Below are positions 1-64,000 of a DNA stretch of 64,000 bases, piece by piece. The notes under the pieces were generated by a model. The model worked only from the letters and a program-made list of their open reading frames with translations, was not told the DNA's origin and did not search any database. The position numbers were made by a program, and so were the translations under genes. This DNA comes from Squalus acanthias (lineage: Eukaryota). The stretch spans positions 186,001 to 250,000 of the forward strand of contig JASTWF010000339.1 of NCBI GenBank assembly GCA_030390025.1, given 5' to 3'. The stretch's first letter is position 1. Each line of letters opens with the position of its first letter.

Positions 1-3000
1 AGCTTTACTCTGTATCTAACCCGTGCTGTACCTGCCCTGGGAGTGTTTGATGGGACAGTGTAGAGGGAGCTTTACTCTGTATCTAACCCGTGCTGTACCT
101 GCCCTGGGAGTGTTTGATGGGACAGTGTAGAGGGAGCTTTACTCTGTATCTAACCCGTGCTGTACCTGCCCTGGGAGTGTTTGATGGAACAGTGTAAAGG
201 GAGCTTTACTCTGTATCTAACCCGTGCTGTACCCGCCCTGGGAGTGTTTGATGGGACAGTGTAGAGGGAGCTTTACTCCGTATCTAAAACATGTTGTACG
301 TGCCCTGGAGTGTTTGATGGGATAGTGTAAAGGGAGCTTTACTCTGTATGTAACACGCGCTGTACCTTCCCTGGGAGTGTTTGATGGGACAGTGCAGAGG
401 GAGCTTTACTCTGTATCTAACCCGTGCTGTACCTGCCCTGGGAGTGTTTGATGGGACAGCACAGAGGGAGCTTTACTCTGTATCTAACCCGTGCTGTGCC
501 TGCCCTCGGAGTGTTTGATGGGACAGTATTCAGCGAGCTTTACTCTGAATGTAACCCGTGCTGTACCTGCCCTTGGAGTGTTTGATGGGATAATGTAGAG
601 GGAGTTTTATTCTGTATCTAACACGTGCTGTACCTGCCCTGGGAGTGTTTGATGGGACAGTGTAAAGGGAGCTTTACTCTGTATCTAACCCGTGCTGTAC
701 CTGCCCTGGGAGTGATTGATGGGACAGTGTAGAGGGATCTTTAATCTTTATCTAACCCGTGCTGTACCTGCCCTGTGAGTGTTTGATGGGACAGTGTAGA
801 GGGAGCTTTCCTCTGTCTGTAACCTGTGCTGTACCTGCCCTAGGAGTGTTTGATGGGACAGTGCAGAGGGAGCTTTAATCCGTATCTAAACCGTGCTGTA
901 CCTGCTCTGTGAGTGTTTGATGGGACAGTATAGACCGAGTTTTACTATGTATCAAACCCGTGCTGTACCTGCCCTGGGAGTGTTTGGTGGGACAGTGTAG
1001 AGGGAGCTTTACTCTGTATCTAACCCCTGCTGTAGCTGCCCTAGGAGTGTTTGATGGGACAGATTAGAGCGAGCTTTACTCGAAATGTAACCCATGCTGT
1101 ACCTGCCCCAGGAGCGTTTGATGGGACAATGTAGAGGGAGCTTTACTCTGTATCTAACCCGTACTGTACCTGCACTGGCAGTGTTTGATGGGACAGTGTA
1201 GAGGGAGCTTTACTCTGTATCTAACCCGTGCTGTACATGCCCTGGGAGTGTTTGATGGGACAGTGTAGAGGAGCTTTACTCTGTATCTAACCCGTGCTGT
1301 ACCTGCCCTGGGAGTGTTTGATGGGACAGTGTAGAGGGAGCTTTACTCTGTATCTAACCCGTGCTGTACCTGCCCTGGGAGTGTTTGATGGGACAGTGTA
1401 GAGGGAGCTTTACTCTGTATCTAACCCGTGCTGTACCTGCCCTGGGAGTGTTTGATGGGACAGTGTAGAGGGAGCTTTACTCTGTATCTAACCGTGCTGT
1501 ACCTGCCCTGGGAGTGTTTGATGGGACAGTGTAGAGGGAGCTTTACTCTGTATCTAACCCGTGCTGTACCTGCCCTGGGAGTGTTTGATGGGACAGTGTA
1601 GAGGAGCTTTACTCTGTATCTAACCCGTGCTGTACCTGCCCTGGGAGTGTTTGATGGGACAGTGTAGAGGGAGCTTTACTCTGTATCTAACCCGTGCTGC
1701 ACCTGCCCTGGGAGTGTTTGATGGGACAGTGTAGAGGGAGCTTTACTCTGTATCTAACCCGTGCTGTACCTGCCCTGGGAGTGTTTGATGGGACAGTGTA
1801 GAGGGAGCTTTACTCTGTATCTAACCCGTGCTGTACCTGCCCTGGGAGTGTTTGATGGGACAGTGTAGAGGGAGCTTTACTCTGTATCTAACCCGTGCTG
1901 TACCTGCCCTGGGAGTGTTTGATGGGACAGCACAGAGGGAGCTTTACTCTGTATCTAACCCGTGCTGTACCTGCCCTGGGAGTGTTTGATGGGACAGTGT
2001 AGAGGAGCTTTACTCTGTATCTAACCCGTGCTGTACCTGCCCTGGGAGTGTTTGATGGGACAGTGTAGAGGAGCTTTACTCTGTATCTAACCCGTGCTGT
2101 ACCTGCCCTGGGAGTGTTTGATGGGACAGTGTCGAGGGAGCTTTACTCTGTATCTAACCCGTGCTGTACCTGCCCTGGGAGTGTTTGATGGGACAGTACA
2201 GAGGGAGCTTTACTCTGTATCTACCCCGTGCTGTACCTGCCCTGGGAGTGTTTGATGGGACAGTTTAGAGCGAGTTTTACTCTGTATCTAACCCGTGCTG
2301 TACCTGCCCTGGGAGTGTTTGATGGGACAGTGTAAAGGGAGCTTTACTCTGTATCTAACCCGTGCTGTACCTGCCCTAGGAGTGTTTGATGGGACAGTGT
2401 AGAGGGATCTTTAATCTTTATCTAACCCGTGCTGTACCCGCCCTGTGAGTGTTTGATGGGACAGTGTCGAGGGAGCTTTACTCGAAATCTAACCCATGCT
2501 GTACCTGCCCTGGGAGTGTTTGATGGGATAGTGTAGAGGGAGCTTTACTCTGTATCTAACCCGTGCTGTACCTGCCCTTGGAGTTTTTGATGGGACAGTA
2601 GAGAGGGAGCTTTACTCTGGATCTAACCCGTGCTGTACCTGCCCTGCGAGTGTTTTACAGGACAGTGTAGAGGGAGCTTTACTCTGTATCTAACCATGCT
2701 GTACCTGCTCGGGGAGTGTTTGATGGGACAGTATAGAGGGAGCTATACTCTGTAACTAACCCCTTCTACAACTGCCCTCGGAGTGTTTGACAGTGTAGAG
2801 GGATCTTTAGTCTTTATCTAAACCGTGCTGTACCCGCCCTGTGATTGTTTGATAGGACAGTGTAGAGGGAGCTTTAATCCGTATCTAACCCGTGCTGTAC
2901 CTGCCCTGTGAGTGTTTGATGGGACAGTATAGAGCGAGTTTTACTATGTATCGAACCCGTGTTATACCTGCCCTGGGAGTGTTTGATGGGACAGTGTAGA

Positions 3001-6000
3001 GGGAGCTTTACTCGAAATCTAACCCATGCTGTACCTGCCCCAGGAGTGTTTGATGGGACAGTGTAGAGGGAGCTTTACTCTGTATCTAACCCCTGCTGTA
3101 CCTGCCCTAGGAGTGTTTGATAGGACAGATTAGAGCGAGCTTTACTCTGTATCTCACCCATGCTGTACCTGCCCTGGGAGTGTTTGATGGGACAGTGTAG
3201 AGGGAGCTTTACTCTGTATCTAACCTGTGCAGTAACTGCCCTTGGAGTGTTTGATGGGACAGTGTGGAGGGAGCTTTGTGCTGTACCTGCCCTGGGAGTG
3301 TTTGATGGGACAGTATACAGCGATCTTTACTCTGTAGCTAACCCGTGCTGCACCTACCCTGGGAGTGTTTGGTGGGACAATGTACAGGGAGCTTTACTCT
3401 GTCTCTAACCCGTGCTGTGCCTGCCCTGGGAGTGTTTGATGGGACAGATTAGAGCGAGCTTTACTCTGTATCTAACCCGTGCTGTACCTGCCCTTGGAGT
3501 TTTTGATGGGACAGTAGAGAGGGAGCTTTACTCTGGATCTAACCCGTGCTGTACCTGCCCTGCGAGTGTTTTACAGGACAGTGTAGAGGGAGCTTTACTC
3601 TGTATCTAACCATGCTGTACCTGCTCGGGGAGTGTTTGATGGGACAGTATAGAGGGAGCTATACTCTGTAACTAACCCCTTCTACAACTGCCCTCGGAGT
3701 GTTTGACAGTGTAGAGGGATCTTTAATCTTTATCTAAACCGTGCTGTACCCGCCCTGTGATTGTTTGATAGGACAGTGTAGAGGGAGCTTTAATCCGTAT
3801 CTAACCCGTGCTGTACCTGCCCTGTGAGTGTTTGATGGGACAGTATAGAGCGAGTTTTACTATGTATCGAACCCGTGCTATACCTGCCCTGGGAGTGTTT
3901 GATGGGACAGTGTAGAGGGAGCTTTACTCGAAATCTAACCCATGCTGTACCTGCCCCAGGAGTGTTTGATGGGACAGTGTAGAGGGAGCTTTACTCTGTA
4001 TCTAACCCCTGCTGTACCTGCCCTAGGAGTGTTTGATGGGACAGATTAGAGCGAGCTTTACTCTGTATCTCACCCATGCTGTACCTGCCCTGGGAGTGTT
4101 TGATGGGACAGTGTAGAGGGAGCTTTACTCTGTATCTAACCTGTGCAGTAACTGCCCTTGGAGTGTTTGATGGGACAGTGTGGAGGGAGCTTTGTGCTGT
4201 ACCTGCCCTGGGAGTGTTTGATGGGACAGTATACAGCGATCTTTACTCTGTAGCTAACCCGTGCTGCACCTACCCTGGGAGTGTTTGGTGGGACAATGTA
4301 CAGGGAGCTTTACTCTGTCTCTAACCCGTGCTGTGCCTGCCCTGGGAGTGTTTGATGGGACAGATTAGAGCGAGCTTTACTCTGTATCTCACCCATGCTG
4401 TACCTGCCCTTGGAGTGTTTGATGGGACAGTAGAGAGGGATCTTTACTCTGTATCTAACCCGTGCTGTACCTGCCCTAGGAGTGTTTGATGAGATAATGT
4501 AGAGGGAGTTTTATTCTGTATCTAACCTGTGCTGTGCCTGCACTGTGAATGTTTGATGGGACAGTGTAGAGGGAGCTTTACTCTATATCTAATCCGTGCT
4601 TTACCTGCCCTGGGAGTGTTTGATGGGATAGTGTAAAGGGAGCTTTACTCTGCATGTAACCTGTGCTGTACCTGCACTGGGAGTGTTTGATGGGACAGTG
4701 TAGTGGGAGCTTTACTCTGTATCTAATCCGTGCTGTACCTGCCCGGGGAGTGTTTGATGGGACAGTCTCGAGCGAGTTTTACTATGTATCTAACCCGTGC
4801 TGTACCTGCCCTGGGAGTGTTTGATGGGACAGTGTAAAGGGAGCTTTACTCTGTATCTGATCCGTGCTGTACCAGCCCTGGGAGTGTTCGATGGGATAGT
4901 GTAAAGGGAGCTTTACTCTGCATGTAACCTGTGCTGTACCTGCCCTGGGAGTGTTTGATGGGACAGTGCAGAGGGAGCTTTGTGCTGTACATGCCCTGGG
5001 AGTGTTTGATGGGACAGTATACAGCGATCTTTACTCTGTAGCTAACCCGTGCTGTACCTACCCTGGGAGTGTTTGGTGGGACACTGTACAGGGAGCTTTA
5101 CGCTGTCTCTAACCCGTGCTGTGCCTGCCCTGGCAGTGTTTGATGGGACAGTGTAAAGGGAGCTTTACTCTGTACCTAACCTGTGCTGTACCTGCCCTGG
5201 GAGTGTTTGATGGGATAGTGTAAAGGGAGTTTTACTCTGTATGTAAACCGCGCTGTACCTTCCCTGGGAGTGTTTGATGGGACAGCACAGAGGGAGCTTA
5301 ACTCTGTATCTAACCATGCTGTACCTGCTCGGGGAGTGTTTGATGGGACAGTGTAGAGGGAGCTATACTCTGGAACTAACCCCTGCTTTCACTGCCCTTG
5401 GAGTGTTTGATGGGACAGTATAGAGCGAGCTTTACTCTGTATGTAACCCGTGCTGTACCTACCCTGGGAGTGTTTGATGGGATAATGTAGAGGGAGCTTT
5501 ACTCTGTATCTAACCCGTGCTGTACCTGCCCTGTGAATGTTTGATGGGACAGTGTGGAGGGAGCTTTGTGCTGTACCTGCCCTGGGAGTGTTTGATGGGA
5601 CAGTATACAGCGATCTTTACTCTGTAGCTAACCCGTGCTGCACCTACCCTGGGAGTGTTTGGTGGGACAATGTACAGGGAGCTTTACTCTGTCTCTAACC
5701 CGTGCTGTGCCTGCCCTGGGAGTGTTTGATGGGACAGTGCAGAGGGAGCTTTACTCTGTATTTAACCCGTGCTGCACCTGCCCTGGGAGTGTTTGATGGG
5801 ACAGTGTAGAGGGAGCTTTACTCTGTTTCTAACCCGTGCTGTACCTGCCCGGGGAGTGTTTGATGGGACAGTTTAGAGCGAGTTTTACTCTGTATCTAAC
5901 CCGTGCTGTACCTGCCCTGGGAGTGTTTGATGGGACAGTGTAAAGGGAGCTTTACTCTGTATCTAACCCGTGCTGTACCTGCCCTAGGAGTGTTTGATGG

Positions 6001-8280
6001 GACAGTGTAGAGGGATCTTTAATCTTTATCTAACCCGTGCTGTACCCGCCCTGTGAGTGTTTGATGGGACAGTGTCGAGGGAGCTTTACTCGAAATCTAA
6101 CCCATGCTGTACCTGCCCTGGGAGTGTTTGATGGGATAGTGTAGAGGGAGCTTTACTCTGTATCTAACCCGTGCTGTACCTGCCCTTGGAGTTTTTGATG
6201 GGACAGTAGAGAGGGAGCTTTACTCTGGATCTAACCCGTGCTGTACCTGCCCTGCGAGTGTTTTACAGGACAGTGTAGAGGGAGCTTTACTCTGTATCTA
6301 ACCATGCTGTACCTGCTCGGGGAGTGTTTGATGGGACAGTATAGAGGGAGCTATACTCTGTAACTAACCCCTTCTACAACTGCCCTCGGAGTGTTTGACA
6401 GTGTAGAGGGATCTTTAATCTTTATCTAACCCGTGCTGTACCCGCCCTGTGATTGTTTGATAGGACAGTGTAGAGGGAGCTTTAATCCGTATCTAACCCG
6501 TGCTGTACCTGCCCTGTGAGTGTTTGATGGGACAGTATAGAGCGAGTTTTACTATGTATCGAACCTGTGTTATACCTGCCCTGGGAGTGTTTGATGGGAC
6601 AGTGTAGAGGGAGCTTTACTCGAAATCTAACCCATGCTGTACCTGCCCCAGGAGTGTTTGATGGGTTAGTGTAGAGGGAGCTTTACTCTGTATCTAACCC
6701 CTGCTGTACCTGCCCTAGGAGTGTTTGATGGGACAGATTAGAGCGAGCTTTACTCTGTATCTAACCTGTGCTGCACCTGCCCTGGGAGTGTTTGATGGGA
6801 CAGTGTAGAGGGAGCTTTACTCTGTATCTAACCCGTGCTGTACCTGCCCTGGGAGTGTTTGATGGGACAGTGTAGAGGGAGCTTTACTCTGTATTAACCC
6901 GTGCTGTACCTGCCCTGGGAGTGTTTGATGGGACAGTGTAGAGGGAGCTTTACTCTGTATCTAACCCGTGCTGTACCTGCCCTGGGAGTGTTTGATGGGA
7001 CAGTGTAGAGGGAGCTTTACTCTGTATCTAACCCGTGCTGTACCTGCCCTGGGAGTGTTTGATGGGACAGTGTAGAGGGAGCTTTACTCTGTATCTAACC
7101 CTGTGCTGTACCTGCCCTGGGAGTGTTTGATGGGACAGTGTAGAGGGAGCTTTACTCTGTATCTAACCCGTGCTGTACCTGCCCTGGGAGTGTTTGATGG
7201 GACAGTGTAGAGGGAGCTTTACTCTGTATCTAACCCGTGCTGTACCTGCCCTGGGAGTGTTTGATGGGACAGTGTAGAGGGAGCTTTACTCTGTATGTAA
7301 CCCGTGCTGTACCTGCCCTGGGAGTGTTTGATGGGACAATGTAGAGGGAGCTTTACTCTGTATCTAACCCGTGCTGTACCTGCCCTGGGAGTGTTTGATG
7401 GGACAGTGTAGAGGGAGCTTTACTCTGTATCTAACCCGTGCTGTACCTGCCCTGGGAGTGTTTGATGGGATAGTGTAGAGGGAGCTTAACTCTGTATCTA
7501 ACCCGCGCTGTACATTCCCTGGGAGTGATTGATGGGACAGTGTAGATGGAGCTTTGCTCTGTATTTAACCCGTGCTGTACCTGCCCTGGGAGTGTTTGAT
7601 GGGACAGTGTAGAGGGAGCTTTACTCTGTATCTAACCCGTGCTGTACCTACCCTGGGAGTGTTTGGTGGGACAATGCAGAGGGAGCTTTTCTCTGTATCG
7701 AACCTTGCTGTACTTGCCCTAGGAATGTTAGATGGGATAATGTAGAGGGAGTTTTACTCTGTATCTAACCTGTGCTGTGCCTGCCCTGGGAGTGTTTGTT
7801 GGGACAGTATAGAGGGAGCTTTACTCTGTCTCTAACCCATGCTGTACCTGCCCTGTGAGTGTTTGATGGGACAGTGTGGAGGGAGCTTTACTTTGTATGT
7901 AACCCGTGCTGTACCTGCCCTGGGAGTGTGTGATGGGACAGTGTAGAGGGAGCTTTACTCTATATGTAACCCGTGCTGTACCAGCCCTGGGAGTGTTTGA
8001 TGGGACAATGTAGAGGGTGCTTTACTGTGTATCTAACCCGTGCTGTACCTGCCCTGGGAGAGTTTGATGGGACAGTGTAGAGGGAGCTTTGCTCTGTATC
8101 TAACCTGTGCTGTACCTGCCCTGGGAGTGTTTGATGGGACAGTATAGGGGGAACTGTACTCTGCATCTAACCCGTGCTGTACCTGCCCTGGGAGTGTTTG
8201 ATGGGACAGTGTAGGGGGAGCTTTTCTCTGTATCTAACCCGTGCTGTACCTGCCCTGGGAGTGTTTGATGGGACAGTGTA
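1..8280. repeat. 67-bp tandem satellite, open at the window start
   Basis: Unit AGCTTTACTCTGTATCTAACCCGTGCTGTACCTGCCCTGGGAGTGTTTGATGGGACAGTGTAGAGGG starts at 1 and 68 and recurs to about 8280. Homogeneous blocks lie at about 1250-2100 and 6780-7450, with diverged blocks between. Confidence 0.98.
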
Positions 8281-8449
8281 AGTTACTGTGGACACGCGGG
8301 ACTTGCAAGTTTACTCTGATTGATGGATCAATGTAAGGTACGGTAGAGGACAGAGAATCTGCTCATCTTATATTTCTAATAAGGTATTAAAGTTGTTGAC
8401 ACGAGACTCGAACCTGCTAATGAATAAGACAAGGCATCAGCGAGAATTT

Positions 8450-8970
8450 TACACCTCTTTACTGTTCTGCTCCTCTACTCCTTTTAAACTTTTACCATTT
8501 AATGTCGATTTCCTACTTTTTTCTTCCTCCCAAAATGCATCACCTCATAATTCTCTGCATTAAATTTCAGCTGACATCTACCTGCCCCATTTACTAACCT
8601 GTGTATTCACACTGAAGTCACTTACAGTCCTCTTCACAGTTGGCCATGGTCCCTATTTTGGTCTCATCTGGAGATTTTGATCTTGTGCCCCACATACCCA
8701 AGCCCAGATCATTTCTCTATATTGAGAAGAGCAGTGGTCCCAACACTGACCCTGGGGGACACCACTGTGTACATCCCTCCAGTCTGAAGAACATCCATTA
8801 ACCACTACTCTCTGTTTTCTGCCCTTTACCCAACTTCCTATCCACGCTGCCCCACTCCCTTTAATACCGTCAGCCTTCATTTGATCAACAAGCCTCCTGT
8901 CCGGCACCTTATCAAACACCTTTTGACAATCCATCTCCACAACATCCACTGCATTTCCTTTCTCACTACA
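8450..8970 (-). mobile_element. Degenerate CR1-type LINE reverse transcriptase fragment
   Basis: ORF 8653-8949 reads MDCQKVFDKVP...WIGSWVKGRKQRVVVNG...SGVPQG, matching the CR1 RT segments at 16157-16565 and 61248-61694. Confidence 0.85.
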
Positions 8971-9710
8971 CTGTGTTATTTCCTGAAATAATCCCTGCTG
9001 TCTGTCCTGAGTGAATCCATTTCACTGCCAAATGTTGCAATGTTTGCTCCACCCCACAGGGTTCCATCTGTGGTGTGGAGCAAACAACAGAAAGTCCACA
9101 AAGCGGCCCCGCGGCAAACTCCGGGACAGGGAGGAAGTGAGTCAGGGAGCGTCTGTAAATGGAGACTGGTCAGGGAGCGTCTGTAAATGAAGGAGAAATG
9201 GTGAGTGGTCCGATCAAGGATTGAACGTGGGACCTTCCTAGTCAGTATTGCAGAGTGTTCTAAAGCGGGGGTGGCGGGGCAGAGGGGGGGGAGGGTTAGA
9301 ACAAATATTTTGAAAGAAATGTCACTCCAACATTGCAAAACTCTGAAGACCTTCAAAATTAAACAAGCAAGTCAAATGGATCGTCAAAAATAGTGAGACA
9401 TTTTAGAAAGGCTCAAGTCACTGAAACAGACAGGTTTACAATCACTGCACAGTACAGAAGGGAGCGACTGTTAATGGGAGCTCTGTTAGTGAAGTCCGCC
9501 GACACTCCAAGATAAACGGGTCTGTCCCTTTAAATATAAATATGCAGAGAAAGGGGAGTCCCTGTCCCTTTAAATATCATGCCCATTCCCCCAGGCAGTG
9601 GGAGGAGGAACAGCACGCGGTCCCTTTATATCCTGACACTGTTGGCCACGCGCGGAGACCCGCTCGGTGTGGGGGGCGGGGGGGGGAGGCCTCAGGAAAC
9701 TGCTTTATGT

Positions 9711-9915
9711 GCAGACTACTTACACTGAGACACCAAATCCAGGGACTACGTACACTGTAACACCAAATCCAGGGACTACTTACACATGGGACACCAAATC
9801 CAGGGACTACGTACACTGTGACACCAAATCCAGGGACTACTTACACATGGGACACCAAATCCAGGGACCATTTACACTGAGACACCAAATCAAGGGACAA
9901 CCTACACTGAGTGTA
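9711..9915. repeat. 30-bp minisatellite (about 6-7 copies)
   Basis: TACACTGAGACACCAAATCCAGGGACTACG-like units start at 9721, 9751 and 9781. The paralogous array is at 54260-54605. Confidence 0.92.
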
Positions 9916-11084
9916 TAAATGGGAATCAGAGAGCCTCAGTATGGGGAATGGTCATGGTGGTGAAACTATCTCCCGTGAGGGCGGGTAATGGATGAAGATA
10001 TGACGGTGGAATCAGATGGTGACTGGTGGGGCCTGGTGACAGGTTATTGTCAGAAGCCCTTTTCAGGCAGGCCGATGATTGGATGTAATCAGCACAACAC
10101 CTGGATCTGCCTTTTCCTGTCCAAAGTCTCATGACCCTGATGTCTTTTTCTGTGGCAAATGTAGAGATGTGAAAGAAGAGAGGAAATCAGGCTTGGGCTA
10201 GAAAGAAGGTTCCTTGAATGAACAATTCATGAGGCTGTTTTCTGACTCATCTGCCTGAGCTTAAAACACCGTGAAATGAAAGAGTACATGTCGAGTGACA
10301 CTGGCGCTGTCAATAGTGGTTTCTATCCCTAATCACTGTCTCATAATCCTAACCTGAACCCAAGCCCCTAATGCCAACCCCTAAACCCTAACCAAGGATT
10401 ATTGACAGGCATCAATGGAGGAGCTAAAGGCGTGATTAAGCAAGTATTAGAAACAATTATCTCGATTAAAGAAATAGTGCAAGGTATGTTGATAACAAGA
10501 GATTAAATCAAAGAGCGCATCAAAATCAGCAATGACAATTACAAAGATCAGAACATTTCAAAGGCGATCACATGCAATATACGTGGAGGTGTTTTTACCA
10601 AATCGTATCCAAAAAGGGTTAACTGATACAGCAAATAGCAGATTTCAAATCTTATGCAAGATAGTTCTATAAAAGGGTGGTTCAAAGGAACTTCAGAGGA
10701 GTGTAAAGTGAGACACTCCAGTTCAGTCTATTACACCCACAAGCCATGTAATCAAACAGAACCAGCCTGGGGTTTGATGCGGTAGAAGGAAAACTAGGTG
10801 AGAAGTGATATAAGTTAGGGTAAGAAAAGGCTCAAAAAATGGAACATTCGGTAACAGAACATCAATTAGTCTCCTCTTATCATGGAGAAATCAAATATTC
10901 GACCCACTGGGTTTTATACAAAGCTGATTTATTCAATGTTTGTACAGAATATTAATCTCCAGCTCAGGTATAGGGTTATTAAGATCAGCAGAAACACACT
11001 CCAACAGCTAGAATGAACATGGTTCAGTGCTCAATGCAATATCATTAAATCCTATTCTATTCACTCATGTGGCCTTTCAATGGC

Positions 11085-11470
11085 GGGGCCTTTACCTAGC
11101 ATTCCCCGCGGGGGAGAATGTGCCGCACGCGGACTACAGGAGCCCAGTGCGCATGCGCTAAACCCGTCTGGGTTTGGGCATGCGCGGTGAGTATCATCTC
11201 AGAGGACGTTGCCTGTGGATCAGCTCCTGATCAATCCGCGAGAAGCGAGCGGACGGAGCGGACTAATGGACCGGCGGATGGGCGGGGAGGCTTCATAGAC
11301 AACTAGTGTAGGCCGTAAACCCAGAATAATAACCTGAAGGTCCCGCGTTTGCAGCTTCGGGGCTTCTCCCGGTCAAAGGCCCGGGATAACGGCCGCCATC
11401 TTGATTCAGTGAGTAGCAAAGCGCATGCGCGGTCATTTTGCTGCCGGAACAAAGAGTGGGCGGGACTTCG
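11085..11470 (+). promoter_or_regulatory. CpG-rich putative promoter and first exon of ZNF copy A
   Basis: Local CpG enrichment. GCGCATGCGC (NRF1-type) at about 11149 and 11422, GCCGCCATCTTG (YY1-type) at about 11392, ACTACAggaGCCCAG (ZNF143-like) at about 11133. A candidate donor GTGAGT at 11409 is conserved in the paralog. Factor assignments are motif-only. Confidence 0.7.
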
Positions 11471-11650
11471 GTGTCTGTTCCCAACCGGGTCCTAGTGCCC
11501 GGGGGTGTAAATCATTGACTCAGTTATTTGATTCAGACTCTACACACTTCGGATTTCTCACCATCTCTCCTGAAGGCGCTGGTAAAAGTAGAGCACACGG
11601 TTAACATCCCACACAATTGTAACAGAAGAGCCCCAGAGCTGGGCCACCCT

Positions 11651-12350
11651 TGTACAGTCCCACGGTTAGAATCCCCATGTACAGTCCCACGGTTAGAATC
11701 CCCATGTACAGTCCCAGGCTTGGAATCCCCATGTACAGTCCCAGGGGTAGAATCCCCATGTACAGTCCCAGGGTTGGAATCCCCATGTACAGTCCCAGGG
11801 TTGGAATCCCCATGTACAGTCCCAGGGTTGGAATCCCCATGTACAGTCCCAGGACAGGAATCCCCATGTACAGTGCCAGGGTTGGAATCCCCATGTACAG
11901 TCCCAGGGTTAGAATCCCCATGTACAGTGCCAGGGTTGGAATCCCCATGTACAGTCCCAGGGTTAGAATCCCCATGTACAGTCCCAGGGCTGGAATCCCC
12001 ATGTACAGTCCCAGGGTTGGAATCTCCATGTACAGTCCCAGGGCTGGAATCCCCATGTACAGTCCCAGGGCTGGAATCCCCATGTACAGTCCCACGGTTA
12101 GAATCCCCATGTACAGTCCCAGGGTTGGAATCCCCATGTACAGTCCCAGGGTTGGAATCTCCATGTACAGTCCCAGGGTTAGAATCCCCATGTACAGTAA
12201 CAGGGTTAGAATCCCCATGTACAGTCCCAGGGTTAGAATCCCCATGTACAGTCCCAGGGTTGGAATCCCCATGTACAGTCCCAGGGTTAGAATCCCCATG
12301 TACAGTCCCAGGGTTAGAATCCCCATGTACAGTCCCAGGGTTGGAATCCC
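11651..12350. repeat. 27-bp intronic minisatellite (about 26 copies)
   Basis: TGTACAGTCCCAGGGTTGGAATCCCCA in tandem. It explains the four overlapping 9-aa-repeat ORFs. Confidence 0.97.
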
Positions 12351-12799
12351 TCAGCAACACCGAGTGAGGGTCTCAGGCCCCGAGTCAGAGCCGGCGGACG
12401 TGCGGCCAGGGCCCCGGCACCATTAACCCCAGGGTACAGCACCTCCCCCAGACAAGAAACACAACAACTTGCATTGACACAGCAGAGGGAGCAATTCAGA
12501 GCCGGTTAGCATCAGGGTGGGCGGTGGATGTGGAACTCGGTCCCTGGCCTCCTGTGTAGGGCTTTCTTGTTGCATCAGTTTTAGCTGGAGTGGAGAGGGG
12601 GGAGAAGCTGCTGGGTTTAACCCCCAGTACTTCTGAGCCCAGTGGGACCCAACAATTTCCAATGTGAGACTGTGAAGGGAGGTGGATTCTAGGGGAGATT
12701 AAGTTGCTAAACAGACCCTGTCCGTACAGTGTAAAAGATTATCGTTTTAGGAACAAGTATTTCTGTAGAGGCTTTCAATCCATTTTATATATACAGATT

Positions 12800-13130
12800 T
12801 TTTAATTCATTCGATGAGGGTGTCACTAGCAAGGCCAGCATATATTGCCAGTCCCCAGTTGCCCGTTGAGAAGGTGATGCTGGGCCTTCTTCTTGAACCT
12901 CTGCAGTCCGTGTGGTGAAGGTACTCTCAGAATGCTGTTAGGTGAGGAGTTCCAGGATTTTCACCCAGCGACGATGTAGGAACGGCGATATATGTCCAAG
13001 TCAGGATAGTGTGTGACTTGGAGGGGAACTGGGAGGTGATGGTGTTCCCATGCACCTGCTGCCCTTGTCCTTCTAGGTGGTGGAGGTCGCGTGTTTGGGA
13101 GGTGCTGTCAAAGTTCTAGTCGAGTTGCAG
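12800..13130 (-). mobile_element. 3' fragment of a CR1/L2-group LINE in the intron of ZNF A
   Basis: Matches the 3' part of the LINE at 55518-56295 (GTTGAGAAGGTG...CTTCTTGAAC...GAGTTCCAGGATTT...GTGTGACTTGGAGGGGAAC). The paralog is at 51305-51650. Confidence 0.85.
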
Positions 13131-13512
13131 ATGTATAAAGTCACTCCTTCACTCCTCCGCCTCCAACCTCGCTCTCTCTCCACCCATAGAGGCCAGAGTC
13201 TTGTGTCGGCCCAGACCGGGTGGCAGGTTCCCTTCCCTGAAGGACATTCGTGAACCAGTTGGGTTTTTACGACAATCCGGCAGCTTTCATGGTCACTTTT
13301 TTCTAGTGCCGGCCCCACAAATTCCCAGATTCATTCAGCTCAATTTCACAACCTGCCTTTGTGTTTTTGTGGGTTCTCTCTCACCCTCCCTTTTTCCTGT
13401 TTTAAATTCATTTTACAGGGTGTTAGAAGGCGAGGATTTGCAGACGGGAAACTCAAACCAAACATCATTTCAAGATCTGACAGAGTCACTCGATTCATCA
13501 GGACCTTTGAAC

Positions 13513-14634
13513 ATGGAAGCAGAAAGCACCGTTCAGAGCGGGGAGAAACTGTACACATCTTCTGTGTGTGGACAAGGCTTCAGCCGATCCTCTGGCCTGT
13601 CGAGACACAAGCGCAGTCTCATCGTGGACTGGCCGTTCACCTGCTCCGAGTGTGGGAAGGGATTCACTAGTTCATCCCAACTTCTGACACACCTGCGAGT
13701 TCACACTGGGGAGAGACCATTCACCTGCTCTGAGTGTGGGAAGGGATTCACTCAGTCATTCAGCCTGCTGACACACCAGCGAGTTCACACTGGGGAGAGG
13801 CCGTTCACCTGCTCCGTGTGTGGGAAGGGATTCACTCAATCAGGCAATCTGCTGCAGCACCGGCGAGTTCACACTGGGGAGAGACCGTTTACCTGTTCCG
13901 AGTGTGGGAAGGGATTCACGTGTTCATCCCACCTTCTGACACACCAGCGAGTTCACACCGGGGAGAGGCCGTTCACCTGCTCTGAGTGTGGGAAGAGATT
14001 CACTCGATCATCCCACCTGCTGACACACCAACGAGTTCACACTGGGGAGAGGCCGTTCACCTGCTCTGAGTGTGGGAAGGGATTCACTCGATCATCCAGC
14101 CTGCTGACACACCAGCGAGTTCATACTGACGACAAACCTTTTAAATGCCCGGACTGCGGGAAGTGCGTTAAATGTTCCGCGGAACTGACGTGTCATCAAC
14201 GTGTTCACACTGGGGAAAGGCCATTCACCTGCTCTGAGTGTAGGAAGGGATTCACTCGATCATCCAGCCTGCTGAGACACCAGCGAGTTCACACCGAGGA
14301 GAGGCCTTTTAAATGCCCGGACTGCGGGAAGTGCTTTAAATGTTCTGGGGAACTGATGCGCCATCAACGTGTTCACACTGACGAGAGACCGTTCAGGTGC
14401 TCTCACTGCGGGGATGGGTTCAGGCAATCATCTGAACTCACTGTACACCAGCGCACTCACACCGGGGAGAGGCCGTTCACCTGCTCTCAGTGTGGGAAGG
14501 GATTCACTCGGTCATCCACCCTGCTGAGACACCAGCAAGTTCACACTGGGGAGAGACCGTTCACCTGCTCCGAGTGTGGGAAGGGATTCACTCAGTCATC
14601 CACCCTGCTGAGACACCAGCGAGTTCACAAGTGA
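13513..14634 (+). CDS. C2H2 zinc-finger protein, copy A: 12 intact fingers plus one degenerate N-terminal finger, no effector domain seen
   Basis: Polypyrimidine tract and acceptor TTTTACAG end at 13418. ATG at 13513 ([12 protein letters not shown]). CxxC-x12-HxxxH repeats with TGERPF linkers run to TGA at 14632-14634, and AATAAA follows at about 14732. The start is inferred, since an upstream coding exon cannot be excluded. Confidence 0.85.
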
Positions 14635-15259
14635 CTGCAGGGGTTGGACTCTGCTGTTATTGCTGCTGTTAATTACATCCCAGACTGAATCGTGTTCACA
14701 CTGACAGCTGGGGTTTGTTTCTGCTGATGTTAATAAACCCTGTAACTGGGCTGGAGTTTAAATTTCTGGATATATGTCAAATAAATCAGCTTTGCTTTAA
14801 ACACATTGTTGTGGATTTTTGTCGTTCCCACCTGAGTGTTTAGCATCACCTGGCTGGAGCTCAGAAAGGACAATCTGGGGGGAGGATCGTACGGCGGGAA
14901 CAGAACTACAGCCTGGACACAGTCCTTCAGGGCCACACTGAGAGGGGCAAACGGCACTTTGGTCTTTTTTGTCTCTCTTCACTGACAGCAATGTCCCCGT
15001 GCAGGTTAATCTTGAGGCCTATAAGGAATGTGTCCCAGCCGCTCTCTCCCATGGGTCAGAGCTCCTAGGCACGGAACAGAAGGCTCCTTTACAACTGTGT
15101 TCAGAGTCAGGAAGAACAACGGTGAATGCTGGAAACATGCTGTCAAATCAGAGATTGATGTCAAACTGCGATCTGTTCCTGACTGAAAGTGAAACAGCAG
15201 GGTTAAGTTTCCAGTCTAAAAATGACTGGTAATTATTCTATGAAGGTTTAACGTGTTCG

Positions 15260-18222
15260 TAGAATCATAGAATGGTTACAGCACAGAATGTGGCCATTCG
15301 GCCCGTTGAGCCCGTGCCGGCTCTCTGCAAGAACACTTCAGCTAGTCCCACTCCCCCACCCTTCCCTTGTAGTCATGCAAATTTTTGTCCTTCAGGTACT
15401 CATCCAATTCCCTTTTGAAAGCCACGATTGAATCTGCCTCCACCACCCTTTCAGGCAGTGCATTCCCGATCCTAACCACTCACTGCGTAAAAAGTTTTTC
15501 CCCATATCACCTTTGGTTCTTCTGCCAATCACCTTAAATCTGTGTCCTCTGGTTCTCAACCCTTCCGCCAATGGGAACAGTTTCTCTCTATCTACTCTGT
15601 CCAGACCCCTCATGATTTTGAACACCTCCATCAAATCTCCTCTCAACCTTCTCTGCTCCAAGGAGAACAACCTCAGCTTCTCCACTCTATCCACGTAACT
15701 GAAGTCCCTCATTCCTGGAATCATTCTCGTAAATCTTTTCTGCACCTTCTCTAAGGCCTTCACATCCTTCCTGAAGTGTGGTGCCCAGAATTGGACACAG
15801 TACTCCAGTTGGGGCCGAACCAGTGTTTCATCATCATTTCCACACTTTTGTACTCGTCACCTCTATTTATTAAGTCCAGGGTCCCGTCAGCCTTTTTAAC
15901 TGCTTTCTCATCCTGCCCTGCCACCTTCAAGGATTTGTGCACACATACCCCTAGGTCTCTCTGTTTGTGCACCCACTTTAGGATTGTACCATTTAGTTTA
16001 CATGTCCTCTCCTCATTCTTTCCTCCAAAATGTATCACTTCACATTCTTCTGTGTTAAATTTCATCTGCCACGTGTCCGCCCATTTCACCAGCCTGTCTA
16101 TGTCTTCCTGAAGTCTGTCACTCTCCTCCTCACTGTTCACTATACTTCCAAGTTTTGTGTCATCTGCAAATTTTGAAATTGTGCCCTGTACACCCACGTC
16201 CAAGTCATTAATATATATCAAGAAAAGCAGTGGTCCTAGAACTGACCCCTGGAGAACACCACTTTATACCTTCCTCCTGTCCGAAAAACAACCGTTCACC
16301 ACTACTCTTGGTTTCCTGTCACTTAGCCAATTCGTATCCATGCTGCCACTGTTCCTTTTATTCCATGGGCTTCAACTTTGATGGCTAGCCTATTACGTGG
16401 CACTTTGTCAAAGGCCTTTTGGAAATCCATGTACACCACATCAACCGCATTACCCTCATCAACCCTCTCTGTTACCTCATCAAAAAACTTGATCAATTTG
16501 GTTAAACACGATTTGCCTTTAACAAATCCGTGCTGACTTTCCTTAATAAATCCACACCTATCCAAGTGACTATTAATTTTGTCCCTGATTACTGTTTCTA
16601 AAAGCTTCCCCTCTACCGAGGTTAAACTGACTGGCCTGTAGTTTCTGGGTTTATCCTTGCACCCTTATTGAACAATGGTGTAACATTTGCAATTCTCCAG
16701 TCCACTGGCACCACCCCCGTATCCAAGGATGATTGGAATATTATGGCCAGTAACTCTGCGATTTCCTCCCTCAATTCCCTCAGCATCCTAGGATGCATCC
16801 CATCCACTCCTGGTGATTTATCTACTTTAAGTACAGCCAGTCTTTCTAATACATCCTCTTTATCAATTTTTATCCCATCCAGTATCTCCACTACCTCCTC
16901 CTTTACTATGTCTATGGCAGCATCCTCTTCCTTGGTGAAGACAGATGCAAAGTACTCGTTTAGTTCCTCAGCCATACCCTCTGCCTCCATGCATAGGTCT
17001 CCTTTATGGTCCCTAATCGGCCCCAACCCTCCTCTTACTACCCGTTTACTATTTAAATGCCTATAGAAGACTTTTGGATTACCTTTTATGTTAGCTGCCA
17101 TTCTATTCTCATACCCTCTCTTTGCCCCTCTTATTTTCTTTTTCACTTCTCCTCTGACCTTTCTATATTTAGCCTGATTCTCAGATGTATTTGCAACCTG
17201 ACATCTGTCATACGCTCTCTTTTTCTGCTTCATCATATTCTCTATCTCTTTCGTCATCCAGGGAGCCCAGACTTTAGTTGCCCTACCTTTCCCCCTTGTG
17301 GGATTGTATCTCAACTGTACCTGAACTATTTCCTCTTTAAAGGCAGCCCATTGTTCCATTACAGTTTTGCCTGCTAATCTTTGATTCCAGTTTACCCGGG
17401 CCAGATCCATTCTCATCCCACTGAAATTGGCCTTCCCCCAGTTAAACATTTTTACTCTAGATTGCTTCCTGTCCTTTTCCATAGCTAATCGAACCCTGAT
17501 GATACTATGATCACTGTTCCCTAAATGTTCACCTACTGACACTTGCTCCACTTGACCCACCTCATTCCCCAGAACCAGATCCAGCAATGCCTCCTCCCTC
17601 GTTGGGCCAGAAACATACTGATCAAGAAAGTTCTCCTGAACACACTTCAGAAATTCTTCCCCTTCTCTGCCCTTAACACTATTATGATCGCAGTCTATAT
17701 TAGGATAGTTGAAGTCCCCCATTATCACTACTCTATAGTTCTTGCACCTCTCTGTAATTTCTCTGCAAATTTGCTCCTCTATATCTTTCCCACTATTTGG
17801 TGGTCTATAGAATACACCTAGTAGTGTAATGGCACCTCTATTATTTCTTAACTCTAACCATATAGATTCTGTCCTTGACCCCTCCAGGACATCCTCTCTC
17901 TCCAGCACTGTAACATTCTCCTTGACCAATACTGTCACACCACCTCCTATCTTTCCTTCCCTATCTTTCCTGAACACTTTATAACCAGGAATATTTAATA
18001 CCCAATCCTGCCCTTTTTTGAGCCAGGTCTCAGTTATTGCCACAACATCATATTCCCATGTGGCTATTTGTGCCTGCAGCTCACTTACCTTGTTTACTAC
18101 ACTTCGTGCGTTCACATACATACACTGTAAACCCATCTTAGACCATTCTGTATTCTCTCTTAGTTTGACCCCACCTAATACCTTACTATTTCTTACTGTA
18201 GTGCTCTCTGCCTCTCCCAATC
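15260..18222 (-). mobile_element. CR1 LINE ORF2 (APE endonuclease + RT), frameshifted
   Basis: ORFs 16622-18220 (YVNARS, ITETW, MGDFN, GNSDH), 16323-16565 (QHGF, MDFQKAFDKV), 15760-16221 (KFADDTKL) and 15392-15763. The 3' tail ATTCTATGATTCTA is on the minus strand at about 15260-15274. Confidence 0.95.
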
Positions 18223-18354
18223 TTTATAATGATGTGCGTTTTGAAATTGTACTTCTAGTCCATATAATCAATTTATACAAAGAAGACAAAAGTAACAATT
18301 GCGTTTGGATGCGAGTCATTTATCCTCCCCTTCGAGCAATGTGTCTTGGAAAAT

Positions 18355-18960
18355 AGGATTACACAGGATATACGGCACAGAAACACACCATTCGGCCCAA
18401 CCAGTCCATGACGGCGTTTATGCTCCACTCGAGCCTCCTCCCGTCTTTCCCCATCTAACTCTATCAGCATAACCCTCTATTCCCTTCTCCCTCATATGCT
18501 TGTCTAGCCTCCCCTTAAATGCATCGATACTATTCGCTTCAACCACTCCCTGTGGTAGCGAGTTCCACATTCTCCCCACTCTCTGGGTAAAGAAGTTTCT
18601 CCTGAATTCCCTATTGGATTTCTTGGTGACTATCTTATATTGATGGCCTCTAGTTATGCTCTTCCCCACAAGTGGAAACACTCTCTCTCTTTCTACTCTA
18701 TCAAAACCTTTCATAATTTTAAAAACCTCTATTAGGTCACCCCTCAGCCTTCTTTTTTCAAGAGAAAAGAGACCCAGCCTGTCCATCCTTTCCTGACAGG
18801 TATACCCTCTCATTTCTGGTATCATCCTTGTAAATCTTCTCTGCACCCTCTCCAGTGCCTCTATATCCTTTTTATAATATGGTGACCAGAATTGTACACA
18901 GTGCTCCAAGTGTGGTCTAACCAAGGTTCGATACAAGTTTAGCAGAACTTCACTACTTTT
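18355..18960 (-). mobile_element. 5'-truncated CR1 LINE, second subfamily
   Basis: ORF 18418-18936 YRTLVRPHLEHCVQFWSPY...RRNFFTQRV...WNSLP is the CR1 ORF2 C-terminus. Confidence 0.92.
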
Positions 18961-20258
18961 CCATTCTATAACAATTCAATTCTATAACAATCGATCCCAA
19001 TAATTTAACCCAATAGGTTAAAGTCTTAAGTCCAATTTTGTCAGCACGCTGTGACATTCGATGTCTGCAGATAACGGGAGATAAATTCTTAAAACTGCTG
19101 GATCTCTTGCTCTGTCATCAACCTCTTATCAAACTGGAGCTGGCATTGCCTAATATGGTCGTCTCTGGCTACTGCACAGTCCAGAGACACAAGTCTGCAT
19201 TTTCTTCAACACACATCAACAACGTCAGAAGCAGGTAAAAACACTGTGGCCTTCCTGGGGCAGCACAAACCACTAGTCTCCAGACTTTTCTTATCCCAAC
19301 ATCATATTTCTGATCGAAACATTCTATGATGAAAATATCCAAGGCCAGTTGGTTGCAAACACCAGCTGTTGCTCAGTGAAATCTCTCTCTCGAATGATAC
19401 CAACCACATTTTCCCCGATATCGAATGAACTAAACATGAACACCTTTCAGAAGCTGAATTAACCAAGGTCCAAATGCCAACAGCCCTCTCATCTTCCATT
19501 CACTTCAATTGAAAGGAAATCGACAGATTGGACCAGTCAAGATTTGAAAGATATTTACAACAGATTCTAGATGTTCTTAGAGTTTGGATCTTTCTCTATT
19601 CTGTCCACTCGAGGAGTTAGATAACAGATTTTCTCCTGTGAATATAGAGCTGGGGTATTGGGCCGTGATGTGTTCATCTTGTTGACTCTAAACCTTTGCC
19701 AATTATTTGATGTGATCTGTTTACTTGTACGTATTGTTTTAAATACACTTGCTGAGTGGATTCAAATTGAAATTGAAAGCAGGCTTGCAGGCGTGATGCT
19801 CCATTCACACATCGAAGGTGAGAGAGATGCTGTGGGACACACGCTAAGTCCAGTAGCTGAAAGTGATTAACAGACTGGGTTTTGTGTTTAGTGATCCCGG
19901 GTGTGTAACCGAGACCTTCCCTGGATACCAAGGCTAGGAGAGGCACTCTGGAAGGTATGGGGAGCTGGGACTTGTCCATGAGAGTAACCGAAGGTACGAG
20001 AACTGAAATAATCTCGAGTTAGAAAGGAGAAAAGGCCCAAAAATGGAGCAGTCAGTAACAGGACATCAATTAGTCTCCTCTTATCTTGGAGACATCAAAT
20101 ATCAACTCACTGTTACTTGAAATATCAAAATATTAAACTCCAGCCCAGTTATAGGGGTTATTAACATCAGCAGAAAGAAACTCCACCTGTCAGAATGAAG
20201 ACGATTCAGTCCGGGATGTAATTAACAGCAGCAATAACAGCAGAACCAGCCCCTGCAG

Positions 20259-20961
20259 TCACTTGTGAACTCGTTGAAGTCTCAGCAGGTCGGATGACTG
20301 AGTGAATCCCTTCCCACACTCAGAGCAGGTGAACGGTCTCTCCCCAGTGTGAAGTCGCTGGTGTGTCAGCAGGCTGGATGACTGAGTGAATCTCTTCCCA
20401 CACACGGAGCAGGTGAATGGTCTCTCTCCAGTGTGAACTCGCTGGTGTGTCAGCAGGCTGGATGATGAAGGGAATCCCTTCTCACACTCAGAGCAGGTGA
20501 ACGGCCTCTCCCCAGTGTGAGTGCGATGATGAATTTCCAGCTCAGACGGGTAATTGAATCCCTTCCCACAGTCCCCACATTTCCACGGTTTCTCCGTGGT
20601 GCGGTTGTGTCCTTGTTTCTTTCCAGGTTGGACGATCAGTTGAAACCTTGTCCACACACAGAACACGTGTACGGTTTCTCCCCGCTGTGAATAGTGCGAT
20701 GTTTTTTCAGGCTGTGTAACTGGTTAAAGCTCTTTCCACTGTCAGTGCACTGGAACACTCTCACTCGGGTGTGTGTGTCTCGGTGCTTTTCCAGTCATAC
20801 TGATCTTTGAAATCTTTTCCCACAGACAGAACAGACAAACATTTCTCCTTCCACATTCAAAGGCCGATGATATTCAGGTCCTGAGTAAATGAGTGACTGT
20901 CAGATTTTGACATGATGTTTGGTTTGAGTTTCCCATCTGCAAATCCTCCCGTTCCAATACC
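20259..20961 (-). pseudogene. C2H2 ZNF copy B finger exon, disrupted
   Basis: Acceptor AG at 20963-20962. Three upstream fingers contain TGA at 20797-20795 and 20638-20636, followed by a +1 shift near 20606. Then TEKPWKC and four fingers (the last with H to L) run to the stop at 20259. Confidence 0.85.
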
Positions 20962-21164
20962 CTATAAAAGGAGTTTACAAAATTCATCACTCTAAGTACA
21001 AGACAGAAATTCAGAACAGACAATTTTAGTTTCTATCAAACATTCTTTCCTCTTGTTCCCCCAAAGCTGTAAATCCCCGTCCCACATATTGTCCCTCCTC
21101 CCTGTGCTAAAATCCAAAGACGACTCAAGATAGTTTGTCCTCCGCTCCCAGTTTTCAGTATAAT

Positions 21165-21695
21165 CAGTTCTACACTCACTGGTTCTCCTCCCCCGAAGGT
21201 GCTCATTCTGGCTAGGTTCAGTTCTACACTCATTGGGTCCCCTCCCTCTCCTCTCCTGAAGCTGCTGACTCTGGCTGGGTTCAGTTCTACACTCATTGGG
21301 TCCCCTCCCTCTCCTCTCCTGAAGGTGCTGACTCTGGCTGGGGTCAGTTCTACACTCACTGGTTCCCCTCCCTCTCCTCCCCTGAAGGTGCTGGCTCTGG
21401 CTGGGTTCAGTTCTACACTCACTGGTTCCCCTCCCTCTCCTCCCCTGAAGGTGCTGACTCTGGCTGGGTTCAGTTCTACACTCACTGGTTCCCTCTCTCT
21501 CCTCCCCTGAAGGACACTCACTGGTTCCCCTCCCTCTCCTCCCCTGAAGGTGCTGACTCTGGCTGGGTTCAGTTCTACACTCACTGGTTCCCCTCTCTCT
21601 CCTCCCCTGAAGGTGCTGACTCTGGCTGGGTTCAGTTCTACACTCACTGGTTCCCCTCCCTGTCCTCTCCTGAAGGTGCTGACTCTGGCTGGGTC
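21165..21695. repeat. 63-bp minisatellite in the first-intron position of ZNF B
   Basis: CAGTTCTACACTCACTGGTTCCCCTCCCTCTCCTCCCCTGAAGGTGCTGACTCTGGCTGGGTT, about 8 units. The same family occurs at 57425-57707 and 58470-58860. Confidence 0.95.
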
Positions 21696-21799
21696 ACTAC
21701 CACACTTAAGGGGACCCTGAGGACCTGCCCACGTTTGGGTCCTTTACAAAGATGGCCATACGAATAAAGATGGCGATGAATAAAGACAATGCTTTCCTT

Positions 21800-23944
21800 T
21801 ACAAAATAACAACAGAAAATGCTGGAAAAACTCAGCAGGCCAGACAACATCCGTGGAGAGAGAAAGAGAGTTAACGTTTCAGGTCGAAACCCTTCGTCGG
21901 AACTGAAAGAGCAGGAAATAAACAGATAAAAATGCAAGGGGGAGGCTGGGGGGAGGAATAAAAGAACAAAAGGGATGGTCTTTAGTAAGTAGAGACATTG
22001 AGAGATGCTCAAGGCAAGACGAGATGGTAATGGGACAGATTGAGAAACAAAAGGTAAGGTGTGAAATGCTGGCAGAATCAGAGACAGCTGCCGTGGGGGG
22101 AGAGAGAGAAAAAAAAAAGGAAAAAGGCACGGACCAAAAGAGTGGATAAAATGTATACATATGTGGTAGGGGCCGCGGTTATTATCTGAAATTGTTGAAC
22201 TCGATATTGAGTCCGGAAGGCTGTAAAGTGCCTAAACGGAAGATGAGGTGCTGTTCCTGGAGCTTACGCTGCGCTTCCGTGGAACAATGCAAGAGGCCGA
22301 GGACGGTGAGGTCTGAGTGAGCGTGGAGAGGTGAATTAAAATGACAGGCGACCGGAAGCTCGGGGTCACCCTTACGGACTGAACGGAGGTGTTCCGCAAA
22401 GCGGTCACCCAATCCGTGTTTGGTCTCCCCAATGTAGAGGAGACCACATCATGAGCAGCGAATACAGTATACTAGATTGCAAGAAGTACAAGTAAATCGC
22501 TGTTTCACCTGGAAGGGGTGTTTGGGGCCCTGGAGAGTGGGAAGGGGGGATGTATAAGGGCAGGTGTTGCATCTCCTGCGCTTGCACGGGAAGGTGCCGG
22601 GTGAAGGGGAAGGGGTGCTGGGGGTGATAGAGGAGTGGACTAGGGTGTCTCGGAGGGAGCGGCCCTACGGAATGCTGAAAGGGGAGGTGAGGGGAAGATA
22701 CGTTTGGTGGTGGGATCACGTTGGAAATGGCGGAGGATGATCCGTTGAATGTGGAGGCTGGTGGGGTGAAAGGTGAGGACAAGGGGAACTCTATCGTGGT
22801 TCCGGGAGGGAGGGGCCGGGGTGAGGGCAGAAGTGCGGGAGATGGAACGGACACGGTCGAGGCCGTGTCGACCACGGTAGAGGGGAATCCTCGGTTGAGG
22901 AAAAAGGAAGACATGTCGGAAGCACTGGTATGGAAGGTGGCATCGTCGGAGCAGATGCGGCGGAGACGGAGAAACTGGGAGAAGGGAATAGAGTCCTTAC
23001 AGGAGGCGGGGTGGGAGGAAGTGTAGTCCAGGTAGCTGTGGGAGTCAGTGGGCTTGTAGTGAATGTTGGTCAATAACTTATCCCCAGAGATGGAGACGGA
23101 GAAGTCAAGGAAGGGGAGGGAAGAGTCGGAGATGGACCATGTGAAGGTGAGGGAAGGGTGGAAATTGGAGGCAAAGTGAATGAAATTGTCTAGTTCGGGG
23201 CGAGAGCAGGAAACGGCACCGATACAGTCGTCAATGTACCGGAAAAAGAGGTGAGGGAGGGGACCCGAGTAGGACTGGAACAAAGAGTGTTCCACATATC
23301 CCACGAAAAGGCAGGCATAGCTAGGACCCATGCAGGTACCCATAGCAACACCTTTGATGTGGAGGAAATGAGTGGAGTCAAAGGAGAAGTTGTTCAATGT
23401 GAGAACAAGTTCAGCCAGGCAGAGGAGGGTGGCGGTGGATGGGGACTGGTTGGGCCTCTGTTCAAGGAAGAAGCGGAGCGCCCTCAGGCCATCCTGGTGG
23501 TGGATGGAGGTGTAGAGGGATTGTACGTCCATGGTGAAAAGGAGGCGGTTGGGGCCTGGAAACTGTTAAACTGGCGGAGGGCGTCAGAGGAATCGCGGAT
23601 GTAGGTGGGAAGGGACTGGACAAGGGGAGAAAAAATAGAATCGAGATAGGAAGAGATAAGTTCCGTGGGGCAAGAGCAGGCTGAAACGATGGGTCTACCA
23701 GGGCAGTCCTGTTTGTGGATCTTGGGAAGGAGGTAGAAGCGGGCTGTGCGGGGTTGGGGAACTATGAGGTTGGCGGCCGTGGCGGGATGATCTCAAGAGG
23801 AGATGAGGTCAGTGACAGTCTTGGACACAGTGGCTTGATGTTCTGTAGTGGGGTCATGGTCCAGGTGGAGGTAGGAGGAGGTATCGGAGAGTTGGCGTTC
23901 AACTTCCGCTAGGTAGAGGTCGGTTCGCCAAACAACAACAGCAA
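21800..23944 (-). mobile_element. Penelope-like retroelement (Neptune-type), 5'-truncated and frameshifted
   Basis: RT motifs LPKIHK, PGRPIVS, MDVQSLYTSI, GVAMGT and FFRYIDD. Cys-rich linker CKRRRCNTC. GIY-YIG region GDRFAEHLRSV...PVACHFN...QPSGLN. Ribozyme-like motif in the 3' end. Confidence 0.92.
21869..21904 (-). ncRNA. Minimal type I hammerhead ribozyme motif in the PLE 3' end
   Basis: Minus strand reads AGTT-CCGACGA-A-GGGT(TTCG)ACCT-GAAA-CGTT-AACT: stem I AGTT/AACT, stem II with a UUCG loop, and palindromic AACGTT at stem III. Confidence 0.7.
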
Positions 23945-26568
23945 CTGACTGTCTCTGTTTAAATTACTCTGGACCCTGTCTTTGTTTATATTACACTAGA
24001 CCCTGTCTCTGTTTATATTACACTACACCCTGTCTCTGTTTATATTACACTAGACCCAGTCTCTGTTTATATTACACTAGACCCTGTCTCTGTTTATATT
24101 ACACTAGACCCAGTCTCTGTTTATATTACACTAGACCCAGTCTCTGTTTATATTACACTAGACCCTGTCTCTGTTTATATTACACTAGACCCAGTCTCTG
24201 TTTATATTACACGAGGCCCTGTCTCTCTTTATATTACACTCGACCCTGTCTCTGTTTATGTTACACAAGACCATGCCTCTGTTTATATCACACTAGACCC
24301 TGTCTCTGTTTATGTTACACTCGACCCTGTCTCTGTTTATGTTACACTAGATCCTGTCTCTGTTTATATTACTCTCGACCCTGTCTCTGTTTATATTACA
24401 CTAGACCCTGTCTCTGTTTATATTACACTAGACCCTGTCTCTGTGTATATTACACTAGACCCTGTCTCTGTTTATATTACACTAGACCCTGTCTCTCTTT
24501 ATATTACACTAGACCCTGTCTCTGTTTATATTACACCAGACCTTGTCTCTGTTTATATTACACTAGACACTGTCTCTCTTTATATTACAGCATACCCTGT
24601 CTCTGTTTATATTACACGAGACCCTGTCTCTGTTTATATTACACTAGACCCTGTCTCTGTTTATGTTACACTCAACCCTGTCTCTGTTTATGTTACGCTC
24701 GATCCTGTCTCTGTTTGTATTACTCTAGACCCTGTCTCTGTTTATATTACACTAGACCCTGTCTCTGTTTATATTACACTGGACCCTGTCACTGTTTATA
24801 TTACACTCGACCCTGTCTCTGTTTATATTACACTAGACCCTGTCTCTGTGTATATTACACTAGACCCTGTCTCTGTTTATATTACACTAGACCCTGTCTC
24901 TCTTTATATTACACTAGACCCTGTCTCTGTTTATATTACACCAGACCTTGTCTCTGTTTATATTACACGAGATCCTGTCTCTGTTTATATTACACTAGAC
25001 CCTGTCTCTGTTTATGTTACACTCAACCCTGTCTCTGTTTATGTTACGCTAGATCCTGTCTCTGTTTGTATTACTCTAGACCCTGTCTCTGTTTATATTA
25101 CACTAGACCCTGTCTCTGTTTATATTACACTGGACCCTGTCACTGTTTATATTACACTAGACCCTGTCTCTGTTTATATTACACTAGACACTGTCTCTGT
25201 TTACATTACACTAGACCCTGTCTCTGTTTATATTACACAAGACCCTGTCTCTGTTTATGTTACACTAGACTATGTTTCTGTTTATATCACACTAGATCCT
25301 GTCTCTGTTTATATTACACTTGACCCTGTCTCTCTTTCTATCACACTGGACCCTGTCTCTGTTTATGTTACACGATACCCTGTCTCTGTATATATTACAC
25401 TCGACCCTGTCTCTGTTTATGTTACGCTAGATCCTGTCTCTGTTTATATTACTCTAGACCCTGTCTCTGTTTATATTACACTAGACCCTGTCTCTGTTTA
25501 TATTACTTTAGACCCTGTCTCTGTTTATATTACACTAGACCCTGTCTCTGTTTATATTACACTTGACCCTGTCTGTGTTTGTATTACACTAGACCCTGTC
25601 TCTGTTTATATCACACTAGACCCTGTCTCTGTTTATATTACACTGAACCCTGTTTCTTTTGATATCACACTGGACCCTGACTCTGTTTATATTACACGAG
25701 ACCCTGTCTCTGTTTATATTACACGAGACCCTGTCTCTGTTGATATTACATAGACCCTGTCTCTTTTTATATTACACTAGACCCTGTCTCTGTTTATATT
25801 ACACAAGACCCTGTCTCTCTTTATATTACACTCGATCCTGCCTCTGTTGATATTACACTAGACCCTGGCCCTCTTTATATTACACTAGACCCTGTCTCTG
25901 TTTATATTACACTAGACCCTGTCTCTCTTTATATTACACTCGATCCTGCCTCTGTTTATATTACACTAGACCCTGGCCCTCTTTATATTGCACTAGGCCC
26001 TGTCTCTGTTTATATTACACTGGACCCTGTCTCTCTTTATATTACACTCGATCCTGTCTCTGTTTATATTACACTAGACCCTGTCTCTGTTTATGTTGCA
26101 CTCGACCCTGTCTCTGTTTATGTTACACTAGACCCTGTCTCTGTTTATATTACACTAGGCCCTGTCTCTCTTTATATTACACTAGACCCTGTCTCTGTTT
26201 ATATTACACGAGACCCTGGGGGAAAAATTAGGTCGCGCCCCGTTTGGGGCGCAAATATCGTCTGGACGCAAATATTAGCGCCTGACGCTAATTATCGCCA
26301 CTGACTGGAAACTTCACTTTTACCGCCCCGGGAGTTGAGTGGAGCGCTAAATCAGGCACTGCACACCTGTCTTAAGGCGCAAAGGCCGAGCAGTGAGGCG
26401 CTAACTCAGCGCGCGAGCGCAGCGCAGGTGCTGCCAGTTAGCGAGGGAACACCGGCCAGTTCTTAAAGCGGGGGGGGGGGGGGGCAACTTGCTCCCCAGC
26501 CACACCCTGCTCATTGCAGCCTTGAATCTCGGCCTGGAGAGACCTGTGAATCCATTTTGCTGCCAAGG

Positions 26569-28387
26569 ATGGAGAGGGTGAGAGAACGAGCTCATCGCTT
26601 CACCGAGCGGGCCTTGGATGCTCTGGTTGGCGCGGTGGAGCGCAGAAGATGTATACTCTTCCCTGAGAGTGGCAGGAGGCCTTTGCCACGCGAGTACAGA
26701 AGAGTGTGGAGGGAGGTGGCTCAGAGCGTCTCCTCCAGGAGCATGGTGCCCAGGACCCATGTTCAATGCCGCAAAAAGTTCAACGACCTCACTCGGGTCG
26801 TCAGGGTGAGTGGCTTTTTCTCAATACCTCTCCATCCCTCCATCTCAACCTCACTCTGTGGCCAGAGGGTCTTAAAACCCCAATGCACAACACTCATCCA
26901 ACACCTATGGCCCTTTCATGAAACACACACACACATTCCACACTTTGCATACAGTAAGGGCTATCACCTATGGGAGGCACATCAGGCAAGACCATGGCTG
27001 CATACAGTAAGGGCTATTCACCTATGGGAGGCACATCAGGCAAGACCATGGCTGTATATTTACTCAGACGCTGTCCTTTTTCTTGCAGGCCAAGCTGGCG
27101 CATAATCGGAGACAGCAGCAACAGGACAGGTGGAGGGCGGCCTCAGCTGCACCCCTCAGCGATCTTGAGGAGCGCGTCCACAGGATTGTGGCAAGCCGGG
27201 TGATCGGTCCCGTCGCCACTGGAGACGCCGACCCCGTTCTGGACAGCAATGGTAAGGTCATCACCTTTTTGTCCTCTGTCCTTCCACTTGTCCCTCACAA
27301 CACCAGCCTTTGACACTTTCAATCCAACTTGCTAACTCGCTGCACTTATTCCTCCCTTACTGCCACCCTGTCCTCACACTAAAGCCACTCTTGTACCTGC
27401 CTGCTTTCAGATGGTGATTCACCAGCTGAGGAGACGGGCCCTGAAGCTGCCACTGGGAGTGAAGCTGCAGCCGAGGAGGAAGAGGAAGCCGGAGCATCAG
27501 TGCCACCCTCTCCCGAGGAAGCCCATGCCCACACTGGGAACACGCCTTCCCTGGAGGGGAGCAGGGGGGAAGGGTCTGATGAGGGTGAAGCTCCAGGACC
27601 CAGCGGGCTGCAGCAACGCCATGGGGGTAGGGAAGAACGGGGGCCTTCTCCCCAGAGGGAGAGTATGCCAGAGACTCCTACTGCAATGGACGCAGAGGAG
27701 GAGCGGCTGATCGCAGAAATGAACACCCAGGCGGTGGGCATGCACACTGAGCTCATGGGTGCAGTGGGAAGGGTGCCCGAATGCATTGAGTCACTGGCAA
27801 GGAGTGTGGAGCACTTCGCTGTAGCACAGGCGGATGCCACACTAACGCTTAGTGCTGCAATTCAGTCACTGGCTGCCGTGATCCCATCTCTGACTGCTCT
27901 CATGCAGACTCAGATTGAGGCCACGCGAGCACAGACTGCTGCCAACCTCGATGGTTCGTTCACATGTCCCCGGGGCTCTCACCGCGCCGCAGCAGGCCAG
28001 CAATCTGTTCTCCAGCAGATTGCTCCGGATGCTGAAGTGCTGCCCCGTGGGAGTGCCAGTGTGTCGGGCGAGCAGGGAGTTGCTGTCCTCTCTCACGATG
28101 ACAGCATTCCTGCTGCCAACACTGTCACTTCTCCACTGCACTTGCCACCGCCTGTAGGACAGACTGCTGCCGCCCATGCAGAGTTGGTGCAGTCTGCAGC
28201 CGGGCCCTCCAGGCCCAGAACTGGTCGAGGCCGTCCTTCAGGGGCATCTGCAGTGTCAGGGTCTGACGATCAGCAGCCTTCCACCAGCCTTGCTGCAGCC
28301 ACTGAGGTCCCATTACGGAGGAGCAGTAGGGTTAGAAGGGGGGAAGTGCGCAAGGGAAGGAGATCACCCTCGAAGGGCAAAAAGTAG
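26569..28387 (+). CDS. Harbinger Myb/SANT-like DNA-binding protein; exons 26569-26805, 27089-27251, 27411-28387 (458 aa)
   Basis: Exon 1 encodes RAHRFTERALDALV...WREVAQSV...RTHVQCRKKFNDL (trihelix). Junctions AGG|GTGAGT, TTGCAG|GCC, ATG|GTAAGG and TTTCAG|AT splice in frame into ORF 27500-28387, which has an acidic middle and a basic C-terminus. Confidence 0.85.
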
Positions 28388-28699
28388 GAGGTGTGACAAA
28401 ATGCTGGTCATTTTTTTATTAAAGGCCGAGGTTCGTGGTCCAACTTTTGTTTAGTGTTTTGGACATTATCTCCAGGTTGTGAGAACCAGTTATGTTATTG
28501 ACTGTTTTTTTGTGTTTATTTCTATGAGTTTGTCATGAGGAAATGACACACACAGAGTTTGTAAAATAAATAAGTTTTTGTATTCAAAATATACATGTTT
28601 GGTGTTTGGAATTATTGGTGCCTTGGCCGGCTTAGGGGTTGCGTGCTGGGTTCATTGATGTTGTTAGCAATGGCAGAAGCCATTTCCACAGCAGGGGCC

Positions 28700-29851
28700 C
28701 TAGAAGCGGCTTGCTATCAGCCGTTGACGGACGGCCCTTGCAGTTTCACCATTGTGGGCCGCCCTCCCGCCTTGGTGCTGCTGATGATCATCCTCCTCGT
28801 CCTCTTCCTCCTCTTCCTCCTCCTCCTCTGGTGGTGCTCCAAGGCCTGGTGGCATTGGCTGGGTCCTGACGATTGCCATGTTATGCAACATGCAGCACAC
28901 AACTACGAAGTTGGATACTCGCTCAGGCGAGTACTGCAGGGCTCCTCCAGAATGGTCAAGACAGCGGAACCGTTGCTTGAGCACGCCGATTGTGCGCTCA
29001 ATGATGTTCCTGGTAGCTTGATGGCTCTCATTGTACCGCAGCTCAGCAGGGGTGTTGGGCGTACGGAGCGGTGTCATCAGCCAGGTGCTCAATGGATACC
29101 CCTTGTCCCCGAGAAGCCAACCAACTAGCTGATGCGGTGCCTCGAAAAGTTCTGCCACAGTAGTCTGGCGCAGGATAAAAGCATCGTGGCAGCTGCCAGG
29201 ATAGTGGGCATTGACAGTGAGTATCAGCTGTCTGACCAACTGAACATTCAAGGAATGGAACCCCTTTCTGTTCCGGAATTCCTCGGCATTCTCATGTGGA
29301 GCACGCAAAGCCACATGCGTGCAGTCAATGGCGCCCTGCACCATGGGGAAGCCCGCTATCCTCGCAAAGCCCAGAGCGCGGTCACGCTGCTTGTCTGGGG
29401 TCATGGGGAAAGAGATGAACTCTTGTCTCCTTTTAAAGAGGGCATTTGTGACCTGCCGGATGCAGCAATGCACCGCGAACTGGAAGATATTGGCGAGGTC
29501 CCCAGCAGCAGCTTGAAATGAGCCAGTAGCATAGAAGTTGAGAGCCACTGTGACCTTCACTGCCACCGACAGAGACGTCCTGGACCTCAGTTGAGGCTGC
29601 AGATCTGGCTGCAGCAGGTGGCAGAGCTCAGTGACCACCTCCTTGCTGAATCGCAGCCTTCGCAAACACAGCTCCTCAGACATATGAATGTAGGAGAGCT
29701 GTTCACGATATACCCTGGGAGGGTAAGCTCTCCTGTACATACGCCTGTTGGCCCTCCTCCGTCTGGCCATCATTGCCACTCTCTCTCTGCGTCTCTGTGT
29801 CCTCCGATTCAGCTGGAGCAGGACGACGCCCCCAATCAGTGCAGCCCCCAT
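28700..29851 (-). CDS. Harbinger DDE transposase (HARBI1-like)
   Basis: Motifs GAIDCTHV, NRKGFHSLNVQLV, PGSCHDAF, LLGDKGY and IIERTIGVLKQRFRCL. First ATG at 29851; the frame is open. Confidence 0.93.
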   Translation of the reverse strand: MGAALIGGVVLLQLNRRTQRRRERVAMMARRRRANRRMYRRAYPPRVYREQLSYIHMSEELCLRRLRFSKEVVTELCHLLQPDLQPQLRSRTSLSVAVKVTVALNFYATGSFQAAAGDLANIFQFAVHCCIRQVTNALFKRRQEFISFPMTPDKQRDRALGFARIAGFPMVQGAIDCTHVALRAPHENAEEFRNRKGFHSLNVQLVRQLILTVNAHYPGSCHDAFILRQTTVAELFEAPHQLVGWLLGDKGYPLSTWLMTPLRTPNTPAELRYNESHQATRNIIERTIGVLKQRFRCLDHSGGALQYSPERVSNFVVVCCMLHNMAIVRTQPMPPGLGAPPEEEEEEEEEDEEDDHQQHQGGRAAHNGETARAVRQRLIASRF

Positions 29852-31013
29852 AGTCTCTTTGCAAGCAAAGTAATGAAGGACAGCAACCAAAGTAGCAGCG
29901 AAGTTAGGATCAGTAGGCAAAACTACCTCACAAAGCGTTGACTCAATGCAGAAGTCTCTCTTTCTCTCTCTCCGAATCTCTCTCTCTCTCTGAGAATGAG
30001 TGGTGCAAAAATGTCAACCACAGAAAAAGACAGGAAGAGGCCCCCTTTAAATAGCGCACCCCCCAGCCCCACAGCGATTGATAGCGTTCCAGTCTTCCGG
30101 TCGTTGGATGCGCCAGGCGGTAAGGCAGGGGGCGCCACTCAATTTCCGCTCCGGGGCGCCACAAGGGCGTTGCACCATGGAATGACGTCACAATCTGCGC
30201 GCGCAGGTGGTCGCAGCGGTAAAGTTTAGCGCCGCCGCACAATGTCTAGTTAAGTTGCCGAGCGGCGCAAACATCGCTGCGCCCGGGCATTAGCGGCTTT
30301 GCGCCCCATTAGCGCCCTCTTAAGGCGCTAACGGGAGGCGCAACCAACTGAATTTTTACCCCCTTGTCTCTGTTTATATTATACTAGACCGTGTCTCTGT
30401 TTATATTACATGAGACCCTGTCTCTGTTTATATTACACTGGACCCTGTCACTGTTTATATTACACTAGACCCTGTCTCTGTTTACATTACACGAGGCCCT
30501 GTCTCTGTTTATATTACACTAGACACTGTCTCTGTTTATATTACACTGGACCCTGTCACTGTTTATATTACACGAGACCCTGTCTCTGTTTATATTACAC
30601 TAGACCCTGTCTCTGTTTATATGACACAACACCCTGTCTCTGTTTATATTACACTGGACCCTGTCTCTGTTTATATTACACTAGGCCCTGTCACTGTTTA
30701 TATTACACTAGACCCTGTCTCTGTTTATATTACACAACACCCTGTCTCTGTTTATATTACACTAGACCCTGTCTCTGTTTATATTACACTAGGCCCTGTC
30801 ACTGTTTATATTACATAAACCCTGTCGCTGTTTATATTACACTAGACCATGACTCTGTTGATATTACACCAGACCCTGTCTCTGTTTATATTACACTAGA
30901 CCCTGTCTCAGTTTATATTACACTAGACCCTGTCTCTGTTTATGTTACACCAGACACTGTCTCTGTTTATTTTACACAAGGCCCTGTCTCTGTTTATATT
31001 ACTCTAGACCCTC

Positions 31014-31513
31014 NNNNNNNNNNNNNNNNNNNNNNNNNNNNNNNNNNNNNNNNNNNNNNNNNNNNNNNNNNNNNNNNNNNNNNNNNNNNNNNNNNNNNNN
31101 NNNNNNNNNNNNNNNNNNNNNNNNNNNNNNNNNNNNNNNNNNNNNNNNNNNNNNNNNNNNNNNNNNNNNNNNNNNNNNNNNNNNNNNNNNNNNNNNNNNN
31201 NNNNNNNNNNNNNNNNNNNNNNNNNNNNNNNNNNNNNNNNNNNNNNNNNNNNNNNNNNNNNNNNNNNNNNNNNNNNNNNNNNNNNNNNNNNNNNNNNNNN
31301 NNNNNNNNNNNNNNNNNNNNNNNNNNNNNNNNNNNNNNNNNNNNNNNNNNNNNNNNNNNNNNNNNNNNNNNNNNNNNNNNNNNNNNNNNNNNNNNNNNNN
31401 NNNNNNNNNNNNNNNNNNNNNNNNNNNNNNNNNNNNNNNNNNNNNNNNNNNNNNNNNNNNNNNNNNNNNNNNNNNNNNNNNNNNNNNNNNNNNNNNNNNN
31501 NNNNNNNNNNNNN
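31014..31513. other. Assembly gap (500 N)
   Basis: Run of N within the satellite; the true size is unknown. Confidence 1.
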
Positions 31514-32325
31514 TACAACCTGTCTCTGTTTATATAACAGTAGACCCTGCCTCTGTTTATATTACACTAGACCCTGTCTCTCTTTATATTGCACTAGACC
31601 CTGTCTCTGTTTATGTTACACTAGACCCTGTCTCTCTTTATGTTACATTAGACCATGTCTCTGTTTATATTACACTAGACCCAACTCTGTTTATATTACA
31701 CTCGACCCTGTCTCTTTTTACATTACATTTCGCCCTGTCTCTTTATATTACACTCGACCCTGTCTGTGTTGGTATTACACTAGACCATGACTCTGTTGAT
31801 ATTACACTAGACCCTGTCTCTGTTTATGTTACACTAGATCCTGTCTCTGTTGATATTACACTAGACCCTGTCTCTGTTGATATTACTCTAGACCCTGTCT
31901 CTGTTTATATTACACTAGACCCTGTCTGTGTTTGTATTACACTAGACCCTGTCTCTGTTTATATTACACTAGACCCTGTCTCTGTTTATATTACACTAGA
32001 CCCTGTCTCTGTTTATATTACACTAGACCCTGTCTCTGTTTATATTACACTAGACCCTGTCTCTGTTTATATTACACTAGACCCTGTCTCTGTTTATATT
32101 ACACTAGACCCTGTCTCTGTTTATATTACACTAGACCCTGTCTCTGTTTATATTACACTAGACCCTGTCTCTGTTTATATTACACTAGACCCTGTCTCTG
32201 TTTATATTACACTAGACCCTGTCTCTGTTTATATTACACTCGACCCTGTCTCTGTTTATATTACACTCGACCCTGTCTCTGTTTATATTACACTCGACCC
32301 TGTCTCTGTTTATATTACACTAGAC

Positions 32326-34709
32326 CAGCGGTTCCCAACCTTTTCCTTTATGCGGACCACTACATCGTCATCAAAAGCTTCTGCGGACCACCAGCCGTTT
32401 AAAACATTTTTAACATCGCCTATGGCTGACGGGAGTCCAACTTCTATATCAACAGGTATTAAAAACGCAGCTGTTTCTAATCATTTATTATGCTCACTCA
32501 CAAATACATTGCACTGGCACTCGTCACAGCACATTTACCTGCAGTAGGCCTACCAGTGGGGAAAAGATAACACTTATCTAATGAGAAGGCGGAAGTTGTT
32601 TCACAGACATCAAACGCTGGATGTCAGGTTCCAGCGATAACAGTCTTAATCGGAGATCGGGTTCAACTTGCAGTTTATTTCGGCATTTGGTCTTCAATGC
32701 GACAAGCGCAGAAAATCCAGTTTCGCAAAGGTAGGTTGTGGGAAAAGGCATTACAAACTTTACTGCCTTGTCGGACAGTGCTGGATATTCCGAAGCAACT
32801 TTGAGCCAAAAGTCAGTCAGGTATTGCCGAGAGAAATCCTGCTTTAAAGCACTGTCACAGGACAGTTCCACAAGGTTGTCTTGCTCTGTCGAGGTCAGGC
32901 TGGCGAGGATGTCATCATCAAGGCTCGCAAAGGGATTTCGTATCCAGTTGAATTTTGTGTCAGGCACAGGGAAGTACTTGCGTAGGTTTATTTTCAAACT
33001 TTGGAGGTGCTCTCTGATGATATGTTTCACACTGTTTGGAAGCTGCATCTCTGCCGTGACCAAAAAATCAGACAGATTCGCAAACGAGTCGTAATTTGAC
33101 TGCTCAAGTCGTTTGGCCCACATCTCTATTTTCTTGATCATCACTTCTATTTTGTCCTGCACATGAAAGAATGTCACTGATTTTCCCTGAAGACGCAGAT
33201 TGAGACCATTCAAGTGATAGAAAATATCTGCCATATATGCCAATTTGTCCAGCCACTGAAAGTCACCGAAGCGATGTGAAAGTTCAAACTTGGAGTCCAG
33301 TAAAAAAAATCTCACCTCATCATGCAACTCTAAAAGACGAGTGAGTACCTTTCCTCGGGACAGCCAGCGGACCTCGGTGTGCAGAAGTAGTTGATGGTGA
33401 TCACTGCCCATCTCGTCACAAATAGCTGCAAATATTCGCGAATTCAGTGGAAGGGCCTTGATAGAATTAACAGTTTTAACGGCTTCCTCCAAAACGGTCT
33501 TGAGATCAGCAGGCATTTTCTTTGCAGCTAACGCCTCCCTATGGATGCTACAGTGAATGGATGATGCTGCCGGAGCCACTGCTCTTACACGCGTAACAAC
33601 CCCACTGTGTTGGCCTAACATCGCACGGGCCCCATCTGTGCCAAGTCCGACACATTTTGACCAATCAATCCCATTTTCAACAATGAAACTGTTCAACATT
33701 CCAAAAATAGCCTCTGCAGCTGAGTGTGTGGGCAACGATTTACAAAAGAGGAAGTCCTCATGTATCTCTCCATTGTGTTCATACCTTACATAGGTGATCA
33801 GGTTTGCAATGTCCGTTGATTCATCCTTTTGAAGTGCATAAAAACGACTCGCTTGCATTCTCGCTATTAGCTGATCACACAAGTCCTGAGCCATCTCATC
33901 AATTCTGCGTTGAACTGTGTTATCCGACAATGAAATCATGTTAATTTGCTTGCAGGCCCCCTCTCCCAGCATAACACCCACCATCTCCTTAGCTGCTGGC
34001 AATATCAACTCCTCCCCAATTGTGTGCAGCTTCCCTGTCCTTGCTATGAGCCTCGCTACCCGGTACGAGGCCTCCACCGCCTTAGGATTATCACTGCCTT
34101 TAGATGTGCATTCCATAATTGTCTTGCTACGTTGAAATTCTTTGAGCTGATTGTAAAAATATCCAATTGGCTTGGACACGTATTCCCCATACTTAGTCTC
34201 AAGATGACGGCGAAGATTAGCGGGCTTTAGGCTTTCATTCGACAGAACATCATAGCGCACGACACATACTGGTAATGGTTCGTTCTCAGTTCCAGTGTAA
34301 GTAAATCCCAGTTTTAAGTATTCACTGCTGTATTTTCTCCTCACTTTTCGCTTACTTTTGTTGTGCTGAGTTTCATTTGCTGATGTCTCACTGTCATTTT
34401 GACCATAGTAGAGAGTTCGCTGACGTGTACCAGATAAAAGCCATCGATCCATTTTTTGATTCCCGCGCTCTAACCGTCGAATTTTCTAAGAGCGTCGGTT
34501 CACATTGACGTCACGCAAAAGCGCCACACTATTTAAATTCAGAGAATCACAAGGATGTTTGTGAAGCATATTACATTGCGAATAATAATGAAATATAGAA
34601 TATGATACATACGAGGAACACGTAATTATATTATTATTACAGTATCATAATTATTTTTTTTCACGGACCACGTGCAGTACTCTCGCGGACCACAGGTTGG
34701 CAACCACTG
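32326..34709 (-). mobile_element. hAT transposon, Buster/Charlie group, both ends present
   Basis: TIRs CAGCGGTTCCCAACCT (32326) and AGGTTGGCAACCACTG (ending 34709). Subterminal CGGACCAC motifs occur at both ends. Confidence 0.95.
32578..34452 (-). CDS. Buster-type hAT transposase (624 aa), BED finger degenerate
   Basis: Motifs DESTD, TDGARAM, HCSIHREAL, HTEVRWLSRG and PTTYLCETGFS. The BED-like region CVVRY...LRRHLETKY lacks the second Cys and the last His. Confidence 0.9.
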   Translation of the reverse strand: MDRWLLSGTRQRTLYYGQNDSETSANETQHNKSKRKVRRKYSSEYLKLGFTYTGTENEPLPVCVVRYDVLSNESLKPANLRRHLETKYGEYVSKPIGYFYNQLKEFQRSKTIMECTSKGSDNPKAVEASYRVARLIARTGKLHTIGEELILPAAKEMVGVMLGEGACKQINMISLSDNTVQRRIDEMAQDLCDQLIARMQASRFYALQKDESTDIANLITYVRYEHNGEIHEDFLFCKSLPTHSAAEAIFGMLNSFIVENGIDWSKCVGLGTDGARAMLGQHSGVVTRVRAVAPAASSIHCSIHREALAAKKMPADLKTVLEEAVKTVNSIKALPLNSRIFAAICDEMGSDHHQLLLHTEVRWLSRGKVLTRLLELHDEVRFFLLDSKFELSHRFGDFQWLDKLAYMADIFYHLNGLNLRLQGKSVTFFHVQDKIEVMIKKIEMWAKRLEQSNYDSFANLSDFLVTAEMQLPNSVKHIIREHLQSLKINLRKYFPVPDTKFNWIRNPFASLDDDILASLTSTEQDNLVELSCDSALKQDFSRQYLTDFWLKVASEYPALSDKAVKFVMPFPTTYLCETGFSALVALKTKCRNKLQVEPDLRLRLLSLEPDIQRLMSVKQLPPSH

Positions 34710-37700
34710 GTCTCGTGTAATACAAACAGTGAGAGGGTCTCGTGTAATATAAACAGAGACAGGGTCTAGTGTAATACAAACAGAGACAGGGTCTAGTGTA
34801 ATATAAACAGAGACAGGGTCTAGTGTAATATAAACAGAGACAGGGTCTAGTGTAATATAAACAGAGACAGGGTCTAGTGTAATATAAACAGAGACAGGGT
34901 CTAGTGTAATATAAACAGAGACAGGGTCTAGTGGAATATAAAGAGACAGGGTCTAGTGTAATATAAACAGAGACAGGGTCTAGTGTAATATAAACAGAGA
35001 CAGGGTCTAGTGTAATATAAACAGAGATAGGGTCTAGTGTAATATAAACAGAGACAGGGTCTAGTGTAATATAAACAGAGACAGGGTCTAGTGTAATATA
35101 AACAGAGACAGGGTCTAGTGTAATATAAACAGAGACAGGGTCTAGTGTAATATAAACAGAGACAGGGTCTAGTGTAATATAAACAGAGACAGGGTCTAGT
35201 GTAATATAAACAGAGACAGGGTCTAGTGTAATATAAACAGAGACAGGGTCTAGTGTAATATAAACAGAGACAGGGTCTAGTGTAATATAAACAGAGACAG
35301 GGTCTAGTGTAATATAACAGAGACAGGGTCTAGTGTAATATAAACAGAGACAGGGTCTAGTGTAATATAAACAGAGACAGGGTCTAGTGTAATATAAACA
35401 GAGACAGGGTCTAGTGTAATATAAACAGAGACAGGGTCTAGTGTAATATAAACAGAGACAGGTCTAGTGTAATATAAAGAGAGACAGGGTCTAGTGTAAT
35501 ATAAACAGAGACAGGGTCTAGTGTAATATAAAGAGAGACAGGGTCTAGTGTAATATAAACAGAGACAGGGTCTAGTGTAATATAAACAGAGACAGGGTCT
35601 AGTGTAATATTAACTGAGACAGGGTCTAGTGTAATATAAACAGAGACAAGGTCTAGTGTAATATAAACAGAGACAGGGTCTAGTGTAATATAAACAGAGA
35701 CAGGGTCTTGTGTAATATAAACAGAGACAGGGTCTAGTGTAATATAAACAGAGACAGGGTCTAGTGTAATATAAAGAGAGACAGGGTCTAGTGTAATATA
35801 AAGAGAGACAGGGTCTAGTGCAATATAAACAGAGACAGGGTCTAGTGCGATATAAACAGAGACTGGGTCTAGTGTAATATAAACAGAGACAGGGTCTAGT
35901 GTAATATAAACAGAGACAGGGTCCAGTGCAATATAAACAGTGACAGCCTCAGTGTAATATAAACAGAGACAGGGTCTAGTGTAATATAAACAGAGACAGG
36001 GTCCAGTGTCATATAAAGAGAGACAGGGTCTAGTGTAATATAAAGAGAGACAGGGTCTAGTGTAATATAAAGAGAGACAGGGTCTAGTGTAATATAAACA
36101 GAGACAGGGTCTAGTGTAATATAAACAGAGACAGGGTCTAGTGTAATATAAACAGAGACAGGGTCTAGAGTAATATAAACAGAGACAGGGTCCAGTGTAA
36201 TATAAACAATGACAGAAACTAGTGTAATATAAACAGAGACAGGGTCTAGTGTAATATAGAGAGAGACAGGGTCTAGTGTAATATAAACAGAGACAGGGTC
36301 AAGTGTAATATAAACAGAGACAGGGTCCATTGTAAGATAAACAGTGACAGGGTCATGTGTAATATAAACACAGACAGGGTCTAGTGTAATATAAAGAGAG
36401 ACAGGGTCTAGTGTAATGTAAACAGAGACAGCGTCTAGTGCAATAAAAAGAGAGACGGGGTCTAGTGCAATATAAAGAGAGACAGGGTCTAGTGCAATAT
36501 AAAGAGAGACAGGGTCCAGTGTAATATAAACAGAGACAGGGTCTAGTGTAATATAAACAGAGACAGGGTCTAGTGTAATATAAACAGAGACAGGGTCTAG
36601 TGTAATATAAACAGAGACAGTGTCTAGTGTAATATAAAGAGAGACAGGGTCTAGTGTAATATAAAGAGAGACAGGGTCTAGTGTAATATAAACAGAGACA
36701 GGGTCTAGTGTAATATAAACAGAGACAGGGTCTAGTGTAATATAAACAGAGACAGGGTCTAGTGTAATATAAACAGAGACAGGGTCTAGTGCAATATAAA
36801 GAGAGACAGGGTCTAGTGTAATATAAAGAGAGACAGGGTCTAGTGAAATATAAACAGAGACAGGGTCTAGTGTAATATAAACAGAGACAGGGTCTAGTGT
36901 AATATAAAGAGAGACAGGGTCTAGTGTAATATAAAGAGAGACAGGGTCTAGTGTAATATAAAGAGAGACAGGGTCTAGTGTAATATAAACAGAGACAGGG
37001 TCTAGTGTAATATAAACAGAGACAGGGTCTAGTGTAATATAAACAGAGACAGGGTGTAGTGTAATATAAACAGAGACAGCGTCAAGTGCAATATAAAGTG
37101 AGACGGCGTCTAGTGTAATATAAAGAGAGACAGGGTCTAGTGAAATATAGAGAGAGACAGGGTCTAGTGTAATATAAACAGAGACAGTGTCTAGTGTAAT
37201 ATAAAGAGAGACAGGTTCTAGTGTAATATAAAGAGAGACAGGGTCTGGTGTAATATAAACAGAGACAGGGTCTGGTGTAATATAAACAGAGACAGGGTCT
37301 AGTGTAATATGAACAGAGACAGGGTCCAGTGTAATATAAACAGTGACAGGGTCTGTGTAATATAAACAGAGACAGAGCCTAGTGTAATATAAACAGAGAC
37401 AGGGTCTTGTATAATATAAACAGAGACAGGGTCCATTGTAAGATAAACAGTGACAGGGTCTAGTGTAATGTAAAAAGAGACAGGGTCTAGTGTAATATAA
37501 ACAGAGACAGGGTCTAGAGTAATATAAAGAGAGACAGGATCTAGTGTAATATAAAGAGAGACAGGGTCCAGTGCAATACAAACAGAGACAGGGTCTAGTG
37601 TAATTTAAACAGTGACAGGGTCTAGTGTAATATAAACAGAGACAGGGTCCAGTGTAATATAAAGAGAGACAGGGTCTAGTGTAATATAAAGAGAGACAGG

Positions 37701-40700
37701 GTCTAGTGTAATATAAACAGAGACAGGGTCTAGTGTAATATAAACAGAGACAGGGTCTAGTGTAATATAAACAGAGACAGGGTCTAGTGTAATATAAACA
37801 GAGACAGGGTCTAGTGTAATATAAACAGAGACAGGGTCTAGTGTAATATAAACAGAGACAGGGTCTAGTGCGATATAAACAGAGACAGGGTCTAGTGTAA
37901 TATAAACAGAGACAGGGTCTAGTGTAATATAAACAGAGACAGGGTCTAGTGTAATATAAACAGAGACAGGGTCTAGTGTAATATAAACAGAGACAGGGTC
38001 TAGTGCGATATAAACAGAGACAGGGTCTAGTGTAATATAAACAGAGACAGGGTCTAGTGTAATACAAACAGAGACAGGGTCTAGTGTAATATAAACAGAG
38101 ACAGGGTCTAGTGTAATAAAAAGAGACAGGGTCTAGTGTAATATAAACAGAGACAGGGTCTAGTGTAATATAAACAGAGACAGGGTCTAGTGTAATATAA
38201 ACAGAGACAGGGTCTAGTGTAATATAAACAGAGACAGGGTCTAGTGTAATATAAGAGAGACAGGGTCTAGTGTAATATAAACAGAGACAGGGTCTAGTGT
38301 AATATAAACAGAGACAGGGTCTAGTGTAATATAAACAGAGACAGGGTCTAGTGTAATATAAACAGAGACAGGGTCTAGTGTAATATAAACAGAGACAGGG
38401 TCTAGTGTAATATAAACAGAGACAGGGTCCAGTGTAATATAAACAGAGACAGGGTCTAGTGTAATATAAACAGAGACAGGGTCTAGTGTAATATAAACAG
38501 AGACAGGGTCCAGTGTAATATAAACAGTGACAGGGTCTAGTGTAATATAAACAGAGACAGGGTCTAGTGTAATATAAACAGAGACAGGGTCGAGTGTAAT
38601 ATAAAGAGAGACAGGGTCTAGTGTAATATAAAGAGAGACAGGGTCTAGTGTAATATAAACAGAGACAGGGTCTAGTGTAATATAAACAGAGACAGGGTCT
38701 AGTGTAATATAAACAGAGACAGGGTCTAGTGTAATATAAACAGAGACAGGGTCTAGTGTAATATAAACAGAGACAGGGTCTAGTGCGATATAAACAGAGA
38801 CAGGGTCTAGTGTAATATAAACAGAGACAGGGTCTAGTGCGATATAAACAGAGACACGGTCTAGTGTAATATAAACAGAGACAGGGTCTAGTGTAATATA
38901 AACAGAGACAGGGTCTAGTGCAATATAAAGAGAAACAGGGTCTAGTATAATATAAACAGAGACAGGGTCTAGTGTAATATAAACAGAGACAGGGTCTAGT
39001 GTAATATAAACAGAGACAGGGTCCTAGTGTAATATAAACAGAGACAGGGTCTAGTGTAATATAAACAGAGACAGGGTCAAGTGCAATATAAAGAGAGACA
39101 GGTCCTATGTGTAATATATACAGAGACAGGGTCTAGTGTAATATAAACAGAGACAGGGTCTAGTGTAATATAAACAGAGACAGGGTCTAGTGTAATATAA
39201 ACAGAGACAGGGTCTAGTGTAATATAAACAGAGACAGGGTCTAGTGTAATATAAACAGAGACAGGGTCGTGTGTAATATAAACAGAGACAGGGTCTAGTG
39301 TAATATAAAGAGAGACAGGGTCTAGTGTAATATAAACAGAGACAGGGTCTAGTGTAATATAAACAGAGACAGGGCCTAGTGTAATAAAAAGAGACAGGGT
39401 CTGGTGTAACATAAACAGAGACAGGGTCTAGTGTAATATAAACAGAGACAGGGTCTAGTGTAATATAAAGAGAGACAGGGTCCAGTGCAATATAAACAGA
39501 GACAGGGTCTAGTGTAATATAAACAGAGACAGGGTCTAGTGTAATATAAACAGAGACAGGGTCTAGTGTAATATAAAGAGAGACAGGGTCTAGTGTAATA
39601 TAAACAGAGACAGGGTCTAGTGTAATATAAACAGAGACAGGGTCTAGTGTAATATAAACAGAGACAGGGTCTAGTGTAATACAAACAGAGACAGGGTCTA
39701 GTGTAATATAAACAGAGACAGGGTCTAGTGTAATATAAACAGAGACAGGGTCTAGTGTAATATAAACAGAGACAGGGTCTAGTGTAATATAAACAGAGAC
39801 AGGGTCTAGTGTAATATAAACAGAGACAGGGTCTAGTGTATATAAACAGAGACAGGGTCTAGTGTAATATAAACAGAGACAGGGTCTAGTGTAATATAAA
39901 CAGAGACAGGGTCTAGTGTAATATAAACAGAGACAGGTCTAGTGTAATATAAACAGAGACAGGGACTAGTGTATATAAACAGAGACAGGGTCTAGTGTAA
40001 TATAAACAGAGACAGGGTCTAGTGTAATATAAACAGTGACAGGGTCTAGTGTAATATAAAGAGAGACAGGGTCTAGTGTAATATAAACAGAGACAGGGTC
40101 TAGTGTAATATAAACAGAGACAGGGTCTAGTGTAATATAAACAGAGACAGGGTCTAGTGTAATATAAACAGAGACAGGGTCTAGTGTAATATAAAGAGAG
40201 ACAGGGTCTAGTGTAATATAAACAGAGACAGGGTCTAGTGTAATATAAACAGAGACAGGCTCTGTGTAATATAAACAGAGACAGGGTCTAGTGTAATATA
40301 AACAGAGACAGGGTCTAGTGTAATATAAAGAGAGACAGGGTCTAGTGTAATATAAACAGAGACAGGGTCTAGTGTAATATAAACAGAGACAGGATCCAGT
40401 GTAATATAAACAGAGACAGGGTCTAGTGTAATATAAACAGAGACAGGGTCTAGTGTAATATAAACAGAGACAGGGTCTAGTGTAATATAAACAGAGACAG
40501 GGTCTAGTGTAATATAAACAGAGACAGGGTCTAGTGTAATATAAAGAGAGACAGGGTCTAGTGTAATATAAAAGAGACAGGGTCTAGTGTAATATAAACA
40601 GAGACAGGGTCTAGTGTAATATAAACAGAGACAGGGTCTAGTGTAATATAAACAGAGACAGGGTCTAGTGTAATATAAACAGAGACAGGGTCTAGTGTAA

Positions 40701-42974
40701 TATAAACAGAGACAGGGTCTAGTGTAATATAAACAGAGACAGGGTCAAGTGTAATATAAACAGAGACAGTGTCTAGTGTAATATAAAGAGAGACAGGGTC
40801 TAGTGTAATATAGAGAGAGACAGGGTCTAGTGTAATATAAACAGAGACAGGGTCTAGTGTAATATAAACAGAGACAGGGTCTAGTGTAATATAACAGAGA
40901 CAGGGTCCAGTGTAATATAAACAGAGACAGGGTCTAGTGTAATATAAACAGAGACAGGGTCCAGTGTAATATAAACAGAGACAGGGTCTAGTGTAATATA
41001 AACAGAGACAGGGTCTAGTGTAATATAAAGAGAGACAGGGTCTAGTGTAATATAAACAGAGACAGGGTCTAGTGTAATATAAACAGAGACAGGGTCTAGT
41101 GTAATATAAACAGAGACAGGGTCTAGTGTAATATAAACAGAGACAGGGTCTAGTGTAATATAAACAGAGACAGGGTCTAGTGTAATATAAACAGAGACAG
41201 GGTCTAGTGTAATATAAACAGAGACAGGGTCTAGTGTAATATAAAAAGAGACAGGGTCTAGTGTAATATAAACAGAGACAGGGTCTAGTGTAATATAAAC
41301 AGAGACAGGGTCTAGTGTAATATAAACAGAGACAGGGTCTAGTGTAATATAAACAGAGACAGGGTCTAGTGTAATATAAACAGAGACAGGGTCTAGTGTA
41401 ATATAAACAGAGACAGGGTCTAGTGCGATATAAACAGAGACAGGGTCTAGTGTAATATAAACAGAGACAGGGTCTAGTGTAATATAAACAGAGACAGGGT
41501 CTAGTGTAATATAAACAGAGACAGGGTCTAGTGTAATATAAACAGAGACAGGGTCTAGTGTAATAAAAACAGAGACAGGGTCGAGTGTAAGTTAAACAGA
41601 GACAGGGTCTAGTGTAATATAAACAGGGACAGGGTCTAGTGTAATATAAACAGAGACAGGGTCTAGTGTAATATAATATTTGACAGGGTGTAGTGTAATA
41701 TAAACAGAGACAGGTTCTAGTGTAATGTAAACAGAGACAGGGCAAGTGTAATATAAACAGAGACAGGTTCTAGTGTAATGTAAACAGAGACAGGGCAAGT
41801 GTAATATAAACAGAAACATGGTCTAGCCATCCCCTATGGACAAGCCCTGCGAATACACAGGATCTGCTCAGAGAGGAGGAACGCGATGGACACCTACGGA
41901 CGCTGAAAAATGCCCTCGTAAGAACGGGATATGACGCTCGACTCATCGATCGACAGTTCCGACGGGCCACAGCGAAAAATCGCATAGACCTCCTCAGAAC
42001 GCAAACACGGGACACAACCAACAGGGTACCCTTCGTCGTCCAGTACTTCCCCGGAGCGGAGAAACTACGCCATGTTCTTCGCAGCCTTCAACATGTCATC
42101 GATGACGACAAACACCTCGCTAAGGCCATCCCCATGCCTCCACTACTTGCCTTCAAACAGCCGCCTAACCTCAGAAGTACCATCGTTCGCAGCAAATTAC
42201 CCAGCTTTCAGGATAACAGCGACCACGACACCACACAACCCTGCCACAGCAAACTCTGCAAGACATGCCAGATCATCAACACAGTTACCATCATCACACG
42301 TGAGGACACTACCCACCAGGTACATGGTACATACTCATGTGACTCGGCCAACGTTGACTACCTCATACGTTGCAGGAAAGAATGCACCGCGGCATGGTAC
42401 ATCGGCGAGACCATGCAGACACTGAGACAACGTATGAACGAGCACCGCGCAACAATCGCCAGGCAGGATTGTTACCTCCCAGTCGGGGAACACTTCAACA
42501 GTCAAGGACATTCAGCCTCGGATCTGCGGGTAAGCGTTCTCCAAGGCGGCCTTAGGAAAACACGACAACGCAAAATCATCGAGCAGAAACTGATAGCCAA
42601 GTTCCGCACTCATGAAGACGGTCTCAATCGGGATCTTGGGTTTATGTCACGATACACGACGTGGTCCGGACTCGAGTCATCATTGGCTTGTTCACAGATG
42701 TGATTCCCAGTAAAAAAGTAAAAATTTTAAAGTTAATCGTTTTACATACAGACGGCAGCTTTTGACACGTTAGACCCCATGCGACTCCACCTCATTGTCT
42801 CAGTTGTATCTTGCTATGTCTTTGATGTGGTACCTTCCTGGCTGACCTGATTAACTTTATCACACCTCGGCAGATAAACAGTCAGGATGATTGAATTTAG
42901 TTGTCTGCAATTGTAAGTTACACATGCATTGTTCTCTATCTATATATGCTTTGACGATTCTGTATCTCCTCACT

Positions 42975-43012
42975 TCACCCGACGAAGGAGTTGTAACTCC
43001 GAAAGCTTGTGA
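42975..43012 (+). ncRNA. Minimal type I hammerhead ribozyme motif, 5' pseudo-LTR
   Basis: TCAC-CCGACGA-A-GGAGTT(GT)AACTCC-GAAA-GCTT-GTGA: stem I TCAC/GTGA, a perfect stem II, and palindromic AAGCTT. Confidence 0.72.
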
Positions 43013-43099
43013 TTTAAAATAAAATTGTTGGACTATAACCTGGTGTTGTGCGACCTCTCAATTTTGTCCACCCCAGTCCAACACCAGCATCTCCGCATC

Positions 43100-45757
43100 A
43101 TGACCACTATCGACACCACAAACTGCCGGCTCAAAGTGGAGAGAATCGCCAAGAAGATCGCGCATATCGACACCGACATCAAGTATCTACAGAGATGCAA
43201 GAAAGCAGACAAGATCCCGAAAGGACTACAGATCACGTCCCACTCAAGTCGACATACAACACAGACTACGCTGAGAGACTCTGCCGTCGTACCTCTCGCA
43301 CACTCCTCAACCATCTCGTACACCAGCTCTACAGCAAACGCCACAACCTCGAAACCAAGATAGAGTCCATGCTCTCAGCCTGTGCTCAGGACACAGCAGA
43401 CCAGTTACGAGACACCGCCAAAGAGACGAGGCAACGGAACTACGCTGCCTACATGCGCATCAAGAACAGGAAGCTTGAGAAACTCGGCATCACCACCAGC
43501 AGCAACCAAGCCTCCCCCGGTACCACGGCTGCAACCACAGGGAAGCCCATCGTCAATTTGTCCGACCATACCCTTCAACCAGACGAAATCGAAGTTCTCG
43601 CCCTAGGGCACAAGTTCTGCCCAACCACCAAAATGGACCCCATCGGTCTCGCGGCAGACACGGAGGAATTCATCAGGAGAATGAGGCTCCGGGAATACTT
43701 CCACAAATCCCAAGATGTCAGCAACAAACCCAATGAGACAATCAATGATCCAGAACAGCAGACAGAGGGACTCGCAGTGCAGGAACCGAAGAAAAAAGAG
43801 TCAAATTGGACCCCTCCGGAGGGTCGCTGCCCCAAGCTTGACATGTATGCTCAAGCTGTCAGGAGATGCATCAACGCCAGATTCATCAGCCGCACTCACA
43901 AGACAGTCCAGAATGTCACCCGAGCACAACGCAACGCCATCCACGCTCTCAAGACCAACAGCAACATCGTCATCAAACCAGCGGACAAAGGAGGAGCCAT
44001 CGTCATACAGAACAGAATGGACTATTGTAAAGAAGCATACCGACAACTGGACAACCAGGAACACTACAGACAGCTACCCGCAGATCCGACCAAAGAACAC
44101 ACCCGCCAACTCAATAGACTGATCAAGACCTTCGATCCAGACCTTCAAAACATCCTACACGCTCTCATCCCACGTACTCCCTGCGTAGGAGACTTCTACT
44201 GCCTCCCAAAGATACACAAAGCCAACACACCCGGACGTCCTATCGTATCAGGCAACAGAACCCTGTGTGAGAACCTCTCTGGATAGGTCGAGGGCATTCT
44301 GAAACCCATCGTACAGGGAACCCCCAGCTTCTGTCGCGACACTACAGACTTCTTACAGAAACTCAGCACCCACGGACCAGTTGAACCAGGAACACTCCTC
44401 GCCACGATGGACGTATCGGCACTCTACACCAGTATCCCCCACGACGACGGCATCGCTGCGACAGCCTCAGTACTCAACACCAACAACAGCCAATCTCCAG
44501 ACGCCATCCTACAACTCATCCGCTTCATCCTAGACCACAATGTCTTCACCTTCGACAACCATTTTTTTACCCAAACACACGGAACAGCCATGGGGACCAA
44601 ATTCGCACCCCAATACGCCAACATCTTCATGCACAAGTTCGAGCAAGACTTCTTCACTGCACAGGACCTCCAGCCAACGCTGTGCACCAGATACATCGAC
44701 GACATTTTCTTCCTTTGGACCCATGGCGAAGGATCACTGAAAAGACTACACGATAACATAAACAAGTTCCATCCCACCATCAAACTCACCATGGACTACT
44801 CCTCAGAATCGGTTTCATTCCTGGACACACGAATCTCCATCAAAGACGGACACCTCAGCACTTCACTCTACCGCAAGCCCACGGACAACCTCACGATGCT
44901 CCACTTCTCCAGCTTCCACCCTAACCACGTTAAAGAAGCCATCCCCTATGGACAAGCCCTGCGAATACACAGGATCTGCTCAGACGAGGAGGAACGCGAT
45001 GGACACCTACGGATGCTGAAAAACGCCCTCGTAAGAACGGGATATGACGCTCGACTCATCGATCGACAGTTCCGACGGGCCACAGCGAAAAATCGCATAG
45101 ACCTCCTCAGAAGGCAAACACGGGACACAACCAACAGGGTACCCTACGTCGTCCAGTACTTTCCCGGAGCGGAGAAACTACGCCATGTTCTTCGCAGCCT
45201 TCAACATGTCATCGATGACAACAAACACCTCGCTAAGGCCATCCCCACGCCTCCACTACTTGCCTTCAAACAGCCGCCTAACCTCAGAAGTACCATCGTT
45301 CACAGCAAATTACCCAGCTTTCAGGATAACAGCGACCATGACACCACACAACCCTGCCACGGCAAACTCTGCAAGACATGCCAGATCATCAACACAGATA
45401 CCATCATCACACGTGAGGACACTACCCACCAGGTACATGGTACATACTCATGTGACTCGGCCAACATTGTCTACCTCATACGTTGCAGGAAAGAATGCAC
45501 CGCGGCATGGTACATCGGCGAGACCATGCAGACACTGAGACAACGTATGAACGAGCACCGCGCAACAATCGCCAGTCGGGGAACACTTCAGCAGTCAAGG
45601 ACATTCAGCCTCGGATCTGCGGGTAAGCGTTCTCCAAGGCGGCCTTAGGAAAATACGACAACGCAAAATCATTGAGCAGAAACTGATAGCCAAGTCCCGC
45701 ACTCATGAAGACGGTCTCAATCGGGATCTTGGGTTTATGTCACGATACACGACGTGA
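43100..45757 (+). pseudogene. PLE RT/GIY-YIG ORF with three lesions
   Basis: ATG at 43100. Motifs IKPADKGG, LPKIHK, MDVSALYTSI, GTAMGT, RYIDD, CHGKLCKTC and WYIGET. Lesions: frameshift near 43235, TAG at 44284-44286, and a deletion of about 20 nt near 45573 relative to the 5' repeat. Confidence 0.9.
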
Positions 45758-46067
45758 TCCGGAATCGAGTCGTCGTTGGTTTGTTCACAGATGTGATTCC
45801 CAGTAAAAAAGTAAAAATTTTAAAGTTAATCGTTTTACATACAGACGGCAGCTTTTGACACGTTAGACCCCATGCGACTCCACCTCATTGTCTCAGTTGT
45901 ATCTTGCTATGTCTTTGATGTGGTACCTTCCTGGCTGACCTGATTAACTTTATCACACCTCGGCAGATAAACAGTCAGGATGATTGAATTTAGTTGTCTG
46001 CAATTGTAAGTTACACATGCATTGTTCTGTATCTATATATGCTTTGACGATTCTGTATCTCCTCACT

Positions 46068-46105
46068 TCACCCGACAAAGGAGTTGTAACTCCGAAAGCT
46101 TGTGA
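46068..46105 (+). ncRNA. Hammerhead motif in the 3' pseudo-LTR, core mutated
   Basis: Same as 42975-43012 except the core reads CCGACAA (G8 to A). Confidence 0.6.
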
Positions 46106-48559
46106 TTTAAAATACAACTGTTGGACTATAACCTGGTGTTGTGCGACCTCTCAATCTAGTGTAAAATAAACAGAGACAGGGTCTTGTGTATTATAAACAG
46201 AACAGTTTCTAGTGTAATATAAACAGAACAGGGTCTAGTGTAATATAAAGAGAGACAGGGTCTATTGTAATATAAACAGACACAGGGTCTAGTGTAATAT
46301 AAACAGAGACAGGGTCTAGTGTAATATAAACTGAGACAGGGCAAGTGTAATATAAACAGAGACAGGGTCTAGTGTAGTATAAACAGAGACAGGGCCTAGT
46401 GTAATATAAACAGAGACTGGGTCTCGTGTAATATAAACAGAGACAGGGTCTACTGTAATATAAACAGAGACTGCGTCTAGTGTAATGTAAACAGAGACTG
46501 CGTCTAGTGTAATATAAACAGAGACAGGGTCTAGTGTAATATAAACAGAGACAGGGTCTAGTGTAATATAAAGAGAGAAAGGGTCTAGTGTAATATAAAC
46601 AGAGACAGCTTCTAGTGTAATATAAACAGAGACAGGGTCGAGTGTACTATAAACAGAGACAGGGCCTAGTGTAATATAAACAGAGACATGGTCTAGTGTA
46701 AAATAAACAGAGATATGGTTTAGTGTAATATAAACACAGACAGGTCCTAGTGTAATAAAAACAGAGACAGGGTCTAGTGTAATATAAACAGAGACAGGGT
46801 CGAGTGTAATAAAAACAGAGACAGGGTCGAGTGCAAGTTAAACAGAGACAGGGTCTAGTGTAATATAATGTTTGACAGGGTGTAGTGTAATATAAACAGA
46901 GACAGGGTCTAGTGTAATATAAACAGAGACAGGGTCTAGTGTCAAATAAACAGAGACAGGGTCGAGTGTAACATAAACAGAGACAGGGTCTAGTGTAATA
47001 TAAAGAGAGACAGGGTCGAGTGTAATATAAACAGAGACAGGGTCTAGTGTAATATAAACAGAGACAGGGTCTAGTGTAATATAAACAGAGACAGGGTCTA
47101 GTGTAATATAAACAGAGACAGGGTCGAGTGTAATATAAACAGAGACAGGGTCTAGTGTAATATAAACAGAGACAGGGTCTAGTGTAATATAAACAGAGAC
47201 AGGGTCTAGTGTAATATAAACAGAGACAGGGTCTAGTGTAATATAAACAGAGACAGGGTCTAGTGTATTATAAAGAGAGACACGGTCTAGTGTAATATAA
47301 ACAGAGACAGGGTCTAGTGTAATATAAACAGAGACAGGGTCTAGTGTAATACAAACAGAGACAGGGTCTAGTGTAATATAAACAGAGACAGGGTCTAGTG
47401 TAATATAAAGAGAGACAGGGTCTAGTGTAATATAAACAGAGACAGGGTCTAGTGTAATATAAAGAGAGACAGGGTCTAGTGTAATATAAACAGAGACAGG
47501 GTCTAGTGCGATATAAACAGAGACAGGGTCGAGTGCGATATAAACAGAGATAGGGTCTAGTGTGATATAAACAGAGACAGGGTCTAGTGTAACATAAACA
47601 GAGACAGGGTCTGGTGTAATATAAACAGAGACAGGGTCTGGTGTAATATAAACAGAGACAGGGTGTAGTGCGATATAAACAGAGACAGGGTGTAGTGCGA
47701 TATAAACAGAGACAGGGTGTAGTGCGATATAAACAGAGACAGGGTCTAGTGCGATATAAACAGAGATAGGGTCTAGTGCGATATAAACAGAGATAGGGTC
47801 TAGTGTAATACAAACAGAGACAGGGTCTAGTGTAATATAAACAGAGACAGGGTCTAGTGTAATATAATGTTTGACAGGGTGTAGTGTAATATAAACAGAG
47901 ACAGGGTCTAGTGTAATATAAAGAGAGACAGGGTCTAGTGTAATATAAACAGAGACAGGGTCTAGTGTAATATAAAGAGAGACAGGGTCTAGTGTAATAT
48001 AAAGAGAGACAGGGTCTGGTGTAATATAAACAAAGACAGGGTCTAGTGTAATATAAACAGAGACAGGTTCCAGTGTAATACAAACAGAGACAGGGTCTAG
48101 TGTAATATAAACAGAGACAGGGTCTAGTGTAATATAAAGAGAGACAGGGTCTAGTGTAATATAAACAGAGACACGGTCTAGTGTAATATAAACAGAGACA
48201 GGGTCTAGTGTAATATAAACAGAGACAGGGTCTAGTGTAATATAAACAGAGACAGGGTCTAGTGTAATACAAACAGTGACAGGGTCCAGTGTAATATAAA
48301 CAGAGACAGGGTCGAGTGTAATACAAACAGAGACAGGGTCGAGTGTAATATAAACAGAGACAGGGTCTAGTGTAATACAAACAGAGACAGGGTCTAGTGT
48401 AATATAAACAGAGACAGGGTCTAGTGTAAAATAAACAGTGACAGGGTCCAGTGTAATATAAACAGAGGCAGGGTCTAGTGTAATACAAACAGAGACAGGG
48501 TCTAGTGTAATATAAACAGAGAGAGGGTCAAGTGTAATATATACAGAGACAGGGATTAT

Positions 48560-49278
48560 CTGGGTTGCACAAACAGAGAGACCTAGGGGTTTCTGTGCAC
48601 AAATCCTTGAAGGTGGCATGGCAGGTTGTGAAAGCAGTTAAAATGCTTACGGGATCCTGGACTTAATAAATAGAGGTATAGAGTACAAAAGTGTGGAAAT
48701 GATGATGAAACACTGGTTCGGCCCCAACTGGAGTAGTGTGTCCAATTCTGGGCACCACACTTCAGGAAGGAGGTGAAGGCCTTAGAGAAGGTCCAGAAAA
48801 GATTTACAAGAATGGTTCCAGGGATGAGGGACTTCAGTTTCGTGGATAGACTGCAGAAGCTGGGGTTGTTCTCCTTGGAGCAGAGAAGATTGAGAGGAGA
48901 TTTGATAGGAGGTGTTTAAAATCATGGAGGTGTCTGGACAGAATAGATAGAGAGAAACTGTTCCCATTGGCGGAAGGGTCGAGAACCAGAGGACACAGAT
49001 TTGAGGTGATTGGCAGAAGAACCAAAGGTGACATGAGGAAAAACCTTTTACGCAGTGAGTGGTTAGGATCGGGAATGCACTGCCTGAAAGGGTGGTGGAG
49101 GCAGATTCAATCGTGGCTTTCAAAAGGGAATTGGATGAGTATCTGAAGGACAAAAATTTGCAGGGCTACGAGGGAAGGGTGGGGGAGTGGGACTAGCTGA
49201 AGTGTTCTTGCAGAGAGCCGGCACGGGCTCAACGGGCCGAATGGCCACATTCTGTGCTGTAACCATTCTATGATTCTA
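48560..49278 (+). mobile_element. CR1 LINE 3' end, same insertion as 15260-15975, cut off by the satellite
   Basis: Shares the 3' junction ATTCTATGATTCTACGAACACGTTAA with arm A. Confidence 0.9.
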
Positions 49279-49898
49279 CGAACACGTTAAACCTTCACAG
49301 AATAATTACCAGTCATTTTTAGACTGGAAACTTAACCCTGCCGTTTCACTTTCAGTCAGGAACAGATCGCAGTTTGACACCAATCTCTGATTTGACAGCA
49401 CGTTTCCAGCATTCACCGTTGTTCTTCCTGATTCTAAACACAGTTGTAAAGGAGCCTTCTGTTCCGTGCCCAGGAGCTGTGACCCATGGGAGAGAGCGGC
49501 TGGGACACATTCCTTACAGGCCTCGAGATTAACCTGCACGGGGACATTGCTGTCAGTGAAGAGAGACGAGAAAGACCAAAGTGCCATTTGCCCCTCTCAG
49601 TGTGGCCCTGAAGGACTGTGTCCAGGCTGTAGTTCTGTTCCCGCCGTACGATCCTCCCCCCAGATTGTCCTTTCTGAGCTCCAGCCAGGTGATGCTAAAC
49701 ACTCAGGTGGGAACGACAAAAATCTACCACAATGTGTTTAAAGCAAAGCTGATTTATTTGACGTATATCCAGAATATTAATAACCCCTGTAACTGGGCTG
49801 GAGTTTAACATCAGCAGAAACAAACCCCAACTGTCAATGTGAACACGATTCAGGATGTAATTAATAACAGCAAAAACATCAGAATCCAACCTCTGCAG

Positions 49899-50934
49899 TC
49901 ACTTGTGAACTCGCTGGTGTGTCAGCAGGCTGGATGACCGAGTGAATCCCTTCCCACACACGGAGCAGGTGAACGGCCTCTCTCCAGTGTGAACTCGCTG
50001 GTGTTCCAACAGATCCTTTTTGCTTTTAAATCTCTTCTCACAGTCAGAACATTTAAAAGGTCTCTTAGCAGTGTGAACTCGCTGGTGTATCAGTCGGTGG
50101 GATGACTGAGTGAATCCCTTTCCACACTCAGAGCAGGTGAACGGTCTCTCCCCAGTGTGAGTGCGCTGGTGTACAGTGAGGTCAGACGATCGCCTGAACC
50201 CAGCCCCGCAGTGAGAGCACCTGAACGGTTTCTCGTCAGTGTGAACACGTTGATGGCGCGTCAGTTCCCCGGAACATTTAAAGCACTTCCTGCAGTCCGG
50301 GCAGTTAAAAGGTTTGTCGTCAGTGTGAACTCGCTGGTGCTGCAGCAGGTGGGATGACTGAGTGAATCCCTTGCCACACTCAGAGCAGGTGAACGGCCTC
50401 TCTCCGGTGTGAACTCGCTGGTGTGTCAGCAGGGTGGATAAACGCCTGAATCTCTTCCCACACTTGGAGCAGGTGAACGGCCTCTCCCCGGTGTGAAGTC
50501 GCTGGTGTGTCAGCAGGGTGGATGAACACCTGAATCCCTTCCCACACTCGGAGCAGGTGAACGGCCTCTCCCCGGTGTGAACTCGCTGGTGTGTCAGCAG
50601 GCTGGATGAACACCTGAATCTCTTCCCACACTCAGAGCAGGTGAACGGCCTCTCTCCAGTGTGAACGCACTGGTGTTCCAGCAGTTGGGATGAACACGAA
50701 TCCCTTGCCACACTCTGAGCAGGTGAACGGCCTCTCCCCAGTGTGAACTCACCGGTGCTGCAGCAGGTTGCATGACTGAGTGAATCCCTTCCCACACTCG
50801 GAGCAGGTGAACGCCCTCTCCCCAGTGTGACTGTGCTTGTGTCTCGACAGGTCAGAGGATCGGCTGAAGCCTCGTCCACACACAGAACACATGTACGGTT
50901 TCTCCACGCTCTGAACGGTGCTTTCTGCTTCCAT
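49899..50934 (-). pseudogene. C2H2 ZNF copy A' (12 fingers), nonsense plus frameshift
   Basis: Exon begins at 51028 after the acceptor; ATG at 50934 ([12 protein letters not shown]). TGA at 50751-50749 falls in finger 2 and a 2-nt deletion near 50697 falls in finger 3. The remaining fingers are open to 49899. Confidence 0.88.
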
Positions 50935-51304
50935 GTTCAAAGGTCCTGATGAATCAAGTGACTCTGTCAGATCCTGAAGTGATGTTTGGTTTGAGCTTCC
51001 CGTCTGCAAATCCTCCTCTTCTAACACCCTGTAAAATGAATTTAAAACAGGAAAAAGGGAGGTGAGAGAGAACCCACAAAAACACAAAGGCAGGTTGTGA
51101 AATTGAGCTGAATGAATCTGGGAATTTGTGGGGCCGGCACTAGAAAAAAGTGACCATGAAAGCTGCCGGATTGTCGTAAAAACCCAACTGGTTCACTAAT
51201 GTCCTTCAGGGAAGGGAACCCGCCACCCAGTCTGGGCCTACACAAGACCCTGGCCTCTATGGGAGGCGAGAGAGCGAGGTGGGAGGGGAGGGGTGAAGGA
51301 GAGC

Positions 51305-51650
51305 GACTTTATACATCTGCAACTCGACTAGAACTTTGACAGCACCTCCCAAACACGTGACCTCCACCACCGAGAAGGACAAGGGCAGCAGGTGCATGGG
51401 AACACCATCACCTCCCAGTTCCCCTCCAAGTCACACACTATCCTGACTTGGGCATATATCGCCGTTCCTACACCGTCACTGGGTGAAAATCCTGGAACTC
51501 CTCACCTAACAGCATTCTGAGAGTACCTTCACCACACGGACTGCAGAGGTTCAAGAAGAAGGCCCAGCATCACCTTCTCAATGGGCAACTGGGGACTGGC
51601 AATATATGCTGGCCTTGCTCGTGACACCCACATCGAATGAATTTAAAAAA
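51305..51650 (+). mobile_element. LINE 3' fragment, paralog of 12800-13130
   Basis: Reverse complement of the intronic fragment in arm A. Confidence 0.85.
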
Positions 51651-51741
51651 TCTGTACATATAAAATGGATTGAAAGCCTCTACAGAAATACTTGTTCCTA
51701 AAACGATAATCTTTTACACTGTACGGACAGTGTCTGTTTGC

Positions 51742-51870
51742 AAGGGGATTCCAACCCTGGGACTGTAGAAGGGGATTCTAACCCTGGGACTGTAGAAGGG
51801 GATTCTCACCCTGGGACTGTAGAAGGGGATTCTCACCCTGGGACTGTAGAAGGGGATTCCAGCCCTGGGA
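51742..51870. repeat. 27-bp intronic minisatellite, short version (about 5 copies)
   Basis: AAGGGGATTCCAACCCTGGGACTGTAG units, an inverted relative of 11651-12350. Confidence 0.9.
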
Positions 51871-52019
51871 GCCCAGCTCTGAGGCTCTTCTGTTACAACT
51901 GTGTGGGATGTTAACCGTGTGCTCTGCTTTTACCAGCACCTTCAGGAGAGATGGTCAGAAATCCGAAGTGTGGTGAGTCTGAATCAAATAACTGAGTCAA
52001 AAAATTAACATCCCGGGTA

Positions 52020-52440
52020 CTAGGACCCGGTTGGGAACAGACACTGAAGCCCCACCCACTCCTTATTCCCGTCCAAGATGACCGCGCATGCGCCTCGCTA
52101 CTCACTGAATCAAGATGGCGGCCGTTATCCTGGGCCTGAGACGGGGAGAAGCCCAGAAGCTGCAAATGCGGGACCTTCAGGTTATTATTCGGGTCTTGCG
52201 GGCTACACTAGTTGTTTATGAAGCCTCCCCGCCCACTCGCCAGTCCATGACTCCGCTCTGTCGGGCCGCATCTCTTTAATTAACCGGAGCTGATCCGCAG
52301 GGTCCATCTGGCCAAATACACGCACCGCGCATGCTCCAAACCCAGGCGGTCTCGCGCCTGCGCACTGGGCTCCTGTAGTCCGGGTGCGGTATATTCTCCC
52401 CCGGGGAATGCTGGGTAAAAGCCCCGCCATTGAAAGGCCC
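52020..52440 (-). promoter_or_regulatory. CpG-rich putative promoter of ZNF A'
   Basis: Reverse complement of 11085-11490. GCGCATGCGC at about 52084, CAAGATGGCGGC at 52111 and CTGGGCTCCTGTAGT at about 52365. Confidence 0.68.
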
Positions 52441-52805
52441 CATTAGTGAATAGAAAGGATTTACAAGGATTGCAATGAGCACTGAACCATGATCATTCTG
52501 GCAGTTAGAGTGTGTTTCTGTTGATCTTAATAATCCCTATACCTGGGATGGAGATTAATATTCTGTATAAATATTGAATACATCAGCTGTGTTTCAAACT
52601 GACAGTCGGTCGAATAGCTGATCAGAGGAGACGAATTGATGTTGTTACAGACTGTTCTATTTTTGGGCCCTTTCTTACTCTAAATTATATCACTTCTCAC
52701 CTCGTTCATCCTCTACCACATCAAATCCCAAGCTTGTTCCGTTTGAGTACATGGCTTGTGGGTGTCAGAGACTGAACTGCAGTGTCTCACTGTACACTCA
52801 TCTGA

Positions 52806-53464
52806 CTCACTCGGTGTGGAGGGGAGCAGGCAGATCGGAGGACCTCTTTGTAGGACTGCTCCTGGGCCTGGCCAAAAAAGGCCATTAACTGGTCCAGGCA
52901 GCAGGTGGTCGAGGGGGTCGTTCGGCCCGATTGCCTGCCTCTCTTCCGCGGCCATGTTTGTGCCCGGGTGGCCCTGGAGATGGAGCACGCGGTGTCCGCT
53001 GGCACGCTTGAGGCCTTCCGCGACCGGTGGGCGCCGTGGGGACTGGAGTGCATCATCACCCCGGCCAACCAAATTTTAATTGAATTTGTTAAGGTTCCTT
53101 TAAAGTTTTATTAATTTACAGTCAATTTTGTTTAATCACCCCAATAAAAGAGTACACTCATCTGACTCACTCGGTGCGGAGGGGAGCAGGCAGATCGGAG
53201 GACCTCCTCATAGGACTGCTCCTGGGCCTGGCCAAAAAGGCCATTAACTGGTCCAGGCAGCGGGCGGTCGAGGGGGTCATTCGGCCATGTTTGCGCCCAG
53301 GTGGCCCTGGAGATGGAGCACGCGGTGTCCGCGACCGGTGGGCACCGCAGGGACTAAAGTGCATCATCACCCCCGGCAACCAAATTTTAATTTAATTTAT
53401 TAAGTTTAATTTAATGTATTTTTGTTAAGTTACAGTTTATTTGTTTATGGGTTGCTTAAAAAGA
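52806..53464 (+). mobile_element. Two tandem 5'-truncated LINE 3' ends, probably Tx1-like, bounded by a 14-bp target repeat
   Basis: Translates as LLIGLLLGLAKKAINWSRQRAVEG...ARVALEMEHAVSAGTLEAFRDRWAP. GTACACTCATCTGA occurs at 52792, 53152 and 53465. The insertion is absent from arm A near 10695. Confidence 0.8.
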
Positions 53465-54259
53465 GTACACTCATCTGAAATTCCTTTGAACCACCCTTTA
53501 TAGAACTATCTTGTATAAGATTTGAATTCTGTTATTTTCTGTATCATTTAACCCTTTTTGGATCTGATTTCGTAAAAACTCCTCCACACAGACTGCATGT
53601 GATCGACTTTGAAATGTTCTGATCTTTGTAATTGTAATTGCTGATTTTGATGGTCTCTTTGATTCAATCTCTTGTTATTAACATACCTTGCACTATTTCT
53701 TTAATTGAGATAATTTTTTCTCATACTTCCTTTATCAGGTCTTTAGCGCCTCCATTGATCCCTGTCAATAATCCTTCATTAGGGTTTAGGGGCTGGGGTT
53801 CGGGTTAGGATGTTAGGGTATGAGACAGTGATTAGGGATAGAAACAATTATTGACAACGCCAGTGTCACTAGACATGTTCTCTTTCATTTCATGGTGTTT
53901 TAACCTCACGCAGATGAGTCAGAAAACAGCCTCATGAATTGTTCATTCAAGGAACCTTCTTTCTGGCCCAAGCCTGATTTCCTCTCTTCTTTCACATCTC
54001 TACATTTGACACAGAAAAAGACATCAGGGTCATTAGATTTTGGGACAAGAACAGGCGGATCGAGGTGTTGTGCTGCTTACATCCAATCTTTGGCCTGCCT
54101 GAGAAGGGCTTCTGACAATAACCTGTCACTAGGCCCCACCAGTAACCATCTGATTCCAACGTCATATCTTCATCCATTACCTGCCCTCACTGGAGCTGGT
54201 TTCACCACCATGACCATTTCCCATACAGAGGCTCTCTGATTCCCATTTATAGACTCAGT

Positions 54260-54605
54260 GTAAATGATCCCTGGATTCGGTATCGCAGTGTAACTGGTCC
54301 CTGGATTTGGTGTCACAGTGTAAGTGTTCCCCGGATTTAGTGTCACAGTGTAAGTGGTCTCTCGATTTGGTGTCTCAGAGTAAGTGGTCCCCAGATTTGG
54401 TGTCGCATTGTAAGTGGGCCCTGGAATTGGTGTCACAGTGCAAATACTCCCTGGATTTGGTGTCACAATGTAAGTGGTCCCCGCATTTGGTGTCATAGTG
54501 TAAGTTGTCCTTGGATTTGGTGTCACACTGTAAGTTGTCCCTGGATTTAGTGTCACAGTGTAAGTGGTCCCTGGATTTGGTGTCACAGTGTAAGTGGTCC
54601 TAAGA
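54260..54605. repeat. 30-bp minisatellite (about 11-12 copies)
   Basis: GTGTAAGTGGTCCCTGGATTTGGTGTCACA units, the inverted paralog of 9711-9915. Confidence 0.92.
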
Positions 54606-54608
54606 TTT

Positions 54609-54720
54609 GGACCCACGACGAAGAATCACTGAAAAGACTACACGATAACATCAACAAGTTCCATCGCAGGACTTCTCACATTTGTCCACCCCAGTCCAAC
54701 ACCGGCATCTCCACATCATG
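54609..54720 (+). mobile_element. Very short internally deleted PLE remnant
   Basis: 54609-54665 matches the RT region 44716-44773. 54680-54720 matches 43061-43102. Confidence 0.8.
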
Positions 54721-54824
54721 GTCCTTTAAAGGTAGAGTAACATTTCTTTCAGAATGTTCTCTTCTAACCCTTCCCACCTCCACATTGGCCCCGCCCCACC
54801 ACCACCCCCACTTTAAAACACTCG

Positions 54825-55080
54825 GCACTACTGACTGGGAAGGTCCAAAGTGCAGTCCTTGATCTGGGCTGTTAGTTGATCTCAGCCACGGCAACAGGTC
54901 AGGGGCCAGAATTGGCCTCAGTACCACTGGGCTAAATAAGAGTAAAAATCAGCCACTGCCCCTGCTCTTGATGGAGATCCAGTCACATCAACTGGGAAGT
55001 GTATGGATGTCAATTGAGGGCAGGATTGGACTCGGCTGTGATGCCTACCACAGGGGAAATGCTGCTGACACTCACTGAGT
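54825..55080 (+). mobile_element. Possible ancient SINE-like remnant
   Basis: GGAAGGTCC...TCCTTGATC segment. Its paralog at 9206-9250 retains a B-box-like GTTCAATCC on the minus strand. Family not established. Confidence 0.3.
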
Positions 55081-55356
55081 CGGCTGACGGTGAGGCACTA
55101 GAGGTTAACTAATGTATGTGGAATTGCACCCAGCCAGATTCAGCGCCTTCTGGAGAGAAGGGGAAAAACAAAATCCCAGGCAGTGCAATGAATGTTGATT
55201 TTAGACAGTAAGGATGGAGGCAGAGTTTGTAGAATGGGGAATTTACAGCTTCGGAGGGGCAGGAGAGGACAGAACGTTCTATAGGAACTAGAATTGTCTG
55301 TTCTGACATTCTATCCTGCACTTAAAGTAACAACATTTGTAAAGACCATTTCAGAG

Positions 55357-56838
55357 TGTCAGTAGGGGAGGATCTGCTGATGGAAACTCAAACAAAATAT
55401 CGCCTCAAGATCTGACAGATTGACCAGTTTCATCAGGACCTGAATATCATCGGCCTTTGGATATAGAAGGAAAAGCACCAATCACAGCGGGAGAAACAGG
55501 ACACGAGTTCTGTGTATTTTTAAAATTTGTTTATGGGATGTGGGCATCGCTGGCAAGGCCAACATTTATTGCCCATCCCTAATTGCCGTTGAGAAGGTGG
55601 TGGTGAGCCACCTTCTTGAACCGCTGCAGTCCGTGTGGTGATGGTACTTCCACAGTGCTGTTAGGGAGGGAGTTCCAGGATTTTGACCCAGCGACGATGA
55701 AGGATCGTCGATATTCTTCTAATTCGGGATGGTGTGTGACTTGGAGGGGAACTTGGAGGTGGTGGCGTTCCCATGCGCCTGCTGCCCTTGTCCTTCTAGG
55801 TGGGAGAGGTCGTGGGTTTGGGAGGTGCTGCCAAAGAGGCCTTGGCGGGTTGCTGCAGTGCATCTTGTGGATGTTACATACTGCAGCCACGGTGCGCCGG
55901 TGGTGGAAGGAGTGAGTGTTTAAGGTGGTGGATGGGGTGTCAATCAAGCGGGCTGCTTTCTCCTGGATGGTGTCGAGCTTCTTGAGTGTTGTTGGAGCTG
56001 CACTCATCCAGGCAAGTGGAGAGTATTCCATCACACTCCTTACTTGTGCCTTGTAGATCGTGGAAAGGCTTTGGGGACTCAGTAGGTGAGACACTCACCA
56101 CAGAATACCTAGCCTCTGACCTGCTCTTGTTGCCACAGTATTTATGTGGCTGGTCCAGTTAAGTTTCTGGTCAATGGTGACCCCAGGATGTTGATGGTGG
56201 GGTATTCGGTGATGGCAATGCCGTTGAATGTCATGGGGTGGTGGTTAGACTCTCGCTTGTTGGAGATAGTCATTGCCTGGCACTTGAGTGGCACGAACCC
56301 ACCTTCAACTAATCATCTAGCGTGTGAGACTCGTGCGCCCACCTGAATCAACAGTGTAAATGTGGGGACTGTGGGAATGAATGGAGTTGACCGTCTGAGG
56401 TGGAAACTCATGGAGACAGTCACACCAGGGAGAGGCCGTTCACCAGCTAAGTGTGGAAAGAGATTCACTCACTCATCTCACCTATTAGCACACAAACATG
56501 TTCATAAAGGGGAGAATCCGTTCACTGCTCTGTATGTGGAAAGGGATTCAATCGATCATCCCATTTACTGACACACCAGCACAGTCACACCGGAGAGAGA
56601 CCGTTTAGATGCGTCACGTGTGGGAAGGGATTCACTCCGTTGTCCCAACTGTTGACACTCCAGAGTGTCCACATGGAGAACAGTTGCTTTAAATACTCTG
56701 ACTGTGAGAAAAGCTTTCAAAGTTCAAAGCAGCTGATGCACGATCAGCGCATTGATACTGGAGAGAGGCTGTTTCAATATCCTGTGTGTGGGAAGAAATT
56801 CACCCCACCTGCTGAGACTCCAGTGAGTTCACAGGTGA
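55357..56838 (+). pseudogene. Decayed C2H2 ZNF copy C, interrupted by a LINE
   Basis: 55357-55515 resembles the exon start of copy A. Degenerate fingers at 56300-56838 (KCGKRFTHSSHLLAHKHVH, SDCEKSFQSSKQLMHDQRID) end in the family 3' motif GTGACTGCAGGGGTT. Confidence 0.8.
55518..56295 (-). mobile_element. 5'-truncated CR1/L2-group LINE
   Basis: ORF 55579-56094 IYKAQVRSVMEYSPLAWMSAAPTTLKKLDTIQEKAARLI...WNSLP. Confidence 0.88.
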
Positions 56839-56989
56839 CTGCAGGGGTTTGGATTCTGTTATTAATCACATCCAGGACTGAACCATGGCAGAGTGCCCGT
56901 GCACTGGGGTTTCTGTGTGAACTATTGATGAATTTTCTCTCAATGGGATCACAGAAACTCATTCTCCATTCACGAATTGGGTCTTTCAA

Positions 56990-57425
56990 TGTTCCCCAGC
57001 ATGCGCCGCGGGGGAGAATGTGCCCCATTCACACTGGAGCAGCCCAGTGCGCAGGCGCAGTGCCCGCCTGTATTTGGAGCATGCGCAGTGTCACTGTGAT
57101 CAGAGCCGGGCGAGTGCGGTGCGCTGAAAGGTCGGAGTCGCGATTTTTGCGCCGATTACGAATCAGGGGGCGCAGTGAGGTAACGTACCCGGTGGGTGGG
57201 CTTCATAAACACCTGGTGTAGGCCGCAAGCCCCGAATGAGAACCTACAGGTTACCCGTTTGCAGCTCCGAGGCTTTTTCCCGGGAAAAGGCCCAGGTTAA
57301 CGGCGGCCATCTTTGTAAAGGAAAGCTGTGGATTTGTTCATTTCGCTCTTGTTTCATTGAGCAGTACAGCGCATGCGCCGCCATCTTTGTAAACGGACCA
57401 GTAGTGGGCGGGGCTTCAGGGCCCC
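56990..57425 (+). promoter_or_regulatory. CpG-rich putative promoter and first exon of ZNF B'
   Basis: Homologous to 11085-11470. GCGCATGCGC at about 57369; GCCATCTTTG YY1-type motifs at about 57306 and 57380. Confidence 0.65.
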
Positions 57426-57707
57426 AGTGAGTGTGGAACTGAACCCAGCCAGAGTCAGCACCTTCAGGGGAGGAGAGGGAGGGGAACCAGTGAGTGTGGA
57501 ACTGAACCCAGCCAGAGTCAGCACCTTCAGGGGAGGAGAGGGAGGGGAACCAGTGAGTGTAGAACTGAACCCAGCCAGAGTCAGCACCTTCAGGGGAGGA
57601 GAGGGAGGGGAACCAGTGAGTGTAGAACTGAACCCAGCCAGAGTCAGCACCTTCAGGGGAGGAGAGGGAGGGGAACCAGTGAGTGTAGAACTGAACCCAG
57701 CCAGAGT
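57425..57707. repeat. 63-bp minisatellite (about 4.5 copies)
   Basis: CCAGTGAGTGTAGAACTGAACCCAGCCAGAGTCAGCACCTTCAGGGGAGGAGAGGGAGGGGAA units. Confidence 0.95.
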
Positions 57708-57910
57708 TGTTGATGAAAACTGGGAGCGGAGAACAAACTGTCTTGAGACGTGCGATGTGTTTGGATTTTAGCACAGGGAGGAGGGACAATGTGTGGGACG
57801 GGGATTTGGAGGCACAAGAGAGGAAAGAATGTTCGATAGAAACTAGAATTGTCTGTTCTGAATTTCTGTCCTGTACTTACAGTGATGAGTTTTGTAAACT
57901 TCTTTTACAG

Positions 57911-58470
57911 GGTTTTAGAAGGGGAGGATTTGAAGAAGGGAATCTCAAACCAAACATCACATCAAGATCTGACAGCGTCACTCGATTTCATTAGGACCTG
58001 AATATCATCAGCCTTTGAATGTGGAAGGAGAAATGTTTGTCTGTTCTGTCTGTGGGAAAAGATTTCAAACATCAGTGTGACTGGAAAAGCACCGAGACAC
58101 ACACACCCGAGTGAGAGTGTTCCAGTGCACTGACTGTGGAAAGAGCTTTAACCAGTTACACAGCCTGAGAAAACATCGCACCATTCACAGTGGGGAGAAA
58201 CCGTACACGTGTTCTGTGTGTGGACGAGGCTTCAACTGATCGTCCAATCTGGAGAGACACGAGGACACCCGCACCACGGAGAAACCGTGGAAATGTGGGG
58301 ACTGTGGGAAGGGATTCAATTACCCGTCTGAGCTGGAAATTCATCATCGCACTCACACTGGGGAGAGGCCATTCACCTGCTCTGAGTGTGGGAAGGAATT
58401 CACCCGTTCATCCCACCTCCTGAGACACCAGCGAGTTCACACTGGGGAGAGGCCGTTCACCTGCTCTGAG
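57911..58470 (+). pseudogene. C2H2 ZNF copy B' finger exon, 3'-truncated
   Basis: Acceptor CTTTTACAG ends at 57910. Five fingers lie in one frame with TGA at 58078 and 58237. The sixth breaks at TCSE (58470) into the minisatellite. Confidence 0.87.
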
Positions 58471-58860
58471 TTCTACACTCACTGGTTCCCCTCCCTCTCC
58501 TCCCCTGAAGGTGCTGACTCTGGCTGGGTTCAGTTCTGCACGCACTGGTTGCCCTCCCTCTCCTCCCCTGAAGGTGCTGATTCTGGCTGGGTTCAGTTCA
58601 CTCACTGGTTCCCCTCCCTCTCCTCCCCTGAAGGTGCTGACTCTGGCTGGGTTCAGTTCTACACGCACTGGTTCCCCTCCCTCTCCTCCCCTGAAGGTGC
58701 TGACTCTGGCTGGGTTCAGTTCTTCACTCACTGGTTCCCCTCTCTCTCCTCCCCTGAAGGTGCTGACTCTGGCTGGGTTCAGTTCGACACTCACTGGTTC
58801 CCCTCCCTCTCCTCCCCTGAAGGTGTTGACTCTGGCCTGGTTCAGTTCACTCACTGGGAC
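58470..58860. repeat. 63-bp minisatellite, inverted relative to 57425-57707 (about 6 copies)
   Basis: TTCTACACTCACTGGTTCCCCTCCCTCTCCTCCCCTGAAGGTG units. Confidence 0.95.
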
Positions 58861-59622
58861 CCTGAAGCCACGTCTCCTCGTGGTTCCTTTACAAAGATGG
58901 CCACGCATGCGCTCTACCGCTCGATGAAGCAAGATGGCGACGCAAAAACCCTCAGCGCTCCTTTACAAAGATGGCCGTCAGTTAACCCGGGCCTGTACCC
59001 AGGAAAAAGCCTCGAGCTGCAAACGGGGAACCTGTAGGTTCTCATTCGGGGCTTGCGGCCTACACCAGGTGTTTATGAAGCCCACTCAGCCGGGTGCGTT
59101 ACCTCCCTGCGCCCCCTGATTCGTAATCGGCGTAAAATCGCAACACCGACCATTCTGCCGTCGACCGAGTGAGAGAAAATCATCAATAATTCACACACAA
59201 ACCCCAGTGCACGGGCACTCTGCCATGGTTCAGTCCTGGATGTGATTAATACCAGAATCCAAACCCCTGCAGTCACATGTGAACTCACTGGAGTCTCAGC
59301 AGGTGGGGTGAATTTCTTCCCACACACAGGATATTGAAACAGCCGCTCTCCAGTATCAATGCGCTGATCGTGCATCAGCTGCTTTGAACTTTGAAAGCTT
59401 TTCTCACAGTCAGAGTATTTAAAGCAACTGTTCTCAATGTGGACACTCTGGAGTGTCAACAGGTGGGACAACGGAGTGAATCCCTTCCCACACGTGAAGT
59501 ATCTTAACTGGTCTCTCTCCGGTGTGACTGTGCTGGTGTGACAGTAAATGGGATGGTCGATTGAATCACTTTGCGCATACAGAGCAGTGAATGGATTCTC
59601 CCCCTTATGAACATGTTTATGT
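58860..59622 (-). repeat. Inverted duplicate of about 56490-57425 (promoter part plus ZNF C 3' half)
   Basis: 59031-59140 is the reverse complement of 57145-57255, and 59190-59622 of 56490-56920. The ORFs 56640-57221 and 59073-59798 share near-identical peptide text. Confidence 0.92.
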
Positions 59623-59629
59623 GGGAATG

Positions 59630-62530
59630 GATGAGATAAGCGAGTGACTAAAGATGCTGAAGAGAAAAGACAAGGAAGCAGTGCAGGAAAGTGATTGGGG
59701 TAAGGATAACCAGATTGTGTCAGGAAGAGATAGAGCGTACAAACAAAGGAGTGCACTAACAAATAGGGTTCGGGTAAGAAAAAATGCAAATAAGACAAAT
59801 AGGGCCATAGTACAAAAAAATGTTAAGATGTCTAAAAATGTTAAAAAGACAAATCTAAAGGCACTGTATCTGGATGCACGAAGCATTCGTAATGAGGTAG
59901 ACGAATTAACAGCACAAATAGATGTAAACGGATACAATATAATTGCAATTACGGAGACATAGCTGCAGGGTTACCAAGGCTGGGAGCTGAATATCCAAGG
60001 ATATTCGAAATTTAGGAAGGACAGGCGAAAAGGAAAAGGAGGTGGGGTGGCCTTGTTAGTAAAGGATGAAATCAGAGCAATAGTGAGAAAGGATATTGGC
60101 TCAGAAAATAAAGATGTAGAATCAGTCTGGGTGGAACTAAGAAGCACCAAGGGGCAGAAAACATTGGTGGGAGTTGTCTATAGGCCTGCAAACAGTAGTG
60201 GTAATGTAGGGGACGGCATCAAACAGGAAATTAGAGATGCATGTAACAAGGGTACGACAGTAATCATGGGTGACTAATCTACATATAGACTGGCCAAACC
60301 AAATTAGCAATAATACTGTGGAGAATGAATTCCTGGAGTGTGTACGAGATGTTTTTTAGACCAGTACGTTGAGGAGCCAACTAGGGAACAGGTTATCCTA
60401 GATTGGGTATTGCGTAATGAGAAGGGGTTAATTAATAATCTTGTTGTGCGGGGTCCTTTAGGGAAGAGTGACCATAACATGATAGAATTCTTCATTAAGA
60501 TGGAAAGTGAAGAAGTCCAATCCGAAACTAGGGTCCTAAATCTAAACAAAGGAAACTACGAAGATATGAGGAGTGAGTTGGCTATGATAGCTTGGGGAGC
60601 TTCATTAAAAGGCATGACGGTGGATAGGCAATGTTTAACATTTAAGGAACGAATGCATGAATTGCAACAGTTATACATTCCTTTCTGGCGCAAAATCACA
60701 AAAGGAAAAGCGGCCCAACCATGGCTAACAAAAGAAATTAAGGACAGTATTAGATCCAAAGAGGAGTCATATAAAGTTGCCAGAAAAAGTAGCAAGCATG
60801 AGGATTGGGAGCAGTTTAGAGGTCAGCAAAAAAGGACCATGAGATTGATTAAGAGGGGAAAAATAGAGTATGAGAGTAAACTTGCAAGGAACATAAAAGC
60901 AGATTGTAAAAGCTTCTACAAGAATGTAAAAAGAAAAAGATTAGTGAAGACAAATGTAGGTCCCTTACAGTCAGAAACGGGAGAATTTATAATGGGGAAC
61001 AAGGAAATGGCTGAGCAATTAAACAAATACTTTGATTCTGTCTTCACGGAAGAGGACATAAATAACTTCCCAGAAATGCTAGGGAACCAAGGGTCTAGTG
61101 AAAAGGAGGAATTAAAGGAAATTAGTATTCATAAAAAAATAGTGCTGGAGAAATTAATGGGACTGAAAGCTAGAGTCTATTATAAAGGATGTGATAACAG
61201 GACACTAAGAAAATATCAACAGGATTAGACAAAGTCAACATGGATTTATGAAAGGGAAATCGTGTTTGACAAACCTACTGGAGTTTTTTGAGGATGTAAC
61301 TGGTAAAATAGATAAGGGAGAACCAGTGGATGTGGTGTATTTGGATTTTCAGAAGGCCTTTGATAAAGTCCCACATAAGAGGTTAGTGTGCAAAAATAAA
61401 GCACATGGGATTGGGGGTAATATATTGGCATGGATTGAAAATTGGTTAACAGACAGGAAAGAGAGAGTAGGAATAAATGGGTCTTTTTCGGGGTGGCAGG
61501 CGGTGACTAGTGGGGTACCGCAGGGATCAGTGCTTAGGCCCCAGCTATTCACAATATATATCAATGATTTGGATGAGGGAACCAAATGTAATATTTCCAA
61601 GTTTGTTGACGACACGAAACTAGGTGGGATTGTGAGTTGTGAGGAGGATGCAAAGAGGCTTCAAGGTGATTTAGGCAAAGAGGCTTCAAGGTGATTTAGA
61701 CAAGTTGAGTGAGTGGGCAATTACAAGGCAAATTCAGTATAACGTGGATAAATGTGAAGTTATCCACTTCGGTAGGAAAAACAGAAAGGTATAGTATTAT
61801 TTAAATGGTGCTAGATTGGGAAATGCTGATGTACAAAGGGACCTGGGTGTTGTTGTACACCAGTCACTGAAAGCAAACATGCAGGTGCAGCAAGCAGTTA
61901 GGAAGGCAAATGGTATGTTGGCCTTCATTGCAAGAGGATTTGAGTACAGCAGCAAGGATGTCTTACTACAGTTATACAGGGCCTTGGTGAGACCACACCT
62001 AGAGTACTGTGTGCAGTTTTGGTCTCCTTACCTAAGAAAGGATATACTTGCCATAGAGGGAGTGCAGCGAAGGTTCACCAGACTGATTCCTGGGATGGCA
62101 GGACTGTCGTATGAGGAGAGATTGGGTCAACTAGGCCTGCATTCACTAGAGTTTAGAAGAATGAGAGGGGATCTCATTGAAACGTATAAAATTCTGACAG
62201 TGCTAGACAGACTGGATGCAGGGAGGATGTTTCCCCTGGCTGGGGGTCTAGAACGAGGGGTCACAGTCTAAGGATACGGAGTTGGGCATTTAGGACTGAG
62301 ATGAGGAGAAATTTCTTCACTCAGAGGGTGGTGAACCTGTGGAATTCTCTACCACAGAAGGCTGTGGAGGCCAAGTCACTGAATATATTTAAGAAGGAGA
62401 TAGATAGATTACTAGACATAAAAGGGTATGGGGAGAGAGCGGGAATATGGTATTGAGATACAGGATCAGCCATGATCATATTGAATGACGGAGCAGGCTC
62501 GAAGGGCCGAATGGCCGACTCCTGCTCCTG
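59630..62530 (+). mobile_element. CR1 LINE ORF2 (endonuclease + RT), decayed
   Basis: Motifs LYLDARSI, IAITET, GKSDHN, LDFQKAFDKVPH, SGVPQGSVL, KFVDDTKL and LVRPHLEYC. Contains stops, a deletion near 61170 and a 25-bp tandem duplication at 61651-61700. Confidence 0.95.
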
Positions 62531-62537
62531 TGTGAAG

Positions 62538-64000
62538 TTGTAAAGGAGCCTTCTGTTCCGTGCCCAGGAGCTGTGACCCATGGGAGAGAGCGGCTGGGAC
62601 ACATTCCTTACAGGCCTCAAGATTAACCTGCACGGGGACTTTGCTGTCAGTGAAGAGAGACGAGAAAGACCAAAGTGCCGTTTGCCCCTCTCAGTGTGGC
62701 CCTGAAGGACTGTGTCCAGGCTGTAGTTCTGTTCCCGCCGTACGATCCTCCCCCCAGATTGTCCTTTCTGAGCTCCAGCCAGGTGATGCTAAACACTCAG
62801 GTGGGAACGACAAAAATCCACAACAATGTGTTCAAAGTAAAGCTGATTTATTTGACATATATCCAGAATATTAAACTCCAGCCCAGTTACAGGGGTTATT
62901 AACATCAGCAGAAACAAACCCCAACTGTCAGTGTGAACACGATTCAGTCCGGGATGTAATTAACAGCAGCAATAACAGCAGAATCCAACCACTGCAGTCA
63001 CTTGTAACTCGCTGGTGTGTCAGCAGGTCGGATGACTGAGTGAATCCCTTCCCAGAATCGGAGCAGGTGAACGGTCTCTCCCCAGTGTGAACTCGCTGGT
63101 GTCTCAGCAGGCTGGATGACTGAGTGAATCCCTTCCCACACTCGGAGCAGGTGAACGGCCTCTCCCCAGTGTGTGCGCGCCGGTGTACAGTGAGATGAGA
63201 TGATTGCCTGAACCCAGACCCGCAGTGAGAGCACCTGAACGGTCTCTCGTCAGTGTGAACACGTTGATGACTAGTCAGTTCCCTGGAACATTTAAAGCAT
63301 TTCCCGCAGTCCAGGCATTTAAAAGGTTTGTCGTCAGTGTGAACTCGCTGGTGTGTCAGCAGGTGGGCTAACTGAGTGAATCCCCTCCCACAATCAGAGC
63401 AGGTGAACGGTCTCTCCCCAGTGTGAACTCGCTGGTGTGTCACTAGGCTGGATGAACGAGTGAATCCATTCCCACACTCAGAGCAGGTGAACGTCCTCTC
63501 CCCGGTGTGAACTCGCTGGTGTGTCAGCAGGTCGGATGAACACGTGAATCCCTTCCCACACTCGGAGCAGGTGAATGGTCTCTCCCCAGTGTGAATTCGC
63601 TGGTGTGTCAGCAGTTTGGATGAACACGTGAATCCCTTCCCACACTCAGAGCAGGTGTACGGCCTCTCCCCGGTGTGAACTCGCTGGTGTGTCAGCAGGT
63701 GGGATGACTGAGTGAATCCCTTCCCACACTCAGTGCAGGTGAATGGCCTCTCCCCGGTGTGACTGCACTTGTGTCTCGACAGGCCAGAGGATCGGCTGAA
63801 GCCTTGTCCACACACACAACACGTGTACGGTTTCTCCCCGCTCTGAACGGTGCTTTCTGCTTACATGCTCAAAGGTCCTGATGAATTGAGTGACTGTCAG
63901 ATCTTGAAGTGATGTTTGATTTGAGTTTCCCTCTGCAAATCCTCCCCTTCTAACACCCTGTAAAATGAATTTAAAACAGGAAAAAGGGAGGGTGAGAGAG
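62538..64000 (-). repeat. Third copy of the A module (3' region and finger exon), runs off the window end
   Basis: 62538-62875 is near-identical to 49444-49780. The exon start and acceptor match 13375-13520. Confidence 0.9.
62998..63866 (-). pseudogene. C2H2 ZNF copy A'' (9 fingers plus one broken), probable pseudogene
   Basis: Exon begins at 63957. The ATG at 63866-63864 is immediately followed by TAA, where the paralogs have GAA. The last finger has C to S and a 1-nt deletion. Confidence 0.8.

Follow-up and report, generated by a model that had tools for sequence, protein, structure and literature searches.

How can a tandem satellite run on one strand up to a DNA transposon and on the other strand beyond it, with the target sites of that transposon standing inverted at its two ends? 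The locus that raises this question lies in the window, a 64,000-bp stretch of Squalus acanthias DNA (G000:C2660:186001-250000) inside a 522,060-bp scaffold of a 3.7-Gb assembly. The window is rich in tandem repeats and in repeats with an 84-bp period, which we take to be zinc-finger exons. The features around the transposon are as follows.

23949..31012, + strand: forward 27-bp satellite past the gap, in two blocks (23949-26218 and 30365-31012) divided by a Harbinger-like insertion
31014..31513: scaffold gap of 500 N, the only gap of the 522,060-bp scaffold
31514..32325, + strand: unbroken run of forward 27-bp satellite over 812 bp (30 monomers), by monomer mapping (block also bounded at 31519-32325)
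32318..32325, + strand: left flank of 8 bp, CACTAGAC, which is the top-scoring Buster target of the forward monomer
32326..34709, - strand: full-length Buster-family hAT DNA transposon, 2384 bp, as judged by TIRs, relatives and ZBED5-like homologues
32578..34452, - strand: open transposase frame, 624 aa from ATG, by frame scan and homologue search
34710..34717, + strand: right 8-bp flank GTCTCGTG; the paralogues C3597 and C581 carry GTCTAGTG
34710..41826, - strand: reversed 27-bp satellite, about 264 monomers, by monomer mapping
46155..48554, - strand: reversed array resumed past a Penelope-like insertion, by repeat and insertion mapping

The element, its flanks and its target preference

Based on its TIRs, its target consensus and its Buster1/ZBED5-related transposase, the element is classified as a Buster-family hAT. 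The TIRs are 15 bp long with 2 differences and start with CAGCGGTTCCCAACC and CAGTGGTTGCCAACC. Since the transposase is encoded on the minus strand, the window-right end is the 5' end of the element. The best named homologues of the transposase are ZBED5-like, with top hits at 60-65% identity and E values down to 1e-260, while a Pfam profile search and a PDB search gave no match for it. The positions that we take to be its BED finger read CVVR and RHLETKY. The open frame is not a special feature of this copy, as frames of at least 630 codons are open in 9 other copies among the 58 sequences scanned. Near-full-length relatives at 93-96% identity account for 38 of the 40 copies scored among 756 candidates, and the 35-bp left end matches at least 565 places, many of which belong to a related element sharing the ends only. 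ZBED5 is Buster1 according to PMC3606216, and the general anatomy of Buster elements is given in PMC12637253. As described in PMC3499496 and PMC3606216, the Buster family, including TcBuster and ZBED5/Buster1, has 8-bp nnnTAnnn targets, short TIRs and a single ORF of about 620 aa, all of which are shared by the window copy; the direct duplication, however, is absent from it.

The left flank of the element is CACTAGAC (32318-32325) and the right flank is GTCTCGTG (34710-34717), which reads CACGAGAC on the other strand. The inverted arrangement reported in the initial annotation was confirmed base by base: CACGAGAC and the left flank agree at all but 1 of 8 positions, whereas read as a direct repeat the flanks differ at 5 of 8. 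The two flanks are inverted copies and not a direct 8-bp duplication. The C in GTCTCGTG is likely a later change, since both paralogues have GTCTAGTG. The described orientation of the satellite also holds for every 27-bp block within the window, all of them being forward to the left of 32326 and reversed to the right of 34709, and the left and right junctions fall, as stated earlier, at the same position of the monomer.

Such flanks are exceptional in this family. Allowing for up to 2 mismatches, 49 of the 50 other copies with both ends on chromosome-scale contigs are flanked by a direct 8-bp duplication, the exception being L135. These 50 copies come from batches of 16, 15 and 19, with two tandem repeats of L007 left out; the batch giving 19 began as 40 copies, of which 21 showed no right end in the sequence examined. 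The claim that one insertion cannot produce the flanks is upheld: they are incompatible with a single ordinary insertion. For unselected lineages on high-numbered contigs, direct duplications were found in 3 of 5, so that hybrid flanks occur in 2 of 5 of these small-scaffold lineages against 1 of 50 copies on chromosomes (p = 0.02). This hint of an excess on small scaffolds may point to a compartment with much ectopic recombination, or to one of poorer assembly. The first non-direct lineage is duplicated at C251:130049-132418 and C3368:154031-156400 (L024 and L025), with L024 carrying 8 exclusive variants in 127 bp of the same element end. The second is duplicated on C625 and C1241 (L129 and L130), and L129 changes subfamily before element position 2074.

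A TA at positions 4-5, i.e. nnnTAnnn, is present in 64 of 70 left flanks, which agrees with the Buster-type targets proposed initially and with the 8-bp target consensus known for TcBuster (PMC3499496). Scored with a matrix built from the 70 left flanks, CACTAGAC and GTCTAGTG are the top two among the 54 possible 8-mers of the monomer and hold 95% of the weight. An insertion into the 27-bp satellite, on either strand, would land at the CTAG site. The shared monomer position of the two junctions, noted earlier, is no surprise and needs no special cause because the target preference puts 95% of its weight there. From 565 left ends and the 86,979 exact monomers genome-wide, the expected number of insertions at the monomer site is roughly 2.6, a figure that assumes the present-day amount of satellite and counts related elements sharing only the end. 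By this rough estimate, two opposed insertions at the site are not improbable.

Chimerism relative to two paralogous loci

A search with the junction pattern matched the two junctions of the window and two further loci.

C3597:233582-235956 and C581:576845-579220: paralogous elements that share the element end and the right junction with the window

At both loci a full element passes into reversed satellite through the same right junction, and its left flank is an integrase-coding repeat (retroelement). On the left the element stops exactly at its TIR, in an nnnTAnnn site of this repeat; 9 of 9 other correctly oriented repeat copies have the TA at positions 4-5 (1 of 10 was mis-oriented). Judged by their flanks, C3597 and C581 are likewise hybrids.

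An alignment of the window copy, the two paralogues and 47 other copies, 29 of them comparable at the ends, was used to follow the haplotypes along the element. Left out were 8 of the 15 full-size copies from one batch (7 share ends only and 1 has a large insertion). Variants exclusive to the window and both paralogues number 4 in element positions 2220-2350 and none in 1-2219 (binomial p about 1e-5), whereas variants exclusive to C3597 and C581 number 15 in the body and none in the end (Fisher p = 0.00026). As the exclusive shared variants are confined to the end and the paralogue-private ones to the body, an exchange can be placed between 34544 and 34597.

34545..34596: putative exchange interval, between the last paralogue-private variant (34544) and the first variant exclusive to the window and the paralogues (34597)
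34597..34709: element end of about 110 bp, apparently from the same insertion as C3597 and C581, by shared exclusive variants and junction

The check proposed with the initial annotation, whether the halves of the element cluster with different copies, thus gives a positive answer, with a haplotype switch at 34545-34596. Genome-wide, a 35-bp pattern with three of the end variants matches only the window, C3597 and C581 at up to 2 mismatches, and an 8-bp deletion in the body of the paralogues matches only C3597 and C581. At sites that are polymorphic across the family, the body of the window copy departs from those of the paralogues, one such site being a 6-bp indel also found in 7 of 19 dispersed copies; this body is no nearer to the paralogues than to dispersed copies. 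Element positions 925, 984, 1245 and 1502 were not counted as window and paralogue exclusives, being present in a sister subfamily as well, nor was 1395, which is present in 2 other copies. Classing the shared variants as synonymous or non-synonymous was uninformative.

The window copy itself carries 5 exclusive variants in the 131 bp of its end (3.8%) and 15 in the 2169 bp of its body (0.69%), compared to background rates of 0.93% in the end and 0.72% in the body (p = 0.012 after allowing for the background ratio). This suggests that the end is foreign to the window body and comes from another, older copy. Two of the 29 background copies (L014 and L024) also have at least 3% exclusive variants in the same end, and the excess in the end of the paralogues is borderline (p = 0.056). 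The haplotype switch is measured against the paralogues, which could be the only recombinants, and the painting of haplotypes is blurred by the mosaic nature of the family.

Proposed ectopic recombination and its alternatives

Recombination between opposed copies and alternative transposition had been put forward initially as the two candidates. The first is now the leading cause, as the halves of the element switch haplotype; the second, together with an assembly mis-join, keeps a smaller share of the probability. We consider it somewhat probable that ectopic recombination between two opposed Buster copies at the same monomer site made the strand switch. A copy Y would have inserted at the CTAG site of a monomer in one orientation, its 5' end and junction persisting here and in the two paralogous loci, and a copy X would have used this CTAG site too, but facing the other way. 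A crossover near the 5' end of Y (34545-34596) would then have joined the body and left flank of X to the end and right flank of Y, by which the satellite beyond the crossover would be inverted. The exchanged duplications would resemble one inverted duplication because both come from the same near-palindromic site. The flanks, the orientation, the target preference and the haplotype switch relative to the paralogues are observed directly. The window copy, and not the paralogues alone, would have to be the recombinant, X would have to have existed, and the inversion would lie within one array or array cluster.

Recombination is supported by the exceptional flanks, with 49 of 50 others being direct, and by the C251/C3368 and C625/C1241 lineages, which also have non-matching flanks and, in C625/C1241, a subfamily switch inside the element. 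Against it, two genome-wide patterns gave 0 matches for a reciprocal hinge or for a parental direct-duplication junction in satellite, in an assembly whose satellite regions are possibly incomplete. The whole 522-kb scaffold holds no second, opposed copy of the element, and no paralogue of the left junction (copy X) was found by the junction pattern.

Alternative transposition (hybrid element insertion) is a possible though doubtful origin. It would start from one array copy, one end of which was cut by transposase and rejoined to another monomer in inverted orientation; the window copy would be whole and only C3597 and C581 recombinant. A single satellite insertion would suffice, on both sides the window element joins the preferred site with an exact TIR end, the left junction of the paralogues is again an exact TIR end at nnnTAnnn (TA at 4-5 in 9/9), and a locally enriched monomer variant is common to both arms. 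An exchange of duplications and a new cut look alike here because both flanks are the same repeated site, and according to PMC2775673 and PMC1952172 the two routes give nearly alike outcomes. However, private variants should be even along such a copy, not 3.8% in the end and 0.69% in the body, and the exchange inside the element in this lineage requires homology and not transposase. In PMC2775673, and also in PMC1952172 and PMC8225341, hybrid element insertion is described as leaving non-chimeric copies. The second hinge that it predicts was not found on the scaffold or by the two genome-wide patterns.

An assembly mis-join, in which the 2.4-kb repeat would have led to the fusion of reads from two satellite loci that each carry a copy, is unlikely. 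The contig starts just 812 bp to the left of the element, and a merged consensus would also show a switch point inside it. None of the short-word contigs from four sequencing runs (at most two samples) spans the element, and none of those tabulated bridges a junction, but missing cover proves nothing; the 22 runs screened each had less than half of the words. A 110-bp low-depth contig present in all four runs matches the window at 34617 and 34624, where dispersed copies differ: the end type of the window exists in reads. It is possible that this contig derives from the paralogues and that one of the runs comes from the very sample that was assembled. A mis-join would be expected to leave two half-loci with direct-duplication junctions, and none was found by the two genome-wide patterns. 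The element copies moreover differ by 4-6%, and the contig beyond the gap also terminates in this satellite, on the matching strand; its block at 23.9-26.2 kb gives the best correlation (0.56) to the variant spectrum of the 812-bp arm. Nor does the right arm duplicate C3597 or C581, as its monomers are different and its variant-spectrum correlations are 0.15 and 0.01, respectively.

A monomer variant at about 1% genome-wide (891 versus 86,979 exact) stands at 3:17 in the left array past the gap and at 26:147 and 8:25 in the right arrays, and at 0 in five arrays elsewhere; counted as exact copies, it is 0:12 in the 812-bp arm and 0:4 in the 30.4-31.0 block. By this marker, which was picked post hoc among monomers that are not independent, both arms look local in origin. 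Linked variant pairs, compared between the 812-bp arm and nine arrays, gave p = 0.03 for the 30.4-31.0 kb block only, which is non-significant after nine tests, and the local alignment scores of this arm against the arrays were no better than those of a plain consensus array. A fold-back read artefact was rejected, as it would yield mirror arms and the arms are not mirrored.

Break repair with template switching or long gene conversion, patching the old end and junction between bodies and arrays without a reciprocal inversion, would fit the same short end on two different bodies and two different array types and the lack of a reciprocal product among the matches, but is highly improbable, as several switches are needed and the outcome is inseparable here from a plain ectopic crossover with later satellite turnover.

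Satellite arms, known inversions and the family at large

The description of the element as the hinge of a multi-kb satellite palindrome was overstated. The scaffold contig begins just 812 bp to the left of the element, at the 500-N gap, and the arms are not mirror-identical over kilobases: the first 30 monomers on the left include variants, but none of these reappears in register on the right. The locus is a strand switch at a transposon, and is not demonstrated as a palindrome. Elsewhere on the scaffold, arrays are reversed at 15.6-32.3 kb and forward at 267-271 kb, with no element at the switch. An inverted paralogous unit of minisatellites and 84-bp repeats, 84-94% identical, is present at 9723-15975 and 48561-54440, centred roughly at the element but across the gap; judged by this identity, it is too diverged to be a mirror created by the strand-switch event.

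Both satellite arms are interrupted by other mobile elements. A 4.1-kb PIF/Harbinger-like insertion with GGGG(G/T)AAAA ends lies within the forward satellite (26219-30364), with frames for DDE_Tnp_4 on the minus strand (28703-30013) and Myb/SANT on the plus strand (26467-27102). The Penelope-like insertion in the reversed array (41827-46154) has an RT, a weak GIY-YIG and 1.24-kb direct repeats at 96%, and TCTAG stands on both sides of it, the same CTAG site of the monomer as that of Buster.

Inversions made by recombining transposon copies are a known mechanism. According to PMC2775673, the Galileo inversion 2z3 of Drosophila buzzatii has, like the window, a transposon at the breakpoint, a chimeric sequence and a mapped crossover interval; its target duplications are exchanged, as those of the window may be. 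For 2z3, however, the uninverted state is known and so are the two breakpoints, which lie in unique DNA and involve an element of the P superfamily, whereas the window has one hinge inside satellite, putatively exchanged duplications that are one site on opposite strands, and a Buster/hAT element. The reversed-ends inversions of maize Ac/fAc (PMC8225341) likewise have a hAT at the junction and 8-bp sites at the termini, but that route gives a new matching duplication on two different elements. Recombination usually leaves non-identical duplications (PMC8225341); here they would be identical under recombination because the target is a repeat. In Anopheles gambiae 2Rj (PMC1952172), an 8-bp putative target duplication is also in inverse complementary orientation, and recombination and alternative transposition are described as inseparable. 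Its two 8-mers lie at separate copies of a low-copy repeat of 14.6 kb, those of the window at one 2.4-kb element.

The twist at this locus lies in the target: because it is repeated and near-palindromic, duplications exchanged there take on the look of one inverted duplication. An "inverted target duplication" in a tandem repeat need not mean unusual transposase chemistry. Strand switches in satellite arrays seldom have a readable cause; this one coincides with a transposon in which the exchange interval can be mapped, and recombination between opposed copies would offer a concrete route for arrays to change orientation. A search of titles and abstract starts, with subscription journals mostly outside its range, turned up nothing on a hAT at the strand switch of a satellite, nor on this 27-bp satellite together with a hAT in sharks. 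As a more speculative extension, Buster copies might be recurrent recombination hinges in small scaffolds rich in satellite and zinc fingers, where an old end is reused on two bodies and flanks and swaps at CTAG flip arrays and shuffle zinc-finger units. If true, an apparent inverted target duplication would be a searchable signature of hinge swaps.

The family as a whole (L002-L164) is strongly mosaic, with two subfamilies of different ends sharing variant blocks and many elements common only over the first 66 bp. In L002 (G000 C12:104010366 onward), a subterminal repeat has grown into a short tandem array inside the element end, giving a total of 2608 bp. At G000 C15:42968288-42977806, 3 element copies (L007, L010 and L011) follow each other at about 3.5-kb spacing with identical flanks, a tandem amplification, and similar left-flank triplets are present on C5 and C23.
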